From: an uncultured Planctomycetia bacterium
GTDB taxonomy: Bacteria; Planctomycetota; UBA1135; JALUZX01
NCBI GenBank assembly: GCA_964561605.1
Contig: CAZLQD010000036.1
Span: 53,447-117,446 of the forward strand
Reading direction: 5' to 3'
DNA length: 64,000 bases
A program made the translations under genes and the position numbers. This document shows, one piece after another, positions 1 through 64,000 of this stretch. Under the pieces are notes generated by a model. It ran no database searches and had not been told where the DNA came from. It worked only from the letters and a program-made list of their open reading frames with translations. The stretch's first letter is position 1. The number at the start of each line of letters is the position of its first letter.

Positions 1-948
1 GAGTACCGGGTCGCCCGCCGTTACGCCCTCGTCCGGGCCCGGTTCTTCAAGGCCTTGCGTCAGGCCGGAATCGACCCGGAGAAGGATCGGGAGGCCCTGG
101 CCTCCTTTCAATGCCGCGAGGTCCCTCCCACCCCCGAGGGAGGCCCTCAGGTATGCCCCCGTCTCGTGAAAACCATGGGGGTGGCCGCCGCCGCCCGCCT
201 GCGGGAGCGCTGCCGCGAGTTCAACCAGGTCCGGAACGAGTTCATCGAGGGGTGCCTCTACATCGTCCTCCTCACCCTTTCGGGATTCCGCTTTCCCGGG
301 GTCTCCAGGGAAGACCTGGTCCAGGAGGGGAACGCCTCCCTCTTCCGTGCGGTGGACCGTTACGACTGGCGGAAAGGGGTCCGCTTCCGGACCTACGCCG
401 AGTACTGGATCCGCCAGGCATTCCTGGAGACTGTATACAATCAAAGCCGGACGGTCCGGATCCCCGCATGGGTCCAGAAGGCGACCCGCCGGATCCGAAA
501 GGCCCAGGCCCAGGTGGAGGGCCGGCTCTCCGAGGTGGAGGGTGAAGTGGTCGTGGCAGAAACCCTGGGGGTGGACCCGGCCAAGGTGGAGACCACCCTG
601 AGGGACAACAGGAAGACCGTGAGTCTCGACTGGGAGCCTCCCGGCGAAGAGGGGGGAAGCCTCAAGGAGAGGCTCGCCGCCGAGGGGGACGCCAGCCTGG
701 CCGCCGAGGAGGAGGAACGATCCGCCCTCCTTCCCAAGAGGATCCGGGAACTTTTGGACACACTCCCCAAGAGGGAGAAGCTGGTCCTTCAGCTCCGTTT
801 CGGCCTGGAAGGGAAGGAAACCATGACTCTCCACGAGGTCGGCCGGATGCTCGGGGTCAGCGCCGAGAGGGTGCGCCAGATCCAGGCCAACGCCCTCCGC
901 CGCCTCCAGGAGCCGGGAAGGCGGAAACTCCTGGCCGATTTCAGCTGA
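1..948 (+). CDS. RNA polymerase sigma factor, sigma-70 family (5' end may lie outside the window; the ORF-track start is TTG at 55)
   Basis: The frame is open from nt 1. Region 2 motif: DLVQEGNASLFRAVDRYDWRKGVRFRTYAEYWIRQAF. Region 4.2 HTH: TLHEVGRMLGVSAERVRQIQANALRRL. Confidence 0.85.
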   Translation, partial: EYRVARRYALVRARFFKALRQAGIDPEKDREALASFQCREVPPTPEGGPQVCPRLVKTMGVAAAARLRERCREFNQVRNEFIEGCLYIVLLTLSGFRFPGVSREDLVQEGNASLFRAVDRYDWRKGVRFRTYAEYWIRQAFLETVYNQSRTVRIPAWVQKATRRIRKAQAQVEGRLSEVEGEVVVAETLGVDPAKVETTLRDNRKTVSLDWEPPGEEGGSLKERLAAEGDASLAAEEEERSALLPKRIRELLDTLPKREKLVLQLRFGLEGKETMTLHEVGRMLGVSAERVRQIQANALRRLQEPGRRKLLADFS

Positions 949-1128
949 CCCCAGGCTCCCCGGGTGGAGTTTCGGATTTCTTTTTTTCCCCTCTCCATGG
1001 GCGCGGGAAAGACCGTCCCCGGGAGGGGGGGCTTCCGGATCCCGCCCGGTGTCTCGCTCTCTGTCTCGTGAGACAAGGAGCGGGGGCGGGTTTCGGCAAA
1101 AACCGCGGGGATGGGCCCGAATCGTCTC

Positions 1129-1144
1129 CGGCACGGCTCTTGCA
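1129..1144 (+). promoter_or_regulatory. Candidate sigma-54 (-24/-12) promoter
   Basis: CGGCACGGCTCTTGCA has GG at 1130-1131 and GC at 1142-1143. This is the 12-nt register of the TGGCACG-N4-TTGCW consensus, about 80 nt upstream of GTG 1224. Sequence match only. Confidence 0.4.
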
Positions 1145-1223
1145 ATGAAATGGGCCCAGGGCCTTCGGGCCGGAATGTTTCAGGCGGCAGGCGCCTTCCG
1201 GCGCCGGACCAAGGAGTGACCCA

Positions 1224-1436
1224 GTGACCAAGGCATACAATGACAACCTCCTGGGAGTTCTTCGGTTGACCCAGGAGATGCTCGCCTTGGCGGAGCAGGG
1301 CGACCGGGACAGGGACGACGACTCCTGCGGGATCGTCTACGGGGTCCTCCGGGACGCCGCCTACAGGATCCGCAAACTCGCCGAGGAAGAGTGCGAGAAG
1401 CACCGCCGGGCGGGGAAGTGGGATCTGGGAAATTGA
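1224..1436 (+). CDS. Hypothetical small protein (70 aa), first gene of the oxygen-defence operon
   Basis: GTG start preceded by AAGGAG (1211-1216). The product is charged and helical-looking ([10 protein letters not shown]..., [13 protein letters not shown]). No family recognised. Codon usage resembles the neighbours. Confidence 0.5.
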
Positions 1437-1525
1437 TGGAAAGAATCCCCCCTCCGGGAACTTTCCCGGAAGGGGAGGATCGAAACCCAGAGGAGGTCGG
1501 AGAAGCCGATCCCAAGGAGGACGAG

Positions 1526-1900
1526 ATGACTGAGGTGCACGAGATCTACCATTGCGAGGTCTGTGGAAACATCGTGGAGGTCATCAATCGCGGAGATGGC
1601 GTCCTGGTCTGTTGCGGAAGGCCCATGACCCTTTTGTCGTCGAATACCACCGATGCGGCCGTCGAGAAGCACGTGCCCGTCGTGGAGAAGGTGGACGGCG
1701 GCTTCAAGGTCTCCGTGGGGAGCACGATCCATCCCATGGAGGAGAATCACTTCATCGTGTGGATCGAACTCGACGACGGCGACAAGGTCTGCCGGAAGCA
1801 CCTGGAACCGGGCGGGGAGCCCGTGGTCTTCTTCCAGACCGCCGCAGAGAAGGCCACGGCCCGGGCGTATTGCAACCTTCACGGCCTCTGGAAGGGTTGA
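1526..1900 (+). CDS. dfx: Desulfoferrodoxin (2Fe superoxide reductase)
   Basis: N-terminal desulforedoxin-type Cys cluster ([12 protein letters not shown]...LVCCGRPM). C-terminal neelaredoxin-type centre ([29 protein letters not shown]). ATG 1526 is preceded by AGGAGG (1515-1520). The track start at 1391 is an upstream extension. Confidence 0.9.
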
Positions 1901-1970
1901 GAGAAGGTCGAGATCCGCGGGGGGAGGCTTCGGCTTCCCCCTTCCAGGAATGAACAGGAGAGGTGTCCCT

Positions 1971-2423
1971 ATGGAGTTCCAGTCAGCCCAGGAGATCCTG
2001 GATTTCGCCATCAAGGAAGAGGAGAAGGCCGCCGCTTTCTACAGAGGGCTTGCCGAGAAGGTCACCAACCCCCACGTGAAGGAGACCCTCCTCTCCTTCG
2101 CCCGCGAAGAGGAGGCCCACAAGGCCAAGCTGGAGGACGTGAAGAGCGGGAAGACCGTCCTTCGAAGCGGGGGAAAGGTGGCGGACCTGAAGATCAGCGA
2201 CTACACGGTCGACGTGGAGCCCAGCGAGGACATGACCTATCCCCAGGCCCTGGTGGCGGCCATGAAGGCCGAGAAGGCGGCCTTCAAGCTCTACAGCGAC
2301 CTGGCTGCCGCGGCGGAGGATCCGGCCGCGCGGGACCTCTTCCTGGGATTGGCCCAGGAGGAGGCGAAACACAAGCTCCGTTTCGAGATCGAGTACGACG
2401 AGCAGGTGATGACGGACAACTGA
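1971..2423 (+). CDS. Ferritin-like diiron protein, rubrerythrin family, without a rubredoxin domain
   Basis: Two E...ExxH pairs are present (EEEKAAAFY/REEEAHKAKL and KAEKAAFKLY/QEEAKHKLRF). No CxxC pairs. ATG 1971 is preceded by AGGAGAGG. Track ORF 1653 is a 5' extension overlapping dfx. Confidence 0.8.
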   Translation: MEFQSAQEILDFAIKEEEKAAAFYRGLAEKVTNPHVKETLLSFAREEEAHKAKLEDVKSGKTVLRSGGKVADLKISDYTVDVEPSEDMTYPQALVAAMKAEKAAFKLYSDLAAAAEDPAARDLFLGLAQEEAKHKLRFEIEYDEQVMTDN

Positions 2424-2459
2424 TTCCCCCGGGGATCGGAAAGACGAAAAGGTGACGCG

Positions 2460-2960
2460 ATGCTTTCCAAGAAGATGGAGAAGGCCCTGAACGACCAGAT
2501 CAACGCCGAGATCTTCTCCACCTATCTCTACCTCTCCATGGCGGCCTGGTTCCATTCCAGGAAACTCTCGGGCTTCGGCAGGTGGATGGAGATGCAGGCC
2601 CGGGAGGAGTGGGAGCACTCCATGAAGTTCTTCCACTACGTCGACGAGCGGGGGGGCCGGGTGGTCCTGTCGGCCGTCGAAGCCCCCCAGTCCGAGTGGG
2701 AGTCCCCCCTGGAGGCCTTCAAGGCGGCCTACGAGCACGAGAAGTACATCACCGGGAGGATCCACGACCTGGTGGCCCTGGCCCGGGAGGAGAAAGATTT
2801 CGCCACGGAGAATTTCCTCCAGTGGTTCGTCACCGAGCAGGTCGAGGAGGAGTCCTCGACAGGCCGGGTGGTGGACCAGATCGAGATGGTTGCCGATTCC
2901 AGGCAGGGTCTGTTCATGCTGGACCGGGAGCTGGGCGCCCGGGGTGCCCAGGAGGCCTGA
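2460..2960 (+). CDS. ftn: Ferritin (non-haem, Ftn type)
   Basis: Ftn-like sequence throughout: NDQINAEIFSTYLYLSMAAW, QAREEWEHSMKFFHYV, FLQWFVTEQVEEE. Confidence 0.9.
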   Translation: MLSKKMEKALNDQINAEIFSTYLYLSMAAWFHSRKLSGFGRWMEMQAREEWEHSMKFFHYVDERGGRVVLSAVEAPQSEWESPLEAFKAAYEHEKYITGRIHDLVALAREEKDFATENFLQWFVTEQVEEESSTGRVVDQIEMVADSRQGLFMLDRELGARGAQEA

Positions 2961-3008
2961 GAGGTCCGGGGAAATCCTTTCCCTGTGCCGGGTTTTCCGG
3001 TAGAGAGG

Positions 3009-3040
3009 ACCGGCCTCGGGCCTTCCGGGGCCGGTTTTTT
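3009..3040 (+). terminator. Rho-independent terminator after ftn
   Basis: ACCGGCC (3009-3015) pairs with GGCCGGT (3029-3035) around a 13-nt loop. It runs into TTTTTT (3035-3040), 49 nt after the ftn stop. Confidence 0.6.
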
Positions 3041-3066
3041 CCGCCTTTCGTGCCGGAGGTGACGCC

Positions 3067-4272
3067 ATGCAGGGTCCATTCGAGGCCGTCCCCCTTTCCG
3101 AACGGGTCTACTGGGTCGGAGCCGTGGACTGGGCGCTCAGGAATTTTCACGGATACGCCACTCCGGGAGGTTCCACGTACAACGCCTTCCTCGTCCTGGG
3201 GAAGGAGAAGATCGTCCTGGTCGACACGGTGAAGAAGGCCTTCCAGGGGGAACTCCTCTCCCGGGTGGCCTCCGTCGTGGATCCCGGGAAGATCGACGTG
3301 ATCGTCTCCAACCACGCCGAGATGGACCATTCCGGCTGCCTCCCCGAAGTGGCGGCCCTGGTGAAGCCCGAGACCATCCTGGCCTCCAAGACGGGGGTCC
3401 AGGCCCTGGCGGAACACTTCGGCCCGGAGCTCGCCGTCCGTGCCGTGGAGGACGGAGAGGTCCTGGACCTGGGAGGGGTGACTCTCCGTTTCGCCGAGAC
3501 CCGCATGCTCCACTGGCCGGAGAGCATGGTCACCTGGTGCCCCGAGGAGAGGATCCTCTTCGCCCAGGACATCTTCGGAAGCCACCTGGCCACCTGCGAG
3601 CGTTTCGACGACCAGGTCGACCCCCACGTGCTGGACTGGGAGGCGGCCAAGTACTTCGCCAACATCCTCATGCCCTACTCCGTCATCGTGGCCAAGGGCG
3701 TGGAGAAGCTCCTCTCCCTGGGCGTGGAGTGGAAGATCCTGGCCACGGACCACGGTCCCTTGTGGAGGAGCAGGATCCCCGAGATCCTGGAGAATTACCG
3801 GAAATGGTCCCTCCAGAAACCCTCCCGGAAGGCGGTGATCGTCTATGACACCATGTGGGGGAGCACGGAGCTCATGGCCCGGGCCGTGGCGGAGGGAATC
3901 TCCCGGGGCGGGGCGTCCCCGAAGCTCATGCCCTTGGGGGGGAGCCACAGGTCCGACGTGGCCACGGAGGTGCTCCTGGCGGGAGCCCTCCTCGTGGGGG
4001 CGCCTACGATCAATGCAGGCATGTATCCCTCCCTGGCGGACACCCTGACCTACTTGCAGAGCCTGAAGCCCAAGAACCTGGTGGGGGCCGTCTTCGGTTC
4101 CTACGGCTGGGGGCCTGTGGGGATCAAGCAGGCCCATGCCAACCTGACCGTCATGGGAGTGGAATCCGTGGCCGAGCCCCTGGCGGTGAAATTCGTCCCC
4201 AAGGCGGAAGACCTGGAGGCCTGCCGGAAGCTGGGACTCCAGGTGGCGGAAGCGGTTCTTTCCCGACTCTAG
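3067..4272 (+). CDS. fprA: Flavodiiron protein (FprA / rubredoxin:oxygen oxidoreductase type)
   Basis: Metallo-beta-lactamase-like diiron domain with HxExDH (SNHAEMDHSG). C-terminal flavodoxin-like domain (AVIVYDTMWGSTELMARAVAEG). Confidence 0.9.
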   Translation: MQGPFEAVPLSERVYWVGAVDWALRNFHGYATPGGSTYNAFLVLGKEKIVLVDTVKKAFQGELLSRVASVVDPGKIDVIVSNHAEMDHSGCLPEVAALVKPETILASKTGVQALAEHFGPELAVRAVEDGEVLDLGGVTLRFAETRMLHWPESMVTWCPEERILFAQDIFGSHLATCERFDDQVDPHVLDWEAAKYFANILMPYSVIVAKGVEKLLSLGVEWKILATDHGPLWRSRIPEILENYRKWSLQKPSRKAVIVYDTMWGSTELMARAVAEGISRGGASPKLMPLGGSHRSDVATEVLLAGALLVGAPTINAGMYPSLADTLTYLQSLKPKNLVGAVFGSYGWGPVGIKQAHANLTVMGVESVAEPLAVKFVPKAEDLEACRKLGLQVAEAVLSRL

Positions 4273-4476
4273 GATCCCCCTGCGGAGATGGGCGGCAGCC
4301 CTCTCCGGGAAGATGGGTGCGCCCCCTATCTTCCTTCCATGGAGGGAGCTAGATCCAGGGGGGGACTTGGGGCATGATGCCTGTCTCCTGGGCCTTCGGG
4401 GGAAGAAGAGCCCTTGTCCGCCCCCTAAAATTCCCTTAAAAGGTCAAAAAACCAGGAAGCGAGACCAGGAGGTTTC

Positions 4477-5577
4477 ATGGGAGACGTGAGGAGGATCTTT
4501 CGGCCCCTGGGGGTGGTTCTCGTTCTCTTGGGGATGGTCCTGGCCATCGCCTGGTTCGCCGGGGTCTTCCGGGACAAGCTTCCCCCGGGGAGAGTCGCCT
4601 TCGCCGCGGAGAAGGCGGGGAGGGCCAAGACTCTGGTGGTGAAGACCGTCACCGTTCCGGTCTACGAGACGGCCGTGGGTTCCGTCCGGGCCCTCCACGA
4701 GACGGCCGTGGGGTCCCGCCTCCTGGCACGGGTGGTGAAGGTCCACGTGGATGCGGGGATGCGGGTCCGGAAGGGCCAGGTCCTGGTGGAACTGGACGAC
4801 CAGGACATCCGGGCCAAGGTGGCCCAGGCCGAGCAGGCCGTGAAGGCCGCCCAGGCCCAGGCCGAGCAGGCCCGCCTGGAGGTGGAGAGGAGCAAGGGCC
4901 TCCACCAGAAAAAACTCATCTCCGACAACGACTGGGACCGGATCCGCCACCAGGCCCAGGCCGCCGAGGCCGAGCTGGAGCGGGCCAAACACGCCCTCCA
5001 GGAGGCGCGGACCATGCTCTCCTACGCCAAGGTCCGGGCACCCATCTCGGGGGTCGTGGTGGACAAGCAGGTGGACGTGGGGGACATGGTCACTCCCGGG
5101 CAGGTCCTGGTGACCCTCTACGACCCCACGAGGATGCAGCTCTGGGCGGAGGTTCGGGAATCCCTGGCCATGGGGCTCCGCCCCGGGGACAAGGTGAAGG
5201 TGAAGGTGGCCGTCGTGGAGGGGCTCTGCAACGGAGTGGTCCAGGAGGTGGTCCCAGCCTCGGAAGTGGCCAGCAGGACCTTCCTGGTGAAGGTCTCCGG
5301 GCCCTGTCCCCCGGGCGTATACAAAGGGATGTACGGCAAGATCCTTCTTCCCATGGGAGAGAAGGAGGAGATCCACATCCCCCTCTCGGCCGTGGGAAGG
5401 GTGGGGCAACTCACCATGGTGAAGGTCGTGGACGGGAAGGGTTTCGTCCACAGGCGGTTCGTCCGCCTGGGGCCGGAGACGGAGGACGGGGAATCCGTGG
5501 TCGTTCTCTCCGGGCTCAGGCCTGGTGAGAAGATCCTGGAGGAATTCGGCCGCGGGGCCGTGGGAACCGGGGACTGA
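4477..5577 (+). CDS. Efflux RND transporter periplasmic adaptor (HlyD/AcrA family)
   Basis: N-terminal membrane anchor, coiled-coil hairpin (AQAEQAVKAAQAQAEQARLEVERS) and VRAPISGVVVDKQVDVGDMV-type barrel motif. RBS AGGAGG before the ATG. Directly precedes an RND permease. Confidence 0.85.
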   Translation: MGDVRRIFRPLGVVLVLLGMVLAIAWFAGVFRDKLPPGRVAFAAEKAGRAKTLVVKTVTVPVYETAVGSVRALHETAVGSRLLARVVKVHVDAGMRVRKGQVLVELDDQDIRAKVAQAEQAVKAAQAQAEQARLEVERSKGLHQKKLISDNDWDRIRHQAQAAEAELERAKHALQEARTMLSYAKVRAPISGVVVDKQVDVGDMVTPGQVLVTLYDPTRMQLWAEVRESLAMGLRPGDKVKVKVAVVEGLCNGVVQEVVPASEVASRTFLVKVSGPCPPGVYKGMYGKILLPMGEKEEIHIPLSAVGRVGQLTMVKVVDGKGFVHRRFVRLGPETEDGESVVVLSGLRPGEKILEEFGRGAVGTGD

Positions 5578-5588
5578 GGGGGGGCGCC

Positions 5589-8500
5589 ATGGACCGGGAG
5601 AAGAACACCCCCGCGGCGGAGGCCCCCAGGAAGGGCGGTTTCGTCGCCAGGATCGTCGAGATCTTCCTGAAAGGGCAGTTTTCCCCTCTCCTCATCGTCG
5701 TGGCCCTCCTGGCCGGGGCCGTGGCCGTCCTGGTGACGCCCAGGGAGGAGGAGCCCCAGATCGTGGTTCCCCTGGCGAACGTCTTCGTCCAGGTGCCCGG
5801 AGCCTCGGCCCACGAGGTGGAGCGCCTCGTGGCGACCAAGCTGGAGAAGCTCCTCTACCAGATCGACGGGGTGGAGTACGTCTACTCCATGAGCCGGCCC
5901 GGCATGGCCATCGTGACGGTCCGTTATTACGTCGGAGAGGATCGAACCGACTCCCTGGTGAAGCTCTACAACAAGATCTCCATGCACGTGGACGAGATCC
6001 CGCCCATCGTGAAGGGATGGGTGGTGAAGCCCGTGGAGATCGACGACGTCCCCATCGTGGACATCACCTTCGCCTCGGAGAAGCTCTCAGACTTCGAGTT
6101 GCGCCGGATCGCCGAGGAGGTGGAGATCCGCCTCCAGTCGGTGAAGAACACGGGCCGGACCTACATCGTCGGCGGAGCCCCCCTCCAGGTGAAAGTGAAG
6201 CTGGACATGGAGCTCCTGGCCTCACGGGGCCTCTCGGTGGCCCAGGTGGTCCAGGCCCTCCGCGGGGCGGACGTGAAGTTCCAGGCCGGGACGCTCACCG
6301 AGGGGGACCGGGTCTCCTTCCTGGAGGCCGGGTCCTTCCTGAAGACCCCCGAGGAGGTGGGGGAACTCATCGTGGGGCTCCACAAGGGAAGCCCCGTCTA
6401 CCTGAGGGACGTGGCCGACGTGGAGGAGGCCCCCGCCGACGTGGAGAACTACTGCCAGTTCGGCCTTGGACCCTCGGCGGACAGGCGTTTTCCCGTCCCC
6501 CCGGGGCTCGAAGGCGCAAGGCGGCGCAACTTCACGGCCGTCACCCTGGCCGTGGCCAAGAAGAAGGGGACCAACGCCGTCTGGGTGAGCAAGGCCATCC
6601 AGGAGCGGCTCGAGAAGATCGAGGAGACGGTCATCCCCGAGGGGGTCTACACCTGGATCACCCGCGACTACGGCGAGACGGCGGACGACAAGGTGAACGA
6701 CCTCCTGGAAGGGCTCGCCCTTGCCATCGTGATCGTCATAGCCATGATCGCCATCATCATGGGGTGGCACTCGGGCTTCGTCGTGGCCGCCGCCGTGCCC
6801 ATCACCTTCTCCCTGACCCTGCTCCTCAACTACCTCTTCGGATATACGATCAACAGGGTCACCCTCTTCGCCCTCACACTTTCCCTGGGCCTTGTGGTGG
6901 ACGATCCCATCGTGGGGGTGGAGAACATCTACCGCCACATGAAGATGGGGATCCGCAAACCCATGGATGCGGTCATGTACGCCATGGCCGAGGTCCTTCC
7001 ACCGATCATCCTCGCCACCCTGGCGGTGATCGTGAGCTTCGTGCCCCTCTTCTTCATCACGGGGATGATGGGGCCCTACATGGCGCCCATGGCCCTGAAC
7101 GTCCCCCTGGCCATGCTCATGTCCATGCTCGTGGCCTTCACGGTCACGCCCTGGCTCAGCTACCACGTGCTGAACGGGAGGATCAAGGACGTGGGAAGGC
7201 CCGAGGACAGGGACATCACCCTGAGCCGGACCTACAAGGTCTACTCCTGGTTCGTCTCGCCCTTCGTGAAGAGACCGATCTGGGCCTGGGGAATGATCTT
7301 CGTCCTCCTGGTCCTCCTGGTGCTCTCCTCTTCCCTCGCCCTCTTCAGGTACGTGCCCCTGAAGATGCTTCCCTTCGACAACAAGAACGAATTCCAGCTC
7401 ATCGTGGACATGCCCGAGGGCACCACCCTGGAGACGACCCAGGCGGTCTGCGAAGAGCTGACGGACTACCTGCGGACCGTCCCCGAGGTGACGGACTTCA
7501 CCTCCTTCGCCGGCACGGCTTCCCCCATGGATTTCAACGGGATGGTCCGGTACTACTACCTGAGGCGGGGACCCAATGTTGCGGACATCCGGGTGAACCT
7601 GATCCACAAGAAGCAGAGGGTCCAGCAGTCCCACTCCATCTGCCTCAGGATCCGGCGGGACATCGAGAAGATCCAGGAGAAGTGGTCCCGGATCCTTTCC
7701 GACAAGGGGCGGGTGAGCATCAAGATCGTCGAGGTTCCCCCCGGCCCTCCCGTGCTCTCGACGGTGACCGTCGAGGTCTACGGCGGCCCCTTCACACGCT
7801 ACGCCGATTTGATCAAGGGCGCCCGGATCGTGGAGGAGAGGCTCCGGAAGGAAAGGGGCGTCGTCGACGTGGACGTTTTCGTCGAGGAGGACCAGGAGAA
7901 GGTGGTCTTCCTTCCCGACAAGGAGAAGGCCGCCCTCTCGGGGGTCACCGACGAGGCCATCGCCGCCACCCTGGCGGCGGCCTTCGGCGGGACCGCGGCG
8001 GACGTGCTCCACAGGCCGGGCGAGGTGGAACCCATGGCCATCCAGGTCCAGCTCCCCCTGGCGGACCGGTCCCGCGAGGAGGAACTGGCCTCGATCTACG
8101 TTCCTTCCAGGCTGGGTGTGATGGTTCCCCTCCTCGAGCTCGGCCGGGTGGAACGGCGGATCGAGGACAAGACGATCTACCACAAGAACCTGAAGCGGGT
8201 GGTCTACGTTGTGGCCGAGATGGCCGGGCGGGCCCCGGCGGAGGCGATCCTGGACGTCCAGGCCGACATGAGGGACAAGGTGGAACTCCCTCCCGGGGTC
8301 ACCCTGGAATGGGCCGGCGAAGGGGAATGGAAGATTACGCTGGACGTATTCCGAGACCTGGGGATCGCCTTCGGGATCGCCCTGCTCGGGATCTACGTCA
8401 TCCTGGTGGGCCAGACCAAGTCCTACTTCATGCCCCTGGTCCTGATGATTTCCATCCCCCTCACCATCATCGGGATCATGCCCGGATTCTGGCTCCTGAA

Positions 8501-8879
8501 CCTGGTGGGGACCCATCCTGTGGGAGGATATCCGGACCCGATCTTCTTCACGGCCACGGCCATGATAGGGATGATCGGCCTGGCGGGGATCGCCGTGAGG
8601 AACGCCATCCTGCTCATCGACTTCATCCAGGAAGCCCTGGCCCGGGGCGAGACCTTCAGGGAGGCCATCCTGAAGAGCGGGGCCGTCCGGTTCCGGCCCA
8701 TCCTCCTCACGGCGGGAACGGCCATCCTGGCGGCCATTCCCATCACCCTGGATCCCATCTTCTCCGGTCTGGCCTGGGCCTTCATCTTCGGCCTCTTCGT
8801 CTCCACGGCCTTCACCCTCCTGGTGGTCCCTGTGACCTACTTCCTGGTGAAGGGCGGCTTCAAGCAGGAGAGGGCTTGA
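5589..8879 (+). CDS. Efflux RND transporter permease (AcrB/CzcA superfamily)
   Basis: 1096 aa with a 12-TM architecture. Conserved TM4/TM10-type motifs: LSLGLVVDDPIVGVENIYRHM and MIGLAGIAVRNAILLIDF. Confidence 0.92.
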   Translation: MDREKNTPAAEAPRKGGFVARIVEIFLKGQFSPLLIVVALLAGAVAVLVTPREEEPQIVVPLANVFVQVPGASAHEVERLVATKLEKLLYQIDGVEYVYSMSRPGMAIVTVRYYVGEDRTDSLVKLYNKISMHVDEIPPIVKGWVVKPVEIDDVPIVDITFASEKLSDFELRRIAEEVEIRLQSVKNTGRTYIVGGAPLQVKVKLDMELLASRGLSVAQVVQALRGADVKFQAGTLTEGDRVSFLEAGSFLKTPEEVGELIVGLHKGSPVYLRDVADVEEAPADVENYCQFGLGPSADRRFPVPPGLEGARRRNFTAVTLAVAKKKGTNAVWVSKAIQERLEKIEETVIPEGVYTWITRDYGETADDKVNDLLEGLALAIVIVIAMIAIIMGWHSGFVVAAAVPITFSLTLLLNYLFGYTINRVTLFALTLSLGLVVDDPIVGVENIYRHMKMGIRKPMDAVMYAMAEVLPPIILATLAVIVSFVPLFFITGMMGPYMAPMALNVPLAMLMSMLVAFTVTPWLSYHVLNGRIKDVGRPEDRDITLSRTYKVYSWFVSPFVKRPIWAWGMIFVLLVLLVLSSSLALFRYVPLKMLPFDNKNEFQLIVDMPEGTTLETTQAVCEELTDYLRTVPEVTDFTSFAGTASPMDFNGMVRYYYLRRGPNVADIRVNLIHKKQRVQQSHSICLRIRRDIEKIQEKWSRILSDKGRVSIKIVEVPPGPPVLSTVTVEVYGGPFTRYADLIKGARIVEERLRKERGVVDVDVFVEEDQEKVVFLPDKEKAALSGVTDEAIAATLAAAFGGTAADVLHRPGEVEPMAIQVQLPLADRSREEELASIYVPSRLGVMVPLLELGRVERRIEDKTIYHKNLKRVVYVVAEMAGRAPAEAILDVQADMRDKVELPPGVTLEWAGEGEWKITLDVFRDLGIAFGIALLGIYVILVGQTKSYFMPLVLMISIPLTIIGIMPGFWLLNLVGTHPVGGYPDPIFFTATAMIGMIGLAGIAVRNAILLIDFIQEALARGETFREAILKSGAVRFRPILLTAGTAILAAIPITLDPIFSGLAWAFIFGLFVSTAFTLLVVPVTYFLVKGGFKQERA

Positions 8880-8978
8880 CCGTCCCAGGCGGTTTCCCCC
8901 GGTGCCGGGACGGGTAAGATGGTGTCCCGGCCCGGGGGAGGGACGGCCCCAGGCCCGGCGGGAGGAAACCAGGGAACC

Positions 8979-9290
8979 ATGAGTGACGACTCTTTCGGAA
9001 ACAGGGGCGCCAGGCCCAGGGAAGAGGAGGCGGCCCGGCCCGAGACCCGGCTGGGAACGCCCTGGAACGTGGTGGTCCACGACGACCCTGTGACCCTCAT
9101 GGCCTACGTGACCCGGGTCTTCATGACCATCTTCGGCTATCCCCCTTCCAAGGCCTACAGGCTCATGATGGAGGTCCACCTGAAAGGGCGGTCCGTCGTC
9201 TGGACCGGTCCCCGGGAGAGGGCCGAGGTCTACCTGGCCAAGTTGCACGGCTACCACCTGCTGGCCACCCTGGAGAGGGCGGAGGGCTGA
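8979..9290 (+). CDS. clpS: ATP-dependent Clp protease adaptor ClpS
   Basis: ClpS core: WNVVVHDDPVTLMAYVTRVFMTIFGYPPSKAYRLMMEVHLKGRSVV. Start set at ATG 8979; ATG 8919 in the same frame is also possible. Confidence 0.85.
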   Translation: MSDDSFGNRGARPREEEAARPETRLGTPWNVVVHDDPVTLMAYVTRVFMTIFGYPPSKAYRLMMEVHLKGRSVVWTGPRERAEVYLAKLHGYHLLATLERAEG

Positions 9291-9293
9291 GCC

Positions 9294-9794
9294 TTGGAGA
9301 TCCATCCTCTGCCCGGCGGGGGCCTCCTGGTCGAACACATTCCCGCCGCCTTGGTGACCATCCTCCGCACGGTTCCTGCGATCCTCTCCGGCCTGGACCC
9401 CTACTCGGAAGGACCCCTCTTCCCCAGGGCCTTCGAGGATGATGAGGAGGAGGCCCAGTGGAAGCGCTACGCCCGGCCCGACCTGGCCCATCTCTTCCAG
9501 ACCAGGCTGGAGGTGATCGCGGGGGACCTGGCCGGAATGGAACTCCAGGAGGATGGATGTGGCCCCGGGGAGGAGGAGTCCTTCCGCCTGGTGATCCCCG
9601 CCGGGCACGAGGCGGCCTGGCTTGCAGGGCTCAACGCCGTCAGGCTGTTCATCTACACCAAGCTGAAATTCTCCCCCGAGGAGATGAAGCTGGAGCCCCA
9701 GGAGTTGGAAGACCCGGCGAAGGCCCTGGCCTTGTTCGAGATCCAGGCCCTGGCCGTCTTCCAGCAGGCCATCCTGGAGAGCACCCAGGGGTGA
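9294..9794 (+). CDS. DUF2017-like protein (ClpS-associated)
   Basis: TTG start 4 nt after the clpS stop. The pattern LFPRAFEDDEEEAQWKRYARPDL...AAWLAGLNAVRLFIYTKL resembles the DUF2017 family, which sits next to clpS in actinobacteria. Assignment is from memory only. Confidence 0.55.
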   Translation: MEIHPLPGGGLLVEHIPAALVTILRTVPAILSGLDPYSEGPLFPRAFEDDEEEAQWKRYARPDLAHLFQTRLEVIAGDLAGMELQEDGCGPGEEESFRLVIPAGHEAAWLAGLNAVRLFIYTKLKFSPEEMKLEPQELEDPAKALALFEIQALAVFQQAILESTQG

Positions 9795-9895
9795 TCCTCT
9801 TTCCTGCGGGCCCCTTCAACTCCATTCTTCCCTTTTTCCGATAAGAAGGGACGGAAAGAAGATCTCTCCCGGGGAGGGAGAGAGGAGTTCGGAGC

Positions 9896-10786
9896 ATGCA
9901 GGGGGGAAGATCCATGGGGAGAAGGTTTCTTTGGCTTTGGGCGGTCCTTCTCTCTCTCCTCTTCGCCCGCCCGGCGCCGGCGGGGGACATCGTCCGCCTG
10001 AAGAACGGCAGGACCGTCGAAGGGAAGGTGATCTCCCTGACCCCTTCTGTGGTGACCATCAAGCTGGAGCAGGGAATCCTCCGTCTTCCCCGGAAGGAGG
10101 TGGTCTCCATCCAGATGGAAAAGACCTCCCTGGCTCTCCCGCCCCCCCCTCCATCGGAAGGAAAGGCCGAGAAGATCCTGGAGCCCCCCAGGGAGCCCGA
10201 ACCGGGCGAGGAGGGTTGGAAGCCCCCTGTAGCGGAATCTCCTTCCAAGGAAGAGGCCGGGAAGGCGGCGGGAACGGAGAAGGAAGCTCCCAAGCCTTCC
10301 GGGAAACCCGCCGCAGAGGGGAAGGTCTCCCCCCCGAAGGGACCGGCCCGGTCCGCCGGGAAGGAACGATCCCTCTCCGGAGGGGACGAGGTGGTGGACT
10401 ACCTGCTGAAGCGGTATGTCTGGCTCGTTCCCTCGAGTACGGGAAACCGGATCAGCCTGGGGATCGGGATCCTCTTCCTGCTGACCCTGGCGAGCTATTT
10501 CTCGGCCAAGCTGGCCGATGTGGAGGACATCACCCTCTCCCGGGCTTTCATCTTCACCGTGGCGGGACTGCTGGTCTTCCTCGGGGAGGCCGCCCTGGCC
10601 TGGCACGGGACCTGGCCCATCCTGGCCGGGCTGGGAGGATTGGACCTCTTCCTCTGGTTCGCCGGGGTGCGGGTCTTCCTGGGGGAAGGGGCCTGGAAGG
10701 GATTCCTCATGTTGGCCTTCTTCTCCTTCGCCCTGTTGGTCTGCGTCCTCTGGCTCGAGATCTGGGGCTACGTCCTTTCCTTGTAG
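9896..10786 (+). CDS. Hypothetical secreted/membrane protein: signal peptide, small beta domain, Pro/Lys/Glu-rich linker, polytopic C-terminus
   Basis: RBS GAGGAG before the ATG. Signal peptide FLWLWAVLLSLLFARPAPAG, low-complexity PPPPPSEGKAEK... linker, and 4-5 hydrophobic helices at the C-terminus. Confidence 0.55.
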   Translation: MQGGRSMGRRFLWLWAVLLSLLFARPAPAGDIVRLKNGRTVEGKVISLTPSVVTIKLEQGILRLPRKEVVSIQMEKTSLALPPPPPSEGKAEKILEPPREPEPGEEGWKPPVAESPSKEEAGKAAGTEKEAPKPSGKPAAEGKVSPPKGPARSAGKERSLSGGDEVVDYLLKRYVWLVPSSTGNRISLGIGILFLLTLASYFSAKLADVEDITLSRAFIFTVAGLLVFLGEAALAWHGTWPILAGLGGLDLFLWFAGVRVFLGEGAWKGFLMLAFFSFALLVCVLWLEIWGYVLSL

Positions 10787-10905
10787 GGAAGGATCGCGAA
10801 GAGCCGGCGCCGGGGGGGGGCGATTCCCGGGGGGCGGGCTTTCCCTCCCTCCTTCCCTCCTTCCGGGTGTTTGCCCCGTCGGGCGGTGAGGGCAGAATAG
10901 CCTCC

Positions 10906-11934
10906 ATGGAAGGAATGGAGGCCCTTTTCCAGGTTCCCGCGGGGGACGGCAAGGTCCAGTGCCGGCTCTGCCCTCATGCCTGCCTCCTTCCCGAGGGGGG
11001 ACGGGGGCGGTGCGGCGTTCGGGTGGTCCGGGGAGGAAAGCTCCGGACCCTGGTGGGTGACCGGGTGGTGGCCCTCCACGTCGACCCGGTGGAGAAGAAA
11101 CCCTTCTACCACGTCCTCCCGGGAGAACCGGTCCTGAGTTTCGCCGCGGTGGGTTGCAACTTCACCTGCCGGTTCTGCCAGAACGCATCCATCTCCCAGT
11201 TCCGGGGAGGCTCCCCGCCGGGGGAGAAGATGGGGGCCGGGGAGATCGTGGATGCCGCCCTGCGTTCCCGGTGCCGGATGACGGCCGCCACCTACACCGA
11301 GCCCACGGTCTTCTTCGAACTGGCCCGGGAGGTGGGGATCGAGGGGAAGTCCCGGGGGTTGCTCAACCTCTGGGTGACCAACGGCTTCCTCTCCCCCCAG
11401 GCCAGGGCGGACCTGGCGGAGTGGCTCGACGGGGCCAACGTGGACCTGAAGTCCATGAGGGACGAGACCTATCGCTCCTACTGCGGGGGAAGGCTGGCCC
11501 CCGTCCTGGAGACCATCGAATACCTGGTCTCCCGGGGGGTGTGGGTCGAGGTGACCACCCTGGTGGTTCCGGGCATGAACGATTCCCCGGAGGAACTCCG
11601 CCGGGCCGCCCGTTTCCTGGCCGCTCTCTCCCCGGACCTTCCCTGGCACGTGACGGCCTTCCACCCGGACTACGAGATGATCGACAGGGGGCCAACTCCT
11701 CCCGCCACTCTGGCAGCCGCCGTGGAGATCGGCCGCGAGGAGGGCTTGAGGTACGTCTATCCCGGAAACGTCCATATTTCCGGGGGAGGGGATACATTGT
11801 GCCCCTCCTGCGGGAGGATCCTCCTTCGAAGGAGTGGGTTCGCTCTCGTCGAGAACCGCCTGGTGAATGGAAAATGCCCGGCCTGCGGGGGGAAGCCGGC
11901 CGGGCTCTTCGATTGGGGCGCGGGAAGGACCTGA
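10906..11934 (+). CDS. amrS: AmmeMemoRadiSam system radical SAM enzyme
   Basis: N-terminal Cys cluster VQCRLCPHACLLPEGGRGRCGVR, radical SAM CNFTCRFCQNASIS, C-terminal CPSCG...CPACG. The ATG at 10906 is in frame with track ORF 9931, whose 5' part is a shadow of the previous gene. Confidence 0.85.
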   Translation: MEGMEALFQVPAGDGKVQCRLCPHACLLPEGGRGRCGVRVVRGGKLRTLVGDRVVALHVDPVEKKPFYHVLPGEPVLSFAAVGCNFTCRFCQNASISQFRGGSPPGEKMGAGEIVDAALRSRCRMTAATYTEPTVFFELAREVGIEGKSRGLLNLWVTNGFLSPQARADLAEWLDGANVDLKSMRDETYRSYCGGRLAPVLETIEYLVSRGVWVEVTTLVVPGMNDSPEELRRAARFLAALSPDLPWHVTAFHPDYEMIDRGPTPPATLAAAVEIGREEGLRYVYPGNVHISGGGDTLCPSCGRILLRRSGFALVENRLVNGKCPACGGKPAGLFDWGAGRT

Positions 11935-11964
11935 GGATAGGCGTCCCTCCCGGAGTCCCCGTGC

Positions 11965-12582
11965 TCACTCGGTGCGGTCGTTCTTCAGCCGGGGATGGAT
12001 GTCGTATTTCCTGAGCTTGCGGTAGATCGTGGCCCTTCCCAGCTTGAGGGCCCTGGCGGTCTGCTGGATATTCCCTCCCGTGATCCGAAGGGCCCGCTCG
12101 ATGATCCTCTTCTCCTCCTCCCTGAAGGGGAGGATCTCACCCGTGTCCCTCTGGGGCTCGGGCCTCGGCTCGGGGGTGGGTGGGCCCTGGATCCTCTCGG
12201 TGCCCTGGCGCGCGGAGAGGAGGAGCCGGGGTTCACTCACAGGCATCTGCAGGACGTCGTAGATCCCGTGTGGAGCGAGCTCCTGGATCGCCTTGTCGGC
12301 GTTCCGGGAGAAGACCACGATCTTTACGTTCGGCGCGATTTGGTGGGCCTTCTGGGCCAGCTCCACCAGGGTCAGCCCGGGCAGGTCCTCGTCCACGAAC
12401 ATGGTCTCCACGGCCTGGCTCCCCAGGAGGCGGAGGGCCTCGTGGGCGTCCCTCGCCTGGAGAACCCCGTAGCCGGCCTTCTGGAGGTTCCTGGTCATGG
12501 CTTCCCGGAGGCCCGATTTCGCGTCGGCCAGGAGCAACTTACCCTTGTTGTTCTTCATGGTGCTGTTATAAGTGCCGTTCAT
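11965..12582 (-). CDS. Response regulator: receiver domain + Fis-type HTH, no AAA+ module
   Basis: REC (KLLLADAKSG...MFVDEDLPG...IVVFSRN) and C-terminal Fis-family HTH (IIERALRITGGNIQQTARALKLGRATIYRKLRKY). ATG 12582 is preceded by GAGGAG. Confidence 0.8.
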   Translation of the reverse strand: MNGTYNSTMKNNKGKLLLADAKSGLREAMTRNLQKAGYGVLQARDAHEALRLLGSQAVETMFVDEDLPGLTLVELAQKAHQIAPNVKIVVFSRNADKAIQELAPHGIYDVLQMPVSEPRLLLSARQGTERIQGPPTPEPRPEPQRDTGEILPFREEEKRIIERALRITGGNIQQTARALKLGRATIYRKLRKYDIHPRLKNDRTE

Positions 12583-12725
12583 CCCCCTACTCCTCGTGCT
12601 ACCAGGTTCTATGCTTCTATTCGGCACGGGGCGTGGGAGGAGTTGAGGAGTGTTTCTTTCTGATGGCAGCAACCATCACTAGTGGATCGAAACAAGGCGG
12701 TTAACCAGGCCAAAAATTTCCTCCC

Positions 12726-13397
12726 TTGCCCGAAACGTCTTCATTCTTGCTTCTTTGCCTGGGCGTCGGTCTTTGTAAGACCCTCCTGACCCTGGGCGCA
12801 ACCCCCCCCGGGAAGGAGGAGCCTTTCCAGCCCACCTGGACGGAACGGCTCTCCTATCCCTTTCTTGCCTGGGCCCTCTTCCTCCTGCTCTTCTGGCCGG
12901 GAACCCTATCCCGGCCCTTTCTGGTGGGAGGCCTCCGGATTCTGGCCGGTCTCGGGGTCCTTTGCCTGGCCTTCCTCTTCATGGACCGGGCCAGACTCCT
13001 GGAAGGGTTCCTCCTCTTGAGACCCGATCCCTGGTTGCCCCCCAGGGGGGTCCTGCCCATGGGCGTGGGATGGGGCCCTCGGGAGGAATTCCTTTGCGCC
13101 CTGGTACTTGGGACATGCGGGGCCGCCCTGGTCTCGGGGATGGGGGCCCTCCAGGCCCTCCGCTTCCTGGGGCTCTCCTGGGGGGGGCTCTTCCTGCCCT
13201 CTCTCTTGGGGAACCTGGGGGCGTCTTTCCTGAAAAGCCGGAAAGACCTGGGAACCTGCCAGGATCTTCCTTGTTGCTACCTCAGGCCCAGGTTCTTCCG
13301 GGCCATGGTGGGCCTTTGCGGCCTGGCCCTCACCTTCCTGGGGGCCTGGTCCCTGGGGCTGGGCCTGGAAACCTGGGTCCCCCGGGCCGGGGGATGA
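12726..13397 (+). CDS. Hypothetical polytopic membrane protein
   Basis: TTG start. The product is strongly hydrophobic and Leu/Gly/Phe-rich with several predicted helices. No better frame on either strand. No family recognised. Confidence 0.4.
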   Translation: MPETSSFLLLCLGVGLCKTLLTLGATPPGKEEPFQPTWTERLSYPFLAWALFLLLFWPGTLSRPFLVGGLRILAGLGVLCLAFLFMDRARLLEGFLLLRPDPWLPPRGVLPMGVGWGPREEFLCALVLGTCGAALVSGMGALQALRFLGLSWGGLFLPSLLGNLGASFLKSRKDLGTCQDLPCCYLRPRFFRAMVGLCGLALTFLGAWSLGLGLETWVPRAGG

Positions 13398-13410
13398 GAG
13401 GGCCCGTTCT

Positions 13411-15528
13411 TCAGTCTTCCCCGGCCTGAGGGGGGAGCCCCGAGGCCGATGGCCCGGCCCGGACCGGCCCCGGAGCGGGAAGGAAGAGGACGCTCTTCTC
13501 CGGGTCTCTTCCCAGGAAGAAGAGGAAGAGGGTCATCAAGAGGGCGCCCATGGGAAGGGAGAGGTAGACCCATACGTGGCCCAGGTAGGCCACGGGGATG
13601 TAGCCCGCCGCCAGGGCCGTGGCCATGGCGAGCATGGCGTAAGGCATCTGGGTCCTGGTGTGGTCCATGTGATCCGAGGCGGAGGCCACCGAGGAGAGGA
13701 TGGTCGTGTCCGAGATGGGGGAGCAGTGGTCCCCGAAGATGGATCCCTCCAGGACGGCCCCGATGGAGAGGATCAAGAGCCCCTGGTTCCCCAGGTGGGA
13801 GTGGGCCCCCAGGCTCCAGGAGAGGACCACCACGTTGGGCAGGAGGAGGGCCATGGTGGACCAGGAGGAGCCCGTGGAGAAGGAGATGAGGCATCCTGCG
13901 GCGAAGAGGACCGTGGGAAGGATCTCCGGTTTCAGTGCGTGGGTGAAGGAGGCCACCAGGTAGGGGGCCGTGCCCAGGTCCCGGCAGACGTGGCCGATCG
14001 CCCAGGCCAGGAGCAGGATGGCGATGGCGAAGGTCAGGGCCCGGCTGGACTTGTAGGCCGAGACCAGGATCTCCACGGGCCGGAGGATGCCCTGGACCAG
14101 GGCAAGGATCGCCGCCAGGAGGAAGGCCAGGAAGGATGCCCAGAAGATGGCGTATACGCTCTCCATCCCCAGGACGTAGATGCCGACGACGGTGAAACCG
14201 ATGAGGAGGAGCAGGGGGAGGAGGGCGTTGGCCGCCCTGGCGGGAGCGCCTTCCTTGGGGGCCACGTTGGTCAGGTCCGCCGAGACCAGGGGTTTCCCTC
14301 CTTTCCTCACGAGTTCCCCCGTCCGAAGGGCCCGCTCGCAGGCCGCCCGCATGGGCCCGAACTCCCGTTTCAGGAGGATCGTAAGGAGCACCAGGAAGAG
14401 GGCGAAGATGCAGTAGAACCGGAAGGGGAGGGTGGATATGAAGATGGCGTATCCCTGGCTCTTGGGGATTCCCACTTCGGGGAGCTGGGCGCTGAAGGTG
14501 GTCACCTCGTAGGCGATCCAGGTGGAGATCACCGAAAGACCGGCCACGGGGGCGCTGGTGGAATCCACGATGTAGGCCAGCTTCTCCCGGGCCAGGCGGA
14601 GCCGGTCCGTGAGAGGCCGCATGGTGTTTCCCACGACGATGGTGTTGGCGTAGTCGTCGAAGAAGATGGCCACGCCCATGAGAAAGGTCACGAGCTGGGT
14701 GGTCCGCAAAGTGGAGGCCCGCTTGCGGAGGATCTCCACGAACCCCTGGATGCCTCCCATCCGGGTGGTGACCCCCACCGTGGCGGAGAGGAAGACCACG
14801 AAGCCCAGGATGGCCAGGTTGAACTGGTCCATCAGGCACCGCCTGTAGAGGATCTCCACGAAGAGGACCTCCACGGCCTTGGGCAGGTTCTCCAGGGCCT
14901 GGAGGAGGAGGCTCCATGCCTGGGAGAGAAAGGGGCCAGGCCCTTCCCGGAGGTTCAGCCCCGAAAGGAGGTGGGGTGAGGGGAGGGCCAGGATCCAGGC
15001 GCCCAGGAAGGCGCCGATGAAGAGCCCCAGGATGGTCCTTCCGATGAGGATGGCTGCAAGGATGGCTGCGAAGGGGGGGAGGAGGGAGATCCAGGAGAAG
15101 AAAGAGACCTTGCCCTGCTTGGAAGGGGAGAGGAAGGGATCCTCTTCGTGGGAGATCTTCCACTGGAACCCGTCTTTCAGCCTCAGGAACTCGGCCTGGA
15201 CCACCAGGTCCGGGTTCTGGTCGGTCAGGCGCAACTGGATTCCCGGGTAGGCCACGGTCCGGGACCACTCCCGGACCCGCCTTGCCAGGGCGTCCCGGAC
15301 TTCCGATCCCTCCGGTCCGTGGACCACGAGGGAGGAGATGGAGACGCCGAAAGGCACGGGATGGGCCGGCATCTCCTCGGGAGAGATCTTTGGGACCAGG
15401 CTCTCCAGGTGGGAGACCAGTACGTCCCCTGCCTGCAACTCGAAGAGCTTCGCCGGGTCGGGGGCCGGTACGAGGAAGGGGATCAGCAGGAGGAGGACGG
15501 TGAAGAAGACTTTGAACTTCCAGCCCAT
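13411..15528 (-). CDS. Na+/H+ antiporter, NhaC family, with ~140-aa N-terminal extension
   Basis: ATG at 15528 (MGWKFKVFFTVLLLL...). NhaC-like core: SLLPPFAAILAAILIGRTILGLFIGAFLG, STWIAYEV, GDHCSPISDTTILSS. Track ORF 13411-17433 extends 5' through the antisense of asnS. Confidence 0.85.
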   Translation of the reverse strand: MGWKFKVFFTVLLLLIPFLVPAPDPAKLFELQAGDVLVSHLESLVPKISPEEMPAHPVPFGVSISSLVVHGPEGSEVRDALARRVREWSRTVAYPGIQLRLTDQNPDLVVQAEFLRLKDGFQWKISHEEDPFLSPSKQGKVSFFSWISLLPPFAAILAAILIGRTILGLFIGAFLGAWILALPSPHLLSGLNLREGPGPFLSQAWSLLLQALENLPKAVEVLFVEILYRRCLMDQFNLAILGFVVFLSATVGVTTRMGGIQGFVEILRKRASTLRTTQLVTFLMGVAIFFDDYANTIVVGNTMRPLTDRLRLAREKLAYIVDSTSAPVAGLSVISTWIAYEVTTFSAQLPEVGIPKSQGYAIFISTLPFRFYCIFALFLVLLTILLKREFGPMRAACERALRTGELVRKGGKPLVSADLTNVAPKEGAPARAANALLPLLLLIGFTVVGIYVLGMESVYAIFWASFLAFLLAAILALVQGILRPVEILVSAYKSSRALTFAIAILLLAWAIGHVCRDLGTAPYLVASFTHALKPEILPTVLFAAGCLISFSTGSSWSTMALLLPNVVVLSWSLGAHSHLGNQGLLILSIGAVLEGSIFGDHCSPISDTTILSSVASASDHMDHTRTQMPYAMLAMATALAAGYIPVAYLGHVWVYLSLPMGALLMTLFLFFLGRDPEKSVLFLPAPGPVRAGPSASGLPPQAGED

Positions 15529-15672
15529 GCGGCCCGCCTTTTTACCACGATGGAGGCGGGATTTCCCCCGGAATCCGGGCCTGGGAGGAAGCTGGAGGAG
15601 CAGGGCCGGCCGTGCTAACCTCCCTTCCCCGGGACTTTCCCGGGTTTCCCCGGCTAGGAGGTCCAAGAAGCC

Positions 15673-16158
15673 ATGAAGGACTCCATCGTCCCCATCCTGA
15701 CCCTGGCGGCCCTTTTGCTGGCCTTCGTGCTCCTCTACGTGCGAACGGCCAGGTTCGAGGCCTACCTGAAGGAGCTCAAGGGCTTGAAGGGGCTCATCGA
15801 GAAGATCCGGAGCCTCAACGAGGCCGTCGAGAGGGTCCAGACCCAGGCCCTGGAGGAGCAGCTCTTCGATCTCAACGAGAAGACCGGGCGGATCCTGGAG
15901 ATCCTGGAGACCAGGGAGCGGGAGGCCAAGGTGGAGGCGAGGGAGTCCCTCCAGACCGCCTTGGAGACCTTCCTCTACGGCATGGGCTACGAGAAGGTGA
16001 AGCTCCTGGGGGACCTGAGAGAGGTTACGGGCCCGGGCCCCTTCGAGATCCAGGTGGAATGCGTGAAGGGGGACGTGGTCCACAAGGGGCCGGTGATCCT
16101 CCAGGCCGGAAGAGTGGTGGAATGCAGGTTGCGGCCTGCCTACGAGGTGTTTCCTTAG
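15673..16158 (+). CDS. Hypothetical membrane-anchored coiled-coil protein
   Basis: N-terminal TM (IVPILTLAALLLAFVLLYV) followed by a heptad-like charged region. Its stop TAG directly abuts the asnS ATG. Confidence 0.55.
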   Translation: MKDSIVPILTLAALLLAFVLLYVRTARFEAYLKELKGLKGLIEKIRSLNEAVERVQTQALEEQLFDLNEKTGRILEILETREREAKVEARESLQTALETFLYGMGYEKVKLLGDLREVTGPGPFEIQVECVKGDVVHKGPVILQAGRVVECRLRPAYEVFP

Positions 16159-17484
16159 ATGGCGGACGAGAAGAGAGATCGGGGCGGACTCCCGAGAGTC
16201 CGGGTCGGTCGCCTGGGCGAGCACCTGGGCGAATCGGTCGAGGTGGCGGGCTGGGTCTACCGGCTCCGGAGCAAGGGGAAGATCCACTTCCTCCTGGTCC
16301 GGGACGGGTCGGGCATCGTCCAGGCCGTCGGGGTGAAGAACCAGCTCGGCGGAGAGCTCTTCGACCTGGTGGGTTCCCTCACCCAGGAGACGTCCCTCTA
16401 CCTCAGGGGCAAGGTCCGGGCCGATTCCCGGGCTCCCGGGGGTGTGGAGATGGACATCCTGGACGTGGAGGTGGTCCAGAGGAGCTCGGACTACCCCATT
16501 ACGCCCAAGGAGCACGGCGTGGGTTTCCTGATGGAGCACAGGCACCTCTGGCTCCGTTCCCGGAAACAGGCCGCCGTGCTCAGGATCCGGGACGAGGTGA
16601 TCAAGGCGATCCGGGACTTCTTCTACGAGAGGGATTTCGCCTGCGTCGACTCCCCGATCTTCACGCCTGCGGCCTGCGAGGGCACGACGACCCTTTTCGA
16701 AGTCCAGTATTTCGGCGAAAAGGCCTACCTCACCCAGTCGGGCCAGCTCTACGCCGAGGCCTCGGCCATGGCCCTTGGCAAGGTCTACTGCTTCGGCCCC
16801 ACCTTCCGGGCGGAGAAATCCAAGACCCGCCGGCACCTGACGGAGTTCTGGATGGTCGAGCCCGAAGTGGCCTTCGCCGAGTTGGACGACGTGATGGAAC
16901 TGGCCGAGGAGATGGTGAGCTACGTCGTGGCCCGGTGCCTGGAGAGGCGCCGGCCCGAGCTGGAGACCCTGGAGAGGGACCTCTCCCGGCTGGAGAGGGT
17001 GAAGCCGCCCTTTCCCAGGATCACCTACGACGAAGCCGTGGAGATCCTCCGCAGGAAGGGCTTCACCGACTTCCCCTGGGGCGAGGATTTCGGAGCCCCC
17101 CACGAGACGGCCGTCTCCGAGGAGTTCGACCTTCCCGTCATGGTCCACCGCTACCCGGCCCAGGTGAAGGCCTTCTACATGAAGCGGGATCCCGAGAGGC
17201 CCGACGTGGCCCTCTGCGTGGACATGATCGCCCCCGAGGGATACGGCGAGATCATCGGGGGAAGCGAGAGGGAGGACGACCTGGAGACCTTGCAGGCCAG
17301 GATCCGGGAACACGATCTGCCGGAAGAAGCCTTCCGGTGGTACCTGGACCTCAGGCGCTTCGGTTCCTGCCCCCACGGCGGTTTCGGCCTGGGGATCGAG
17401 CGGACCGTGGCCTGGATCTGCGGCGTGGAACACCTGAGGGAGTGCATCCCCTTCCCCAGGATGCTCTACAAGATCTATCCCTAG
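16159..17484 (+). CDS. asnS: Asparagine--tRNA ligase
   Basis: Class IIb synthetase with an OB-fold N-terminus. Motif 2 region [24 protein letters not shown] is AsnRS-type. Motif 3: [14 protein letters not shown]. Confidence 0.88.
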
Positions 17485-17527
17485 GGACGGCGGGAGGATC
17501 CCCGGGGGCCGCCGGCGGAGAGGGGCT

Positions 17528-19300
17528 TCAACCCTCCAGGAAGTAATTGAAGGTCTCGGCCTCCTCGGAGGAGATGATCTCGTGGATCTCCTCGGCCGAG
17601 GAAGCCTGGAAGATGGCGTTCCGGATCCGGTCGTTCCCCGCCATGGCCGCCAGGGCTCCCATGATCTCCAGGTGGGTGTGGTCCCGGCCTTCGGGGGTGA
17701 CCACCAGGACCAGGAGGCGCACGGGCAGGCCGTCGGGGGCCCCGTAGTCCACGGGATCCTCGAGCTTGCCCAGCACGCCCAGGACGGGCCCTTCGCCGGG
17801 GATCCTGGCGTGGGGCACGGCCACGCCCAGTCCCAGTCCCGTTGGAAGTTCCTTCTCCCTCTCCTTCACGGCCTGGAAGAGCTGGCCCGGCGTCAGGTCC
17901 ACCTTGTGGGTGGAGCAGAAGAACCAGCAGAGTTCCTCCAGGGCCTGCCACTTGTCCCTGGCCCTCATCCTGCAGAGGATGTATTCCTCCTGGAGAAATT
18001 CGATGAGCCGGATCCGGTCCTTCTGGGCCTCCCGGGTCTTTTCCAGGATGAAGCTCGTCACGGGGCCTCCCACGAGCTCCGTGGCCACCACTGCGGCGAG
18101 GATGCTCGTGGTCAGGGCGTCGGAGACACCGGCGTAGAGGGGGTCCTGCTGGAGGATCACCACAAGGGCGATGGCGATGGCCGCCTGGACCAGGAGCATG
18201 CCGCCGATGTATCGGGCCATCTTTTCGGTGGAGCGGTTCAGCTTGGCCCCGATCCAGGCTCCGCCCCACTTGCCTCCCACGCAGGCAGAGAAGTAGATGA
18301 GGGCCGCCGGCCAGGCCTCCCCCGTGCTGGAGAGGTCGAAGTGGGTCCCGGCCAGGACGAAGAAGCAGGTGAACATGGCGTTCTCCAGGACGTCGAAGAG
18401 TCCCAGGAGCTCCTCCTTGAAGGCCGACATGTTGGCCAGGACCAGGCCCAGGACCATGTTGGCCAGGATGGGGGAGGGGTGGACGTTCCAGCCCCGGGAG
18501 GGGAGCCAGGTGTCCAGGTATTCGCACAGGCCGGTGTTCAGGCTCAGGGCCACGAGGAAGGCCGTGAACATCTTGGCCCTGAGAAGGTTCCGCATGTGGC
18601 GGGTGTCCTGTTCCTCGCAACGGATCGCCCGGTTCACCCTGTTGCAATAGGCCACCAGGGCGGCGCCCAGTCCGGCCCCGGTGACCAGGGAGAGGCCCAC
18701 GCCCATCCCGGAAGGAAGGAGGGTGGCCGCCAGGGAGCCCTTGCTGGAGAGCATGCTGTTGGAGACTGCGTGGAGGATGTCGAATAGGGCGATGGTGGCC
18801 AGGTTGTTCATGGCCACCACGGCGATGGTGGTCTTCACCAGGAGACCCTTGGCCCGCTTCTCCTTGATGATGTGGAGGGGGGTGGCCGGGGAGGTGGAGG
18901 TGGAGATGGAGGCCACCAGGAGGTGGACCGGGAGTTTCCACTCCTCCGAAAGGGAAAGGGGATTCAAGACCTGGAAGAGGAGAAAGACCACGAGGAAGGT
19001 GACGGTGGTCTGACCCGCCGAGATGAGGAGGATCCGCCGGCGGGCGTTCTGGAGCCGGCGGAACTCCAGGTGCCCTCCGATGGTGACGGCCACGAGGCTC
19101 AGGGCGAAGATGGACAAGGGCCGGAAGGTCTCCTGGACCTGGGGGGACAGGATGTTCAGGCCGCTCTCGCCGATGAGGATCCCCACGAGGATCTGGCCCG
19201 TCAGGGCGGGAAGGCGGAGTTTCCTTGCAAATTCCCCCCCCAGGGTGCCCAGGACGATGAGGAGTCCGAAGAACAGCAGGATGGATGTGTCGGGGACCAT
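17528..19300 (-). CDS. Cation:proton antiporter (CPA2/Kef-like) fused to a C-terminal PTS EIIA(Ntr)-type domain
   Basis: ~400-aa polytopic Na_H-exchanger-like N-terminus (GEFARKLRLPALTGQILVGILIGESGL). The C-terminal ~150 aa carries the EIIA type-2 signature GLGVAVPHARIPG. Confidence 0.85.
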   Translation of the reverse strand: MVPDTSILLFFGLLIVLGTLGGEFARKLRLPALTGQILVGILIGESGLNILSPQVQETFRPLSIFALSLVAVTIGGHLEFRRLQNARRRILLISAGQTTVTFLVVFLLFQVLNPLSLSEEWKLPVHLLVASISTSTSPATPLHIIKEKRAKGLLVKTTIAVVAMNNLATIALFDILHAVSNSMLSSKGSLAATLLPSGMGVGLSLVTGAGLGAALVAYCNRVNRAIRCEEQDTRHMRNLLRAKMFTAFLVALSLNTGLCEYLDTWLPSRGWNVHPSPILANMVLGLVLANMSAFKEELLGLFDVLENAMFTCFFVLAGTHFDLSSTGEAWPAALIYFSACVGGKWGGAWIGAKLNRSTEKMARYIGGMLLVQAAIAIALVVILQQDPLYAGVSDALTTSILAAVVATELVGGPVTSFILEKTREAQKDRIRLIEFLQEEYILCRMRARDKWQALEELCWFFCSTHKVDLTPGQLFQAVKEREKELPTGLGLGVAVPHARIPGEGPVLGVLGKLEDPVDYGAPDGLPVRLLVLVVTPEGRDHTHLEIMGALAAMAGNDRIRNAIFQASSAEEIHEIISSEEAETFNYFLEG

Positions 19301-19382
19301 GGCCGGGGGATTCTAACCGGCGACAGAACCTCCTTCCCACAAAGGAAACGTCCTTCCCGGCGAAGGACCCGGCAAGGGATCC

Positions 19383-21263
19383 CTACTGGACGGTGAAAGT
19401 CGTCGTATAACGGGCCGAGCCCTTGGGCGTGGCGGCAAAGATGTGGAACTTGTAGGTTCCCCTGGGAAGGAGGGCCGGCGCCTTGAGGGAGAAGAGGATG
19501 GTCTCCTCCCGGGGGCCGAGGGCGATCTCCCCCGAGGAGGAGAGGACCGGCCCGGTCACGTCGAAACGGTAGCCTCCTCCTTCGATCTCGATCTTGAAGG
19601 AGTTGAGGGACCGCAGGTCCGGGAGGGCCGATACGGCGAAACGGACCGTCAGGGGTTTGCCGTAGGAGACCTGCGCCGGGTAGGGGGCGGAGCGGACCTC
19701 CACGGCCTGGAAGGGCCTGGGGCAGAGGGCCAGGAGGGGGGTGGCCGAAGTGAGGCCCGCCGGGTCCTTGGCGGTCACCTTGAAGTAGAAGCCCGGATGG
19801 TCGGGAAGGCCCCCCAGGGTGACGGCCCGGCGGCCCTTGTAGGCCTTGCCGGAGGGGATCCTGGATCCCAGGGCGGGGGTGGGACCGTACTCCACCTGGA
19901 AGAGGCAGAGATCGGGGTCGGACGGCCTTCGGGGCACGGCCAGGTCGAGGACCGCCGAGGTGCCCTTCCGGCCTTCCACCTTCACGATCGGCTTGCCGGG
20001 AGGGGTCCTGTCGGGGGTTCTCTTGGATCCTTTGCGGAATGGGGCATAGAGAGGATCGCCCATGTGGACGGCCATCCAGAAGAGGGCCGGGTCGGAGACC
20101 ATGGCCGCCTCGGCCCAGGTGAATCCCTGGGTCACGTAGTAGAGGAGCACCTCCGGCCTCGGGTGGCCCGAGAGATAGGGCTCTCCCACCACGCCGCTTC
20201 CCGCCGTGAGCCCCCTGGCCAGGGCGGAGCCCAGGAAAGTCCCCGGGGCGGCCCTTTCGAAGCCGCGGATGGAGTTGCTGTTCAGGTCGCAGGCGATCGA
20301 CCCGGGGAGCCACTCCCAGACGTCGTGATACTGGTTGTAGTTGTACCACCCGCCGTAGAGGAGGGCCCTGGGCGCGGTGAGGGCCGGGGACCCGTTCCGC
20401 CAGCGGGCGCCCTGCTCGCCGATCTCCTTTCCGCCGGCTTCCCAGTAGACGGGGAGGCCCACGAGTGGGGGAAAGAATTTGCCGAAGGCCATGCACTGGT
20501 CGGCCGACTTGTAGGAGGAGTATCCGAATGGATAATTTTGTTTCAGGAAGGTGTCGGAGAAGTATCCGAACCTGGTGTCCACGTAGGCCCTTCCCCAGAG
20601 GTATCCCTGTCCCTGTCCCCAGTGCTTCTCGGCGTAGAGGGCGCCGTCCACCAGGTCCTTGGCGGCCTCGGCGTCGGTCCCGTCGATCCTGGCGGTCAGG
20701 TAGAGGTCCTTCCCCGCGTAGGAGAAGTTCTTGTGGGTGAAGCGGCCCCGGTCGGGCTGGACGGAGGGGGAGTACTCCAGGTAGGGGTTGGAGGCCCACC
20801 AGGAGGGAAGGGGCCAGTGGGTCCTGTCTCCCAGGGCGGAAGGGACGGTCATGAGGCTGTCCACCGCCCTGAGGCGCCTGCTGGACAGGGGGGTGTAGAT
20901 GTAATATGGCACACCGTAACAAAAGAGGAGGGTGTCGATCTTCCCGGGGCCCAGGGTCTGGAGGGCCTTCTTCACCGGAGTGACCAGCTTGTCGTGGAAT
21001 TCGGCCCAGCCCTTCGTGCCGGACCAGTAGCGCCTGGTCCCGGTGAGGGGGAGGCCGAGGAGGTTCTTGGACGGCACTCCCCGGGCCTTGGCGTAGTAGA
21101 GGGCCACCTCCTTGGAATCCCCCAGGCCGTCTCCGTCGGCGTCGGGCCAGCCACGGGAGTAGATCACCAGGACGCGGGTGGGGTCGTCGGGGGTGACGGT
21201 CTGGGCGGGCAGGAGTCGGGGGAGGAGGAGGATGGAAAGGAAGGGGAGAAGACAAAGGCGCAT
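19383..21263 (-). CDS. Secreted protein resembling the TIGR03790 family, with C-terminal Ig-like region
   Basis: Signal peptide MRLCLLPFLSILLLPRLLPAQT. N-terminal VLVIYSRG...EVALYYAKARGVPSKNLLGLPL and a later GVVGEPYLSGHP...MGDPLYAPF, as I recall for TIGR03790. The final ~150 aa are beta-rich. Confidence 0.65.
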   Translation of the reverse strand: MRLCLLPFLSILLLPRLLPAQTVTPDDPTRVLVIYSRGWPDADGDGLGDSKEVALYYAKARGVPSKNLLGLPLTGTRRYWSGTKGWAEFHDKLVTPVKKALQTLGPGKIDTLLFCYGVPYYIYTPLSSRRLRAVDSLMTVPSALGDRTHWPLPSWWASNPYLEYSPSVQPDRGRFTHKNFSYAGKDLYLTARIDGTDAEAAKDLVDGALYAEKHWGQGQGYLWGRAYVDTRFGYFSDTFLKQNYPFGYSSYKSADQCMAFGKFFPPLVGLPVYWEAGGKEIGEQGARWRNGSPALTAPRALLYGGWYNYNQYHDVWEWLPGSIACDLNSNSIRGFERAAPGTFLGSALARGLTAGSGVVGEPYLSGHPRPEVLLYYVTQGFTWAEAAMVSDPALFWMAVHMGDPLYAPFRKGSKRTPDRTPPGKPIVKVEGRKGTSAVLDLAVPRRPSDPDLCLFQVEYGPTPALGSRIPSGKAYKGRRAVTLGGLPDHPGFYFKVTAKDPAGLTSATPLLALCPRPFQAVEVRSAPYPAQVSYGKPLTVRFAVSALPDLRSLNSFKIEIEGGGYRFDVTGPVLSSSGEIALGPREETILFSLKAPALLPRGTYKFHIFAATPKGSARYTTTFTVQ

Positions 21264-21300
21264 GGATGCCTCCAGGAAGGTGCCGGGAAAGGAATCCTCC

Positions 21301-22263
21301 TTATTCTACCCCTTTTCCCTCCTCCAGGATCCGCCGGGTTTCCCTGATCCAGGCCCGGGCCCGGGTCCTCTCCCCGGGCGAGAGGTTCGGGAGGGCCTTC
21401 TCCAGGCGGGCCAGGGCGCTCCGGAGAGCTTGGAGGGCCTTGGGTGAGGTCCGGGAGAGGACCTTCGCCTTCTCCTCCTTCCACCAGGCCTCCCATTTTT
21501 GCGCCCCCTTCCGCAGGTCCTTCCAGCCCTGTTCGGGCTCCAGGCCGAAGCGTTTCCCCGAGAGGCGCCGGAGTGCCCTGAGACCGATCTCCTTCTCCAG
21601 GGCCCACCGTTCTTTTTCGGGGAGGTGGAAAGCCTTCGCAAGAGGACCGTTGCCGGGGCACCCCGCCTGGAGGAGCCCCAGGAGGAAGGGCACCCCCCAG
21701 GGGGCGCCGAGTTCCAGGAGGGAGGAGGCCGCGGCGGCCCGGACCAGGGGAGCGCTCCTGGTGGGGGCGGGAAGGACCTCCAGGAGCAACCTGGGTGCAG
21801 CCTGGGAACAGCCCAGGTCTCCCAGGGCGAAGGCCCCGGCGGCGGCCACTTCCGGGTCCGGGTCGCCCAGGGCCCGGCAGAGGGGGAGGAGGGACCTTTG
21901 GTCCAGGCACCCCAGGAGGGTGGCGGCGGCCATCTTCACCTGGGGAGTGCCTTCCTGGAGGAGAAGAACCAGGGCCGGGCCTCCTTCCCTACCCAGGGCC
22001 CGGAGGGCCTTCCAGGCCTCCATGGCCTTGGAGGAGGCCGGGTCCGTTCCGGCCAGGAGGGTCCGGGCCGGGGCGGGGGGAGTGCCCGAGGGGAGGGAGA
22101 AGACCGGGAGGCCTGGAGGGAGGAGGAGGTCTTCCAGGGTGGAGGGAGATGCCTGGGAAGGGGGATGTGCCTGGGGCTTGGGGGCTGCGCAGGAACCCAG
22201 GCCGAGGATTCCTGAAAGGAAGAAAAGGGAAAGGGCGGATCCTCTCGGGGAGTACGAAAACAT
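21301..22263 (-). CDS. HEAT-repeat lipoprotein
   Basis: Lipobox LGLGSC. HEAT-like repeats: LGCLDQRSLLPLCRALGDPDPEVAAAGAFALGDLG, PLVRAAAASSLLELG. Confidence 0.7.
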   Translation of the reverse strand: MFSYSPRGSALSLFFLSGILGLGSCAAPKPQAHPPSQASPSTLEDLLLPPGLPVFSLPSGTPPAPARTLLAGTDPASSKAMEAWKALRALGREGGPALVLLLQEGTPQVKMAAATLLGCLDQRSLLPLCRALGDPDPEVAAAGAFALGDLGCSQAAPRLLLEVLPAPTRSAPLVRAAAASSLLELGAPWGVPFLLGLLQAGCPGNGPLAKAFHLPEKERWALEKEIGLRALRRLSGKRFGLEPEQGWKDLRKGAQKWEAWWKEEKAKVLSRTSPKALQALRSALARLEKALPNLSPGERTRARAWIRETRRILEEGKGVE

Positions 22264-22346
22264 CGGTCTCTCCTCTCACCAGGGGAAAGACCGATGGTAA
22301 CGCCCCGGGCCTCCGGGTGCCCAGGGGCGGAGAAGGAAAGGCCTGG

Positions 22347-22721
22347 TTACTTCTTCCTCTTCCTCGTGGCCGCCCCGGCAGCCGCAAGGCCGAGGCCCAC
22401 CAGGAGGAGGGTCGTGGGCTCCGGAACGGGGGTCTCTTTGCCCGGACCCGTTCCTACGGATCCGGAGGGGCCCGTTCCGCCGTCCCCTTTGGGCTTGGGC
22501 GGGACCAGGGCGGCGGGGGGCTGCTCCTGGGAGACCAGGTCCTTGCCACCCGGGCCGGGGCCCAGTTTGGGCCTGTTGAAACTGGAGTCGTCGGGAGGGG
22601 ACTGCTGGGGGGAAGAGGCCGTAACCTGGGAAGAGCCTCCACCTTTGGAGCATCCTCCGGCGAAGGGGAGTGCCGCCAGAGCCAAGATCCCCAATCCCAA
22701 GGCGATTCCTTTCATCTCCAT
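22347..22721 (-). CDS. PEP-CTERM sorting-domain protein with N-terminal lipoprotein signal (124 aa)
   Basis: Lipobox LPFAGGC. The middle is Pro/Gly/Ser-rich. The C-terminus is VPEPTTLLLVGLGLAAAGAATRKRKK, i.e. PEP motif + TM + basic tail. Confidence 0.8.
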   Translation of the reverse strand: MEMKGIALGLGILALAALPFAGGCSKGGGSSQVTASSPQQSPPDDSSFNRPKLGPGPGGKDLVSQEQPPAALVPPKPKGDGGTGPSGSVGTGPGKETPVPEPTTLLLVGLGLAAAGAATRKRKK

Positions 22722-22994
22722 ACCACCTTTCTGCGTCGAACCCCGCCTGCTTCTTTTCTAGAAAAAAGCCGTTTGTCTCAAAAAGTAACAGGAAAAGGTC
22801 CGCTTGTTTCTCCTTCTTGTCTTCGGAGCAAGAGGTCTTCGTGTCTTGCAAGAGTAGCCCCTGAAATCGCATGGGGTTGGCGGAGGCGGCCGGAGAAAGG
22901 AGGGAAAAAATTTCTCTTTGTTCTTCCCTGGAACAAAAGTGCTTCATTGGGAACCGCTCCCGCCTGGGGAGGAGGGCCCGGGAACACCGAGGGC

Positions 22995-25900
22995 TCAGGG
23001 GTTGCCGGGAAGGCGGCCCGGAAATCCCAGGAGGAGGCGGGACTGGGTGGGGAGGACAAGGATCCGGGCGTCACCCGCCGGAGGTGCGGCGATGGGGCGG
23101 CCGTCCCGGTAGCTCCAGAGGACCTGCCACTCCTCGGGGTCCAGGCAGAGCAGGGTCCCGTCGTCCAGGCCCAGGTAGACCTTTCCCTCCAGGAAGGCCC
23201 CCGGCGAGGAGGGTGCGGCCTTGAGGGGGATCTCCCGGAGGACCTTTCCCCCCTGCCTTTTCAGGAGGACCACTCGTTTCGCCTGGGGGAGGGCCAGGAC
23301 CCGGTCTCCCAGGAAGAGGGGGGGAAGGCTCAAGGGAGCGGTGAGCCGGGTCTTCCAGGAGGGTGAACCCTTGGGGGTGAAAGCCAGGATGGACCCGTCC
23401 AGGCAGGCCACCACGACCTGGGTCTTGTCCGCTGCAGGAGCTCCTACACACAGGTCGGGAAGGACCCGCGTCCAGAGGGGGCTTCCCGTCCCGGCGTCCC
23501 TGGCGGAAAGGAGGCCCGGCCGGATTCCGAAGTAGACCTTCCGTCCCGAGAGGACGGGAGGGCTCGAGAGGGCACCTTTCAAGTCCCGGCTCCAGAGAAG
23601 GCGCCCTTCTCCCGGATCCAGGCAGAGAAGGCGTGGGGGCCTTCCCGTGAAGACCAGGACCCCTGAAGGGCCCGCAAGGGCCGGGCCGGCGCCGCTGGGG
23701 GCGACCTTCTTCTTCCAGAGGAGTCTGCCTTCCTTCAAGGAGAGGCAGCGGACCGTCCCCTCGGCGGAGACCAGGAAGACCTTCCCCCTTCGGACCATGG
23801 GCCGGAAGATCTTCCCCGAGAAATCTCCCGTGCGGAAGACCCACTTCTCCTTGCCCCTTTCCGGGTCGAGGCAGGTGAGGATCCCCGCCCGATCCGCCAC
23901 GAGGTAATCCTTCCCGGCCAGGAGGGCGGGCTGGTCCACCGGTCCGGGGAGGGGGGCGGCCCAGGCCCTCCTGCGGGGAAGCCAGGCCAGGAGCCTTCCC
24001 CGGCCCGTCCCCTTGAAGTGGAGGCTCACCGGGTCGAATCCTTCTTTCCTGAAGACCACCTGGTGACTTCCCTGTGGATGGAATTCCAGGGGTAGGGGTG
24101 TCTTCCCTGCGGCCCGGCCGTCGAAGAAGATCCGGGCTCCCGGGGGAACGGACTCCACCTTGAGGGGCAGGCGGACCATCCTTTCGAAGGGAGCCCTGGG
24201 CTCCATCCTCTTGAGAGCCTTGTACACCGCCAGGGCCCGGGGGAAGTCCTGCTTTTTTGCCAGGGCTTCGAGCTCCTCCATCTTGTCCAGGACGGCCCGG
24301 AACTTCCTGGCCCGGCTCACCACGTAGGCCCGGAGCTCGTTGTCCTTCCGGTAGAGTCGGGCCACTTCGGAGTAGAGCTTCCAGGCCTTCCGGAAGTCCC
24401 ATTTCCGCTCGGCCGCCCTGGCCCCTTTGATGAGGGGGTCCAGTTTCTTCGCCAGTCTTTCCTCGGCCAGGTCCTTCTCCAGGCGGGCCTCGAGGCGGGA
24501 AGCCTTCTCCCGTCCTTTCAGGATCCGGTTCAGGGGTTTTTCGATGGTCTCCTTGGGACAGGTCTTCTGGAAGACCTCGAAGGGCCAATGGGCCAGGATT
24601 TCCTTGATCCGGAGAAGAACCTCTTTCCTGGAGGGATCGGTGACCTTCCTCAGGATCTCCAGGGCGGCCTTCCTCTCCTTCAGGGTCGTGGCGTTGTCCG
24701 AGGCCTTGGCGAGGGCTCTCTCCATGGCGTCGGCCATCTCCTGGAGGTCTTCCGCAATGGAGGGAAGGCGCACGTTCCCCAGGATCCCCAGGAACTTCTT
24801 GTGGCCCCTGATCCTGGGAAGGAGCTCCTTGTAGAGCAGGAGGGCCTCGTCCAGCCTACCCTCCTCCTGGAACCTCGAGGCCTCCTCCAGTACGGCCCGG
24901 ATCTTGGCCTCCTTCGCCTCCCTGGCCTTTCGGCGGATCTCCTCCCGGGCCGCCTCGATCTTCCGCTTGACCCGGGCCGCCCGAAGGGCCACGGGGGAAT
25001 CGGGGAGTTCCTCCAGGATCTTTCCGGCCAGGGCCAGGGCCCGGTCGGATTCTCCTTGGGAGACGAGCCGGGAGAGCTCTTTCTCCAGGGTCGCCTCTCT
25101 GTGCCTCCTCAGGACCACCTTTCCTGTGAAGAAGAGGGCCAGGCCCAGGGTCAGGGCGATCCCGGAGCCCACCAGGAGGGCCTTGCGTTTGTCCGTCTTC
25201 TTTCGCTTGAGTTCCCGGAGTTCCCGCTGGGCCTCTTTCTTCCGGGGGTTGAGCTTGGTCAGGTGCTCCAGGACGGTGACGAGCTGCTGGGTCTTTCCTT
25301 CCTCCCTGAAGATACGGGCCATCGTTTCCAGGGCTTCTTCGGCCCTCTCGGGATCGCCGGCCCGCTGGTGGACCCTGGCCACCCGCGCCAGGACTCCCGG
25401 ATCCTCGGGGCGGATCCTGGAGAGTTCCTCCACCTCCTCCAGGGCCCGCTGGTTCATCTCCTTCTCGAAGAAGAGGTCGCAGAGCTCCTGGGTGAGGCGG
25501 AGGTATTCCTCCTGGTCCTCCCGGGGGTCGAGGAAGGACCTCAGGTCCACCCGGGCCTGGAGGTTCTTGGGATCCAGCTCCACCGCCTCGGCCAGGAGCT
25601 CCCTGGCGATCCCCGGAGCCTTCTCCCGGAGGTTGCGGGCCGCCTCCACGAGGACCTCGGCGGCCGATTTCATGTCGTGTATCGTCTTGAAGGCCCTGGC
25701 CACGAGGCGGGCGTCTTCGGGGGAGGTGATCTCCCTCTCCTCCTTGATGACCGCCAGGGTGCGGACGGCCTCTTTGATGTGGCCGTTGCGGACCATCCGG
25801 TCCACCAGGCGGTTCAACTCCTGGAGGGTGGCCTTCCTGACGATTCCCTGGTCCACGCAGAAGGCTATGGCCTTGGCGCATTCGAAGAGGGGGACCAGGG

Positions 25901-26639
25901 TGGCCCGTGCGACGTCCCGGACCGACCGGGTCCCGTCGAGGAAGGGCAGGACCTTGGCGACGTTCTCGCTCACTCCCGTCCGCTTCGCCTCGGGGAGGGT
26001 GAGGAAGATCTCGTCCAGGTCCCCGATCTTCTCCAGGATGATCTCCCACTCGTCCTTGCGGCGGGCCACTTCCAGGAGGATGCCGCTCACGTCGTAGAAA
26101 TTGGACCGGACCGAGTCCTGGGGCGGTTCCTCTCCTTTGAAGAACTCGAAGGTGGCCCGTTTCCAGGTGAAGAGGGAGTAGATCTCCTCCTCTTCGTGCA
26201 TCTGGATCACCGATTCCACCTGCTCACGGGAGATCACCCCCATTCCTACCAGGATGTCCCCGATCCTCCCGCCCTTGGCCTTCTGGCGGAGGAGGGCGTT
26301 CTTCAGGTCCGAAGGATTCAGGATCCCTGCGGCGATGAGCTTGTCTCCCAGGAGGCGGTTTCGGTTTTCCTGGTCTCCCACGAGCTGGACCTTGCCCTGG
26401 TCGAAGTAGACCAGCCTCACCCCGGTGGGGGAGGTGATCCGCAAGGTCCCGGTCATCTGGGACATGGAGAGAGTCTGGAAGATGTCCGAGAGGGAGATGT
26501 TGGAAAGGTCCCCCTTGATGGTGACAAAATGGGCGTTCTGGATGGCCTCTTCGGCGACGGGAGCCTTCTTCTCGGGCTCCTCCCCGGCGAGGAGGAACTC
26601 TACCTCTTCCGCATCCAGAGGGGTCTTGCTTTCGCTCAT
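22995..26639 (-). CDS. Large multidomain membrane protein: DUF4388 + tandem MshEN-type motifs + TPR, TM, periplasmic TPR/coiled region + PEGA + PQQ-like beta-propeller (1214 aa)
   Basis: ATG 26639 (MSESKTPLD...). DUF4388-like: GDLSNISLSDIFQTLSMSQMTGTLRI. MshEN-like: LLGDKLIAAGILNPSDLKNALLRQ-KAKGG-RIGDILVGMGVISREQVESVIQMH. TM: ALLVGSGIALTLGLALFFTG. PEGA: VESVPPGARIFFDGRAAGKTP. Repeated xxxLW propeller blades. Track ORF to 27923 is a 5' extension. Confidence 0.8.
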   Translation of the reverse strand: MSESKTPLDAEEVEFLLAGEEPEKKAPVAEEAIQNAHFVTIKGDLSNISLSDIFQTLSMSQMTGTLRITSPTGVRLVYFDQGKVQLVGDQENRNRLLGDKLIAAGILNPSDLKNALLRQKAKGGRIGDILVGMGVISREQVESVIQMHEEEEIYSLFTWKRATFEFFKGEEPPQDSVRSNFYDVSGILLEVARRKDEWEIILEKIGDLDEIFLTLPEAKRTGVSENVAKVLPFLDGTRSVRDVARATLVPLFECAKAIAFCVDQGIVRKATLQELNRLVDRMVRNGHIKEAVRTLAVIKEEREITSPEDARLVARAFKTIHDMKSAAEVLVEAARNLREKAPGIARELLAEAVELDPKNLQARVDLRSFLDPREDQEEYLRLTQELCDLFFEKEMNQRALEEVEELSRIRPEDPGVLARVARVHQRAGDPERAEEALETMARIFREEGKTQQLVTVLEHLTKLNPRKKEAQRELRELKRKKTDKRKALLVGSGIALTLGLALFFTGKVVLRRHREATLEKELSRLVSQGESDRALALAGKILEELPDSPVALRAARVKRKIEAAREEIRRKAREAKEAKIRAVLEEASRFQEEGRLDEALLLYKELLPRIRGHKKFLGILGNVRLPSIAEDLQEMADAMERALAKASDNATTLKERKAALEILRKVTDPSRKEVLLRIKEILAHWPFEVFQKTCPKETIEKPLNRILKGREKASRLEARLEKDLAEERLAKKLDPLIKGARAAERKWDFRKAWKLYSEVARLYRKDNELRAYVVSRARKFRAVLDKMEELEALAKKQDFPRALAVYKALKRMEPRAPFERMVRLPLKVESVPPGARIFFDGRAAGKTPLPLEFHPQGSHQVVFRKEGFDPVSLHFKGTGRGRLLAWLPRRRAWAAPLPGPVDQPALLAGKDYLVADRAGILTCLDPERGKEKWVFRTGDFSGKIFRPMVRRGKVFLVSAEGTVRCLSLKEGRLLWKKKVAPSGAGPALAGPSGVLVFTGRPPRLLCLDPGEGRLLWSRDLKGALSSPPVLSGRKVYFGIRPGLLSARDAGTGSPLWTRVLPDLCVGAPAADKTQVVVACLDGSILAFTPKGSPSWKTRLTAPLSLPPLFLGDRVLALPQAKRVVLLKRQGGKVLREIPLKAAPSSPGAFLEGKVYLGLDDGTLLCLDPEEWQVLWSYRDGRPIAAPPAGDARILVLPTQSRLLLGFPGRLPGNP

Positions 26640-26720
26640 CTGGATTCCAGACTCTTTGTTTCGGCTTCTCCCAAGGCACCTTGGTTCCGGCGGAGGAAGC
26701 CACCTTTCCGAGGAGGAGCC

Positions 26721-28250
26721 TTGGCCAGGACGCGTCCAGGATTCCTTATCGTCCCAGCCCTCTTCCTGACTCCAGTCTTCTGGAGCCCGGATCTCCCTCT
26801 TCCCCAGGCTTTTCGTGGTCAGGTGGAGAAATTCCTGGCCGATCTCCAGAAGGCCACCACCTTGGACCAGGCCCTTCCGGCGCGGGACGGGCTGGTCCTC
26901 CTGGGGAGGGGTGTCACTCCCCAGGTGGCGAAGGCCCTGGAGAAGGCCGGGAGGAAGGCCCGGTGGAGTCTCCTCCAGGTCCTGGCCCTCCTGGGCGGGA
27001 AGGATGGAGGCAGGGCGCTCCGGCAGGTGCTGGTCCAGCCCCGCTGGCGGAGCCGGGAAGGGTGTCTCTGCCTGGCCGCCCTGGGTCTTCCCCTGGAGTC
27101 GAGGCCCGAGTTGGAGGCCCTGGCGGACCTGGCCGGCGCGGCGGGAGAGAGGATGGCCTGGGCAAGGATCTGCGGCCTCCTGGCCCTGGCCCGGCCGATC
27201 TCGTCCACCGGGGGAAGGCCCGAGGTTTCCTCCCGGACTCTCGAGGCGCCCCAGACCCCCCAGGAGAAGGCCGCCGTCCTTCTCTTCCTGGCCGCCCGGG
27301 GGAGTTCCGCCGACCTGGCCTCGGCCCTGGGCCGCTTCTGGCCGGAGAAGGTCCTTTCCTGGGGGGACCGCCTCGTGGCCCGGGCGGCCTGCCTGGCCGT
27401 GGCGCGAAGGAAGATCCTGGGTTGGGAGGGGCCCCTGCTCTCCTGGCTGGCCTCGGGGAAGACCCGCCCCGAGGACCGGCGGGCCCTCGCCCTGGCCCTG
27501 GGGGCCCTGGAGGTTCCTTCCAGCTCCCCGTCCTTGAAGGGGTTCTCCGATCCCAGGGAGTGGGCCTGTTTCTTCTCCTTGGGGTCGGAAGGGGGGGGAA
27601 AGGGGGAGGAGGAGAGAATCCGGGCCAGGTTGGGCCTTCCCACCTTGGACGATGTGACCAAAGGGGCCTTGGCAGGGGCTTTCGCCAGGTGCCTCGCCAG
27701 GGAGGATCTTCTCCGTAAGGCCCCTTCCTTCCTGGGGGACCACGAGGTGAGGGAAGTCCTCTCCCTGGAGTTGGCCCGGCGGATCCTCCTGGCCCGCCGG
27801 GGGGATCCTTTCCTGGACCGGGCGGGCCGGAGGACCTGGGACCCGGCCCAGGGCACGGAGGGGTTCGTCGTGGCGGCCTTGGCCTCCCGGGGAGTCCTCC
27901 AGAACAAGGGCCCCTTGCCCCAAGGCTGGTCCCTCTGGGCCAAGGCCGTCAGAGGAGAGGTCCCGCCCCCGGTGGTGGGGGAGGCCCTGGAGAAAGCCCT
28001 GAGGAAGCGGTGGGCCTGGCCCACCCAGCTCCTGGAATCGGCCTGGAATGAAGAAGGGATGGCGATCCTTCTGGGGGCGAGCGAGTTCTACCTCCAGAAG
28101 TATCCAGGCCTGGCCCCTCCCAGGGGCAAGGCCCCCTTGCCCCTGGGGGCTCCGTACCGGGGGTCCCCTTTCTACGGCTGGCTCGAAGCCTTCCTCGCGG
28201 CACGTCCCCTCTTCTCTCCCCCGCTGGAGGGAGGGGGGAAGAAGGGCTGA
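26721..28250 (+). CDS. Secreted HEAT/ARM-like repeat protein, divergent from the large membrane protein
   Basis: Normal codon usage in this frame. TTG 26721 is preceded by AGGAGGA and gives signal-like ARTRPGFLIVPALFLTPVFW; GTG 26823 is an alternative. Repeats such as VAKALEKAGRKARWSLLQVLALLGGKDGGRALRQVL. The start is uncertain. Confidence 0.55.
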   Translation: MARTRPGFLIVPALFLTPVFWSPDLPLPQAFRGQVEKFLADLQKATTLDQALPARDGLVLLGRGVTPQVAKALEKAGRKARWSLLQVLALLGGKDGGRALRQVLVQPRWRSREGCLCLAALGLPLESRPELEALADLAGAAGERMAWARICGLLALARPISSTGGRPEVSSRTLEAPQTPQEKAAVLLFLAARGSSADLASALGRFWPEKVLSWGDRLVARAACLAVARRKILGWEGPLLSWLASGKTRPEDRRALALALGALEVPSSSPSLKGFSDPREWACFFSLGSEGGGKGEEERIRARLGLPTLDDVTKGALAGAFARCLAREDLLRKAPSFLGDHEVREVLSLELARRILLARRGDPFLDRAGRRTWDPAQGTEGFVVAALASRGVLQNKGPLPQGWSLWAKAVRGEVPPPVVGEALEKALRKRWAWPTQLLESAWNEEGMAILLGASEFYLQKYPGLAPPRGKAPLPLGAPYRGSPFYGWLEAFLAARPLFSPPLEGGGKKG

Positions 28251-28317
28251 GGGGCTCTTCTCCCGGGTTCCAGAGGTGCAGGAAGGGGGGCTCGAGGGAA
28301 GGACGGGGCCCGGTCTT

Positions 28318-30789
28318 TCAGGCTACGCCGCCCTTTCCCGATTCCCGGGACCGCAGGCTCCGCAGGAGGCGGTCCGCCTCGGCCAGGCCTTCCATGGCGT
28401 CTCTCCCGTAGCCGTCGGCCCCGATCTCTTCGGCGAAGGAGCGGGTCACGACGGCTCCTCCCACGAGGAAGCGGGAGGGCAGTCCCCGTTTGCGGGCCTC
28501 CGAGATCACCCGTTTCATCTCCACCATGGTGGTGGTCATGAGGGCCGAGAGGGCCACCAGGGGGGCCTTCTCCTGGAAGGCTCTGGCCAGGATGGTCTCC
28601 CGGTCCACGTTCTTGCCCAGGTCGATCACCTCGTACCCGTGGTTCTCCAGGACGGCGGCCAGGATGTTCTTGCCGATGTCGTGGACGTCTCCTTTTACGG
28701 TGGCCAGGACGACTTTCCCCTTCGCCTCGCCCGCCGCCTTGGGCAGGAGAGGGCGGAGGACCTGGAAGGCCCTCTGCATGGTCTCCGCCGCCAGGATCAC
28801 CTGGGGAAGAAAGAAGATCTTCGCGTTGAAACGGCGTCCCACTTCCTCCATGGCCGGAACGAGGATCTCGGAATTGAGGGCCATGGGATCCATCCCGCTC
28901 TCCACGCCCTCCCCGACCAGGTCCTGGATCCGGTCCCGGTCTCCTTCGATGACGGCGCGGCGGATCTTCTCCTCCAGGGGGGGCTCCTTCTCCCGGGCCG
29001 CCTCGGAGGCCTTCTTCCGGACCGGGGCCGGGGCGCCGCCGAAGAGGCGGATGTAGGTGGAGAACTGGGGGTCCCTCTGGATGAGCACGTTTCCCGCGGC
29101 GGCCGTTTCCATCAAGTCCCGGTCGAGAGGGTTCAGGATGGCCCCGTCCAGGCCGGCCTGCATGGCCATGGCGAGGAAGGTCCGGTTCACCAGCTCCCTC
29201 CTGGGGAGTCCGAAGGAGACGTTGCTGAGTCCCAGGAGGGTGCGGACGTGGAAGCGTTCCCGGACCTCCTGGATGGTGCGCATGGTCGCCAGGGCCTGGT
29301 CGGGGGCGGCGCTCACGGGCAGGCAAACGCAATCGATGAAGAGGTCCCTCCTGGGGATCCCGGCCTCGTCGCAGGCCGCGACGATGGTTTCGGCGATCCG
29401 GATCCGCTCCTCCACGGTTTTGGGAACGCCCTTCTCGTCGACCAGGAGTCCCAGGACGGCGGCGCCCCATTTCCGCGCCAGGGGAAGGACGCGGAGGATC
29501 TTCTCCCTCTCACCCGTTACGGAGTTGATGAGGCATTTCCCGGGCGCTTCGGCCAGGCCCGCCTCCAGGGCCTCCGGGTCGGCGGAGTCGATGGAGAGGG
29601 GCGGTGAAGGGGCCACTTCCTGGACCGTCCGGACGGCGGCGGCCATGAGGCGGGCCTCCAGGTCCGAGTCGGCGCCGCCGACCCCGACGTTCACGTCCAG
29701 CACGTGGGCCCCGGCGCCGGCCTGGTCGGCCGCTTCCCGGCGGACCGTGGCCATGGAACCCCCCTTCAGCTCGGCCCGGAACTTCTTCCTTCCCGAGGGG
29801 TTGATCCGCTCCCCGATGACCCGGAAGGGCAGACCGGGCCCGAAGAGGACCGTCTCCGTTCCAGAGGCGAGGCGCGTCACGGGAAGGGGGTCGGGCCTCC
29901 CGGGCTTCATGGCCTTTACGACGGGCCGGATGGTGCGGATGTAGTCCTCGTCGGTTCCGCAGCATCCACCGATGATGGAGACGCCGCAGGAGACGAATCC
30001 CGGCACGCAGTCCATCAGGTCCCGGGGGGTTCCGGGGAATATGGTCCTGTCTCCGTCCCGGACGGGAAGCCCTGCATTGGGCTCCACCGAAAGAGGTTTC
30101 ACCGCATAGGGCGCCATCTCCCGGAAGACCTCGAGAAGCTTGGCCGGCCCGACGGAGCAGTTGGCCCCTACGACGTCCACGTCCAGGGCCTCCACCACGG
30201 TGAGGGCCGTCAGGGCGTCCGTTCCGTAGAAGGTGCGGCCGTCCTCCTGGAAGGTGAGTTGGGCGATGAGGGGGCCGTCGTAGTGGCGCCTCACGGCCTG
30301 GACGATGGCCTTCATCTCCCGGAGTTCGAAGATGGTCTCCACGATGAAGAGGTCCGGGTCCATGGAGACCAGGGCCTCGACCTGTTCCTCGTAATTCCGG
30401 CGGACCTCTTCGAAGGTGGCCTCCCCCAGGGGCTGGATCAGCTTGCCCGAGGGGCCGAGGCCGGCCGCCACGAGGGTTCCCGGCCCCGCCGCTTCCCTCG
30501 CGAGGCGGACGGCGAGGCGGTTGATCTCCCGCATCCTCCCCGCCAGGTCGGGATGGTCCGCCAGGCGCAGGGGTGAAGCACCGAAGGTCGCAGTGATGAG
30601 GATGTCCGCCCCGGCGGAAACGTATGCCCTGTGCACGTCCCGGATCACCTCGGGCCGGGAGAGCATGAAGGCCTCGGGTGGTTCGCCCGGCGGAAGGCCC
30701 CTGGCCTGGAGCATGGTGCCCATGGCCCCGTCCAGGAGGAGGACCTCCTTGCGAAGCCGGCTGGTGAAGCTTTGGCGGGCGTAATTCAT
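28318..30789 (-). CDS. metH: Methionine synthase, short form (Hcy-binding + pterin-binding + B12-binding; no AdoMet reactivation domain)
   Basis: 823 aa. Contains an N-terminal S-methyltransferase barrel (LLLDGAMGTMLQ...GGCCGT), a pterin-binding domain, and B12-binding DxHxxG (GDVHDIGKNI). The protein ends shortly after the B12 domain. Confidence 0.9.
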   Translation of the reverse strand: MNYARQSFTSRLRKEVLLLDGAMGTMLQARGLPPGEPPEAFMLSRPEVIRDVHRAYVSAGADILITATFGASPLRLADHPDLAGRMREINRLAVRLAREAAGPGTLVAAGLGPSGKLIQPLGEATFEEVRRNYEEQVEALVSMDPDLFIVETIFELREMKAIVQAVRRHYDGPLIAQLTFQEDGRTFYGTDALTALTVVEALDVDVVGANCSVGPAKLLEVFREMAPYAVKPLSVEPNAGLPVRDGDRTIFPGTPRDLMDCVPGFVSCGVSIIGGCCGTDEDYIRTIRPVVKAMKPGRPDPLPVTRLASGTETVLFGPGLPFRVIGERINPSGRKKFRAELKGGSMATVRREAADQAGAGAHVLDVNVGVGGADSDLEARLMAAAVRTVQEVAPSPPLSIDSADPEALEAGLAEAPGKCLINSVTGEREKILRVLPLARKWGAAVLGLLVDEKGVPKTVEERIRIAETIVAACDEAGIPRRDLFIDCVCLPVSAAPDQALATMRTIQEVRERFHVRTLLGLSNVSFGLPRRELVNRTFLAMAMQAGLDGAILNPLDRDLMETAAAGNVLIQRDPQFSTYIRLFGGAPAPVRKKASEAAREKEPPLEEKIRRAVIEGDRDRIQDLVGEGVESGMDPMALNSEILVPAMEEVGRRFNAKIFFLPQVILAAETMQRAFQVLRPLLPKAAGEAKGKVVLATVKGDVHDIGKNILAAVLENHGYEVIDLGKNVDRETILARAFQEKAPLVALSALMTTTMVEMKRVISEARKRGLPSRFLVGGAVVTRSFAEEIGADGYGRDAMEGLAEADRLLRSLRSRESGKGGVA

Positions 30790-30904
30790 GGAAGGGGCGG
30801 TTCGGCGAAGAGGCGGGTCCCGGGGGAAGCCCGCCTCCGGTCTCGGCGTCTCGGCTCAGAGGATTCTTCGAATCGGGGGATCTCCCTCCTGAAGGAGATG
30901 TTCC

Positions 30905-30991
<87 letters not shown>

Positions 30992-31133
30992 AGCCGCTCA
31001 GGAAAGGGATTCTGGGGGGCTTCTCCCCCTGGGACAACCCCCTTTCCGGGGGTTTCTTCCTTGCCCGGGAGCGGAGGAATCTCCAATCTAGCCCCATCCG
31101 ACCTTCCGGGGGAGAGGGGGGGCGGGAGGACGT

Positions 31134-32489
31134 ATGACCCAGCAGGTCCGGGGCCGGGGCTACCTTTACCGCGTGACTTTGGCGGCGACCCTGGGGGGCC
31201 TTCTCTTCGGATACGACACGGGGGTGATCTCCGGGGCCGGAGTCTACCTGAAGGAATACTTCCATCTCTCTCCGGGAGGCTACGGATGGGCCGTGGCGAG
31301 CGCCTTGGTGGGTTGCGTCGTGGGAGCCCCCCTGGCGGCGCCGGCGGGGGAGCGTTTCGGCAGGAGGAAGGCCCTCATCCTGGCGGCCTTCTTCTTCGCC
31401 CTCTCGGCCCTCGGATCGGCCCTTCCTTCGAGCCTGGAGGTTTTTGCCCTGGCGCGGATTCTCGGTGGGATCGCCGTGAGTTGGGCCTCCGTGCTGTGTC
31501 CCATGTACATCGCCGAGATCTCCCCTCCGGGAATGAGGGGACGACTGGTCTCCTGGAACCAGATGGCCATCATCTCGGGGTTCCTGGTGGTCTTCCTGGT
31601 GAACGCCTGGATCGCCAACCTCGAGACTGGGGAGTGGAACCTCGCTCAGGGCTGGAGGTGGATGTTCGGATCCGAGACCCTTCCGGCCCTTCTCTTCCTG
31701 GTCTTCCTCTTCTTCGTTCCCGAGAGCCCCAGGTGGCTCGCCGGAAAGGGGCGACTGGACCTGGCCCGGGCCGTTTTGGAGAAGACCTCTCCCGGCGAGG
31801 ACGTGGACCGGGCCCTCGCGGAAATCCGGGAATCCCTGGCCGGGACCTCCGGGGGATGGAAGGGCCTCTTCCTGCCGGGGATGAGGAAAGTCCTCTTCCT
31901 GGGTCTGGGTCTGTCGGTCCTCCAGCAGTGGACCGGGATCAACACCGTGATGTATTACGCTCCGACAATTTTCGCGGAGGCCGGGTTTCCCAAGGAGGCG
32001 GCCATCCTGAGGACCGTCCTCGTGGGGGTCGTCCAGGTGGCGGCCACCTTGGTGGCCATCCGCTTCGTCGACCGGTGGGGAAGGAAACCCTTGATGCTGG
32101 CCGCTTCGGCCGGGATGGGGGTCTCCATGGCCTTCCTCGCGGGGGCATTGGTCCTGGGCGTCCCCGGGATCTGGGTGGTCCTCTTCGTGCTGGTGTACGT
32201 GGGCTTCTTCGGAGTGGCCATGGGGCCGGTGGTCTGGGTCCTCCTGGCGGAGATCTTCCCCAACAAAGTCCGGGAGGCGGCCCTCTCCTTTTGCGTCATG
32301 GTCCTTTGGATCGCCAACTTCCTGGTGACCCAGTTCTTTCCTCCCATGCTCCACGCTCTGGGCGGGGGGACTTTCTTCTTCTACGCCTTCATGTGTCTCG
32401 TCTGCTTCCTCTTCGTGAAGGTCCTGGTCCCGGAGACCAAGGGGAAGAGCCTGGAAGAGATCGAAGTCTCCCTGGGCCTGGGGGCCTGA
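31134..32489 (+). CDS. MFS transporter, sugar porter family
   Basis: Sugar-porter signatures: GERFGRRKAL, PESPRWL, PETKGKSLEEIE. 12 predicted TM helices. Confidence 0.9.
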   Translation: MTQQVRGRGYLYRVTLAATLGGLLFGYDTGVISGAGVYLKEYFHLSPGGYGWAVASALVGCVVGAPLAAPAGERFGRRKALILAAFFFALSALGSALPSSLEVFALARILGGIAVSWASVLCPMYIAEISPPGMRGRLVSWNQMAIISGFLVVFLVNAWIANLETGEWNLAQGWRWMFGSETLPALLFLVFLFFVPESPRWLAGKGRLDLARAVLEKTSPGEDVDRALAEIRESLAGTSGGWKGLFLPGMRKVLFLGLGLSVLQQWTGINTVMYYAPTIFAEAGFPKEAAILRTVLVGVVQVAATLVAIRFVDRWGRKPLMLAASAGMGVSMAFLAGALVLGVPGIWVVLFVLVYVGFFGVAMGPVVWVLLAEIFPNKVREAALSFCVMVLWIANFLVTQFFPPMLHALGGGTFFFYAFMCLVCFLFVKVLVPETKGKSLEEIEVSLGLGA

Positions 32490-32614
32490 GGTCCGGGGCC
32501 TCCCGACCCGGTTGAGGGGTGGTGCTCAGGGGCGTAATATAATGAGCCGTCCGCCCGGCGGCGGGGGGAGGGGGAAAGGGCGCGGCCCGGAAATTTCTCC
32601 TCCGCCTGGAGGGC

Positions 32615-33982
32615 GTGAAGATGAAGGTTCTTCTCGTCCATCCCTGGCGACCGAGCGTGTACGGGGCCGCCGGCATCACGGTCCCGCCTGCGGGCCTTCT
32701 CTATCTGGCCGCCGTCCTCGAGAGGGGGGGACACCAGGTGGTCTTCCAGGACCGGGTCCTCTCCGTCGAGGATCTCCGCCTGGAAGGGGCGGGGCTGGTG
32801 GGGATCACCTGCCACGCCCCGACCTTCAAGTTGGCCCTCTCCCTGGGCCGCCGGGCCAAAGCGGCGGGGATTCCCGTGGTCCTGGGGGGGCCCCAGGTGA
32901 CCTTCACCTACGAGGAGGCCCTGGAGTCGGGCGCGGCGGATTTCGCCGTCAGGGGGGAAGGAGAAGAGACTCTCCTGGAGCTGGCCGACCTCCTCTCCGG
33001 CCGGAGGGACGGCGGCCTCGGCTCCATACCGGGCCTGGTCTGGAAGGACGGGCCCTCCGGGGGGATCGTGGTCAACCCGGACCGCCCGGCCCTGGAGGAC
33101 CTGGACGCCCTCCCCTTTCCGGCCCTTCCCCTGGTCGATCTCTCCCACTACCGGACTCTTACGGTCGCCGGGAGACAGGCCGTCCCGATCGTCACCTCCC
33201 GGGGATGTCCCTTCCGGTGCAATTTCTGCGTGGTTCCCAATCTGCCCCAGAGGAGGTGGAGGGCCCGCTCCGTGGAGAACGTGGTCCGGGAGATGGAGTG
33301 GTGGAACCGGGAGCTGGGGTTCTCCTCCTTCGTCTTCGTCGACGACAACCTGACGGTGGATCCGGGCAGGTTGAGGGAGTTCTGCGCCCTCCTCCTCGAA
33401 AAAGGCGCTCCTTTCCGCTGGTGGTGCATGTCCCGGGCGGACACCCTGGTGAGGCACGAGGACCTGGTGGACCTCATGGCCGGGGCCGGCTGCGTAACGG
33501 TCTTCCTCGGCCTGGAGAGCGGAAGCGACCGGGTCCTGGCGGAGTACGGAAAGAGGGAGAGGGTGGAAACGGGGAGGGAGGCCGTGCGCCTCCTGGAGTC
33601 CCGGGGGATCGAGGCCCACGCCTCCTTCATCCTGGGGAGTCCGGGAGAGACCAGGGAGGACGTGGAGGCCACCATCGAATACGCCCTGGACCTGGACCCG
33701 GCGGTGGTCCAGTTCTCCATCCTGACCCCCTACCCGGGCACCCCACTCTTCGAGCGGCTGAAGGGAAGGCTGGTCACCCGGGACTGGGACCTCTTCGACG
33801 CCGCCCATGCGGTCTACCGGCATGACAGGATGGAGCCTTCCGAACTGGAGAGGCTCCTGGTGAAGGCCTATCGGAGGTTCTACGGGAGACCCGGAAGGAT
33901 CCGGCGGAGCCTGGGAGAGAGAGGGGCGATCCGGAGGGCCTTCCGGGTGATCCGGTTTCTTTCTTCGACCCGGGGGAGGTGA
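32615..33982 (+). CDS. B12-binding domain-containing radical SAM protein
   Basis: N-terminal Rossmann-like B12-binding region (MKVLLVHPW...VGITCHAPTF). Radical SAM: SRGCPFRCNFCVVP. Confidence 0.88.
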   Translation: MKMKVLLVHPWRPSVYGAAGITVPPAGLLYLAAVLERGGHQVVFQDRVLSVEDLRLEGAGLVGITCHAPTFKLALSLGRRAKAAGIPVVLGGPQVTFTYEEALESGAADFAVRGEGEETLLELADLLSGRRDGGLGSIPGLVWKDGPSGGIVVNPDRPALEDLDALPFPALPLVDLSHYRTLTVAGRQAVPIVTSRGCPFRCNFCVVPNLPQRRWRARSVENVVREMEWWNRELGFSSFVFVDDNLTVDPGRLREFCALLLEKGAPFRWWCMSRADTLVRHEDLVDLMAGAGCVTVFLGLESGSDRVLAEYGKRERVETGREAVRLLESRGIEAHASFILGSPGETREDVEATIEYALDLDPAVVQFSILTPYPGTPLFERLKGRLVTRDWDLFDAAHAVYRHDRMEPSELERLLVKAYRRFYGRPGRIRRSLGERGAIRRAFRVIRFLSSTRGR

Positions 33983-33986
33983 AGCC

Positions 33987-35483
33987 ATGTCGCCGAAGGC
34001 AGGTTCCGGAAGGTGGAACAGCTGGTCCGGGCCGCTCCTCAGGGCGGCCCGGGCGGCCGCCGCATTTCCTGTGTCCAGGAAACTCCTCCTTTCCTGGAGC
34101 GAGAAGAAGCTCTACCGGGTCATGGTGGAGAAAAACCCCGAAACTCGTTCCCCTGCGGCCAAGATGGAGTCCTGGTACATGGTCCGTGCTGTGTTGCGCT
34201 CCATCGCAAGGGCCCTGGAGGAGGGGCGTTTCTCCGGCCACGTGAAGGACGTGATCCTCAGGGTCTTCCTCCGGGACGTCCTCATGGGGGACGCCCCCAG
34301 GCGGAGGCGGTACATCGAGAAGAACGGGTTCGCTCCTCCCACTTTCCTCACGATCAGCCCTTTCAAGGGGTGCAACTTGAGGTGCAAGGGCTGCTATGCG
34401 GCTTCCGGGGGGCACAGCGGGAACACCCTCGAGTATTCGATCGTCCGGAAGATTCTGGCCCAGGCCAAGGATCTCTGGGGGGCCAGGTTCTTCGTGATCT
34501 CCGGCGGGGAACCCTTTCTCTACGAAAGCGAGGGGAAGACCATCCTCGACCTCTTCGAGGAGAACCGGGACAGCTATTTCCTGGTATACACGAACGGGAC
34601 CCTCGTCGACGAGGAGACGGCCCGGAGGCTGGAGAGGGCGGGCAACGCCGCACCGGCCCTGTCCGTGGAGGGTTACCGGGCCGAGACGGACGGGAGGAGG
34701 GGGAAGGGGACCTTCGACAAGGTCCTGGCCGCCGTGGAGAGGCTTCGGGCCGCAGGGGTTCCCTTCGGCTTCTCGGGAACCATCACGAGGGAGAACGCCC
34801 CGATCTTCCTGGAGGAGAGGCTCGTGGATTTCTACTTCCACGAGCTGGGCGGGGTCTTCATGTGGCTCTTCCACTACATGCCCATCGGAAGGGAGTTCTC
34901 GGTGGAGCTCCAGCCCACGCCGGAGCAGAGGAAGGCCCTCTTCCTCAAGCAGAGAGAGTGGATCCGGCGGGGGTATTTCCTGGTGGATTTCTGGAACGAC
35001 GGGATCGTCACGGACGGCTGTATCTGCGCCGGGAGGCCGGGCGGGTATTTCTACATCGACTGGGACGGGAACGTCATGCCCTGCGTCTTCATTCCCTATA
35101 CCGCCTGCAACATCAAGGAGGTCTTCGCCGCAGGGGGGACGTTGAACGACGCTTTGAGAACTTCCTTCATGGAGGACCTTCGGGCCTGGCAGAGGGACTA
35201 CAGCTACCTGAAGGATTCCCTCCGGGAGATCGGGAACCAGATCACCTGCTGTCCCATCAGGGACCACCACGCCGACTTCAGGAGGATCCTGGAGAGGAAC
35301 GGCGCCCTGCCGGCCGACGAGAATGCAGCCCTCGCTTTGAAGGACCCGGGATACCTGGAGGGGATGGAGGCCTATGGGCGGCGGATGGCCGAATTGACCG
35401 ATCCCATCTGGGAGAAGGAATACCTGGCGGAGGCCCCCTCCCGGGAGGAAGAGGGGGCCCGGTCCTTCGCCGCAGGGGCCTGA
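33987..35483 (+). CDS. Radical SAM protein (~500 aa) with Cys-rich C-terminal auxiliary region
   Basis: CxxxCxxC in ISPFKGCNLRCKGCYAASG, then FFVISGGEPFLY. C-terminal Cys-rich DGCICAGRPGGYFYIDWDGNVMPCVFIPYTACNI...QITCCPIRDHH. Starts 5 nt after the previous gene. Confidence 0.85.
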   Translation: MSPKAGSGRWNSWSGPLLRAARAAAAFPVSRKLLLSWSEKKLYRVMVEKNPETRSPAAKMESWYMVRAVLRSIARALEEGRFSGHVKDVILRVFLRDVLMGDAPRRRRYIEKNGFAPPTFLTISPFKGCNLRCKGCYAASGGHSGNTLEYSIVRKILAQAKDLWGARFFVISGGEPFLYESEGKTILDLFEENRDSYFLVYTNGTLVDEETARRLERAGNAAPALSVEGYRAETDGRRGKGTFDKVLAAVERLRAAGVPFGFSGTITRENAPIFLEERLVDFYFHELGGVFMWLFHYMPIGREFSVELQPTPEQRKALFLKQREWIRRGYFLVDFWNDGIVTDGCICAGRPGGYFYIDWDGNVMPCVFIPYTACNIKEVFAAGGTLNDALRTSFMEDLRAWQRDYSYLKDSLREIGNQITCCPIRDHHADFRRILERNGALPADENAALALKDPGYLEGMEAYGRRMAELTDPIWEKEYLAEAPSREEEGARSFAAGA

Positions 35484-35682
35484 AGAGGTGGGGGGGGCTC
35501 GTTCCCCTCCCGGCCCCTGCCGGCGGGGAAGGCCCCCGGGAGGGGGGCTCCCGGCGTCCAGGCGGCCCGGGCTGGAGAACTCCGTGGCGGGGGGACGGCC
35601 CTCTTGTCCCGGGCCGGTGCGGAACGGAGCCTGCCGGGGTGTTCGGGGAGGGGAAATTCTCTGGATCTCCCTGGGTTGGATG

Positions 35683-35704
35683 GGTAAGTAAACTCTTACT
35701 TACC
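35683..35704. promoter_or_regulatory. Perfect 9-4-9 inverted repeat, candidate TetR operator
   Basis: GGTAAGTAA-ACTC-TTACTTACC. It is AT-rich in a GC-rich context and ends 16 nt upstream of the tetR ATG (35721). Confidence 0.55.
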
Positions 35705-35720
35705 TTTTCCCGGAGGTGCC

Positions 35721-36362
35721 ATGGGAGCTGGAGACCGCAAGGCCCGGGCGGAAAGCACCAAGGAGAAGCTTCTCGAGGCAGGCCTCGAGGTCTTTGCCGA
35801 GAAGGGCTTCGAGGGGGCCCGGGTGGAGGAGATCGCCCGCAGGGCCGGGGTGAACATCCGGATGCTCTACCACCACTTCCGCTCCAAGGAGGGGCTCTTC
35901 CTCAAGGTGGTGGAGGGAATGCACAAGGAGATCCAGGCCAGGCAGGACGCGGTCTTCCGGACCGAGGCCCCTCCCTTCGAGCTCCTCACCCAGGCAATCG
36001 AGGATCTCTTCGACTTCCTGGGGAGAAACCCTTCCTTCGTGAAGATCCTGGGATGGCTCAGCCTTTCGGGGGGGAGGCGGGGTCCTCTCCCGGAAGTGGG
36101 AAAGGACTACGCCCTCCGGGTGGTCCGGCCCAGGATGGAGGAACTGGCCCGCAGCGGGGCCTGGAACGGGGCGGTGGATCCTCTCTTCGCCATCCTGATG
36201 TGCTGGTCTCTTTCGGTCTTCTGGTTCCTGAACAGGGGGGAATTCCACTCCATGGTGGAGGCAGGCACGCCCCTCGAGAAGGATCGTGCCTACCTGGACC
36301 AGGTCCTGGCCCTTCTCGAGGGAGGACTCCTGGGAAAGAGCTCCAAGGAGGGGAGAGAATGA
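35721..36362 (+). CDS. TetR/AcrR family transcriptional regulator
   Basis: N-terminal HTH: LLEAGLEVFAEKGFEGARVEEIARRAGVNIRMLYHHFRSKEGL. Confidence 0.9.
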   Translation: MGAGDRKARAESTKEKLLEAGLEVFAEKGFEGARVEEIARRAGVNIRMLYHHFRSKEGLFLKVVEGMHKEIQARQDAVFRTEAPPFELLTQAIEDLFDFLGRNPSFVKILGWLSLSGGRRGPLPEVGKDYALRVVRPRMEELARSGAWNGAVDPLFAILMCWSLSVFWFLNRGEFHSMVEAGTPLEKDRAYLDQVLALLEGGLLGKSSKEGRE

Positions 36363-37792
36363 AGACCCCCCGCCTCTCCCTTCTCTTTCTTGCTGCCCCG
36401 CTCTTTCTCCACCAGGGTTGCGCATCGCCGGATCCAAGGTCCGTCCGGAAGGATGAGGCCCGCCGCTTCCGGGCCGCCCTGGAGGGCAAGGTGGAGGAAG
36501 AGAGGATTCCCCCGGGGCCTCTGACCCTGAAGGAGTGCCTCCGCCTCGCCATGAAGAGGAACTTCTCCCTCCTGGAGGCCCGGCTCAGGGCGGAGATCGC
36601 CGGGCTGGAGGCCCGGGCCCTGGAAGAGAGTCTCCTCCTTCCGAGGGTGGACGTCTCCCTGGTCCATTCTGACCGGTCCAACAAGCCCTTGGTGGCCTCC
36701 GAGATGGGTGGGCGGGAGGTGGAGTTCCCCGTCATGGACAAGCGGATCCGGGTGATCCAGGGCCGGGTCTCCTTTCCTCTCCTGGACCTCTCCCGGTGGT
36801 TTCTTTCCGCCCAGGCGAAAAGGGGGGCCGAAGTGGGGAAGTTCCTCGTCGAGGCGGCCCGGCAGGGAGTGATCGCCGGAGTCACGGCCCGGTACGGCGC
36901 CCTGGCCGCCCTGGAGTCGGCCCTGCCTGCCTTGCAGGCCCGGGTGAAGGCCGACACTCTCGCCCTGGAGGACCAGGAGAGGAGGGTGAAGGAAGGACTG
37001 GCCCTCCCCCAGGAACGGGACCGGGCGGCCCTGGAACTGGCCCGGTCCCGGGACAGGCTGGAGAGCTTGAAGAGGGAGATTCTCCAGGCGAGGCGGGACC
37101 TGGAGCAGTTCCTGGGCTTTCCTCCCTCGGGGCGGATCCGGATCGAGCCTTCCTTCAGGGTGGATGTGCCCCGGGGCGGGCTGGAGGATCTGGTCTTCCA
37201 TGCCCTCCTGGAAAGGCCCGAGCTCTTCGCCGCCGACAGGCAGGTCCTGGCGGCAGGGGAGAAGGCCCGGGCCGCCCTGTCCGACTTCCTCCCGAAGGTC
37301 CTCCTGGACTTCGGGCTCCAGACCACGACCGACTCGGCCCAGGTCCACAAGTTCTGGGCCTTCGGAGGGCTTACGGCCCTGGTGAACCTCTTCGAGGGCT
37401 TCGCCGGGATTTCACGTTTGAAGGGGGCCCGCCGGGGGAAGGAACTCGCCCTGCTGGAGCGCCGCGAACTTTACGGAACGGTGATCCTCCAGGTGGTCCG
37501 GGCCTGGAAGGACTACAGGGACGCCCTGGAGGCCGAGGCCCGGGCACGAGAGAGCCTGGACCTGGCGGGGAAGATCGCCCGGCGGGGGAGGAGGCTCTTC
37601 AAGGAGGGCTACCTGGACCGCAAGGGGGCGGCCGCCCTGGACGCCCTCGTGGAAGGGGCGAAGGCCGCCTTGAAGGGTGCCTCGGTGAGGAGGAAGGTGG
37701 CGGCCTGCTTCCTGCGTCTCGCCGTGGGCCCGGCCGGGGACGGCCGGAAGGCGGAGAAGAAAGAGGGAAAGGACGAGGGGAAGAGGAGGTAG
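36359..37792 (+). CDS. TolC-family outer membrane efflux lipoprotein
   Basis: The ATG overlaps the tetR stop (ATGA). Lipobox LFLHQGC. Two TolC-like repeats with long coiled segments. In frame with track ORF 34013, whose upstream part is a shadow frame. Confidence 0.85.
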   Translation: MKTPRLSLLFLAAPLFLHQGCASPDPRSVRKDEARRFRAALEGKVEEERIPPGPLTLKECLRLAMKRNFSLLEARLRAEIAGLEARALEESLLLPRVDVSLVHSDRSNKPLVASEMGGREVEFPVMDKRIRVIQGRVSFPLLDLSRWFLSAQAKRGAEVGKFLVEAARQGVIAGVTARYGALAALESALPALQARVKADTLALEDQERRVKEGLALPQERDRAALELARSRDRLESLKREILQARRDLEQFLGFPPSGRIRIEPSFRVDVPRGGLEDLVFHALLERPELFAADRQVLAAGEKARAALSDFLPKVLLDFGLQTTTDSAQVHKFWAFGGLTALVNLFEGFAGISRLKGARRGKELALLERRELYGTVILQVVRAWKDYRDALEAEARARESLDLAGKIARRGRRLFKEGYLDRKGAAALDALVEGAKAALKGASVRRKVAACFLRLAVGPAGDGRKAEKKEGKDEGKRR

Positions 37793-37796
37793 TCCA

Positions 37797-38969
37797 ATGA
37801 ATCGTGCCTGGTTCCTCCTGGGGATCGCCGCGCTGTCCCTTGCGGCCTGCCGCAAGAAAAGCACCTCTCCCGGAACGGCGGGGGAGAAGGGGCCCGTGCC
37901 CGTCCTGGTCCTTCCCGCCCGGAAGGCCCGGGTGGCCCGGCGTGTGCGGGCCAGGTGCACCATCCGCTCCCGTACCCGGGTCCTGGTCTCACCCAAGGTG
38001 CCCGGCGTCCTGGAAGGGGTCTTCGTGGAGGCGGGGGACCGGGTTCAAAGAGGGGAGACCCTTCTCTTCCGGAGTGACTCCAAGGGGCCTTCCGATGCCC
38101 TCCGGGCGGCCCGGGCGGGTCTGGAGGCCGCCCGGAAGGGCGTGGCCCAGGCCGAGGCGGCCCTCTCGGCGGCCCGGGCGGCCGAGGCCAAGGCCAGGCT
38201 GGACCGGGACCGGATGAAGCGCCTCTACGAGGGGGCTTCCGCCACGAAGGACGCCTTCGAGAAGGCCCTCCTCGCCTGGGAGACGGCTGCGGCCCAGGTG
38301 AGGAGGGCCGAGGCGGCGGTGGGCCTGGCCCGGGCCCGGGTGGGGAGCGCGGAAGCCCAGGTCGCCCTGGCCGGGAAGGGCCTGCAGGATTGCACCGTCC
38401 GGGCTCCCATGGACGGCGTGGTGACGAGGAAGCTCATGGAGCGGGGGGAGATGGGGGATCCTGGGGCCCCCGTCCTCGCCCTGGAGGACCCGGGCCACCT
38501 GGAGGCGGCTGCCTTCCTCGAGGCCGCCCTCTTCGACGCGGTCCGGGCCGGAAAGACGAAAATCCGGATACTCCGAAAGGGCGAGGTCCTGTTCTCGGGC
38601 GTGATCTCCTGGAAGGCTCCTTCCGTGGATCCGGGCCTGCGGGTCTTCGAGGTTCGGGCCTACCTTCCCGAGGGATTCTCCCGGGCGGCTTCGGGGGAAC
38701 TCCTCACGATGGAGGTCCTCCTGGATCCCCACGAGGCCCTTACCGTCCCCACCGGGGCGGTCGTGATCCGCAAGGAGCGGCCTACCGTATTCGTGGTCCG
38801 CCGCGGGCGGGCCAGGCTCCTCTACTTGAAGACCGGGGTGGTGGACGGAGAGCGGACGGAGGTCCTGGAAGGCGGCTTGAAGGAAGGGGAGCCAGTCGTG
38901 GTCCGGGGCCAGGCCTTCCTCGAAGAGAACGCCCCCGTCCTGGCCCGGCCCGCAGGGAAGGGGGAGTAG
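37797..38969 (+). CDS. Efflux RND transporter periplasmic adaptor
   Basis: Lipobox AALSLAAC, alpha-hairpin (AQAEAALSAARAAEAKARLDRDRMKRL), VRAPMDGVVTRK motif. Confidence 0.85.
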   Translation: MNRAWFLLGIAALSLAACRKKSTSPGTAGEKGPVPVLVLPARKARVARRVRARCTIRSRTRVLVSPKVPGVLEGVFVEAGDRVQRGETLLFRSDSKGPSDALRAARAGLEAARKGVAQAEAALSAARAAEAKARLDRDRMKRLYEGASATKDAFEKALLAWETAAAQVRRAEAAVGLARARVGSAEAQVALAGKGLQDCTVRAPMDGVVTRKLMERGEMGDPGAPVLALEDPGHLEAAAFLEAALFDAVRAGKTKIRILRKGEVLFSGVISWKAPSVDPGLRVFEVRAYLPEGFSRAASGELLTMEVLLDPHEALTVPTGAVVIRKERPTVFVVRRGRARLLYLKTGVVDGERTEVLEGGLKEGEPVVVRGQAFLEENAPVLARPAGKGE

Positions 38970-38971
38970 GG

Positions 38972-41900
38972 ATGTTCCTTGCGGATGTTTCGGTAAGGAA
39001 ACCCATCGCCGTCACGGCCTTCGTCCTGGCCCTCCTTCTTTTCGGCGTGAAGGAGTTCTTTTCCATCGGCGTGGATTCCTTTCCCAGGGTGGAGATCCCC
39101 TTCATCACGGTGGTCACGGTGGATCCGGGTTCCACGCCCGAGGAGATCGAGAAGGGGGTGGCCCGTAAGCTCGAGGACGCCCTGACCTCCCTGGACGGTC
39201 TCAAGCACATGACCACGGTCTGCCGGGATTCGGTGGTCCAGATCCTGCTGGAATTCCAGCCCCAGGTGGACCTGGACACGGCGGCCTTCGACGTCAGGGA
39301 GAAGGTGGACGCCGTCCGGGCCGACCTCCCTTCCACGGCGGAGGACCCGAAGATCCTCAAGTTCGACGTGAACGCCAAGCCCGTGCTCACCATGGCCCTC
39401 ACGGGGGATCTCCCCCTGGACGAGCTCTACGATCTGGCGGACAGGAGGATCCGGGACCGCTTCACCGTCCTCCTCGGGGTGGCCCAGGTGGAACTCCTCG
39501 GGGGGGCCGGCAGGGAGGTGGAGGTTCTCCTGGACCGGGAGAAACTGGCCGCCTCGGGGCTCACCGTCCTGGACGTGGTCCGGGCCTTGAAGGAGGGACA
39601 GGGGAAGATCCCGGCCGGCCACGTGGAAGAAGGAGAGCGGGAGATCTCGGTCGTCGTGGATTTCGAGGCCCGGGAGGTCCCGGACCTGGAGCGGATCGTC
39701 GTCGAGGACCGGAAGGGGGCCAGGGTCCGCCTGGGGGACCTGGCCCGGATCCGGCTTGGGCACAAAGAGCGCCGGCAACTCGCCTTCCTGGACGGAAAGC
39801 CCTGCATCGGCCTCAGGGTGGTGAAGAAGTCCGAGGCCAACGCCGTGAAGGTGGTGGAGAGGGTGAAGAGGGCCTTCCGGGAGGTCCGGAGGGAGCTTCC
39901 CGCCGGCGCCCGGCTGGTCTGGGTCACCGACGACGCCGATTTCATCCAGGCCTCGGTGAACGACGCCTTCGTGAACATCCTGGTGGGGGTGCTCCTCACG
40001 GCCGGGATCCTCCTCCTCTTCCTCCATGATATCCGGTCTACAGTCATCGCGGCCCTGACCATGCCCCTCTCGGTGGTGGTCACCTTCGCCGTCATGGGCT
40101 GGCTCGGATACACCTTCAACACCTCCACCCTCCTGGGGATCGGGATCTCCGTGGGCATCCTGGTGGCCAACTCCATCGTGGTCCTGGAGTCCATCCTCAA
40201 GCTCCGGGCCGGTGGGGCCGATTCGGCCGAGGCGGCCCGGTCCGGCACGGCCCAGGTTGCCCTGGCCGTCCTGGCTTCGGCGGGGACCAACGTGGTGGTC
40301 TTCGTGCCCATCGGCATGATGAGCTCCGTCGTGGGGAAGTACTTCGGTCCCTTCGCCATCACCGTGGCCGCCGCCACGGCGGTCTCCCTCCTGGTCTCCT
40401 TCACGGTGACCCCCATGCTCTCGGCCCTCCTCTTCCGGAAGAGCGCGGGCGGGTCGGGATTCCTTGGGCGTGCCTGGGACAGGCTCTACGGCGCCGTCGA
40501 GAGAGGCTACGCCTTCACCATCGGGGTCTCCCGGCGGGTTTCCCTCCTGGTGATCCTCTTGGCCTTCGGAACCCTGGCCTGGTCCCTCTACCTTGCCCGG
40601 GGGATCCACATGGATTTCGTTCCCGAGGCGGACCAGGGGAAGGTCCTGGTGCAACTGGAGTTCTCCTCTTCCCAGAACCTGGAGGAGACGGCCCGCCGGA
40701 CCAGGAGGGTGGAGGAGATGCTCCTGGACCTGCCGGGCCTGGAAAGGCGGTTCACCTCCGTCGGGAAGATCGAGGGGATCCTGGGCCAGGTTTCGGAAGG
40801 AGTCTACCTGGCGGAGATCACCCTGGTCTTCCCTCCGAAGACGGCCCGGAAGAGGGGGATCCAGGAGATCCGGGACGAGATCCGCAGGAAGCTCTCGGGC
40901 CTGGAGGGTTGCCTCGTCTCGGTGGCTCTGCCGGCGGCCATAGGCGGGAGCACCAAGCCCCTGGAGATGGAGATCTCTGGGGACGACCTGGACGAGGTGG
41001 AGCGCCTCACCCTGCGGGCCGTAAAAGAGGCCGAGAGGGTGCCGGGCCTCACCGACGTGGATTCCAACGTCCGGGTCGGCCGCCCGGAGATCCGCCTCTA
41101 CCCGGACCGGGCCGCCCTGGCCGACCTGGGCGTGCCCCTCTCGGCCTTCGGCCTGGCCGTCAGGGGCAACCTGGAGGGAATCAAGGCAGGCGTCTACCGC
41201 CGGGGGGACCGGACCTGGGACATCCGGGTGAAACTCGCCGTGGAGGAGGGCCGGGACCAGGTGGGGGCATTCACCTTGCCGGGCCCGGGAGGGATGCCCC
41301 TGAGGATCGCCGCCTTTTCGGAAGAGAAGATCCGGGAGTCCCGGGTCCAGATCCTGCGGGGGGAGAAGCGCAGGGTGGGGAAGGTCTTCGCCAACCTGGA
41401 GAAGGGAAAGGCCCTGGGCCTGGCGGCGGCCCAGCTCCTGGCGGAGATCGAGAAGGACGGGGGGCTCCCGCCGGGTTACCGGGTTCGCTTCCTGGGGATG
41501 CACGAGAAGATGGAGGAGGCCTCGGCCGATTTCGAGGAGGCCGGGACGGTCGCCCTGGCGCTGACCTACCTGGTGCTTTGCGCCATCCTGGAATCCTGGC
41601 TCCTTCCCGTCCTGGTCCTTCTCACTGTGCCCCTGGCCCTGGTGGGGATGGTCTGGGGGCTGCTCCTGGCCCAGGTGAACGTGAACATCTTCGTCATGCT
41701 CGCCGGCGTGATGCTCGTTGGGCTCGTGGTGAACAACGCCATCCTCATGATCGACCGGGCCAAGCAACTCATGGCCGGAGGGACGGCGCCGGGTGACGCC
41801 ATGGCCCGGGCGGCGGTGGATCGTTTCCGCCCCATCGTCATGACCTCCCTGGCGGCGGCCTTGGGGATGCTTCCCATGGCCCTCGGCAGGGGATTGGGGT

Positions 41901-42010
41901 CGGAGTTCCGGGCGGGCATGGGCATCGCTTCCTTGGGGGGACTCCTCGCCTCGGCTATTCTCTCCCTCTACGTGGTCCCGGCGGCCTGGTTTCTCTTCCA
42001 CCGCCGGTGA
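38972..42010 (+). CDS. Efflux RND transporter permease (AcrB family)
   Basis: ATG 38972 (MFLADVSVRKPIAVTAFVL...). 1012 aa. Motifs GISVGILVANSIVVLESI and LVGLVVNNAILMIDRAKQ. The track start at 38390 is an extension. Confidence 0.92.
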   Translation: MFLADVSVRKPIAVTAFVLALLLFGVKEFFSIGVDSFPRVEIPFITVVTVDPGSTPEEIEKGVARKLEDALTSLDGLKHMTTVCRDSVVQILLEFQPQVDLDTAAFDVREKVDAVRADLPSTAEDPKILKFDVNAKPVLTMALTGDLPLDELYDLADRRIRDRFTVLLGVAQVELLGGAGREVEVLLDREKLAASGLTVLDVVRALKEGQGKIPAGHVEEGEREISVVVDFEAREVPDLERIVVEDRKGARVRLGDLARIRLGHKERRQLAFLDGKPCIGLRVVKKSEANAVKVVERVKRAFREVRRELPAGARLVWVTDDADFIQASVNDAFVNILVGVLLTAGILLLFLHDIRSTVIAALTMPLSVVVTFAVMGWLGYTFNTSTLLGIGISVGILVANSIVVLESILKLRAGGADSAEAARSGTAQVALAVLASAGTNVVVFVPIGMMSSVVGKYFGPFAITVAAATAVSLLVSFTVTPMLSALLFRKSAGGSGFLGRAWDRLYGAVERGYAFTIGVSRRVSLLVILLAFGTLAWSLYLARGIHMDFVPEADQGKVLVQLEFSSSQNLEETARRTRRVEEMLLDLPGLERRFTSVGKIEGILGQVSEGVYLAEITLVFPPKTARKRGIQEIRDEIRRKLSGLEGCLVSVALPAAIGGSTKPLEMEISGDDLDEVERLTLRAVKEAERVPGLTDVDSNVRVGRPEIRLYPDRAALADLGVPLSAFGLAVRGNLEGIKAGVYRRGDRTWDIRVKLAVEEGRDQVGAFTLPGPGGMPLRIAAFSEEKIRESRVQILRGEKRRVGKVFANLEKGKALGLAAAQLLAEIEKDGGLPPGYRVRFLGMHEKMEEASADFEEAGTVALALTYLVLCAILESWLLPVLVLLTVPLALVGMVWGLLLAQVNVNIFVMLAGVMLVGLVVNNAILMIDRAKQLMAGGTAPGDAMARAAVDRFRPIVMTSLAAALGMLPMALGRGLGSEFRAGMGIASLGGLLASAILSLYVVPAAWFLFHRR

Positions 42011-42059
42011 GAGGGACTTCTCCCCGGCGAAAGAGACAAGGTCCAGGAAGGAGGCGGGC

Positions 42060-45026
42060 GTGGCTCTCAAGGGGATTCGGCTTTTTGGTATGGCAGGCCT
42101 TCTCTGCGCCCTCTCCCCGGCCCAGGGGCTTCCCCCCCTGGTCTGGCCGGGAAGGAGGATGGCGAAGATCGAGGGGAAGGAACTGAGGGCCTTCGTGCCC
42201 TGGAGACGGCGTGAGGCCCTGCGGGGAATCGTGGCCGAGGCGGACAGGATCTACGGATCCATGATCGCCGACGCCGGCTTCCGGCCCCGGGGAAAGCTTT
42301 CCCTCCTTCTCGGGGACTGGAGGGACGGCCACAACGGGTACTCCTTCGTCGTTCCCTTCTCCCTGGTCGAGGTGGACCTGGCCCTTCCCAGGCCGGCCTC
42401 GACCATCTTCGACGGCTTCAGGCCCCTGGAACGGACCTTGATCCACGAGTTCGCCCACCAGATCTCCAACGACAGGAACTACGGTTTTCGTGATCAACTG
42501 GAGCGGATCTTCGGGCGGGTCCTTCCCATGGACGTCCTAAGCGGGGTCGTGTGGTATCTCTCCACGCCCGCCCACCAGACCATGCCCCGCTTCTGGCTGG
42601 AGGGAACGGCCATATGGGCCGAGACGGAATACGCTGATCCGGGTAGTCCATGGTCGGGAAGGGGAAGGGACCCCCTGGTCCACATGGTCTGGCGGCTGGA
42701 CGCGGCGGCCGGCAAGGTGCCCGAGGCCCGGGACTGGCGGATCACATGGCAGCTCTGGCCCTTCGGGAACCGGGCCTACCTCTACGGCGCGGCCTACACC
42801 CGCTACCTGGCGGCCCTTCTCGGTTCCCGCAGGAAGATGTGGCGCCTCATCGACCTCCAGGCCCGCCGGTGGGCCTTCGTCTTCGACGAGGCCCCCGAGG
42901 AGCTCCTGGGAACGACCCACGAGAAGCTCCTCGAGCGGGCCAGGAGGGCCCTCCTGAAGGAGCAGAAGGAGAAGATCGCCCTCCTGGAGAGGGGAAAGGT
43001 GACCCGCCTCTCCCGGGCCACGCCTCCCGACATGCTCCTGGCTGCCCCGGCCTGGCTTCCGGGGGGAAAGCTGGCTTTCATGGCCAGGTCCATTCACGGG
43101 CGGCCCAGGCTTCATGTCCTTCACGCCGACGGTTCCCTCCAGGTACGGTCCGAGACCGGGAGGGAACTGGGAAACATCCGGTCCACAGGAAAAGGCGGGC
43201 TCGTGTGGGCCGAGTTCGACTGGCGGGGGATTTCCTGGGTGCACCTTGGGGACTGGGTCCTGGGACGGAGACTGGTCCAGCCGGACTACGAGGAGGTCGG
43301 CCGGGGGGAGGGCCTGCTTGCGGCGATCCGTTTCACCATGACAGGGGAGACAAGGCTCGTCCTCCTGGAGGTGGACCCCGGGGCCCGGGAGGTCCTCCAG
43401 GAGAGAGTCCTCCCCGTGCGGGGCATGCCCTGGAGCCCCACCTTCCGTCCCGGACGCCCCAGGGGAAGGGAGGAACTCCTCTGGGTGGAGACCTTCCGCG
43501 GCGGTTCCCGGCTCGTCCTGGCCCCGCTCTCCAGGCCCGGGGAACGGAAGGTCCTCCTGGAACGGCGCGGGCGGATCCTCCACCCCGTGTGGACCAGGGA
43601 CGGAAGAAACCTCTATTTCTGTTCCGACTGGACGGGGGTCTGCAACGCCTGGCGACTGACCCCGGCCGATGGGGGGGGTGAAGTGTCGGTGGTCCCCGTG
43701 ACGAATACCCTGGGCGGGGTCCTGGCCTGCGTCCCCTCTCCCGACGGTTCCACCCTGGCCCTCCTGGACCACGACGAAAAGGGCCCCTTCCTGGCGAAGA
43801 TTCCCTGCGATCCCTCCCGGTGGCCGGGAGAAGTCCCCCTGGTCCGGCCGGACTGGCCGGCCCCCTTGAAGGGTCCCTTCGGTGTGGAGAAGAGAAAGAC
43901 CGGCCCTCCCTTGCTCCAGGGGAAGATTTCCCGGACCGTTCCGGCGGGGAGTTACGAGGCCGAGCCCTACAGGGGACTGGAGGAGTTCCGGCCCCTCTTC
44001 TGGACCCCCACGACCCTCCCCGTCCCCGAAGGTGGAATCGGGATCGCCGGAGTGGGATCGGACCCGCTCTTCACCCACGTGGGGCTTCTCTCCGTTGGAC
44101 TCGGTCCGAAGGAGAGGGAACCCGTGGGCTTTCTGGGATACGCCTACCAGGCCCTACCCGTCGAGATGGGGTTCCAGGCCTGGCGCTCCGAGCGGACCTT
44201 CGACGACCAGGTGGTGGACACGGCCGGCCGGGACTACGACTACACGGAGACGGTGGAGGCCTTCCAGCTCCGGGCGGGGAGGGGCCTGGCCGGCCTGGAA
44301 CGGACCTTCGTGGGATACGTGAGCCTGGGGGTGGAGGGCCATCACAGGGTGGGCTCGGCGGCGGAGGCCTACAGGGGTGCCGCCCTGGTGAGCACCCCGC
44401 CCTTCCGGGGCACGGAACGGTACGTCCAGGTCACCCTGGGTTACACCGACGCCGCCTTCTTCCCCATGAGCTACGCCCCGGGGGACGGGGTGAAGGCGGC
44501 CCTGGAGTTCCGCCACAGCGGACTGGGGGGAAGCCTCCGGAGGAACAGGCTCTTCCTGGACGCATCGTGGGCCCTGGACCTGCCGGGGAAAGGGGGGATC
44601 CAGGTCGTCCTGGGCGGCCAGGCGGGCTGGTCCGACGGCGACCGTACCCTCCAGGGGAACTTCGTCGTGGGCGGCCCTTTGGGCAGGGGACTTCCCAGGG
44701 GCTACTGGAAGGACACCGAGGCCGTGGGAAGACACCTGGCGGCGGGTTCCGCGGCGGTTCGCCTGCCTCTCTGGCGGCCCTTCCGGGGGTTTTCGACCAC
44801 CCCTTTCCGGGTGAGGCAACTCGTCCTGGAGATCTTCGCAGACACGGCGAAGGCTTCCGGCAACCACATCTTCGGAGACGGAGAGTGGTATTCCTCCGTG
44901 GGAGGTGAGCTCCACCTGGGATGGGAGTTCCGCTCCCTCGTCCTGAGCCCCGGCCTGGGCCTGGCGAAACAACTGGACGGGGACGGGGACTGGGAGGTCT
45001 GGCTGACCATGGGATTCCGCTTTTAG
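42060..45026 (+). CDS. Outer-membrane protein: HEXXH metallopeptidase-like domain + TolB-like beta-propeller + C-terminal Omp85-type barrel
   Basis: Signal peptide. HEFAH at 42444-42458 with downstream EGTAIWAETEY. PD40-like repeats (PVWTRDGRNLYFCSD, PSPDGSTLALLD). Barrel motif VVGGPLGRGLPRGYW...AVRLPLW and terminal ...LTMGFRF. Confidence 0.7.
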   Translation: MALKGIRLFGMAGLLCALSPAQGLPPLVWPGRRMAKIEGKELRAFVPWRRREALRGIVAEADRIYGSMIADAGFRPRGKLSLLLGDWRDGHNGYSFVVPFSLVEVDLALPRPASTIFDGFRPLERTLIHEFAHQISNDRNYGFRDQLERIFGRVLPMDVLSGVVWYLSTPAHQTMPRFWLEGTAIWAETEYADPGSPWSGRGRDPLVHMVWRLDAAAGKVPEARDWRITWQLWPFGNRAYLYGAAYTRYLAALLGSRRKMWRLIDLQARRWAFVFDEAPEELLGTTHEKLLERARRALLKEQKEKIALLERGKVTRLSRATPPDMLLAAPAWLPGGKLAFMARSIHGRPRLHVLHADGSLQVRSETGRELGNIRSTGKGGLVWAEFDWRGISWVHLGDWVLGRRLVQPDYEEVGRGEGLLAAIRFTMTGETRLVLLEVDPGAREVLQERVLPVRGMPWSPTFRPGRPRGREELLWVETFRGGSRLVLAPLSRPGERKVLLERRGRILHPVWTRDGRNLYFCSDWTGVCNAWRLTPADGGGEVSVVPVTNTLGGVLACVPSPDGSTLALLDHDEKGPFLAKIPCDPSRWPGEVPLVRPDWPAPLKGPFGVEKRKTGPPLLQGKISRTVPAGSYEAEPYRGLEEFRPLFWTPTTLPVPEGGIGIAGVGSDPLFTHVGLLSVGLGPKEREPVGFLGYAYQALPVEMGFQAWRSERTFDDQVVDTAGRDYDYTETVEAFQLRAGRGLAGLERTFVGYVSLGVEGHHRVGSAAEAYRGAALVSTPPFRGTERYVQVTLGYTDAAFFPMSYAPGDGVKAALEFRHSGLGGSLRRNRLFLDASWALDLPGKGGIQVVLGGQAGWSDGDRTLQGNFVVGGPLGRGLPRGYWKDTEAVGRHLAAGSAAVRLPLWRPFRGFSTTPFRVRQLVLEIFADTAKASGNHIFGDGEWYSSVGGELHLGWEFRSLVLSPGLGLAKQLDGDGDWEVWLTMGFRF

Positions 45027-45070
45027 GATCGGCCGGCGGGAGGATCCCTCCGGCCCATCCTCCCTCCGGC

Positions 45071-45430
45071 TCAGCGGGCGGGCTCTTCCCCCTTCCCCTT
45101 CTTCCTCCGGTAGGCGATGACCCTGGCCTTCTCCAGGGTGACCAGTCCCTCCTCGATGAGGTGGTCCAGGTCCTCGAGGAAGGTGTCGATCTTCTCCGCC
45201 GTATCCACGATCTCGACCACCACGGGGAGGTCCTCGGAGAGGCGGAGGATCTTGGACGTGTGGATCCTGCTGTTGGCGCCGAACCCCATGAACCCCCGGA
45301 TCACCGTGGCACCAGCCATCCCCCTCCGGCGGGCCTCCTCCACCAGGACTTCGTAGAGGGGCTTTCCCCCGGACTTGTCGCTCTCCCCGATGAAGATTCG
45401 AAGAAGGTAGGCTTCCGAGGGCAGTTCCAT
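45071..45430 (-). CDS. DUF190 (PII-like, CrcB-associated) protein
   Basis: MELPSEAYLLRIFIGESDKSGGKPLYEVLVEEARRRGMAGATVIRGFMGFG... is a typical UPF0166/DUF190 sequence. Immediately downstream of crcB. Track ORF to 45940 is an extension. Confidence 0.8.
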   Translation of the reverse strand: MELPSEAYLLRIFIGESDKSGGKPLYEVLVEEARRRGMAGATVIRGFMGFGANSRIHTSKILRLSEDLPVVVEIVDTAEKIDTFLEDLDHLIEEGLVTLEKARVIAYRRKKGKGEEPAR

Positions 45431-45441
45431 GGGGATCCTCC

Positions 45442-45822
45442 TCAAAGGACGAGCCTGGCCAGGGCGGCTCCGGCGAAGAGGGCCGCCAGGCCCAGGACGT
45501 TTTGCAGGGCCAGGTTCAGGGCTGCCCATCCCCACTCCGAGGCCCGGGCCAGCTCGCCCGTCTCGAGAATGAAGGCGGAGAAGGTGGTGAAGGCGCCCAT
45601 GAATCCTACGAGGAGGATCATCCGGATTCGGCCCGAAAGAGGCCAGTGGGTTTCGAAGAGGGTCCAGAGGAGGCCCGCCAGGAAACACCCTGCCAGGTTC
45701 ACCGCCAGGGTGCCCCAGGGAAAGGAGGCACCGCCGGCCTCCTGGACCAGTCCCGCCAGGGCGTAGCGGGAGATCGTCCCCAGGGCGCCTGCCAGGGCGA
45801 GGAGAAGGAGCTTGGAAAGCAC
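45442..45822 (-). CDS. crcB: Fluoride ion channel CrcB/FluC
   Basis: 126 aa, 4 TM. Motifs GALGTISRY, GTLAVNLAGCFLAG, GFMGAFTTFSAF. GTG start. Confidence 0.9.
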   Translation of the reverse strand: MLSKLLLLALAGALGTISRYALAGLVQEAGGASFPWGTLAVNLAGCFLAGLLWTLFETHWPLSGRIRMILLVGFMGAFTTFSAFILETGELARASEWGWAALNLALQNVLGLAALFAGAALARLVL

Positions 45823-45865
45823 CGGTGGAGTCCTCCGTTTCCAAAGGCAAAGGGGTTCCGGGCCA

Positions 45866-45948
45866 TACCCAGGAGTCGTCAGCCCGGCCGGGCCTTCCGG
45901 AGGTGAGGTCCCAAGGCCTCTCCTCCGGGGGGGACTCCATCCCCGGGG
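45866..45948 (-). promoter_or_regulatory. Fluoride riboswitch (crcB motif) with an inserted hairpin
   Basis: Minus strand: GGGGAUGGAGUCCCCC ... AAG-GCCC-GGCC-GGGC-UGACGACUCCU. Conserved GAUGGNGU and UGAYGAYNCCU elements are present. The pseudoknot GGAGUC/GACUCC is complementary. It lies ~45 nt upstream of the crcB GTG. A 32-nt extra stem-loop at 45897-45928 interrupts it. Confidence 0.6.
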
Positions 45949-46173
45949 CGGAGGATTGAACCTTTCCGGCCTCTCCTTGTCAAAGCCTCGGGGGGGGCAT
46001 CCCTCCGGCGGGAAAGGGGTTGCTTCGCCTGGGAGGGGCCGGCGTGACCCGGGGGAGGCGGGAAGCTAGAACCATAAGGTAGAATTCCCCGGCTCCCTCT
46101 CCTCGCGAAGAGGGAGCTCGGTCCTTCCCGATCCTTGGATTTCCCTTGGTCCCCCCGAGCCGGAGAGTGTCCC

Positions 46174-48657
46174 ATGGCGATACGGTTTTCCCTCCTTTCC
46201 CTTCTGGCGGGTCTCCTCTGCCTCCTTCCTCCCTCCCTTTCCGCCCAGGCTCCCCCCCGGGAACCGGTCCACCACCTGGTGAGGGTCTTCATAGGCGACG
46301 CCCGGGACCTGGAGCGGGCCCTCTCCCTCGACCTGGACCTGGTCTCCGAGCAGGCCGTGGAACTCCCCACCCGGGCCCTCGAGGCCGTGGCCACCGACGC
46401 CGACCTCGCCAGGATCCGGAAGGCCGGGTTCCGTTACGAGATCCTGATCCGGAACATGGAGGAGTTCTACGCTTCCCGCCTTACTCCCACGGCGGCGCCC
46501 ATGGGGCCGAATCCTCCCTTCGGGAAGGGGTCCATGGGGGGGTACCACACGTACGCCGAGGTAGTGAAGCTCATGGACGACCTCCACAGGACCTATCCAT
46601 CGATCGTATCCGCCAAGTGGAGTATCGGGAAGAGCATCGAGGGGCGGAACCTCTGGGTCCAGAAGATCTCGGACAACGTGAACGTCGACGAGAACGAGCC
46701 CGAGGTCTACTACGACGCCTTGATCCACGCCAGGGAACCCATGTCCATGGAGTGCACCCTGGCTCTCATGTTCTGGCTGGCCGAAAACTACGGGAAGGAT
46801 CCCCTGGCGACCTACCTGGTGAACGAGCGGGAGATGTTCTTCCTTCCCGTGGTGAACCCCGACGGATACGAGTACAACCGGGCCGTCCGTCCAGCCGGGG
46901 GAGGGATGTGGAGGAAGAACAGGCGCCGGAATCCCGGGGGGAGCTACGGGGTGGACCTGAACCGGAACTTCCCCTTCAAGTGGGGAGGCCCCGGCTCTTC
47001 TTCGACCCCCTCTTCCGAGATCTACAGGGGAACGGCCCCCGCCTCCGAACCGGAGATCAAGGCCGTCCTCTCCTTCTTTTCCGGCCGGAAGTTCAGGGTG
47101 GGGTTCAACTCCCACACCTATTCCAACCTCCTGCTCCGCCCTTGGGGGTGGACCAGGGGGGATCCCTCCAACGGCGCCGATTACGACATGATCTCCAGGC
47201 TGGCCACCAGGGAGAACCACTTCCCCTACGGGGCCTGCGGGAAGATCCTCTACGTCGCCTCGGGCGGCGCCTTCGATACGTATCACCAGAACTATGGGAT
47301 GTTCGGATTCTCACCCGAGATCGGTTCCAGGAGCGACGGCTTCTGGCCTCCCACGAGGAGGATCCTCCCCCTGATCCAGCAGAACATGTGGATGTTCCAG
47401 TCCATGGCCCTGGTGGCCGGCCCGGCCGTGAGCGCCAGGATCCTCCGGGTGAAGGAGATCGGCGGGAACCAGAACGGATCCTTCGAGCCCGGCGAGACCG
47501 TGGGGATCGTCGTGGAGGTGTCCAACGCCGGGACCATGGCCTCTCCCCTTCCGGTCAAGGCCGTCCTGGCCAACCTGAAGCCGGGCGGAACGATCCTCGC
47601 CTCCTCCTACGATTTCGGGAAACCGGCTCCCTTCTCCACGTCTTCCAACGGGGCGAAGCCCCTGGCCTTCAAGCTTCCCCAGGGAGCCTCGGGCGTCTTC
47701 TCGGGCGAGGTGAGGGTCTCAGGGGCCTTCTCGGGGGGGGTGATCCCCTTCCGGATCGCCGTGGGGACCTTCCGCCTGCTGGCCAGGGACGACGCCGAGA
47801 AGGACCTGGGGTGGACCATGGGCGCCCCGGGGGATACGGCCCGAACGGGCAGGTGGAACAGGATGGCCCCCCAGCGGACCAGTTACGGTGGAAGGGTGAT
47901 CCAGCCGGGTTCCGACACCACGCCGGCGCCGGGAACGAAGTGCTTCGTCACCGACGGGCGGGCCGGCTTCTCCGTGGGAACCTACGACGTGGACCAGGGC
48001 TATACCACCCTCCTCTCCCCGGTGATGGACCTCTCCCACGCCGGGATGTTGCGCTTCAAGTACAACCGCTGGGTCATGGACTCGGCCGGCTCCGATGTCT
48101 TCCGGGTGGCCGTGACTTCCAACGGGGGGGGCACCTGGAAGATCCTGGAAGAGGTGAAGTCCTGGCAATCCAAGTGGATCCCTGCGGATGTGGAACTCCC
48201 TGCAGGAGTTCCGCCCTCCTCCGCCATGAGGCTCCGGTTCCGTGCGGAAGACGCCGACCCCCAGTCCCTCTCCGAGGCGGCCCTGGACGACCTGGAGATC
48301 TGGGGAATCGTCTCCGGGCCCTCCCTGGTTCTCCTTGGTTCGGGAGAGAGGGGCAAGTGGATCCGCCTCTGCCGGGCGGCCGAAAAGGGGCGGACCGGGG
48401 TCTTGCTCGCCTCGTCGGGCAAGGGGAACCTCTCCCTGCCGGGTTTCTCGGGAAGCCTGGGCCTGGACCCGGCCGGCCTGGTCCTGCTGGAGGCATCCAC
48501 CTTCGGGTCCGGCGGGTTCCTCTCCCTGGACCTGCGGATCCCGGCCGATCCCGCCCTGGCGGGGGCGAGGGTCTACTTCCAGGATGCGGTCTTCTCTCTT
48601 TCGGCCGGCCGGGTCTCGGGAGCCTTCTCCAACGTGCAGGCCCTGACCGTTCGATAG
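46174..48657 (+). CDS. Secreted M14-family zinc carboxypeptidase with long C-terminal beta-rich extension
   Basis: Signal peptide MAIRFSLLSLLAGLLCLLPPSLSAQA. Zinc/substrate motifs HAREPMS, WRKNRR, GVDLNRNF, NSHTYSN. ~450 extra C-terminal residues. Confidence 0.85.
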   Translation: MAIRFSLLSLLAGLLCLLPPSLSAQAPPREPVHHLVRVFIGDARDLERALSLDLDLVSEQAVELPTRALEAVATDADLARIRKAGFRYEILIRNMEEFYASRLTPTAAPMGPNPPFGKGSMGGYHTYAEVVKLMDDLHRTYPSIVSAKWSIGKSIEGRNLWVQKISDNVNVDENEPEVYYDALIHAREPMSMECTLALMFWLAENYGKDPLATYLVNEREMFFLPVVNPDGYEYNRAVRPAGGGMWRKNRRRNPGGSYGVDLNRNFPFKWGGPGSSSTPSSEIYRGTAPASEPEIKAVLSFFSGRKFRVGFNSHTYSNLLLRPWGWTRGDPSNGADYDMISRLATRENHFPYGACGKILYVASGGAFDTYHQNYGMFGFSPEIGSRSDGFWPPTRRILPLIQQNMWMFQSMALVAGPAVSARILRVKEIGGNQNGSFEPGETVGIVVEVSNAGTMASPLPVKAVLANLKPGGTILASSYDFGKPAPFSTSSNGAKPLAFKLPQGASGVFSGEVRVSGAFSGGVIPFRIAVGTFRLLARDDAEKDLGWTMGAPGDTARTGRWNRMAPQRTSYGGRVIQPGSDTTPAPGTKCFVTDGRAGFSVGTYDVDQGYTTLLSPVMDLSHAGMLRFKYNRWVMDSAGSDVFRVAVTSNGGGTWKILEEVKSWQSKWIPADVELPAGVPPSSAMRLRFRAEDADPQSLSEAALDDLEIWGIVSGPSLVLLGSGERGKWIRLCRAAEKGRTGVLLASSGKGNLSLPGFSGSLGLDPAGLVLLEASTFGSGGFLSLDLRIPADPALAGARVYFQDAVFSLSAGRVSGAFSNVQALTVR

Positions 48658-48711
48658 AGCGGGAGGCGGGCTTCCCGCCGGCGGTTCCCGCCGGGGGGAA
48701 CGCCCCCTGGT

Positions 48712-50214
48712 TCAAAGAGTGGATTTCTTCTCCCCTGCAGGCTCCGGTTCCTTCCATGCCTCCAGGAGAGCCTCGATCCTTTCCCGGACCAGGGCGGTCC
48801 TTCCCCAGGTGAGGGACGTCAGGAACTCGACGGCCAGGCGTTTCTCCTTCTTCAGGAGGGTCAGGGCGGCCCTTTCGGTCTCGGCCAGGGAACGGAGCCA
48901 CAGCGGTTCCAGGCTTTGCTGGAGGGCCCGTACCGCCGGAATCCGGCGCCCGTAATCCTCGTTCACGGAATCGGCGAGTTCGCGGAAGGGAAGCATGGCG
49001 GGCACCCTTCCCTCGGGAAGGGGGGCCCGGCCGAGTTGGGCCTCCTGGATCTTCCTCCAATCCCCCCGGCTGAAGCCCGGGGGAAGTTCGGGAAGAAGGG
49101 GATACCAGGGGATGAAGACCGACGTGTCGGGCTTGTGGGGAGCGAACCAGAGGAGGACCGTGAGAGGGGAAGGAAGGTCCGGCCTGAGCTGGGCCAGGAA
49201 GGTGGCCATGGTGGCCCTGGTGCAGATCGTCCGCACTCTGGTCTCGTTGGGATCTCCTTCCTCGTAGCCCCTGGTCAGGTCGTAGGGGGTGCCTTCGTAA
49301 TGGTCCCGCATGACCTTCATCAATTCCTCGGGGCCGAGTTTCCCGGCGGGGGAGAAGAACAGGGGCAGGTCCCAGCGGAGGGGAAACTCCTTCTTGGCCA
49401 GGAGACACATGCCCCTCCAGCGCCGGAGTTTGTTGGAGGGGCTTTCCAGGTTGGATCGAGGGGCGTAGGCCTTGGCGAAGTTGAAGGGCCCGTCCTTTTC
49501 GGGATCGTACCAACCTTTCTTCCGGGCGTATTCTACAAGGCCCGGGGAGGCCAGGACGTTCTCTTCGTCGGCCAGGTCCACCTCCTGGACGGGGTAGGAG
49601 TTGGAGACCACTGCGACCTTGTCGTCGGGGACCCTGACGGCGATCCAGTGTTTTCCCCGGGCCATGCAGAGGAGCCAGACCTCCCGGGGATCCGCCAGGA
49701 ACAGGGTCCTTCCCAGTGGGGCGTAGCCCCACTCGTTCAGGATGGAGGCGGCCTTCCGGACGGCCTCCCCGGCGGTGCGGCACTGGAGGGCCAGGATCCT
49801 CCGGAGGAGATGGGTGATTCCGCCCTCCCTCGGCCCCGGCTCGTCCTTCCTGGAGGGGCAGGCGTTGGAGCAAAGGGTGAGCCCCCATTCGTTCACATAG
49901 AAATCCCCGAAATAGACCTCGGGGATCTGCGCCCAGAAGTATCCATAGGTCCTGGACGGCATGGGGATCCTACCGCCGTTCACGAGGTGGAAGGATTCCC
50001 CCGGGGCGTGCTTCATGGGCCCGATCCTCCAAAAACGCCAGGAGGGGTTTCCCGCGTCGTCTTCGTTGTGGGCCAGGAGGGTTCCGCCGTGCCGGGTGGC
50101 CTTCCTTCCGGCCACGACGGTGAAGCAGTTCAACCTCTCCTGGGAAGGGAGAGGGGTGAGGAATACGACGGAGAAGGACAGGATCAGGAGCCGGAAGTAA
50201 TTTCTGGAACGCAT
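48712..50214 (-). CDS. Secreted C69-family dipeptidase (Ntn hydrolase)
   Basis: ATG 50214. Signal peptide followed by the nucleophile context NCFTVVAGRKATRHGGTLLAHNEDD. Track ORF to 50664 is an extension. Confidence 0.85.
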   Translation of the reverse strand: MRSRNYFRLLILSFSVVFLTPLPSQERLNCFTVVAGRKATRHGGTLLAHNEDDAGNPSWRFWRIGPMKHAPGESFHLVNGGRIPMPSRTYGYFWAQIPEVYFGDFYVNEWGLTLCSNACPSRKDEPGPREGGITHLLRRILALQCRTAGEAVRKAASILNEWGYAPLGRTLFLADPREVWLLCMARGKHWIAVRVPDDKVAVVSNSYPVQEVDLADEENVLASPGLVEYARKKGWYDPEKDGPFNFAKAYAPRSNLESPSNKLRRWRGMCLLAKKEFPLRWDLPLFFSPAGKLGPEELMKVMRDHYEGTPYDLTRGYEEGDPNETRVRTICTRATMATFLAQLRPDLPSPLTVLLWFAPHKPDTSVFIPWYPLLPELPPGFSRGDWRKIQEAQLGRAPLPEGRVPAMLPFRELADSVNEDYGRRIPAVRALQQSLEPLWLRSLAETERAALTLLKKEKRLAVEFLTSLTWGRTALVRERIEALLEAWKEPEPAGEKKSTL

Positions 50215-50440
50215 GGGAACTCCCTCATTTGGGGGACGGGGATTTTCCACTTTGCTCCCTGGGAAAGCAAGGCTTCCTGGGAGGGCGGCGAAAGGCCCGC
50301 ACTTTCTTCTTGGACCTTTTCCTCCCTTCGGCAAGGCGCCTTGAAACAACCCGAACGGCCGGGTGGTTCCCTCTGGAGGGAAGGGGTAAGATCCGGTTCT
50401 TCCGGACCGAAGAACGTCCGGTCCGGGCCACAAGGAGGCG

Positions 50441-51340
50441 ATGACCATGGCTGAAGCGAAGGACCTTCCCAACCCGGATCTTAGGGAACCATTGCTGGAA
50501 CTTTTCCGGCGGGCCGCCACGGACCTCCCCGCCGAGGTGGAAGAGGCCCTGGCGGCGGGACGGGAGAAGGAAGAGGAGGGCTCGGCCGCCAGGAACGCCC
50601 TGGACGTGATCCTCCGCAACATCGAGCTGGCACGGAAGAAATCCACTCCCATCTGCCAGGACACGGGAACGCCCGTCCTCTTCGTGCACCACCCCTACGG
50701 GTGGTCGACTTCCCGGATCGAGGAGGAGGTCCTGTGGGCGGCCAGGGAGGCGACGAAACGGTCCTACCTGCGACCCAACGCGGTCCACCCCATCACGGGG
50801 AAGAACAGCGGCGACAACACGGGAATCGGCTATCCCTACCTCCACTTCCACGAGTGGGACAAGGATGAAGCCGTCTTCCGGATCCTTCTCAAGGGCGGAG
50901 GGTCCGAGAACTGTGGAATCCAGTATTCCCTTCCCGATTCGGGCCTCGGAGCGGGACGGGACCTGAAGGGGATCAAGAAGTGCATCCTGGACGCCGTCTT
51001 CCGGGCCCAGGGCTACGGGTGCGCCCCCGGGATCCTGGGTGTGGGAGTGGGGGGGGACAGGGTCTCCTCCTTCGAGGAGTCCAAGCTCCAGCTCTTCCGG
51101 TCCCTGGGAGACCGGAACCCCGATCCCCTCCTGGCGGAGATGGAGGAAGAGCTCCTGGAGAAGACGAACCGCCTTGGAATCGGGCCCATGGGGTTCGGCG
51201 GCAGGACCACCGTGCTCGGGGTGAAGATCGGAGTGCGGCACAGGCTTCCGGCGAGTTTCTTCGTCTCCATCAGTTATTTCTGCTGGGCCGCCCGGAAGAA
51301 GACCATGACCGTGAAGAACGGGGAGGTGTCCTATGATTGA
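50441..51340 (+). CDS. Class I (Fe-S) fumarate/tartrate hydro-lyase, alpha subunit
   Basis: PICQDTGTPVLFV motif, plus RPNAVHPITGKN and GGGSEN. Overlaps the beta subunit gene by 8 nt. Confidence 0.85.
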   Translation: MTMAEAKDLPNPDLREPLLELFRRAATDLPAEVEEALAAGREKEEEGSAARNALDVILRNIELARKKSTPICQDTGTPVLFVHHPYGWSTSRIEEEVLWAAREATKRSYLRPNAVHPITGKNSGDNTGIGYPYLHFHEWDKDEAVFRILLKGGGSENCGIQYSLPDSGLGAGRDLKGIKKCILDAVFRAQGYGCAPGILGVGVGGDRVSSFEESKLQLFRSLGDRNPDPLLAEMEEELLEKTNRLGIGPMGFGGRTTVLGVKIGVRHRLPASFFVSISYFCWAARKKTMTVKNGEVSYD

Positions 51341-51953
51341 ACTGAATACGCCCATCCCGGAGGAGGAGATCCGGAAGCTCGAGATCGGGGACACGGTCCT
51401 ACTCAGCGGCACGATCGTCACGGGGAGGGACGCGGCCCACAAGTACATGATCGAGAATTTCATCCGTTCCGGCGGAGAGATCCCCCCCTCCGAAAGGGAA
51501 CTCCACGACAGGCTGAAGGAGATCCTGAAGGAGTCGGTGATCTACCATTGCGGGCCGGTGGTCCGGAAGGACGACCAGGGCAAGTGGCACTTCGTCGCCG
51601 CCGGGCCCACCACCTCCATCCGGGAGGAGCCCTACCAGGCGGATGTCTTGGAATACTTCACCCTCCGGGGCGTCATCGGAAAGGGTGGTATGGGGCCCAA
51701 GACCCTCGAAGGTTTGAAGAAGGTCGGGGCCTGCTACTTCCACGCCGTTGGGGGGGCCGCCACCTTGATCGCCGAGTGTTGCAAGGAGGTCCTGGAGGTC
51801 CACAAGTACCAGGAATTCGGCCCACCCGAGGCCTTCTGGGTCCTCCGGGTGGAGAAATTCCCCCTGGTGGTCACCATGGACAGCCACGGCGCCTCCATTC
51901 ACCAGGAGATCCTGGAGCGTTCCAGGAAGGCCCTGGATTCCCTGGAAGTCTGA
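51333..51953 (+). CDS. Class I (Fe-S) fumarate/tartrate hydro-lyase, beta subunit
   Basis: Motifs GTIVTGRDAAHK, YHCGPV and GKGGMGPKT are typical of the FumA C-terminal / TtdB domain. Confidence 0.85.
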   Translation: MIELNTPIPEEEIRKLEIGDTVLLSGTIVTGRDAAHKYMIENFIRSGGEIPPSERELHDRLKEILKESVIYHCGPVVRKDDQGKWHFVAAGPTTSIREEPYQADVLEYFTLRGVIGKGGMGPKTLEGLKKVGACYFHAVGGAATLIAECCKEVLEVHKYQEFGPPEAFWVLRVEKFPLVVTMDSHGASIHQEILERSRKALDSLEV

Positions 51954-51967
51954 AGGTGAGGCCGGCC

Positions 51968-52477
51968 ATGCGGAGAGGGTTCTTCTTTGGGCTTTTGCTC
52001 CTCCTGGGGAGCTGCGGCACGCCGGCGAGGAAGGCGCCTTTCCTTCCAGAGGAATTCGCCCCCTACGCCCGTGAGGGCACGGGGGTGATCGAGGGGCGGG
52101 CCTGGCTCTGGCTGGGGAAGGACGAGATCCGGAAGGCCGCCGGTCATACGGTGATCCTCAAGCCCGTGACGACCTACACCACGGAGTGGATCGAAAGGGG
52201 CGTGAAGCGGGGGGTGAACCTGGGTCCCCCCGATCCCAGGGCCGTGGCCTTCGTCCGGAAGGTGAAGGCCGACCGGGAAGGGCGGTTCCGCTTCGACAGG
52301 CTTCCCCCAGGGAGCTACTACGTGGCCTGCCCGGTCAACTACATCGCCTTCGACTGCACCCTGGGCCTGGACATGAAGAAGGTGAAGTGGGTCTTCGCCG
52401 AGGTGGACCTGGGGCCGGGAGAGGTGAAGAAGATCTTCCTCACCAACGACCCGGAGAAGGAAAAGCGCTTCCAGTGA
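51968..52477 (+). CDS. Lipoprotein with carboxypeptidase-regulatory-like beta-sandwich domain
   Basis: ATG 51968. Lipobox LLLLGSC. DREGRFRFDRLPPGSYYVACPV motif. Confidence 0.6.
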   Translation: MRRGFFFGLLLLLGSCGTPARKAPFLPEEFAPYAREGTGVIEGRAWLWLGKDEIRKAAGHTVILKPVTTYTTEWIERGVKRGVNLGPPDPRAVAFVRKVKADREGRFRFDRLPPGSYYVACPVNYIAFDCTLGLDMKKVKWVFAEVDLGPGEVKKIFLTNDPEKEKRFQ

Positions 52478-52514
52478 CTTGGTGGGGCCCGGCTCCCTTC
52501 GTTAGCATAGGGCC

Positions 52515-53237
52515 ATGAATCCCGCCAAGAGACCCGCTGTCATCTCCGCCGTGGTCGTCGCCGCAGGGAAGGGCGAGCGAATGGGCGGAGACGTTCCCAA
52601 GCCATACCTCCTCCTTGGAGGCCTTCCCATCCTTTGCAGGACCCTGGTCCGCCTCCAGAACCAGATCCTTGGGCTGAGGGAGATCATCGTGGTGATCCGC
52701 CCCGAGGACCGGGAGGGGGAGGTTGCCAGGTGGAGGAGGCAGATCGAGGCCGCCGGCGCCACCCGCCTGGTCGACGGCGGTCCCACCCGGATGGAATCGG
52801 TGGAGGCAGGGCTCCATGCCGTGGCGGAGGAGGCCGACCTGGTCCTGATCCACGACGCCGTTCGGCCCTTCTTCCCTCCCGCCCAGGCCAGGGAGGCCTG
52901 CCGGGCCGCCCTTAGGGTGGGAGGGGCCATCCTGGCCCTTCCCGTGAGGGATACGCTCAAGCGCGAGGCCGGCGAGGGCCTGATCGGCGAGACGGTGAAC
53001 CGGACCGGCCTCTGGCAGGCCCAGACTCCACAGGTCTTCAAGAGGGATGTCCTGCTGTCTGCCCTGAAGAAGGCCAAGGCCGTGGGACTCAAGGCTTCGG
53101 ACGACGCCCAGCTCCTCGAGGAGGCCGGCCTCCCGGTGCAACTGGTCATGGGATCGGTGGCCAACTTCAAGATCACCCGCCCCGAAGACCTGGAACTCGC
53201 CGAGGCCCTCTTCACCATGGAGATGGAACGGGATTGA
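52515..53237 (+). CDS. ispD: 2-C-methyl-D-erythritol 4-phosphate cytidylyltransferase
   Basis: VVAAGKGERMGGDVPKPYL P-loop-like motif, plus IHDAVRPF and TPQVF. Confidence 0.9.
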   Translation: MNPAKRPAVISAVVVAAGKGERMGGDVPKPYLLLGGLPILCRTLVRLQNQILGLREIIVVIRPEDREGEVARWRRQIEAAGATRLVDGGPTRMESVEAGLHAVAEEADLVLIHDAVRPFFPPAQAREACRAALRVGGAILALPVRDTLKREAGEGLIGETVNRTGLWQAQTPQVFKRDVLLSALKKAKAVGLKASDDAQLLEEAGLPVQLVMGSVANFKITRPEDLELAEALFTMEMERD

Positions 53238-53728
53238 AGCCTGCCGAATACCGGGTGGGGATAGGGACGGACCTGCACAGGTTCTCCCCGGACCGCCCCC
53301 TCGTTTTGGGGGGGGTGGAGATCCCCGGGGAGCCGGGTCTCCTGGGACATTCCGACGGCGACGCCCTTCTCCACGCCCTTTGCGACGCCTGCCTGGGAGC
53401 GGCGGGCAGGGATGACATCGGGACCCTCTTCCCCGACTCCGATCCCGCCCTGGCGGGGATGGACTCCGGGAGGATCGCCCGCAAGGTGGGGGAGATCCTG
53501 GAGGAGGAGGGCTGGAGGGTGGTCAACCTGGATGCCGTTGTGGAATGCGAGAGGCCCAGGCTCTCCCCCTGGAGGGAAAGGATCAGGGAAGGGGTGGCCC
53601 GGGCCTTCGGGATAGAACCTTCCAGGGTGCATCTGAAAGGTAAGACCGGCGAAGGCCTGGGGCCCGTGGGAGAGGGGCGTGTTCTGAAGGTGACGGCCGT
53701 GGCCCTCCTCGGCCGCCCCGGCAGGTAG
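53234..53728 (+). CDS. ispF: 2-C-methyl-D-erythritol 2,4-cyclodiphosphate synthase
   Basis: RVGIGTDLHRF, GHSDGDALLHAL and FPDSDP motifs. Overlaps ispD by 4 nt. Confidence 0.9.
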   Translation: MKPAEYRVGIGTDLHRFSPDRPLVLGGVEIPGEPGLLGHSDGDALLHALCDACLGAAGRDDIGTLFPDSDPALAGMDSGRIARKVGEILEEEGWRVVNLDAVVECERPRLSPWRERIREGVARAFGIEPSRVHLKGKTGEGLGPVGEGRVLKVTAVALLGRPGR

Positions 53729-53801
53729 GAATCCTCCCCTTTCGCCCTTTTCGGTCTTCGATGAGGGGCGGGCCCCTTCGAGAGGCGGCGGGATTCCCCC
53801 T

Positions 53802-55850
53802 TCAGAAGGGATAGCCAAGGCTGAACTGGAGGGCCCAACGGGCCTCCCGGGCCCCCCTTCTGGGATTCCATGCCCAGTCCAGGCGGATGGGGCCGATGGG
53901 AAGGAAGTAGCGGAGCCCGGCGCCGATTCCGTGTTTCAGGTGGGCCAGGGTCCATTCGTCCGCATCCCTGCCCACGTTTCCGGCGTCCCAGAAGAAGGCT
54001 CCCCGCAAGGGCCCGGTAAGGGGGTAACGGAGCTCCAGGCTGAGAATGTTCCCGTATTGACCGCCCAGGGGATATCCCTTGGCGTCCCTGGGGCCGAGCC
54101 GGTCCTGCTTGAAGCTGCGGACCGAGGATTCCCCCCCCATGAATACCTTTTCCGAGAGGGGAAGGGGGCGGTCTCCCCAGGGAAAGACCAGGGTGGTCCC
54201 CGCCCTTCCGGCGAGAAAGAACCCCCTTCCCAGGGGAAGGACCTTGCTGGCCGAAAATCTCCAGCGGGTGAAGTTCACGTTTCCCCCCAGGGCGGGGGAT
54301 GCCACCTCCAGGCCCCCCTGGATGAAGGTCCCCTTGGATGGGAAGAGGACCTGGTCCCTCGAGTCGTAGACGAAGGAAAGACCCGCAAGGGCGACCTTGG
54401 ACCGTCCCGCCTCGGCGGCGGCGTCTCCCCGGGCGTTGGTTTCGTTGGTCATCCGGAATGCGTCGGAGAGGCGGATCCGCGCGCAGGAACCGAGGGGCCT
54501 GGTGAGGCTCAGCTCCGTTCCGAAGATGGAGCTCGTGAAGGAGGCCCTCCTCCTGGTGGATTCCTCGGTGCGGAAGGAGAGGACCTGTCCTTCCTCGAGG
54601 AAGTCCGGGTCGGTAAGGCCCTGCTGGAAGGAGATGACCCTGGGAGAGAGCTTGGTCTTGAGGGCCAGGAGTTTGCCCGTTCCGAAGAGGTTCCTATCGG
54701 TGAAACCCAGGCCCACCCTGGGGCCTTCGTAGGTCCCTCCTCCGGCGAGGAACCAGATGTCCCTGCTGGGCGCCTCCTGGAAGAGGAAGGTGAGGCGGGC
54801 CTCTTTGCCGTCCCGGGAGAGATCCTTCCTGACCTTGACCAGCTCGAAGAGGCCCGTCCTGTAGAAGGAGTCCAGGCTTTCTTCCACCTTGGAAGAGTCC
54901 AGGATCTGGCCCGGATGGATCTTGAGCTTGCCTTCCACGTGGGAGGGCCGGGTCCTCCTCAGGCCTTCCAGGCGGATGGAGGTCACCCTGGCGACGGGGC
55001 CGGCCCGGACGTCCGCCGCGAGGGTGACCAGGCCTTTGTCCGGGTCCTTCTCCATCTTCACGCGGACCCGGGCCCGGGCGTGGCCTTTCCTGGAGAGCTC
55101 GTCCAGGATCCTGGCCCTCCAAAGGGTGTCCATCCGGGGCGCGGCCCAGCTCCCCCGGAGGCCGGCGAAATCCTTCTTCAAGCCGGGGGAGAGGGCCCGT
55201 GTGTCGCCCCTGAGCAGGGTCCTTCCGACTTTGTACCTCCTGTTCTCCCTGATGCGGAGGGTTACGTTCGCCCGGTTTCCCCCGGGTTTCCTCTCCACCT
55301 CCGGAGGGGAGACCCGGACGTCGAAGAAACCGGCCCTCTCGTAGAGCTCCTTGACCCGGTCTCTCCAGGCCTGGAGGGAGGATTCCGAGAAGAGGGGCCT
55401 TCCGACGGGGAAAGAGAGAAAGGTCGGGACGGGAGGACGGAGAAGTTCCACGAGCCGTTCTTCAGGAAAGGCCCCGGCGCCCTCCACCCGGATCCTGCCC
55501 AGGGTCACCAGGGGGCCTTCATGGATCTTGTAGACCGCACCCCCTGGAGGCCGGCCCAGGGGAAATCCCTGGACCCGGGCCTCGGGAAAACCGGATTCCT
55601 TGTAATGTTCCTGGAGGTCGAAGGCCGTGTCGGCCAGGAAGGCCGGGGTGATCCCCTTTCGTGGGGGAAGGTATTCCAGCTTCTTCAGCACACCCAGGAG
55701 ATCGGAGTCGGAGAGGTTTTCGTTGCCCCTGAAGAGGAAGCGATAGGTCTTCTTTGGGGAGGATGTTTCCGGGGGGGAGAAATTCCGGGCTTCCCTGGCG
55801 GCGCAACCCAAGAGCAGGAGAGCCGGAACGAGGATGGAAGGAAATCTCAC
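53802..55850 (-). CDS. Omp85-family outer membrane protein with POTRA repeats (TamA/BamA-like)
   Basis: Signal/lipobox LLLLGC and POTRA-like repeats. Barrel motif FMGGESSVRSFKQDRLGP...GGQYGNILSLELRYPL. C-terminal ...FSLGYPF. Paired with a TamB-like gene. Confidence 0.85.
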   Translation of the reverse strand: MRFPSILVPALLLLGCAAREARNFSPPETSSPKKTYRFLFRGNENLSDSDLLGVLKKLEYLPPRKGITPAFLADTAFDLQEHYKESGFPEARVQGFPLGRPPGGAVYKIHEGPLVTLGRIRVEGAGAFPEERLVELLRPPVPTFLSFPVGRPLFSESSLQAWRDRVKELYERAGFFDVRVSPPEVERKPGGNRANVTLRIRENRRYKVGRTLLRGDTRALSPGLKKDFAGLRGSWAAPRMDTLWRARILDELSRKGHARARVRVKMEKDPDKGLVTLAADVRAGPVARVTSIRLEGLRRTRPSHVEGKLKIHPGQILDSSKVEESLDSFYRTGLFELVKVRKDLSRDGKEARLTFLFQEAPSRDIWFLAGGGTYEGPRVGLGFTDRNLFGTGKLLALKTKLSPRVISFQQGLTDPDFLEEGQVLSFRTEESTRRRASFTSSIFGTELSLTRPLGSCARIRLSDAFRMTNETNARGDAAAEAGRSKVALAGLSFVYDSRDQVLFPSKGTFIQGGLEVASPALGGNVNFTRWRFSASKVLPLGRGFFLAGRAGTTLVFPWGDRPLPLSEKVFMGGESSVRSFKQDRLGPRDAKGYPLGGQYGNILSLELRYPLTGPLRGAFFWDAGNVGRDADEWTLAHLKHGIGAGLRYFLPIGPIRLDWAWNPRRGAREARWALQFSLGYPF

Positions 55851-58800
55851 CGGAGGCTCCAGCGGAAGAGAAGACCCAGGTTGTAGTAACCGAGAACGTC
55901 CCGTTCCCCCTGGAGGTAGATCCCGGGACTCAACAGGAAGTCCGCAACGATGTTCTCCGTCCCGTCGGGCCCGATCTCCGTTCCGATCTCCAGGGTGAGG
56001 CGCTTCGCGATCCAGCTCTCCTCCCCGCCGCCGGAAATGTAGCCCAGCACCTCTTCACCCAGGTAGGTTCCCAGGGTGCCCAGGGCGGCTCTTCCCCCGC
56101 CCCGGCCGCTGGGAAGGTAGCCCGTGGCCAGGAGGGCCGCCAGGTCCTTCCGGGTGTGGGGCGGCGAGGAGGAGAGATCCACCTTGAGGTCGTCCAGGGG
56201 GCCCTGGGCGGAGACGCGAACGTCCACGCTGTGGCGCCTCCCCTCGCACATCAACTGCAGCTTGGGCCTGTAGGGGTCGGCCGGATCGAAGCTGAGCCTC
56301 AAGGCCCGGATGGTCAGGCTCATTCCCGGAAGGTGGATCCTGCCTCCCTCCAGGCCCGTGACCTGGCCTTCCAGCAGGGGGGAACGGCCCGTTCCCTGGA
56401 GGCGCAGGTCCGCCAGGAGTGAGGATTCGAAGAGGTTGGTCTTCACCAGGAAGGGTTCCTTGGTCTCGATCCTCACATCGAAGCGGATCGAGCCTCCCAC
56501 GGGGTCCTCCAGGGAGAAGAGGGGCCCTTGGGCCGATTCCACCCGGATTCCTCTCCTGCGGAAGACCGAGGGGAAGTCCTGGGCAGCCCTGGCGGCGGCC
56601 AGGATCCCTTCGCTCAGCATGGCCACCCGGGCCCGATACCGGCAGGATGTGAGGGAGACCTTCCCTGTCAGGTCGAGACCCGAGAGAGGCCCCTTTACCC
56701 GGAGGTCCAGGTCGCCTCTGCACCGGAGGTTCGGGCTCCGGGAGAGGAGGGCGTCCCTCCCCAGGAGGCGGAGATCCAACCTGGGGCGGCCCAGGAACCG
56801 TTCCACCTCCCCCGACACCCGCCACTCTCCTCCGGCAGAAGAGGCCTTCAGCTCCCGGACCACCACCTTGTCCGGGAGGACCTGGAAACTCCCCCGGATT
56901 CCCGAAAGGGCCGGGAGGCTGGAAGGAAACTTCACCAGCCCCTCCCGGAGGTCCACCGTCCCCTCGGGCCTGGGGGCGGCCCAGGTCCCGGAAAGTCTTC
57001 CCTGGAGGGTGATCTTGCCGTTCAACTCGCCGGGAAAGGGAAGGAAGCGGGAGAGCCGGGCCAGCCGGAATCCCCGGGCCCGGGCTTCGCCCCGAAGGGC
57101 GTCGTCCGGTCCGAAGGGCGACTTCCCTTCCAGGAAGAAGGCTCCTGGATGGACCGTGCTTCGGAATGCGGCCTCCAGGAACTCGGTCTTCTTGAAATTC
57201 GCCTGGAGAGCCCCCTCCAGGCTGTTCCGGGAGAGGTGGGCCCGGAGAGAGAGGCGACGGATCCTCTCCTGGAGGGAATCCGCCCCCCCTCCGGCCCGGA
57301 GGACCAGGTTCTCCCCCTTAAGGGAGATGGTGCAGTCAGGGCGGAGGAGGCTTCCTTTCAAGCGGAAAGACCCTTGGAAGGGGCCTTCCAGGCAGGGGAT
57401 GTCCGGGGAAGGGGGGAATGCGGGAAGGTTTCCCTCGAAGTCCGCCCGGAGGGAGAGCTCCTCTTCCAGGAGGGCCGTCTTCAGGATTTCCGGTCTCTCC
57501 AGGGATTCCTTGGGAAGGCGGGCCTTTCCGCGGATGCGGGTCACCGGGATCCCCCGGCCCCGGAACTTCCCCTGGAAGAGGCACTCGTCACCGACCCATG
57601 CCAGGTCCAGGAGAGTCTCCAGGCCCTGTACCGGCGGGAAGGCCCTTCCGTCCGGCCCGGGCCGCAGATCGAGGTTCCTTCCTTGGATCCGGAAGGCGAA
57701 ATCGGGCCTCCCTCCACTTCCCTCCAGGGAGAGAAGGACCTGGGCCTTTCCCCGGAAGGGAAGGCCCGGAAGCCCCTCGCCCTTCAACCCGCGGACCCAG
57801 CCCAGGAGACGGAATCTCCCCTTTCCCACGAGCCCCCGGAGGTTGCCGGTAGAGGGGATTTCCAAGGGGATGGGGAGGATCCCCTCCAGGGAGACCTCCT
57901 CGGCCTGCCGGAGGTTCTCGGCCCGGAGTTCCAGGAGGGTCCTCTCCCGGCCTGCCGGGTCGAGCCTGGCGTGGAAGGTGGGGGCGCCGGCCCTCCCTCC
58001 CCGGAAGAGGATTTCCCATCTCGAGGAAGAGAGGCCGGCTTCCACCTGGAGGGGCGGCGAGTCCGGCTCCAGGGAGAACCCCACCTCCTTCAGGGGGGAG
58101 AGGATGGTGACGAGGGGTTTCCAGGTGATTCCGGCCGGCTGGATCCCGGCGGCGAGGGAGAAGGCCTCCTTCCCTTCCCGGGGGGGGAAGGAGCCTTGAA
58201 AGGCGGCATCCAGACCTTCCCATTCCAGCCGGGTCGGCGGGAAGAAGAGACTTTTCCCGTCCAGGACGACGGCGCCCCGGGATTTCCACCGGAAGGGTTC
58301 TCCCTCCAGGAGCCCGGTGAACCGCCGGCAGACCAGGGCGAGCCCCTTCCTCCAGGAGAGGTCCCAGGCTCCTTCCCCCTCCACTGCGGGGAGGGGACTT
58401 CCCCGAGGAGGTTTCAGGCGGAAGACCCCTTCCAGGGAAGCCAGGCTCTTCCCTCCCCGGGCGAAGAACTGGAAGTCCAGCGGCCCGGGAGGGCCCCCTT
58501 CGAGGAGTGTTTCCAGGCGGATTCCCGAGGCCCATGCTTTCCCTTCCCAGCTTGGAGAGGAAAGGGGCAGGCGGGCTCTTCCCGTGACTTCCAGCCTGCC
58601 CCCTCCCCCGCGGATGCGGAATTCCTCCAGGCGGACCAGTCTCCCTCCCCGGAGGACGGCCCTGGCCTTCCCGTCCCTGAGTTCCGGGATGCCCCGGGCT
58701 TCCAGGCGGTTCAAGAGCAGAGAGAGTTCTCCCTCTTCTGGATCGAGGCCCACTCCGGAGAGGTGCAGGTCCAGGCTGCCCCTGCAACGGAGATCTTCGA

Positions 58801-59992
58801 TCCCCGCCGCTTCCCCCAGGCTCCGGAGTTCTCCGCCGAACTTTGCGGAGATCCCCCAGGACCAGGCTCCCGAGAGTGAGAGATCCCCCCGGGCCTGGAC
58901 CTGGAGGGAGGGCCCGGAGAGGAAGGCACGGGAGAGGACGAGCCTCCCTCCCGAGGCCTTTCCCTTCAGCTTCCCCTCTTCCAGGGGCAGGCCCTTCCTT
59001 CCTTCCAGGGAGAGGGCCCAGGTGAGCTCGCTTTGGAGGGGGCGGTCCAGGTCGATCCTTCCCCGGGCGGAAAGGGTGGAGACCTGGTCGAAGAGGGGGG
59101 GAACCTGGGCCGGAAGGAAGAGGGCCGCCGCCTGGTATCGAAGCTTCTCTCCTTCGGTCCGGAAGGCCATCTCCTTGCCGTCGATCCTTCCCTGGAAGGA
59201 AAGGCGGCCGAAGGGATGGCGCAATCTTCCCTGGAAGGAGAGGATCCCGGGGAACCGGGAGAAATCGATCCGGCAACCTTCGAGGCGGACCCGGGCCGCC
59301 CTTCCCCGGATCCTTTCCAGGATGGCGCCCCTCTTCAAGAAGGAGAGCTCCAGGGGGCCCCGTTCCCCCGGAGGAGCGGGGAAGGCGAAGGACCTTCCTT
59401 CCAGGCGGCAGACTCCCTCGGGGGAAAGGCGGAATCTCCCATCCTCCAGGTGGAAACTCCTCCCCTCCAGGTGGAGATCGAAGAGCTTGACGGAGATGTC
59501 CAGTTCGGGCCGGAGTTTCCAGACGAAGGGCGGCAGGGGCTTGGGCCGTCCCGGGCTTCCAGGCTTTCCCTTTTCCTGGTCCAGGTCGAGAGCCAGGACC
59601 AGGCCCCGGAGGGTGACCTTCCGGATCCAGGTGGGCCTTCCCAGGAGGAGGTCCCAGGGGGCCAGGGAGACCTGGAGCCGGTCCAGTTCCAGTTTACGGA
59701 AGACCCGGCCCTCTCCCGGCCTCCCCGAGCGGAGGTCGCCGATTTCCAGGCTCGTGATCCAGTTTCCCGAAAGCTCTCCGACCGTTATGGGGAGGTGGAG
59801 GGCCCTGGTGAGCATGTCCCCCAGGAGGGACCGGAGAGGACCGGAGAAGAGGGGGCCCCGGAAGAGATAGAGGACCAGGAGGAGCGCCGGGACCGAAAGG
59901 AGGACGAGGAGGAATTTCCTGGCGCGCCCGGGCTTTTTCTTCCTTCCCCCCCCGGGGGGTGGAGGAGGGCCTCCCTTGGAGTGGTCCACCAT
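55847..59992 (-). CDS. Translocation and assembly module protein TamB-like (AsmA-like, DUF490 C-terminus)
   Basis: 1381 aa with an N-terminal anchor FLLVLLSVPALLLVLYLF and a beta-rich body. C-terminus ...LEIGTEIGPDG...GYYNLGLLFRWSLR. 4-nt overlap with the Omp85 gene. Confidence 0.85.
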   Translation of the reverse strand: MVDHSKGGPPPPPGGGRKKKPGRARKFLLVLLSVPALLLVLYLFRGPLFSGPLRSLLGDMLTRALHLPITVGELSGNWITSLEIGDLRSGRPGEGRVFRKLELDRLQVSLAPWDLLLGRPTWIRKVTLRGLVLALDLDQEKGKPGSPGRPKPLPPFVWKLRPELDISVKLFDLHLEGRSFHLEDGRFRLSPEGVCRLEGRSFAFPAPPGERGPLELSFLKRGAILERIRGRAARVRLEGCRIDFSRFPGILSFQGRLRHPFGRLSFQGRIDGKEMAFRTEGEKLRYQAAALFLPAQVPPLFDQVSTLSARGRIDLDRPLQSELTWALSLEGRKGLPLEEGKLKGKASGGRLVLSRAFLSGPSLQVQARGDLSLSGAWSWGISAKFGGELRSLGEAAGIEDLRCRGSLDLHLSGVGLDPEEGELSLLLNRLEARGIPELRDGKARAVLRGGRLVRLEEFRIRGGGGRLEVTGRARLPLSSPSWEGKAWASGIRLETLLEGGPPGPLDFQFFARGGKSLASLEGVFRLKPPRGSPLPAVEGEGAWDLSWRKGLALVCRRFTGLLEGEPFRWKSRGAVVLDGKSLFFPPTRLEWEGLDAAFQGSFPPREGKEAFSLAAGIQPAGITWKPLVTILSPLKEVGFSLEPDSPPLQVEAGLSSSRWEILFRGGRAGAPTFHARLDPAGRERTLLELRAENLRQAEEVSLEGILPIPLEIPSTGNLRGLVGKGRFRLLGWVRGLKGEGLPGLPFRGKAQVLLSLEGSGGRPDFAFRIQGRNLDLRPGPDGRAFPPVQGLETLLDLAWVGDECLFQGKFRGRGIPVTRIRGKARLPKESLERPEILKTALLEEELSLRADFEGNLPAFPPSPDIPCLEGPFQGSFRLKGSLLRPDCTISLKGENLVLRAGGGADSLQERIRRLSLRAHLSRNSLEGALQANFKKTEFLEAAFRSTVHPGAFFLEGKSPFGPDDALRGEARARGFRLARLSRFLPFPGELNGKITLQGRLSGTWAAPRPEGTVDLREGLVKFPSSLPALSGIRGSFQVLPDKVVVRELKASSAGGEWRVSGEVERFLGRPRLDLRLLGRDALLSRSPNLRCRGDLDLRVKGPLSGLDLTGKVSLTSCRYRARVAMLSEGILAAARAAQDFPSVFRRRGIRVESAQGPLFSLEDPVGGSIRFDVRIETKEPFLVKTNLFESSLLADLRLQGTGRSPLLEGQVTGLEGGRIHLPGMSLTIRALRLSFDPADPYRPKLQLMCEGRRHSVDVRVSAQGPLDDLKVDLSSSPPHTRKDLAALLATGYLPSGRGGGRAALGTLGTYLGEEVLGYISGGGEESWIAKRLTLEIGTEIGPDGTENIVADFLLSPGIYLQGERDVLGYYNLGLLFRWSLR

Positions 59993-60026
59993 GCCTCCCG
60001 CGGTCTTCCCCGGAGAGAAGGGGTTT

Positions 60027-60449
60027 TCAGGGTGCCGGCGCCGGCCTGGCTTCTTCCAGGGAACACCTGGGATTCAGGGCTCCCCTTTTGACCAGGTTGG
60101 AGTCGTAACGTTTGACTTGGAATTCCTTCAACAGGAGTTCCAGCACCTTTCCCGGCTGGAAGGGCCTGCAGGAGAAGGCGTCGAAATAGGCCCGACCTTT
60201 GTGGGGATAGGTATGGATGGAAATGTGGCTTTCCGCGATGACGATGAATCCTGTGATCCCCGCTTCAGGATCCATGGGATCTCCCCCGGGATTGTAGGGA
60301 AAGGCGATGGGGGGAGTGAGCTTCTTCATCCCGATCTTGTCGGGAAGTTCGTCCAGGAAGCGGGAGACCCGCGCCAGGTCCCCCAGGGCCTGGGGATCCG
60401 CTTCCAGAATGTCCACCATGAGATGAGGTCCGTAATAATCCCTGTTCAA
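60027..60449 (-). CDS. speH: S-adenosylmethionine decarboxylase proenzyme, pyruvoyl type (SpeH/SpeD class 1)
   Basis: Self-cleavage/active-site motif IVIAESHISIHTYP. 140 aa. TTG start. Confidence 0.88.
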   Translation of the reverse strand: MNRDYYGPHLMVDILEADPQALGDLARVSRFLDELPDKIGMKKLTPPIAFPYNPGGDPMDPEAGITGFIVIAESHISIHTYPHKGRAYFDAFSCRPFQPGKVLELLLKEFQVKRYDSNLVKRGALNPRCSLEEARPAPAP

Positions 60450-60768
60450 TGCATCCGCCTCCGATCGGTCCTGCTAAGTGAAGGTTCCTCGACAAGGTCT
60501 CCCAGCGTCCTGGGCCGTACTACACATAAAGACTCCCTTGCATGCGCCGGGTGAGGCCGCCGCCCCATCGGCTGGAAACCCACCCCTTGCCTGGATCCGC
60601 GTCCGATCCTCCGGCGGCTCGGGGTGGGGAGGTTCCGGAGGGTAAAAAGAAAGGGAAAGGTCCCTTTGTTTCAACGGTAGAGTCGGTTTTTTTTGGGTTC
60701 TCGGGAAGGAGAACGCCCCGGGCCGAGGCCTCGGGGCGTCCTTCCTGCTGCCGGGATGCTGGTTCTTC

Positions 60769-61260
60769 TCAGCGACGGCCCTTCTTCTTGGGGCGTCCCC
60801 TCTTCTTCTTGGTGGTCTTCTTGGCGGCGACCTTCTTCTTGGGGCGACCCCTCTTGGCCTTCTTGGTGGTCTTCTTGGCGGCCTTCTTCTTCTTGGTCTT
60901 GTAACCGCGGCGCCTCTGGGCGTTGGCCTTCAGCTCCTCCTGCATGGCGGCGGCGAGCTTCCTCTCCTCGGCGGGAGTGATCTTGCCGGCCTTGCCGCGG
61001 ACCTTCTCCCTGGCCGTCCACCGGTCGTTGGGCGTGGGAACCAGGGGGGCCTTGTCGTCCAGGAGCCAGGTGGGGGTCACGTTGTAGAACTGGCAGAGCT
61101 TGAGGAGGATGTCCAGGGAAGGCATGGAGGAACCCTGCTCCAGGTTGGAGAGGGTGGCCTGCCGGATCGCCAGCTGGGTGGCGACCTTCTTCTGGGTCAT
61201 CTTCTTTTCGCGGGTCCTGAGGTAGTAAAGTTTCAGGCAAAACTTCTTGTTCTTGTCCAT
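60769..61260 (-). CDS. XRE-family HTH regulator with Lys-rich histone-H1-like tail carrying two RGRP AT-hooks
   Basis: HTH: MTQKKVATQLAIRQATLSNLEQGSSMPSLDILLKLCQFYNV. C-terminus: KTKKKKAAKKTTKKAKRGRPKKKVAAKKTTKKKRGRPKKKGRR. Confidence 0.8.
   Translation of the reverse strand: MDKNKKFCLKLYYLRTREKKMTQKKVATQLAIRQATLSNLEQGSSMPSLDILLKLCQFYNVTPTWLLDDKAPLVPTPNDRWTAREKVRGKAGKITPAEERKLAAAMQEELKANAQRRRGYKTKKKKAAKKTTKKAKRGRPKKKVAAKKTTKKKRGRPKKKGRR
60781..60882 (-). repeat. Imperfect ~51-bp tandem duplication inside the XRE gene, encoding the two AT-hook units
   Basis: Plus strand CTTCTTCTTGGGGCG(T/A)CCCCTCTT...CTTGGTGGTCTTCTTGGCGGC occurs twice back to back, differing by a 3-nt indel and a few substitutions. 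Confidence 0.7.
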
Positions 61261-61812
61261 TTCCGACCTCTTTCTTGTCTAGATCCTAGGAAAAGGGGAA
61301 TTCACGCCGGAGGGGGCGTAGACCCTCCGGGTGCGGCCGGCCCCGCGGCCGGCCGGGGAAGAATGCGCCCGATCCCTTCCCGGCAGCATGGAACCAGGGA
61401 GGTCCTTCCTCGGGCCTCCGAGTGGGATCGGTGGGAACTCGTAACTTGCATTTTCTTTCGTCTTCCCGCGGATAAGGGGCCCCGAAGAAGGGGACCAGCG
61501 GGAACGTCTCTCTCATTCCCTTGCGGCGGCCCGGGGATATCCCCTCTCTGCTCTTCCGCCGCCGTCCGCCCTTTCATAAGGAGCAAAAACCGCCCTGACG
61601 CGCGCCGGCTCGAAAAGGACTTTCTCCTCTCCGGCGCATCATCGACACGCATAGTTGATAGGGAATAACATCGGACGGTCAAGGGGAAAAATTGATTTTT
61701 TCCATCGTTTCCATTCCACCGTGGGAGGGAGCCGTTTCCTCTCCTGCCGATGTGGTGTTCCCGATTCGGGATTCCAGCGGCCCTGGAGGGCGGATTTCCG
61801 GGGGATCGGCCT

Positions 61813-63738
61813 TCAGCGGAGGGTTCCGGCGTCCCGGGCGCAACGGAAACCGAGAAATGTAAATTTTTCGTCGGGACCGGCCATTTCCCTGGCGCTGGAG
61901 CGCAGTTCCTCTTCGGTGGAACACCAGGATCCCCCCCGGAAGACCTTTCCCAGCCCGAAGGGCGGCCCCTGGGGATCCCTGACGATTCCTCCCCTTCCCG
62001 CCAGGGTCGTATACCAGGTGGCGCGGTACCAATCCGAGCACCATTCCGCGGCGTTTCCCGCCATCTGGAGCAACCCCCAGGGGGTCCTCCCCTCCCTGCA
62101 GGAATCGGCGGGAAGGAGCCAGAAACGCCAGTCCTTCTCCTTGAGGCGGAGCGGGGGGGTGGGATCGAAGTTGGCCAGGGATGTGGTGGGCCTGCCCTTG
62201 CCCCAGGGCCAAGGACCGGCGGAACGGCCGTTCCAGGGGGATTTCGCGCAGTATTCCCACTCCGCTTCGGTCAGGAGGCGCAGGCCCGCCCATTCGCAAT
62301 AGGCCCTGGCGTCCTTCCAGGAGACGCATACCACGGGGCGGTCCAGCAACTCCTTCGGGCATTCTCCTCCCTTCCAGTACGGCGGAGGAGTATGTCCGGT
62401 GGACTTTACGAACTTCAGGTAGCAGGCGTTGGTTACTTCCAGGCGTCCCACGTAGAAGGGCCTGGTGATTTCCACTGTGAGGAGGCTCTTTTTCTCTCCC
62501 CCGGGTCTTTCATCCGGGGCTCCTGTTCCCTCTTCGTCTCCGAGAATCATCCTTCCCGGAGGGACCAGGACCATGATCTGGCCGTCGAGCACGTTCCGGA
62601 TCGCCTTGGGAAGGGGTTTTCCCCGTTCGAAACCCGGAAAAGAGGCGGTTTCCGGTTCTTTTCTTCCTTCCAAGGGGGAAACGAAAGGCTCCCAGGTCTT
62701 TCTTCCCAGGGACGCGAGGCGTTTGCGAAGTCTGTCTCCGGCCAGGCGGGCCGCCAGGATTTCCTTCTCTCCCGTGATATCCGCCAGGGCCAGGAGGGAA
62801 CGGGAAAGCTCCTCCAGGTGCGCCAGGGCCGTTTCCGCCTGGGCGACGGCCTTTTCGGAGAGGCGCCCTTGGGATTTCGCCTTTTCCAGGGCGCGGGAGG
62901 CCGTGACCAGGGCCTTCTTCAGTTCCGCCCCGGCATTTTCCAGGTTCCCCGCACGCTTCTCGAAATCCCCCATCCAGGCCGTGGCCTTCTCGAGTTCTTT
63001 CCGGAGTTCCCTGCCCCGGGCGGAGAGTTCCTGAAAGCGTCTCTCCAGCCCGGATTGGAGTTCTTCCGCCCGCCTGGCCGCGGCCTCGGCCCGCTCCAGG
63101 AGGCCTCCCGTGAGTTTGGCTCCTTCGATCTGGGCCCGGAGCTTACTCCGGAGTTCTTCCACCCCCTGGATTCCGTTCCACGCAAAGAGGAGGATCCCCA
63201 GGCCCAGGAGGAGAAGGAAGATCCCCGCCGCCGGAAGGGCCGTCCAGGCCCAGGGAAAGGCCTCTCGGCGGGGTGCCGGAGTGTGGGATTCGAAGGGGGG
63301 TGGTGGGGAGGAGAAGGAAGGGGGATCCCCTTCTTCCGCCTCGTCCTCCGGGTAGGTCCCTTCCTCTTCGTCCAGGGTGAATTCTCTTTCCGGAAGAGGG
63401 CAGGGATCGGGTGGGGGGGGGCCTTCGTGCCCTTCTTCCGACCCCTCCAGCCATTCCGGGGCCTCGATCTTGTGGAGGACCACCGAGGGAATGGGGGAGG
63501 GAGGAGGGTTCGCCTCGCGGGAAGCCGCTTCCAGGGCCTCCTTCAGTTCCACGCTCACCTTTTCGAGGATTCGTTCCAGGCGGCGCAGGTCCTTTTCCCG
63601 TGCCCGGGAAAGGGGGCCCTCCCCCCTTTCCCCTTCCTTGGAGGGGATTCCCCTTTCCGTGCCGGCCTCCGTTCCCGGGACCCCGAGGGGTCCGCCCGGA
63701 ACCGGGTCCGCTCCTTCGAATTCGCCCTTCTTCCCCAC
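61813..63738 (-). CDS. Membrane-anchored formylglycine-generating-enzyme (FGE-sulfatase/SUMF1) domain protein
   Basis: GTG start with GGGGAG RBS. The N-terminus is acidic and Pro-rich. TM: AWTALPAAGIFLLLLGLGILLFAW. A coiled-coil follows. The C-terminal FGE fold carries PVVCVSWKDARAYCEWAG, GNAAEWCSDWY, RGGSWCS. Confidence 0.8.
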   Translation of the reverse strand: MGKKGEFEGADPVPGGPLGVPGTEAGTERGIPSKEGERGEGPLSRAREKDLRRLERILEKVSVELKEALEAASREANPPPSPIPSVVLHKIEAPEWLEGSEEGHEGPPPPDPCPLPEREFTLDEEEGTYPEDEAEEGDPPSFSSPPPPFESHTPAPRREAFPWAWTALPAAGIFLLLLGLGILLFAWNGIQGVEELRSKLRAQIEGAKLTGGLLERAEAAARRAEELQSGLERRFQELSARGRELRKELEKATAWMGDFEKRAGNLENAGAELKKALVTASRALEKAKSQGRLSEKAVAQAETALAHLEELSRSLLALADITGEKEILAARLAGDRLRKRLASLGRKTWEPFVSPLEGRKEPETASFPGFERGKPLPKAIRNVLDGQIMVLVPPGRMILGDEEGTGAPDERPGGEKKSLLTVEITRPFYVGRLEVTNACYLKFVKSTGHTPPPYWKGGECPKELLDRPVVCVSWKDARAYCEWAGLRLLTEAEWEYCAKSPWNGRSAGPWPWGKGRPTTSLANFDPTPPLRLKEKDWRFWLLPADSCREGRTPWGLLQMAGNAAEWCSDWYRATWYTTLAGRGGIVRDPQGPPFGLGKVFRGGSWCSTEEELRSSAREMAGPDEKFTFLGFRCARDAGTLR

Positions 63739-63861
63739 GATAGGCTCCCCATCCCGGGGCGGCCTTCAGACTGCCGGGATGGTCCCTCCCGGCAGCCGGG
63801 GCGCCCCCTTTCCCCTTGGATTCCTTCCTCCTCCATCGGAAGGAAGGCGCCCCTTCCTTGA

Positions 63862-64000
63862 TCAGCGCACACGGGAGAGGTAATCCGTCAGGAGGTGCCA
63901 TTGCCGGTGAAGGTCGTATTCCTTCACCCCCAGGGGCTTCTTGAAATAGATGGAGAGCCAGGTCATGGGCCCGGAATCGCCCCTGGCACCGGCGAGATCG
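63862..64000 (-). CDS. 3' end of an unidentified CDS continuing beyond the window
   Basis: The frame is open to the window edge and ends ...GPMTWLSIYFKKPLGVKEYDLHRQWHLLTDYLSRVR-stop (TGA, complement of 63862-63864). Only ~46 codons are visible. Confidence 0.35.
   Translation of the reverse strand, partial: DLAGARGDSGPMTWLSIYFKKPLGVKEYDLHRQWHLLTDYLSRVR

What the first reader, a model, noticed from the sequence alone, without database searches (positions are those of the whole stretch)
19383..28250. Candidate undescribed envelope module: c-di-GMP-type sensor scaffold + PEP-CTERM lipoprotein + HEAT proteins + TIGR03790-like protein
Four co-directional, closely spaced genes lie on the minus strand: the 1214-aa DUF4388/MshEN/TPR/TM/PEGA/PQQ protein, a 124-aa lipobox+PEP-CTERM protein, a HEAT lipoprotein and a TIGR03790-like secreted protein. 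A fifth gene, a secreted HEAT-like protein, starts divergently 81 nt away. Every product is predicted to be envelope-located. Two of them (PEP-CTERM, TIGR03790) belong to families tied to exosortase-bearing genomes, as I recall the TIGRFAMs description. The large protein has a cytoplasmic module of the kind that binds c-di-GMP. I know of no characterised system with this composition. A plausible function is second-messenger-controlled sorting or display of PEP-CTERM cargo, or matrix assembly.
Basis: inference. Interest (0 to 1): 0.7.

Follow-up and report, generated by a model that had tools for sequence, protein, structure and literature searches.

The report
Planctomycete envelope cassette with PEP-CTERM mini-lipoprotein
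Four of the five flagged genes form a gene cassette kept together in dozens of uncultured Planctomycetota: a membrane-spanning protein with a probable c-di-GMP-binding module, a tiny sigma-54-driven PEP-CTERM lipoprotein and two helical-repeat partners. No such set of genes has been described and its function is unknown; the fifth gene (TIGR03790) is a lineage-specific neighbour.

Summary
Only "HEAT-like" for E is weak.

Comparison with 79 related loci changes the picture:
- **Conserved unit.** It is E (divergent), D, C and usually B.
- **A (TIGR03790).** It is adjacent only in the window's closest relatives and lies on another contig in one related MAG.
- **D.** Its N-terminal PATAN domain carries a conserved tandem MshEN-type c-di-GMP motif. 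The modelled insert superposes on MshE–c-di-GMP at 0.7 Å.
- **C.** It is a conserved mini-protein: lipobox, Gly/Pro/Ser-rich linker, canonical PEP-CTERM.
A -24/-12 motif lies upstream of C in 41 of 49 related loci, against 0.19 expected. The window carries a degenerate version.
- **Exosortase.** None lies within 78 kb of this contig, and none was found beside C in the related loci. Whether the genome has one could not be tested.

Best reading, at moderate confidence: a c-di-GMP-responsive envelope-spanning scaffold that handles a tightly regulated PEP-CTERM surface or tether protein.

Main caveat: housekeeping genes flanking the cassette are also syntenic in this clade, so adjacency alone is weak evidence of shared function.

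This is a new variant built from known parts, of moderate interest.

The parts
26721..28250 (+). E: 509-aa secreted, probably alpha-helical-repeat protein with no Pfam domain. It is a divergent member of a clade-specific family encoded divergently from D.
   Evidence: ORF and TTG start. Only HEAT_2 at E = 0.04. No PDB sequence relative. An E-like gene sits upstream and divergent in 62 loci. The window E aligns to that family over 402 columns: hhalign probability 96.6%, E = 6e-10; hmmsearch --max gives 25 bits with high compositional bias. Family N-termini look like signal peptides.
26640..26720 (.). 81-nt divergent intergenic region between D and E, presumably holding a bidirectional promoter.
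   Evidence: Coordinates. In related loci the apparent gap is mostly 10-150 nt, up to about 330. No sigma-70 consensus match was found.
22995..26639 (-). D: 1214-aa bitopic membrane protein. Cytoplasmic part aa 1-486: PATAN with an MshEN insert, then helical/TPR. TM helix aa 487-510. Periplasmic part aa 511-1214: helical stalk, PEGA, BamB-like beta-propeller.
   Evidence: Family size: 315 representatives at E <= 1e-30 among 1.84 billion, and roughly 90 of the top 150 are collinear proteins of about 1200 aa. At least 79 species-representative genomes carry a relative, nearly all labelled Planctomycetota MAGs.
26043..26516 (-). PATAN (DUF4388, PF14332) domain of D, aa 42-199, carrying an alpha-helical insertion.
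   Evidence: PF14332 at 104 bits. In the AlphaFold2 model of aa 1-260 (mean pLDDT 78, with aa 1-36 disordered), helices at 90-156 are inserted between beta-strands. PATAN equals DUF4388 and has a helical insertion according to Makarova 2006, as cited in PMC12448109.
26196..26354 (-). Tandem MshEN_N-type c-di-GMP-binding motif, aa 96-148: LLGDKLIAAGILNPSDLKNALLRQ / KAKGG / RIGDILVGMGVISREQVESVIQMH.
   Evidence: NF053729 at 50.8 bits, cut-off 38. PDB sequence hits to MshE 5htl, PilF 6f8l and PilB 9g1w. Foldseek top hit is 5htl_B (MshE with c-di-GMP): 52 columns, rmsd 0.7 A, 36% identity, probability 1.00. There are 2 mismatches to the 22 scored positions of the relaxed motif of Wang 2016. Across 65 sequences (64 core orthologues plus the window) the mismatch counts are 0 in 28, 1 in 17, 2 in 12, 3 in 7 and 5 in 1. 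The best match elsewhere in the same proteins has at least 6 mismatches.
25110..25181 (-). Single transmembrane helix of D, aa 487-510, preceded by KRKKTDKRK. Predicted topology is N-in, C-out.
   Evidence: Hydropathy scan. The segment is conserved in the alignment of D homologues.
23031..24164 (-). Periplasmic PEGA domain (aa 826-871) and PQQ/BamB-like beta-propeller (about aa 905-1203) of D.
   Evidence: PEGA 37.9 bits and PQQ_2 100 bits. TIGR03300 BamB scores 143 bits, below its cut-off of 285. PDB hits are BamB, PQQ-propeller kinase domains and designed propellers.
22847..22862 (-). Sigma-54-type -24/-12 element AGGGGCTACTCTTGCA. It is degenerate but keeps GG-N10-GC, and lies 125 nt upstream of the ATG of C.
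   Evidence: GGGGCTACTCTTGCA is identical in the window, L003/L004 and L010, and is the best-conserved block of the D-C spacer. In the wider clade the canonical motif YGGCAYG-N4-TTGCT sits upstream of C in 41 of 49 loci, against 0.19 expected from 11 matches in 1.87 Mb of background.
22347..22721 (-). C: 124-aa mini-protein with a signal peptide plus lipobox-like Cys24, a Gly/Pro/Ser-rich linker, and a canonical PEP-CTERM tail (VPEP, TM helix, RKRKK; aa 98-124, nt 22350-22430).
   Evidence: PF07589 31.4 bits and TIGR02595 28.9 bits. An orthologue lies immediately downstream of D in 52 of 54 core loci with enough flank. A lipobox is present in 43 of 49. The mature N-terminus carries a conserved 'C-ADHSG..D..PQAPINxPD' motif. 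The linker is 29% Gly, 13% Pro and 11% Ser, and the median length is 140 aa. It is the only PEP-CTERM ORF in the window and, apart from its own orthologues, in about 1.5 Mb of related loci.
21301..22263 (-). B: 320-aa HEAT-repeat lipoprotein with a conserved C-terminal motif (..RWALE..FGL(D/E)P..W).
   Evidence: HEAT_2 at 51.6 bits. Orthologues lie downstream of C in 34 of 50 core loci with at least 3 kb of flank, sometimes separated from C by a pseudouridine-synthase gene. Lipoboxes are seen across the family.
19383..21263 (-). A: 626-aa secreted TIGR03790-family protein. It lies 37 nt downstream of B here but is not part of the conserved cassette.
   Evidence: TIGR03790 at 141.9 bits. It is adjacent only in the window and L003/L004. 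Homologues are located elsewhere. AlphaFold2 model has pLDDT 93.9: an alpha/beta domain at aa 30-415 plus two Ig-like domains at aa 425-626. Foldseek matches only the Ig tandem. Some family members are fused to CBM6, F5/8-C, PKD or T9SS tails.
19350..19368 (-). Terminator-like hairpin followed by a T-rich tail, 15 nt after the stop codon of A.
   Evidence: The number of such sites in the region is not above chance; only the position is suggestive.

Best explanation
The locus holds a cassette specific to an uncultured Planctomycetota clade. Its conserved core is E (divergent), D and C, usually followed by B.

**Components**
- D is a bitopic inner-membrane scaffold with no enzymatic domain. Its cytoplasmic PATAN domain carries an MshEN_N four-helix insert that most likely binds c-di-GMP. 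After a helical/TPR region and one TM helix, its periplasmic part is a roughly 300-aa helical stalk, a PEGA domain and a BamB-like beta-propeller.
- C is made from its own sigma-54 promoter, so it is expressed only when an unlinked enhancer-binding protein fires. It is a lipoprotein of about 120-140 aa made of little more than a short conserved N-terminal motif, a Gly/Pro/Ser-rich linker and a canonical PEP-CTERM anchor.
- E is a secreted helical protein and B is a HEAT-repeat lipoprotein. Both are probable periplasmic partners.

**Inferred mechanism**
c-di-GMP occupancy of D's cytoplasmic module is relayed across the membrane. It changes how D's periplasmic stalk and propeller, together with E and B, hold, position or hand over C. 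An exosortase encoded elsewhere then cleaves and transfers C. In this way deployment of a surface or tether protein (attachment, aggregation, matrix anchoring) is coupled to the second messenger.

**Shown versus inferred**
- Shown: gene order, domain content, motif conservation, and a conserved match to the sigma-54 promoter consensus.
- Inferred: c-di-GMP binding, any D-C-E-B contacts, exosortase processing, and the phenotype.
- A (TIGR03790) is a lineage-specific neighbour, possibly co-transcribed with B here, and not a component.
For: - **E-D-C adjacency is kept more strictly than the flanks.** E is present in 62 loci. C is present in 52 of 54. By comparison the upstream aminotransferase gene is present in 47 of 64.
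- **The block survives rearrangement.** The window lineage has only 27% D identity to the core clade. It has a different upstream flank (MetH instead of ThiF/aminotransferase) and two inserted genes downstream, yet it keeps E-D-C-B.
- **C tracks the D family.** C is found only next to core D proteins. None of 9 loci with distant D-like paralogues has it.
- **The MshEN motif is under selection.** It passes the curated HMM and its model superposes on MshE-c-di-GMP.
- **The sigma-54 motif is highly enriched upstream of C.** It occurs in 41 of 49 loci against 0.19 expected. A sigma-54 activator gene lies on the same contig.
- **All products are envelope-directed**.
[quoted passage not shown] Sigma-54 motifs precede single-gene PEP-CTERM operons in Proteobacteria (PMC1569441).
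Against: - The whole neighbourhood is syntenic in the clade: Fer4, ThiF, aminotransferase, E, D, C, B, AsnS, Na/H antiporter. Adjacency may therefore reflect slow genome rearrangement rather than shared function.
- C is a separate transcription unit behind a 270-400 nt spacer. This is the normal layout of any PEP-CTERM gene.
- Two core loci (L060, L065) have E, D and B but no C at that place.
- B is missing or displaced in about a third of loci.
- No exosortase, GGDEF or EAL gene lies in the 78 kb inspected.
- In the window lineage the MshEN motif deviates at two scored positions (Arg shifted by one residue in motif 1; His for Gln at the end of motif 2). Its sigma-54 element is also degenerate.
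- No interaction, expression or binding data exist. The organisms are uncultured.
Confidence: 0.38

Rival explanations
1. Two unrelated units sit side by side. D, with E and perhaps B, is a PATAN-type polarity or pilus-associated scaffold. C is an ordinary stand-alone sigma-54-regulated PEP-CTERM gene that happens to be parked next to D in a clade with very stable gene order.
For: - PATAN regulators bind the type IV pilus motor PilB in Synechocystis. PATAN genes are often found next to mglA/mglB (bioRxiv 10.1101/2021.06.11.447907).
- The distant D-like paralogues L071 and L079 are followed by MglB-like and MglA-like genes instead of C.
- Housekeeping flanks are as syntenic as the cassette.
- C has its own promoter and a long spacer, like most PEP-CTERM genes.
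- L060 and L065 lack C.
Against: - C is the only PEP-CTERM ORF in the window, and related loci hold none apart from its orthologues. It is present in 52 of 54 core loci but in 0 of 9 paralogue loci.
- The pairing survives the flank changes in the window lineage.
- No pilus, mglA or mglB genes lie near the core-clade D genes.
Confidence: 0.3
2. D, E and B form the sensory input that controls transcription of C. An envelope or c-di-GMP signal sensed by D is passed to an unlinked sigma-54 enhancer-binding protein. This would be analogous to the PrsK/PrsR/PrsT trio that accompanies PEP-CTERM genes in Proteobacteria.
For: - A sigma-54 motif lies directly downstream of D and upstream of C.
- D has a TPR region with a weak match to PrsT (TIGR02917, 31 bits).
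- prsT lies next to the RpoN-dependent pepA in Aquincola.
- D has sensor-like periplasmic domains and no enzymatic output.
Against: - No kinase, receiver, AAA+ or DNA-binding domain occurs in D, E or B.
- The PrsT match is far below its cut-off of 312 bits. D's TPR is cytoplasmic, whereas PrsT is a periplasmic lipoprotein.
- No conserved enhancer-binding-protein gene was noticed in the neighbourhood.
- Only a modestly enriched upstream k-mer (TGCCATCG, 10 of 41 loci) hints at an activator site.
Confidence: 0.15
3. One reading: all five genes, TIGR03790 included, form one exosortase-linked sorting module.
For: - A is co-directional with B, only 37 nt downstream of it, and followed by a terminator-like hairpin.
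- The same arrangement is seen in the 72-79%-identical relatives L003/L004.
Against: - A is absent from the cassette in all other loci.
- In GCA_020638695.1 the 56%-identical A homologue is on contig 12, next to a trypsin/PDZ protease, while the D cluster is on contig 24. Another homologue has an unrelated context.
- In other genomes the slot after B holds a thioredoxin-like gene or nothing.
- No exosortase is nearby.
Confidence: 0.05

Closest known systems
MshEN (T2SSE_N) c-di-GMP receptor domain of MshE/PilB/PilF ATPases (Wang et al. 2016, PMC5013675)
   Same: - Two 24-residue motifs are joined by a 5-residue spacer.
- The curated HMM NF053729 is passed.
- The modelled four-helix module superposes on MshE-c-di-GMP (5htl) at 0.7 A over 52 residues, and on c-di-GMP-bound PilF GSPII domains at about 1.5 A.
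   Different: - Here the module is an insertion inside a PATAN domain of a transmembrane scaffold with no ATPase.
- The window protein deviates at position 1 of motif 1 (Leu, with Arg one residue earlier) and at position 24 of motif 2 (His).
- Binding is untested.
PATAN (DUF4388) proteins: PatA-type response regulators of cyanobacteria, SgnC of Myxococcus
   Same: - A PF14332 domain with the alpha-helical insertion is present.
- Co-annotation of PATAN with GspE_N has been remarked on in the literature.
- Distant paralogues of D neighbour MglA/MglB-like genes, as reported for PATAN genes.
   Different: - D has no receiver domain.
- The PATAN domain is fused to TPR, a TM helix, PEGA and a propeller, an architecture not discussed in the papers found.
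- No pilus genes are nearby.
PEP-CTERM/exosortase system with sigma-54 regulation (Haft et al. 2006, PMC1569441; PepA/PrsT of Aquincola, PMC9850573)
   Same: - C has a canonical PEP-CTERM tail and a signal peptide.
- It is a single-gene unit behind a long intergenic spacer with a -24/-12 motif.
- It lies next to a TPR-containing protein gene.
- Its weak best NCBIfam hit is flocculation protein PepA.
   Different: - The setting is Planctomycetota, not Proteobacteria.
- No PrsK, PrsR, PrsT or exosortase lies in the 78 kb inspected on this contig or was found in the related loci.
- C is a lipoprotein with almost no globular part.
- The PepA and PrsT HMM scores are far below their cut-offs (31.5 vs 80; 31 vs 312).
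BamB (YfgL) lipoprotein of the BAM complex
   Same: D's C-terminal domain is a PQQ-type beta-propeller whose best natural PDB relatives include BamB.
   Different: - TIGR03300 scores 143 bits against a cut-off of 285.
- The propeller is the C-terminal domain of a 1214-aa inner-membrane protein, not a free lipoprotein.

Membership tests
MshEN-type c-di-GMP receptor | Two tandem 24-residue motifs, relaxed form [RKPN]hGxxhhxx[GAS]hhxxxxhxxxhxx[QNKRYWST], joined by a 5-residue spacer | tested here: inconclusive
   The window D has the tandem with a 5-aa spacer (KAKGG) but fails 2 of the 22 scored positions: Leu at motif 1 position 1 and His at motif 2 position 24. Of the 65 sequences scored, 28 match perfectly and 17 have one mismatch.
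MshEN-type c-di-GMP receptor | Match to the curated domain model (NF053729) above its cut-off | tested here: met
   50.8 bits against a cut-off of 38, at aa 97-146.
MshEN-type c-di-GMP receptor | Four-helix MshEN_N fold | tested here: met
   The AlphaFold2 model (pLDDT 82-90 over aa 100-150) has 5htl_B as its top Foldseek hit, at rmsd 0.7 A over 52 columns. c-di-GMP-bound PilF GSPIIB matches at about 1.5 A. This is a prediction, not a solved structure.
MshEN-type c-di-GMP receptor | Binds c-di-GMP | not testable with these tools
   Requires ITC or DRaCALA on the purified domain.
PATAN (PF14332/DUF4388) | Pfam model above the gathering score, with an alpha-helical insertion | tested here: met
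   104 bits against a cut-off of 25. The 122-position model spans 158 residues, and the helices at aa 90-156 are inserted.
PEP-CTERM sorting-signal protein | C-terminal PEP motif, hydrophobic helix and basic cluster; N-terminal signal peptide | tested here: met
   The tail is VPEPTTLLLVGLGLAAAGAATRKRKK at the extreme C-terminus. PF07589 and TIGR02595 both score above cut-off. An N-terminal signal/lipobox is present.
PEP-CTERM sorting-signal protein | A cognate exosortase (EpsH/Xrt) is encoded in the same genome | not testable with these tools
   None lies in contig positions 136.9-215.4 kb. None was found among multi-TM proteins within about 10 kb of C in the related loci.
PrsK/PrsR/PrsT-regulated PEP-CTERM genes (Haft 2006) | Sigma-54 -24(GG)/-12(GC) motif in the long spacer upstream of the PEP-CTERM gene | tested here: met
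   Found in 41 of 49 core loci against 0.19 expected. The window has a degenerate but exactly conserved GG-N10-GC version.
PrsK/PrsR/PrsT-regulated PEP-CTERM genes (Haft 2006) | Presence of PrsT (TIGR02917), PrsK and PrsR | tested here: not met
   D scores 31 bits on TIGR02917 against a cut-off of 312. No kinase or NtrC-type gene is in the cassette. The only sigma-54 activator seen is a PAS-type one about 33 kb away.
TIGR03790 family | NCBIfam model above cut-off | tested here: met
   141.9 bits against a cut-off of 67, covering aa 49-396. Sources name 97 homologues as TIGR03790 family or hypothetical.
   No paper mentions the family. The two homologue contexts inspected hold no exosortase.
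BamB (TIGR03300) | Equivalog model above cut-off | tested here: not met
   143.2 bits against a cut-off of 285.2. It is a BamB-like propeller, not BamB.
HEAT-repeat proteins (PF13646) | Pfam model above the gathering score | tested here: met
   B scores 51.6 bits against 27.7, and B orthologues score 55-58 bits. E does not meet it: 14.6 bits, and only 2 of 26 family members give weak hits.

The most novel reading that the evidence does not exclude
C is a Braun-lipoprotein-like covalent tether. Its N-terminal lipid sits in one membrane. Its PEP-CTERM end is transpeptidated by an unlinked exosortase onto an envelope or matrix polymer. The E-D-B complex, gated by c-di-GMP, decides when and where this happens. 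This would be a second-messenger-controlled envelope or matrix stapling system, specific to a large uncultured planctomycete clade. It would also give the first defined client-plus-chaperone set for a PEP-CTERM protein.
Probability: 0.1. Interest if true: 0.75.

Novelty: new variant of a known kind. Interest (0 to 1): 0.45.

Why it matters
- **An undescribed architecture.** No paper found here describes a PATAN domain with an MshEN insert fused to a TM helix, PEGA domain and beta-propeller. If it binds c-di-GMP it would carry the signal across the membrane with no enzymatic output domain. A modelled structure also gives a working idea of what the PATAN helical insertion does.
- **A tractable PEP-CTERM client.** PEP-CTERM/exosortase sorting is widespread, yet its clients and mechanism are poorly understood. 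This client is tiny and strictly conserved, with conserved neighbours and a conserved sigma-54 promoter. That would make a convenient test case.
- **Wider reach of sigma-54 control.** The sigma-54/PEP-CTERM association, first described for Proteobacteria, extends here to Planctomycetota.
- **Limits.** The hosts are uncultured and the functional link among the genes rests on gene order alone.

Tried and rejected
- **Rfam.** A scan of 19000-28600 at E <= 1 gave only chance miRNA/viral hits. There is no riboswitch, c-di-GMP types included, in the C leader.
- **Sigma-70 and terminator scans.** There were no promoter matches, and terminator-like sites were not above chance.
- **Structure search for A.** The full-length model matched only generic Ig/FnIII tandems. 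The N-terminal alpha/beta domain stays unassigned. Sequence searches of A and E against the PDB found nothing.
- **Homologue search for E.** A profile search of the E family returned only 5 close relatives, too few for a useful structure prediction of E. Scanning 26 E-family members against Pfam gave only two weak HEAT hits.
- **Exosortase hunt.** I read the precomputed Pfam calls for 78 kb of the source contig. I also scanned representative multi-TM proteins from the related loci against Pfam. Neither showed an exosortase.
- **Upstream activator site.** Only a modest k-mer enrichment emerged (ATGGCA in 18 of 41 loci against 1 of 41 controls; CGATGGCA in 10 against 0). No clear palindrome was found.
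- **Technical points.** My first neighbourhood clustering was polluted by antisense shadow ORFs typical of 65% GC DNA. A crude codon-usage gene caller missed E and C. Both were therefore located by position and motif instead.
- **Rejected idea.** D is not BamB or PrsT; both scores are far below their cut-offs.

Full report
**1. Observation**

The window is about 65% GC. Long spurious ORFs therefore overlap the real genes on both strands. Codon-position GC identifies the real frames.
- A 19383-21263(-), 626 aa
- B 21301-22263(-), 320 aa
- C 22347-22721(-), 124 aa
- D 22995-26639(-), 1214 aa, whose Met lies inside a 1642-aa open frame
- E 26721(TTG)-28250(+), 509 aa

The divergent D/E gap is 81 nt. 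The window comes from ENA assembly ERZ27262694, contig k141_558684 (215 kb), and its public gene calls agree.

Profile searches confirm the domain calls:
- A is TIGR03790 (141.9 bits, cut-off 67).
- B is HEAT_2 (51.6 bits).
- C carries PEP-CTERM (PF07589 and TIGR02595, both above cut-off).
- D carries PATAN/DUF4388 (104 bits), an MshE-related c-di-GMP motif (NF053729, 50.8 bits, cut-off 38), TPR, PEGA and a PQQ/BamB-like propeller.
- E is the exception. It has only a sub-threshold HEAT_2 hit (E = 0.04).

D has a single TM helix at aa 487-510, preceded by a basic cluster. The PATAN-TPR part is therefore cytoplasmic and the PEGA-propeller part periplasmic.

**2. Distribution of the D family**

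A word-indexed search found only nine homologues of D. Two broader searches gave a fuller picture.
- A scan of one genome per GTDB species found relatives in at least 79 genomes. Nearly all are labelled as Planctomycetota MAGs, including a Lake Biwa 'CL500-15' bin.
- An exhaustive phmmer search with D aa 1-900 found 315 cluster representatives at E <= 1e-30. About 90 of the best 150 are collinear proteins of about 1200 aa.

The window lineage is an outlier of this family. It is 72% identical to two close relatives and only about 27% identical to the rest.

**3. Neighbourhood**

I define the core clade as loci scoring at least 300 bits against the window D. That gives 64 loci.

*E.* A family of roughly 500-aa proteins is encoded divergently upstream of D in 62 loci.
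- The window E is a divergent member. hhalign gives 96.6% probability, E = 6e-10, over 402 aligned columns.
- hmmsearch gives only 25 bits, with strong compositional bias.

*C.* A PEP-CTERM ORF lies immediately downstream of D in 52 of 54 loci with enough flank. Only L060 and L065 lack it.

*B.* A HEAT lipoprotein family follows in 34 of 50 loci, sometimes after an intervening pseudouridine-synthase gene. A thioredoxin-like gene follows that in 16 of 48.

*A.* TIGR03790 is adjacent only in the window and its close relatives L003/L004.
- In MAG GCA_020638695.1 the 56%-identical A homologue is on contig 12, beside a trypsin/PDZ protease. That MAG's D cluster is on contig 24.
- A second homologue also has an unrelated context.
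- A is therefore a lineage-specific neighbour. It lies 37 nt after B and is followed by a terminator-like hairpin, so it may be co-transcribed with B here.

*Caveat.* The housekeeping flanks are themselves syntenic in the core clade: ferredoxin, ThiF and aminotransferase upstream; AsnS, a 160-190-aa protein and a Na/H antiporter downstream. Adjacency alone is therefore weak evidence of shared function. Three observations count in favour of a real unit:
- The window lineage has a different upstream flank (MetH) and inserted genes downstream, yet keeps E-D-C-B.
- E-D and D-C adjacency is more complete than any flank.
- None of the nine loci with distant D-like paralogues has C. Two of them carry MglB-like and MglA-like genes instead.

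**4. The c-di-GMP module**

Wang et al. 2016 define MshEN as two 24-residue motifs joined by five residues. They also give a relaxed search pattern.
- D aa 96-148 reads LLGDKLIAAGILNPSDLKNALLRQ / KAKGG / RIGDILVGMGVISREQVESVIQMH.
- It has the exact spacer length and fails only 2 of 22 scored positions.
- Across 65 sequences (64 core orthologues plus the window), 28 are perfect, 17 have one mismatch, 12 have two and 7 have three. The best match elsewhere in the same proteins has at least six mismatches.
- The consensus is RLGQRL(V/I)xAGLLxxxQLRxALxxQ-x5-PLGxxLVxxGLV...Q. The motif is under selection, and the window lineage is among the more divergent versions.

Structure supports this.
- An AlphaFold2 model of aa 1-260 from a 6-sequence alignment has mean pLDDT 78.
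- Helices at 90-156 are inserted between the PATAN beta-strands.
- The top PDB match is MshE bound to c-di-GMP (5htl): 52 columns, rmsd 0.7 A, 36% identity.
- c-di-GMP-bound PilF GSPII domains follow.

[quoted passage not shown] It also fits the remark that some DUF4388 proteins are co-annotated with GspE_N. Binding itself is inferred, not shown.

**5. The PEP-CTERM mini-protein and its promoter**

The C orthologues share four features:
- a lipobox, present in 43 of 49;
- a short conserved mature N-terminus, C-ADHSG..D..PQAPINxPD;
- a linker with 29% Gly, 13% Pro, 11% Ser and 9% Thr;
- a near-invariant tail, VPEPGTLLLVGTGLAGAALLRRRR. Median length is 140 aa.

C is the only PEP-CTERM ORF in the 64-kb window. 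Apart from its orthologues, none occurs in about 1.5 Mb of related loci.

The D-C spacer is long: 273 nt here and roughly 80-510 nt, typically about 300-400 nt, elsewhere.
- In 41 of 49 core loci it contains a match to [CTA]GG[CT]A[CT]-N5-TTGC on the coding strand, roughly 45-90 nt before the ATG.
- Only 0.19 matches are expected from the background rate of 11 matches in 1.87 Mb of strand positions. The background matches are scattered and mostly lack a nearby downstream gene call.
- The window has AGGGGCTACTCTTGCA at 22847-22862(-). GG-N10-GC is preserved, and the element is identical in three lineages whose D proteins are only 72% identical.

This is the layout Haft et al. described for proteobacterial PEP-CTERM genes: single-gene units, long spacers and a sigma-54 motif. 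In Aquincola, an RpoN-dependent pepA lies next to the TPR gene prsT, and both affect flocculation. A PAS-type sigma-54 activator is encoded about 33 kb from C on the same contig, so this genome very probably uses sigma-54.

**6. What is missing**

No exosortase, diguanylate cyclase or phosphodiesterase appears in contig positions 136.9-215.4 kb. None was found among multi-TM proteins near C in the related loci. Whole genomes could not be retrieved.

**7. A and E as proteins**

*A.* The model is very confident (pLDDT 93.9). It shows an alpha/beta domain at aa 30-415 plus two Ig-like sandwiches. PDB matches concern only the Ig tandem. Some homologues carry CBM6, F5/8-C, PKD or T9SS tails. This suggests a secreted enzyme or binding protein.

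*E.* It has no Pfam or PDB relatives. The family shows signal peptides.

**8. Interpretation**

The most economical reading has three parts.
- D is a c-di-GMP-responsive, envelope-spanning scaffold with two periplasmic helical-repeat partners, E and B.
- C is a tightly regulated PEP-CTERM lipoprotein, and it is D's client.
- The output would be regulated deployment of a surface or tether protein.

I put this at about 0.38. The main rival, at 0.30, is that D/E is a PATAN polarity-type scaffold and C an unrelated neighbour. A regulatory variant, in which D/E/B feed the sigma-54 activator, gets 0.15. The five-gene version that includes TIGR03790 gets 0.05.

**9. Novelty and interest**

Every part belongs to a known kind: PATAN, MshEN, PEP-CTERM, sigma-54 control, HEAT, BamB-like propeller. 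I found the combination nowhere in the literature searched.

I rate it a new variant of a known kind, with moderate interest (0.45). The anatomy is clear, conserved and testable. The functional coupling is unproven and the hosts are uncultured.

Noticed in passing
L071:8778-10274 and L079:14306-15695 (loci with distant D-like paralogues): Where the core clade has the PEP-CTERM gene, these paralogues of D (PATAN, TPR, propeller; about 25% identity) are followed by a roadblock/MglB-like gene and an MglA-like small GTPase gene. This fits the reported PATAN-MglA/B neighbourhood.
   Followed up: partly
window 1129-1143 (+), with genes at about 1224-2960 (+): This is the only canonical sigma-54-type motif in the window (CGGCACGGCTCTTGC; 0.24 expected by chance). 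It lies about 95 nt upstream of a 70-aa ORF followed by desulfoferrodoxin, rubrerythrin and ferritin genes. A PAS-type sigma-54 activator is encoded about 5-6 kb upstream of the window start (L089:842-2641).
   Followed up: no
window 19383-21263 (-), protein A: The TIGR03790 N-terminal alpha/beta domain (aa 30-415) is modelled at pLDDT above 90, yet no PDB match was returned for it. It has invariant Ser, Arg, Asp, Glu and His positions, and relatives are fused to carbohydrate-binding modules. It may be an uncharacterised secreted enzyme fold.
   Followed up: partly
L060:14476-15426, L005:14442-15359, L007:15328-16299 and 13 further loci: A thioredoxin-like gene of about 320 aa (weak AhpC/TSA hit) follows B, or C, in 16 of 48 core loci. 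The window lineage has the TIGR03790 gene in that slot instead.
   Followed up: partly
D-C spacers of the core loci, roughly 100-130 nt upstream of the sigma-54 motif: The k-mer ATGGCA/TGCCAT occurs in 18 of 41 spacers against 1 of 41 control segments. CGATGGCA occurs in 10 against 0. This may be an activator binding site, but no clear palindrome was found.
   Followed up: partly
window 22926-22944 (-), in the D-C spacer: An inverted repeat TTGTTC-N7-GAACAA lies about 65 nt upstream of the sigma-54-like element. It is partly conserved in L003 and L010 as TGTTCC..GGAAAC. It could be an activator site or a weak terminator for D.
   Followed up: no
window 11965-12582 (-): A 205-aa protein with a receiver domain and a Fis-type HTH_8 but no sigma-54 AAA+ domain. 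It looks like a truncated NtrC-like architecture.
   Followed up: no
D aa 37-90 and 157-205 (window about 26025-26531): Outside the MshEN insert, the PATAN core of the model has no credible structural neighbour in the PDB. All hits with probability above 0.9 cover only the helical insert.
   Followed up: no
protein-representative search hits P0113, P0118, P0124 and P0249: Other proteins contain up to five PATAN-like stretches (about 1450-1490 aa) or 22 PEGA repeats (2255 aa). These domains are heavily reused among the search hits; their source organisms were not checked.
   Followed up: no

What the first reader, a model, noticed from the sequence alone, without database searches (positions are those of the whole stretch)
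26196..26354. Tandem 24-residue MshEN-type motifs with the canonical 5-residue spacer in the 1214-aa protein
Residues 96-119 (LLGDKLIAAGILNPSDLKNALLRQ) and 125-148 (RIGDILVGMGVISREQVESVIQMH) both follow the RLGxx(L/V/I)(L/V/I)xxG(L/V/I)(L/V/I)xxxx(L/V/I)xxx(L/V/I)xxQ pattern. That pattern was defined for the c-di-GMP-binding MshE N-terminal domain, and here the two copies are separated by exactly five residues (KAKGG). Deviations: the first Arg of motif 1 is Leu (an Arg sits one residue earlier), and the last Gln of motif 2 is His. The motifs follow a DUF4388 domain rather than preceding a secretion ATPase. They are linked through a TM helix to periplasmic PEGA and beta-propeller domains, so this would be a transmembrane output for c-di-GMP.
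Basis: partly seen in the sequence, partly recalled or inferred. Interest (0 to 1): 0.65.

Follow-up and report, generated by a model that had tools for sequence, protein, structure and literature searches.

The report
c-di-GMP-binding motif inside a PATAN domain
[quoted passage not shown] This module, and its nesting in PATAN domains, were already catalogued, so this is a new member of a known kind.

Summary
Residues 96-119 and 125-148 of a 1214-aa protein (window 22995-26639, minus strand) carry two 24-residue MshEN-type motifs separated by exactly five residues.

Evidence that this is an MshEN_N module:
- Chance is excluded: 0 of 20,000 shuffles gave a tandem match.
- The curated NCBIfam model NF053729 (c-di-GMP motif, MshE-related) scores 50.8 bits against a cutoff of 38.
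- An AlphaFold model of the segment has c-di-GMP-bound MshE and PilF GSPII-B as its top eight PDB matches (rmsd 1.2-2.0 Å).

The motifs do not follow DUF4388. They form the four-helix insertion inside it, the PATAN "alpha-clip". Wang et al. 2016 already listed a PATAN protein, MXAN_3211, among predicted c-di-GMP-binding MshEN proteins.

The protein belongs to a family of about 1200 aa found in Planctomycetota genomes assembled from metagenomes. Its order is PATAN with nested MshEN_N, TPR, one TM helix, helical region, PEGA, beta-propeller. 40 of 41 members hit NF053729. In 17 of 17 usable ortholog loci a PEP-CTERM protein gene lies directly downstream.

Of the target's deviations, L96 is benign and H148 probably only weakens binding. 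Ligand binding and any transmembrane output remain untested.

The parts
22995..26639 (-). Gene for the 1214-aa protein. Domain order: PATAN with nested MshEN_N, wHTH-like, TPR, TM helix, helical region, PEGA, beta-propeller.
   Evidence: ORF and start. GC3 frame plot. Pfam and NCBIfam domains. Full-length homologs.
26589..26618 (-). Conserved N-terminal peptide, aa 8-17 (LDAEEVEFLL).
   Evidence: The pattern L-x-x-[EA]-E-[VIL]-[DE]-F-L-L occurs in 30 of 79 family representatives, against 1 background hit in 152,000 residues. Function unknown.
26376..26525 (-). PATAN (DUF4388) core, N-terminal half, aa 39-88: strands and one helix.
   Evidence: Pfam PF14332 at 7e-30. AF2 strands 39-44, 64-70, 73-80 and 83-88.
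26160..26375 (-). Four-helix MshEN_N / alpha-clip insertion, aa 89-160.
   Evidence: Helices 90-103, 109-122, 126-132 and 138-158. NF053729 at 50.8 bits. Foldseek top hits are 5htl and PilF GSPII-B.
26283..26354 (-). Motif 1, aa 96-119. L96 replaces the consensus Arg; Q119 is kept.
26268..26282 (-). Five-residue spacer KAKGG, aa 120-124.
   Evidence: A 29-residue motif offset occurs in 48 of the 51 proteins with tandem cores.
26196..26267 (-). Motif 2, aa 125-148. Has R125 and I126; H148 replaces the consensus Gln.
26025..26159 (-). PATAN core, C-terminal half, aa 161-205. Contains the family-invariant ARRxDEW.
25788..26024 (-). Winged-helix-like domain, aa 206-284.
   Evidence: AF2 pLDDT above 90. 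Only a weak HTH_47 match, E 0.004, below the Pfam cutoff.
25197..25772 (-). Cytoplasmic TPR region, about aa 290-481.
   Evidence: Pfam TPR_19, TPR_14 and TPR_9.
25110..25181 (-). Single transmembrane helix, about aa 487-510.
   Evidence: It is the only hydrophobic segment. Across 72 members, K+R averages 7.2 on the N side and 2.9 on the C side.
24195..25109 (-). Periplasmic helical region, aa 511-815.
   Evidence: Conserved in 42 homologs. Only sub-threshold TPR hits.
24027..24164 (-). PEGA domain, aa 826-871.
   Evidence: Pfam PF08308, 37.9 bits against a cutoff of 20.8.
23052..23903 (-). PQQ/BamB-type beta-propeller, aa 913-1196.
   Evidence: Pfam PQQ_2 at 2e-28. The BamB models match only below their cutoffs.
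22347..22721 (-). Downstream 124-aa protein: lipoprotein signal, Gly/Pro-rich region, PEP-CTERM sorting signal.
   Evidence: Pfam PEP-CTERM, 31.4 bits against a cutoff of 20.7. A PEP-CTERM ORF sits in the same position in 17 of 17 ortholog loci.
21301..22263 (-). Downstream HEAT-repeat lipoprotein, 320 aa.
   Evidence: Pfam HEAT_2. Found downstream in at least 10 distant loci.

Best explanation
Residues 89-160 form an MshEN_N-type four-helix bundle, two helix hairpins each carrying one 24-residue motif. It is inserted between beta strands of a cytoplasmic PATAN domain; this is the insertion called 'alpha-clip' in PATAN proteins.

Shown here: the sequence and predicted-fold identity with MshEN_N, its nesting in PATAN, its conservation across a family of about 1200 aa in Planctomycetota, and an N-in/C-out single-pass topology.

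Inferred: the module binds one c-di-GMP molecule. Each guanine would stack on a hydrophobic cluster (L97/L112/L116, and I126/V141/V144) and be capped by L96 and R125. Q119 would hydrogen-bond one phosphate/ribose. H148, in place of the second Gln, would give somewhat weaker affinity than the Gln/Gln orthologs.

Further inferred: ligand binding alters the PATAN/TPR interaction surface or the oligomeric state of this membrane-anchored scaffold. Its periplasmic helical, PEGA and beta-propeller part would act on the cell envelope, most likely in connection with the co-encoded PEP-CTERM surface protein and HEAT lipoprotein.
For: - NCBIfam NF053729 passes its cutoff on aa 97-146, and 40 of 41 family members hit it.
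- PDB sequence matches to MshE, PilF and PilB N-termini are in register.
- AF2 model of aa 1-290 has pLDDT 87.8; the segment-only model has 79.8. The segment's top eight PDB fold matches are all c-di-GMP-bound MshEN-type domains; 5htl_B has probability 1.00, TMq 0.62 and rmsd 1.6 Å over 54 columns.
- Ligand-contacting residues are conserved in 100 family N-termini: G98 97%, L101 98%, G105 90%, L116 90%, Q119 82%, G127 91%, L130 95%, Q148 84%. The target meets 21 of 22 key positions.
- None of the XpsE-type disabling changes listed by Wang et al. occurs, except at the Q61 position, where XpsE has Val and the target has H148.
- Leu at motif position 1 is native in PilF GSPII-B (L196), and K167L improves KD to 2 nM. 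Single Gln-to-Glu mutants still bind at 0.46-0.95 µM; only the double mutant abolishes binding (PMC11731258).
- MshEN_N alone binds c-di-GMP with KD 0.35 µM (PMC5013675).
- MXAN_3211, a PATAN protein, aligns in register with the target (z = 9), also has His at the last position of motif 2, and was placed among predicted binders by Wang et al..
- Topology. PEP-CTERM and HEAT linkage.
Against: - No binding measurement exists for this protein, or, in the literature I could search, for any PATAN-nested copy.
- H148 sits at a ligand-contacting position. Only 2% of family members have His there.
- PilF GSPII-A, which has His at the end of motif I plus a degenerate motif II, does not bind.
- The Pfam MshEN/T2SSE_N model gives no hit.
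- No GGDEF, EAL, HD-GYP or PilZ gene, and no c-di-GMP riboswitch, is in the 64-kb window.
- A single TM helix is a poor conduit for allosteric change.
- Part of the synteny in distant loci is plain genome order, for example a pseudouridine synthase gene between the PEP-CTERM and HEAT genes.
Confidence: 0.6

Rival explanations
1. The alpha-clip of this particular protein is a degenerate, non-binding MshEN_N. It serves only as a structural or protein-protein contact element of the PATAN domain, as in XpsE, PilF GSPII-A or MXAN_1145. The protein would then be a c-di-GMP-independent envelope scaffold.
For: - The target fails both the strict and the published relaxed regular expressions because of L96 and H148.
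- His at a terminal motif position also occurs in the non-binding PilF GSPII-A.
- PATAN domains are known as protein-interaction modules that contact PilB and PilC.
- Wang et al. classed another PATAN-like protein, MXAN_1145, as a non-binder.
- No c-di-GMP enzymes lie nearby.
Against: - 21 of 22 key positions are intact.
- Leu at position 1 improves binding in PilF.
- Losing one of the two Gln residues leaves sub-micromolar binding in PilF.
- Both Gly residues, whose mutation kills binding in MshE, are present.
- GSPII-A's failure goes with a 45%-degenerate motif II, which is not the case here.
- MXAN_3211, with the same His, was predicted to bind.
- H148 is kept in all three relatives at 72-89% identity (alignment), so it is not random decay.
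Confidence: 0.27
2. The protein binds c-di-GMP, but information flows from outside to inside or not across the membrane at all. The periplasmic propeller/PEGA part only anchors or localises the protein, or senses an envelope cue. The cytoplasmic PATAN-TPR part recruits partners such as pilus or motility components as a function of c-di-GMP. There is no 'transmembrane output'.
For: - Characterised PATAN proteins act in the cytoplasm on type IV pilus motor parts.
- There is a single TM helix.
- There is a large cytoplasmic TPR region and a conserved N-terminal peptide suited to docking partners.
Against: - The tight linkage is to genes for exported proteins (PEP-CTERM protein, HEAT lipoprotein), not to pilus or motility genes.
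- More than half of the protein is periplasmic and is conserved.
Confidence: 0.12
3. The motif match is a chance resemblance in an amphipathic helical region.
For: Short hydrophobic-periodic patterns occur by chance: 6 other single loose-core hits appear in the six-frame translation of the window.
Against: - Tandem matches in shuffles: 0 of 20,000.
- The curated HMM scores above its cutoff.
- The fold match is specific.
- The motif is conserved across a family at only 25-40% identity.
Confidence: 0.01

Closest known systems
MshE N-terminal domain, N subdomain (MshEN_N), Vibrio cholerae, PDB 5HTL
   Same: Two 24-residue motifs with a 5-residue spacer in a four-helix bundle. 35-42% identity over 45-54 aligned positions, rmsd 0.7-1.6 Å to the model. 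The Gly, Leu/Ile/Val and first Gln positions are kept.
   Different: There is no C-terminal subdomain (T2SSE_N1) and no secretion ATPase. The module is inserted inside another domain rather than at the N-terminus. L96 replaces R9 and H148 replaces Q61.
PilF GSPII-B domain, Thermus thermophilus (PDB 8PDK, 8PE0)
   Same: Same fold (rmsd 1.2-1.9 Å). A non-Arg residue (Lys or Leu) at motif position 1 gives hydrophobic capping of guanine, as expected for L96.
   Different: GSPII-B keeps Gln at the end of both motifs. It has a C-terminal subdomain that adds a contact to the ligand. It belongs to a cytoplasmic ATPase.
PATAN domain with alpha-clip insertion (PatA, PixG, PixE; M. xanthus MXAN_3211)
   Same: DUF4388/PATAN core with a nested insertion of two helix hairpins. 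MXAN_3211 aligns in register, including His at the end of motif 2, and is already in the 2016 MshEN census as a predicted binder.
   Different: Known PATAN proteins are soluble, usually fused to a REC domain, and act on type IV pili. This one has no REC domain and is a 1214-aa single-pass membrane protein with TPR, PEGA and propeller domains.
NfrB (E. coli), a c-di-GMP-activated glycosyltransferase with an MshEN domain
   Same: An MshEN-type receptor on an inner-membrane protein whose output concerns the cell surface. The NCBIfam NfrB models align weakly to aa 90-150.
   Different: NfrB's output is a cytoplasm-facing GT2 enzyme on a multi-pass protein. No enzyme domain is present here.
LapD and Alg44 (c-di-GMP receptors with periplasmic output domains)
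   Same: Analogy only: a cytoplasmic c-di-GMP receptor module linked through the membrane to a periplasmic protein-interaction domain. From established knowledge, not tested here.
   Different: LapD uses a degenerate EAL/GGDEF pair, a HAMP domain and two TM helices. Alg44 uses a PilZ domain. There is no sequence or fold relation to the present protein.

Membership tests
MshEN_N (c-di-GMP-binding N subdomain of MshEN) | Two tandem 24-residue motifs, RLGxx(L/V/I)(L/V/I)xxG(L/V/I)(L/V/I)xxxxLxxxLxxQ | tested here: met
   The core positions 2-21 match in both copies. End positions deviate (L96, H148) and I126 replaces L. 21 of 22 key positions are met when Leu at position 1 is allowed, following the PilF data. 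NF053729 scores 50.8 bits against a cutoff of 38.
MshEN_N (c-di-GMP-binding N subdomain of MshEN) | Five-residue spacer between the motifs | tested here: met
   KAKGG, aa 120-124. A 29-residue offset occurs in 48 of the 51 proteins with tandem cores.
MshEN_N (c-di-GMP-binding N subdomain of MshEN) | Four-helix bundle made of two helix hairpins | tested here: met
   AF2 helices 90-103, 109-122, 126-132 and 138-158. Top eight PDB fold hits are 5htl and PilF GSPII-B, rmsd 1.2-2.0 Å, probability 0.97-1.00. The E-values are modest (0.014-0.57) because the segment is short.
MshEN_N (c-di-GMP-binding N subdomain of MshEN) | [quoted passage not shown] | tested here: inconclusive
   Q119 is present and H148 replaces the second Gln. 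In PilF, single Gln-to-Glu mutants still bind at 0.46-0.95 µM. The effect of His is unknown.
MshEN_N (c-di-GMP-binding N subdomain of MshEN) | Measured binding of c-di-GMP | not testable with these tools
   Needs ITC, DRaCALA or DSF on the purified domain.
Full MshEN / T2SSE_N domain (Pfam PF05157) | N subdomain plus C-terminal subdomain (T2SSE_N1), usually preceding a T2SSE ATPase | tested here: not met
   No PF05157 hit at E up to 10 for the insert, or at E up to 1 for aa 1-200. The PATAN beta strand resumes directly after helix 4. There is no ATPase domain.
PATAN / DUF4388 (Pfam PF14332) | Match to the family model over its whole length | tested here: met
   104 bits against a cutoff of 25, profile positions 1-122 of 122. 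The match persists end to end at 62.6 bits when the insert is deleted.
PATAN / DUF4388 (Pfam PF14332) | Alpha-helical ('alpha-clip') insertion of two repeated helix hairpins within the domain | tested here: met
   The insert alone matches profile positions 46-86. The model shows strands on both sides. The description of the alpha-clip is as quoted in bioRxiv 10.1101/2021.06.11.447907.
PatA-type response regulator | C-terminal REC (CheY-like) domain | tested here: not met
   No Response_reg hit.
BamB (outer membrane protein assembly factor) | Score above the equivalog cutoff; a lipoprotein of about 390 aa | tested here: not met
   TIGR03300 scores 143 bits against a cutoff of 285, and NF008351 scores 55 against 423. 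Only the propeller fold class is shared.
LapD-type inside-out c-di-GMP receptor | Degenerate GGDEF-EAL receptor, HAMP domain, periplasmic LapG-binding domain | tested here: not met
   None of these domains is found. This is a functional analogy only.
PEP-CTERM/exosortase system (for the downstream gene) | C-terminal PEP motif, TM segment and basic tail; an exosortase in the genome | tested here: inconclusive
   The PEP-CTERM signal is met at 31.4 bits against a cutoff of 20.7. No exosortase gene turned up in the window or in the loci I looked at, but I did not search for one specifically.

The most novel reading that the evidence does not exclude
The family could be a planctomycete-specific inside-out c-di-GMP pathway built from unrelated parts. 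Cytoplasmic c-di-GMP would be read by the PATAN-nested MshEN_N module. It would then control, through a single-pass scaffold with a periplasmic PEGA/beta-propeller, the sorting, display or turnover of the co-encoded PEP-CTERM surface protein. [quoted passage not shown]
Probability: 0.15. Interest if true: 0.65.

Novelty: new member of a known kind. Interest (0 to 1): 0.38.

Why it matters
Few Planctomycetota have a known c-di-GMP receptor. Wang et al. list MshEN as the only known receptor type in Isosphaera. If this family binds the messenger, it gives that phylum a receptor that sits in the membrane and faces the envelope. Its strict pairing with a PEP-CTERM protein gene gives a concrete, testable target for what c-di-GMP controls there.

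It would also be the first tested PATAN-nested MshEN_N. That bears on the many cyanobacterial and myxobacterial PATAN regulators of pilus-based motility.

As an observation, however, it extends a catalogued domain to one more architecture. NCBI's own domain model already recognises it, although the deposited names ('PQQ-binding-like beta-propeller repeat protein', 'DUF4388 domain-containing protein') do not say so.

Tried and rejected
- **Pfam T2SSE_N/MshEN model:** It gives no hit on aa 1-200 or on the insert alone. This is uninformative rather than negative, because that model includes the absent C subdomain.
- **Word-indexed homolog search with aa 1-290:** only 2 hits. The exhaustive HMMER scan was needed.
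- **Whole-model fold search:** the top hits (GATOR1/SEAC subunits) have rmsd 17-19 Å and are not interpretable. MshE and PilF appeared only as local hits with poor E-values, so the segment was modelled and searched alone.
- **Local c-di-GMP context:** no GGDEF, EAL, HD-GYP or PilZ domain in about 40 window ORFs, and no c-di-GMP riboswitch.
- **Divergent upstream gene (26721-28250) as a conserved partner:** a gene occupies the same position in distant loci, but no sequence similarity was found by tblastn, phmmer or a profile. I dropped it from the conserved core.
- **The ~340-aa gene between the PEP-CTERM and HEAT genes in distant loci:** it is a pseudouridine synthase, so part of the synteny is mere gene order.
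- **N-terminal peptide LDAEEVEFLL as a FliM-like CheY-docking motif (recalled from memory):** single-sequence and profile searches of PDB sequences found no FliM. Not supported.
- **Pairwise BLASTP of the target against the MXAN_3211 fragment:** it aligned out of register because of the internal repeat. A global alignment was used instead.
- **Promoter and terminator scan of 21000-28400:** not above the shuffle expectation.
Full report
**The observation**

The finding lies in a minus-strand gene, window 22995-26639, encoding 1214 aa from the ATG at 26639. The GC3 frame plot changes phase just upstream of that ATG, and relatives at 72-89% identity start at the same Met.

The two quoted 24-mers are at aa 96-119 (26354-26283) and aa 125-148 (26267-26196), separated by KAKGG. 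There is a third: I126 where the pattern has a literal Leu.

Because of L96 and H148, neither the strict pattern nor Wang et al.'s relaxed search pattern matches end to end. The Gly/hydrophobic core, motif positions 2-21, matches in both copies with a 29-residue offset. This is the only LVI-core match in the six-frame translation of the window. A tandem core match occurred in 0 of 20,000 shuffles of the protein.

**Is it an MshEN-type module?**

Yes, on four lines of evidence.
- Curated model: NCBIfam NF053729 ('cyclic di-GMP-binding domain-containing protein, MshE-related', 53 positions) matches aa 97-146 with 50.8 bits against a cutoff of 38. The NfrB models align weakly to the same stretch.
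- Solved structures by sequence: phmmer against PDB sequences finds Thermus PilF, V. cholerae MshE (5HTL, E 9e-5) and PilB N-termini, aligned in register.
- Fold: an AlphaFold2 model of aa 1-290 built on 76 sequences (pLDDT 87.8) places four helices (90-103, 109-122, 126-132, 138-158) between beta strands 83-88 and 163-168. A model of aa 86-162 alone (pLDDT 79.8) has eight c-di-GMP-bound MshEN-type chains as its top eight PDB matches. 5htl_B has probability 1.00, TMq 0.62 and rmsd 1.6 Å over 54 columns; the PilF GSPII-B chains have rmsd 1.2-2.0 Å. The E-values are modest (0.014-0.57) for so short a query.
- Pfam: the T2SSE_N/MshEN model gives no hit. This is expected, because that model also covers the C-terminal subdomain, which is missing here.

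**Where it sits**

The motifs do not follow DUF4388; they are inside it.
- The Pfam match covers aa 42-199 over profile positions 1-122 of 122.
- With aa 90-159 deleted, the remainder still matches the profile end to end at 62.6 bits.
- The insert alone matches profile positions 46-86.

DUF4388 is the PATAN (PatA N-terminal) domain. A preprint citing Makarova et al. 2006 describes many PATAN domains as carrying a small insertion of two repeated units, each of two antiparallel helices, called the 'alpha-clip'. [quoted passage not shown]

The 2016 MshEN paper's own census already includes such a protein. MXAN_3211 is called a PATAN domain protein elsewhere. It is aligned from residue 50 in their Supplementary Fig. 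3c and appears in the column of Supplementary Table 3 that holds MshE, PA2677, NfrB and Bd2402, the binders and predicted binders. A global alignment puts it in register with the target (z = 9 against shuffles). The alignment includes the PATAN strand after the insert (FTW..F.F against FHW..F.F) and a His at the last position of motif 2. The kind of thing found here is therefore already catalogued.

**The family**

A word-indexed search found almost nothing. An exhaustive HMMER scan of 1.84 billion cluster representatives with aa 1-290 gave 8749 hits at E below 1e-3 and 172 below 1e-30.

About 100 of the 150 best hits are proteins of 1000-1300 aa. At least 66 share TPR, PEGA and propeller segments with the target, and 72 have a hydrophobic helix near residue 490. 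NCBI names for members are 'PQQ-binding-like beta-propeller repeat protein' and 'DUF4388 domain-containing protein', from Planctomycetota bacteria.

A scan of one genome per GTDB species found at least 521 relatives. Nearly all full-length ones are in MAGs labelled Planctomycetota (a few are labelled only 'bacterium'), at 24-30% identity. Some genomes hold two paralogs. PATAN-only relatives occur in Gemmatimonadota, many also with MshEN-like motifs. The nearest relatives, at 72% full-length identity, are in MAG GCA_054037495.1 and share the window's gene order.

**Conservation of the binding residues**

In 100 family N-termini the ligand-contacting or groove-forming positions are the best conserved of the insert:

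| Position | Most common residue | Frequency |
|---|---|---|
| 96 | R | 79% |
| 97 | L | 77% |
| 98 | G | 97% |
| 101 | L | 98% |
| 105 | G | 90% |
| 112 | L | 77% |
| 116 | L | 90% |
| 119 | Q | 82% |
| 126 | L | 77% |
| 127 | G | 91% |
| 130 | L | 95% |
| 134 | G | 84% |
| 148 | Q | 84% |

The spacer is five residues in 48 of the 51 proteins with tandem cores. 40 of 41 full-length members hit NF053729. Conserved terminal Gln residues make sense for a ligand site and are not needed for a plain helical hairpin.

**The target's own deviations**

The target meets 21 of 22 key positions.
- **L96.** In PilF GSPII-B the first residues of the two motifs are Lys and Leu. K167L improves KD from 6 to 2 nM, and the authors call it the first such domain not relying on Arg. 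L96 is therefore not a defect.
- **H148.** It replaces a Gln that hydrogen-bonds a phosphate and a 2'-OH. In PilF, single Q190E or Q218E mutants drop to 950 and 460 nM but still bind; only the double mutant abolishes binding. His is conserved in the three closest relatives (alignment).
- **XpsE-type changes.** Of the disabling changes listed by Wang et al. (G11V, I19R, L29R, R38G, G40L, L54H, L58C, Q61V), only the Q61 position is altered, and there XpsE has Val while the target has His.
- **Isolated subdomain.** The MshE N subdomain alone binds at 0.35 µM.

**Rest of the protein and topology**

After the PATAN domain come the following:
- a winged-helix-like domain, aa 206-284, with high pLDDT but only sub-threshold HTH hits;
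- TPR repeats, about aa 290-481;
- one hydrophobic helix, about aa 487-510;
- a helical region of about 300 aa;
- a PEGA domain, aa 826-871;
- a PQQ/BamB-type propeller, aa 913-1196. The BamB equivalog models score far below their cutoffs, so it is not BamB.

There is no signal peptide. Across 72 members, K+R within 20 residues of the helix averages 7.2 on the N side and 2.9 on the C side.

**Gene neighbourhood**

Directly downstream, on the same strand:
- 22347-22721: a 124-aa protein with a lipoprotein signal, a Gly/Pro-rich middle and a PEP-CTERM sorting signal (31.4 bits against a cutoff of 20.7).
- 21301-22263: a HEAT-repeat lipoprotein.
- 19383-21263: a 626-aa secreted protein with no Pfam match.

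Family members split into two groups. Group A shares the target's N-terminal peptide; group B lacks it. In group A, 17 of 17 loci with at least 1.2 kb of downstream sequence have a PEP-CTERM ORF immediately downstream on the same strand. In group B the figure is 1 of 20. A homolog of the HEAT protein follows in at least 10 distant loci.

Some of the remaining synteny is only gene order; for example, a pseudouridine synthase gene sits between the two in distant loci. The divergently transcribed upstream gene keeps its position but not any detectable sequence similarity.

No c-di-GMP-metabolising gene, PilZ gene or c-di-GMP riboswitch is in the window.

**How it most likely works**

- Shown: an MshEN_N-type module nested in a cytoplasmic PATAN domain of a conserved single-pass membrane protein, genetically linked to exported proteins.
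- Inferred: it binds monomeric c-di-GMP in the MshE/PilF manner. Binding changes the PATAN/TPR surface or the oligomeric state, and the periplasmic part acts on the envelope, plausibly on the PEP-CTERM protein.
- Direction of signalling: inside-out as in LapD, or mere anchoring of a cytoplasmic adaptor. This is not decided by any result here. A single TM helix argues for control through oligomerisation or recruitment rather than through a transmitted conformational change.

**Novelty and score**

MshEN_N fused to many other domains, its nesting in PATAN, and the prediction of c-di-GMP binding for such proteins are all in the 2006 and 2016 literature and in a curated NCBI model.

What is new is this particular planctomycete architecture and its pairing with a PEP-CTERM gene. 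In the literature I could search, no PATAN-nested copy has been tested for binding.

I rate it a new member of a known kind, with interest 0.38.

Noticed in passing
window 26589-26618 (minus), aa 8-17 of the 1214-aa protein: A short N-terminal peptide, L-x-x-[EA]-E-[VIL]-[DE]-F-L-L (here LDAEEVEFLL), is conserved in 30 of 79 family representatives. These form ortholog group A, which is the group whose loci carry the PEP-CTERM neighbour. AF2 predicts a short helix at aa 10-17, with low confidence. It looks like a docking motif. A recalled resemblance to the FliM CheY-binding peptide was not supported by PDB profile searches.
   Followed up: partly
window 22347-22721 (minus): A 124-aa protein has both a lipoprotein signal (…FAGGC) and a PEP-CTERM sorting signal, with a Gly/Pro/Ser-rich middle. 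An equivalent gene lies directly downstream of 17 of 17 orthologs in distant Planctomycetota MAGs.
   Followed up: yes
window 21301-22263 (minus): A HEAT-repeat protein with a lipoprotein-type signal. A homolog is found downstream of the family gene in at least 10 distant loci.
   Followed up: partly
window 26721-28250 (plus) and 19383-21263 (minus): Two secreted proteins with no Pfam match: one of 509 aa with a TTG start, a good ribosome-binding site and a signal peptide, and one of 626 aa. Both are conserved only in the relatives that share 72% identity in the 1214-aa protein. A divergent gene of similar size occupies the upstream position in distant loci, but without detectable similarity.
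   Followed up: partly
L010 and L037 (same contig JAXMCA010000001.1); L011 and L051 (same MAG): Some Planctomycetota genomes carry two paralogs of the family. The paralog lacking the N-terminal peptide also lacks the PEP-CTERM neighbour.
   Followed up: partly
P0004, P0005, P0006 (1455-1492 aa): These proteins carry five or six tandem PATAN repeats. Usually only one MshEN-like core per repeat is recognisable, and it often ends in Lys instead of Gln.
   Followed up: no
window 1391-1900, 3067-4272, 32615-35483: Markers of an anaerobic lifestyle: a desulfoferrodoxin, a flavodiiron-type protein (metallo-beta-lactamase fold plus flavodoxin), and two adjacent radical-SAM genes, one of which also has a B12-binding domain.
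   Followed up: no
window 4477-8879 and 37797-42010: Two RND efflux operons (membrane fusion protein plus AcrB-type pump). The second follows a TetR-family regulator gene at 35721-36362.
   Followed up: no
window 53802-59992 (minus): A TamB-like 1381-aa protein next to an Omp85/POTRA protein, that is, a TAM-type outer-membrane assembly pair.
   Followed up: no
window 28318-30789 (minus) and 30905-30991 (minus): A methionine synthase with homocysteine S-methyltransferase, pterin-binding and B12-binding domains (823 aa). No match to the C-terminal activation domain appeared in the Pfam scan. A tRNA-Leu gene (anticodon TAG) lies just upstream of it.
   Followed up: no
window 42060-45026 (plus): A 988-aa ORF with coding-like GC3 and no Pfam match at E up to 1e-4.
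   Followed up: no
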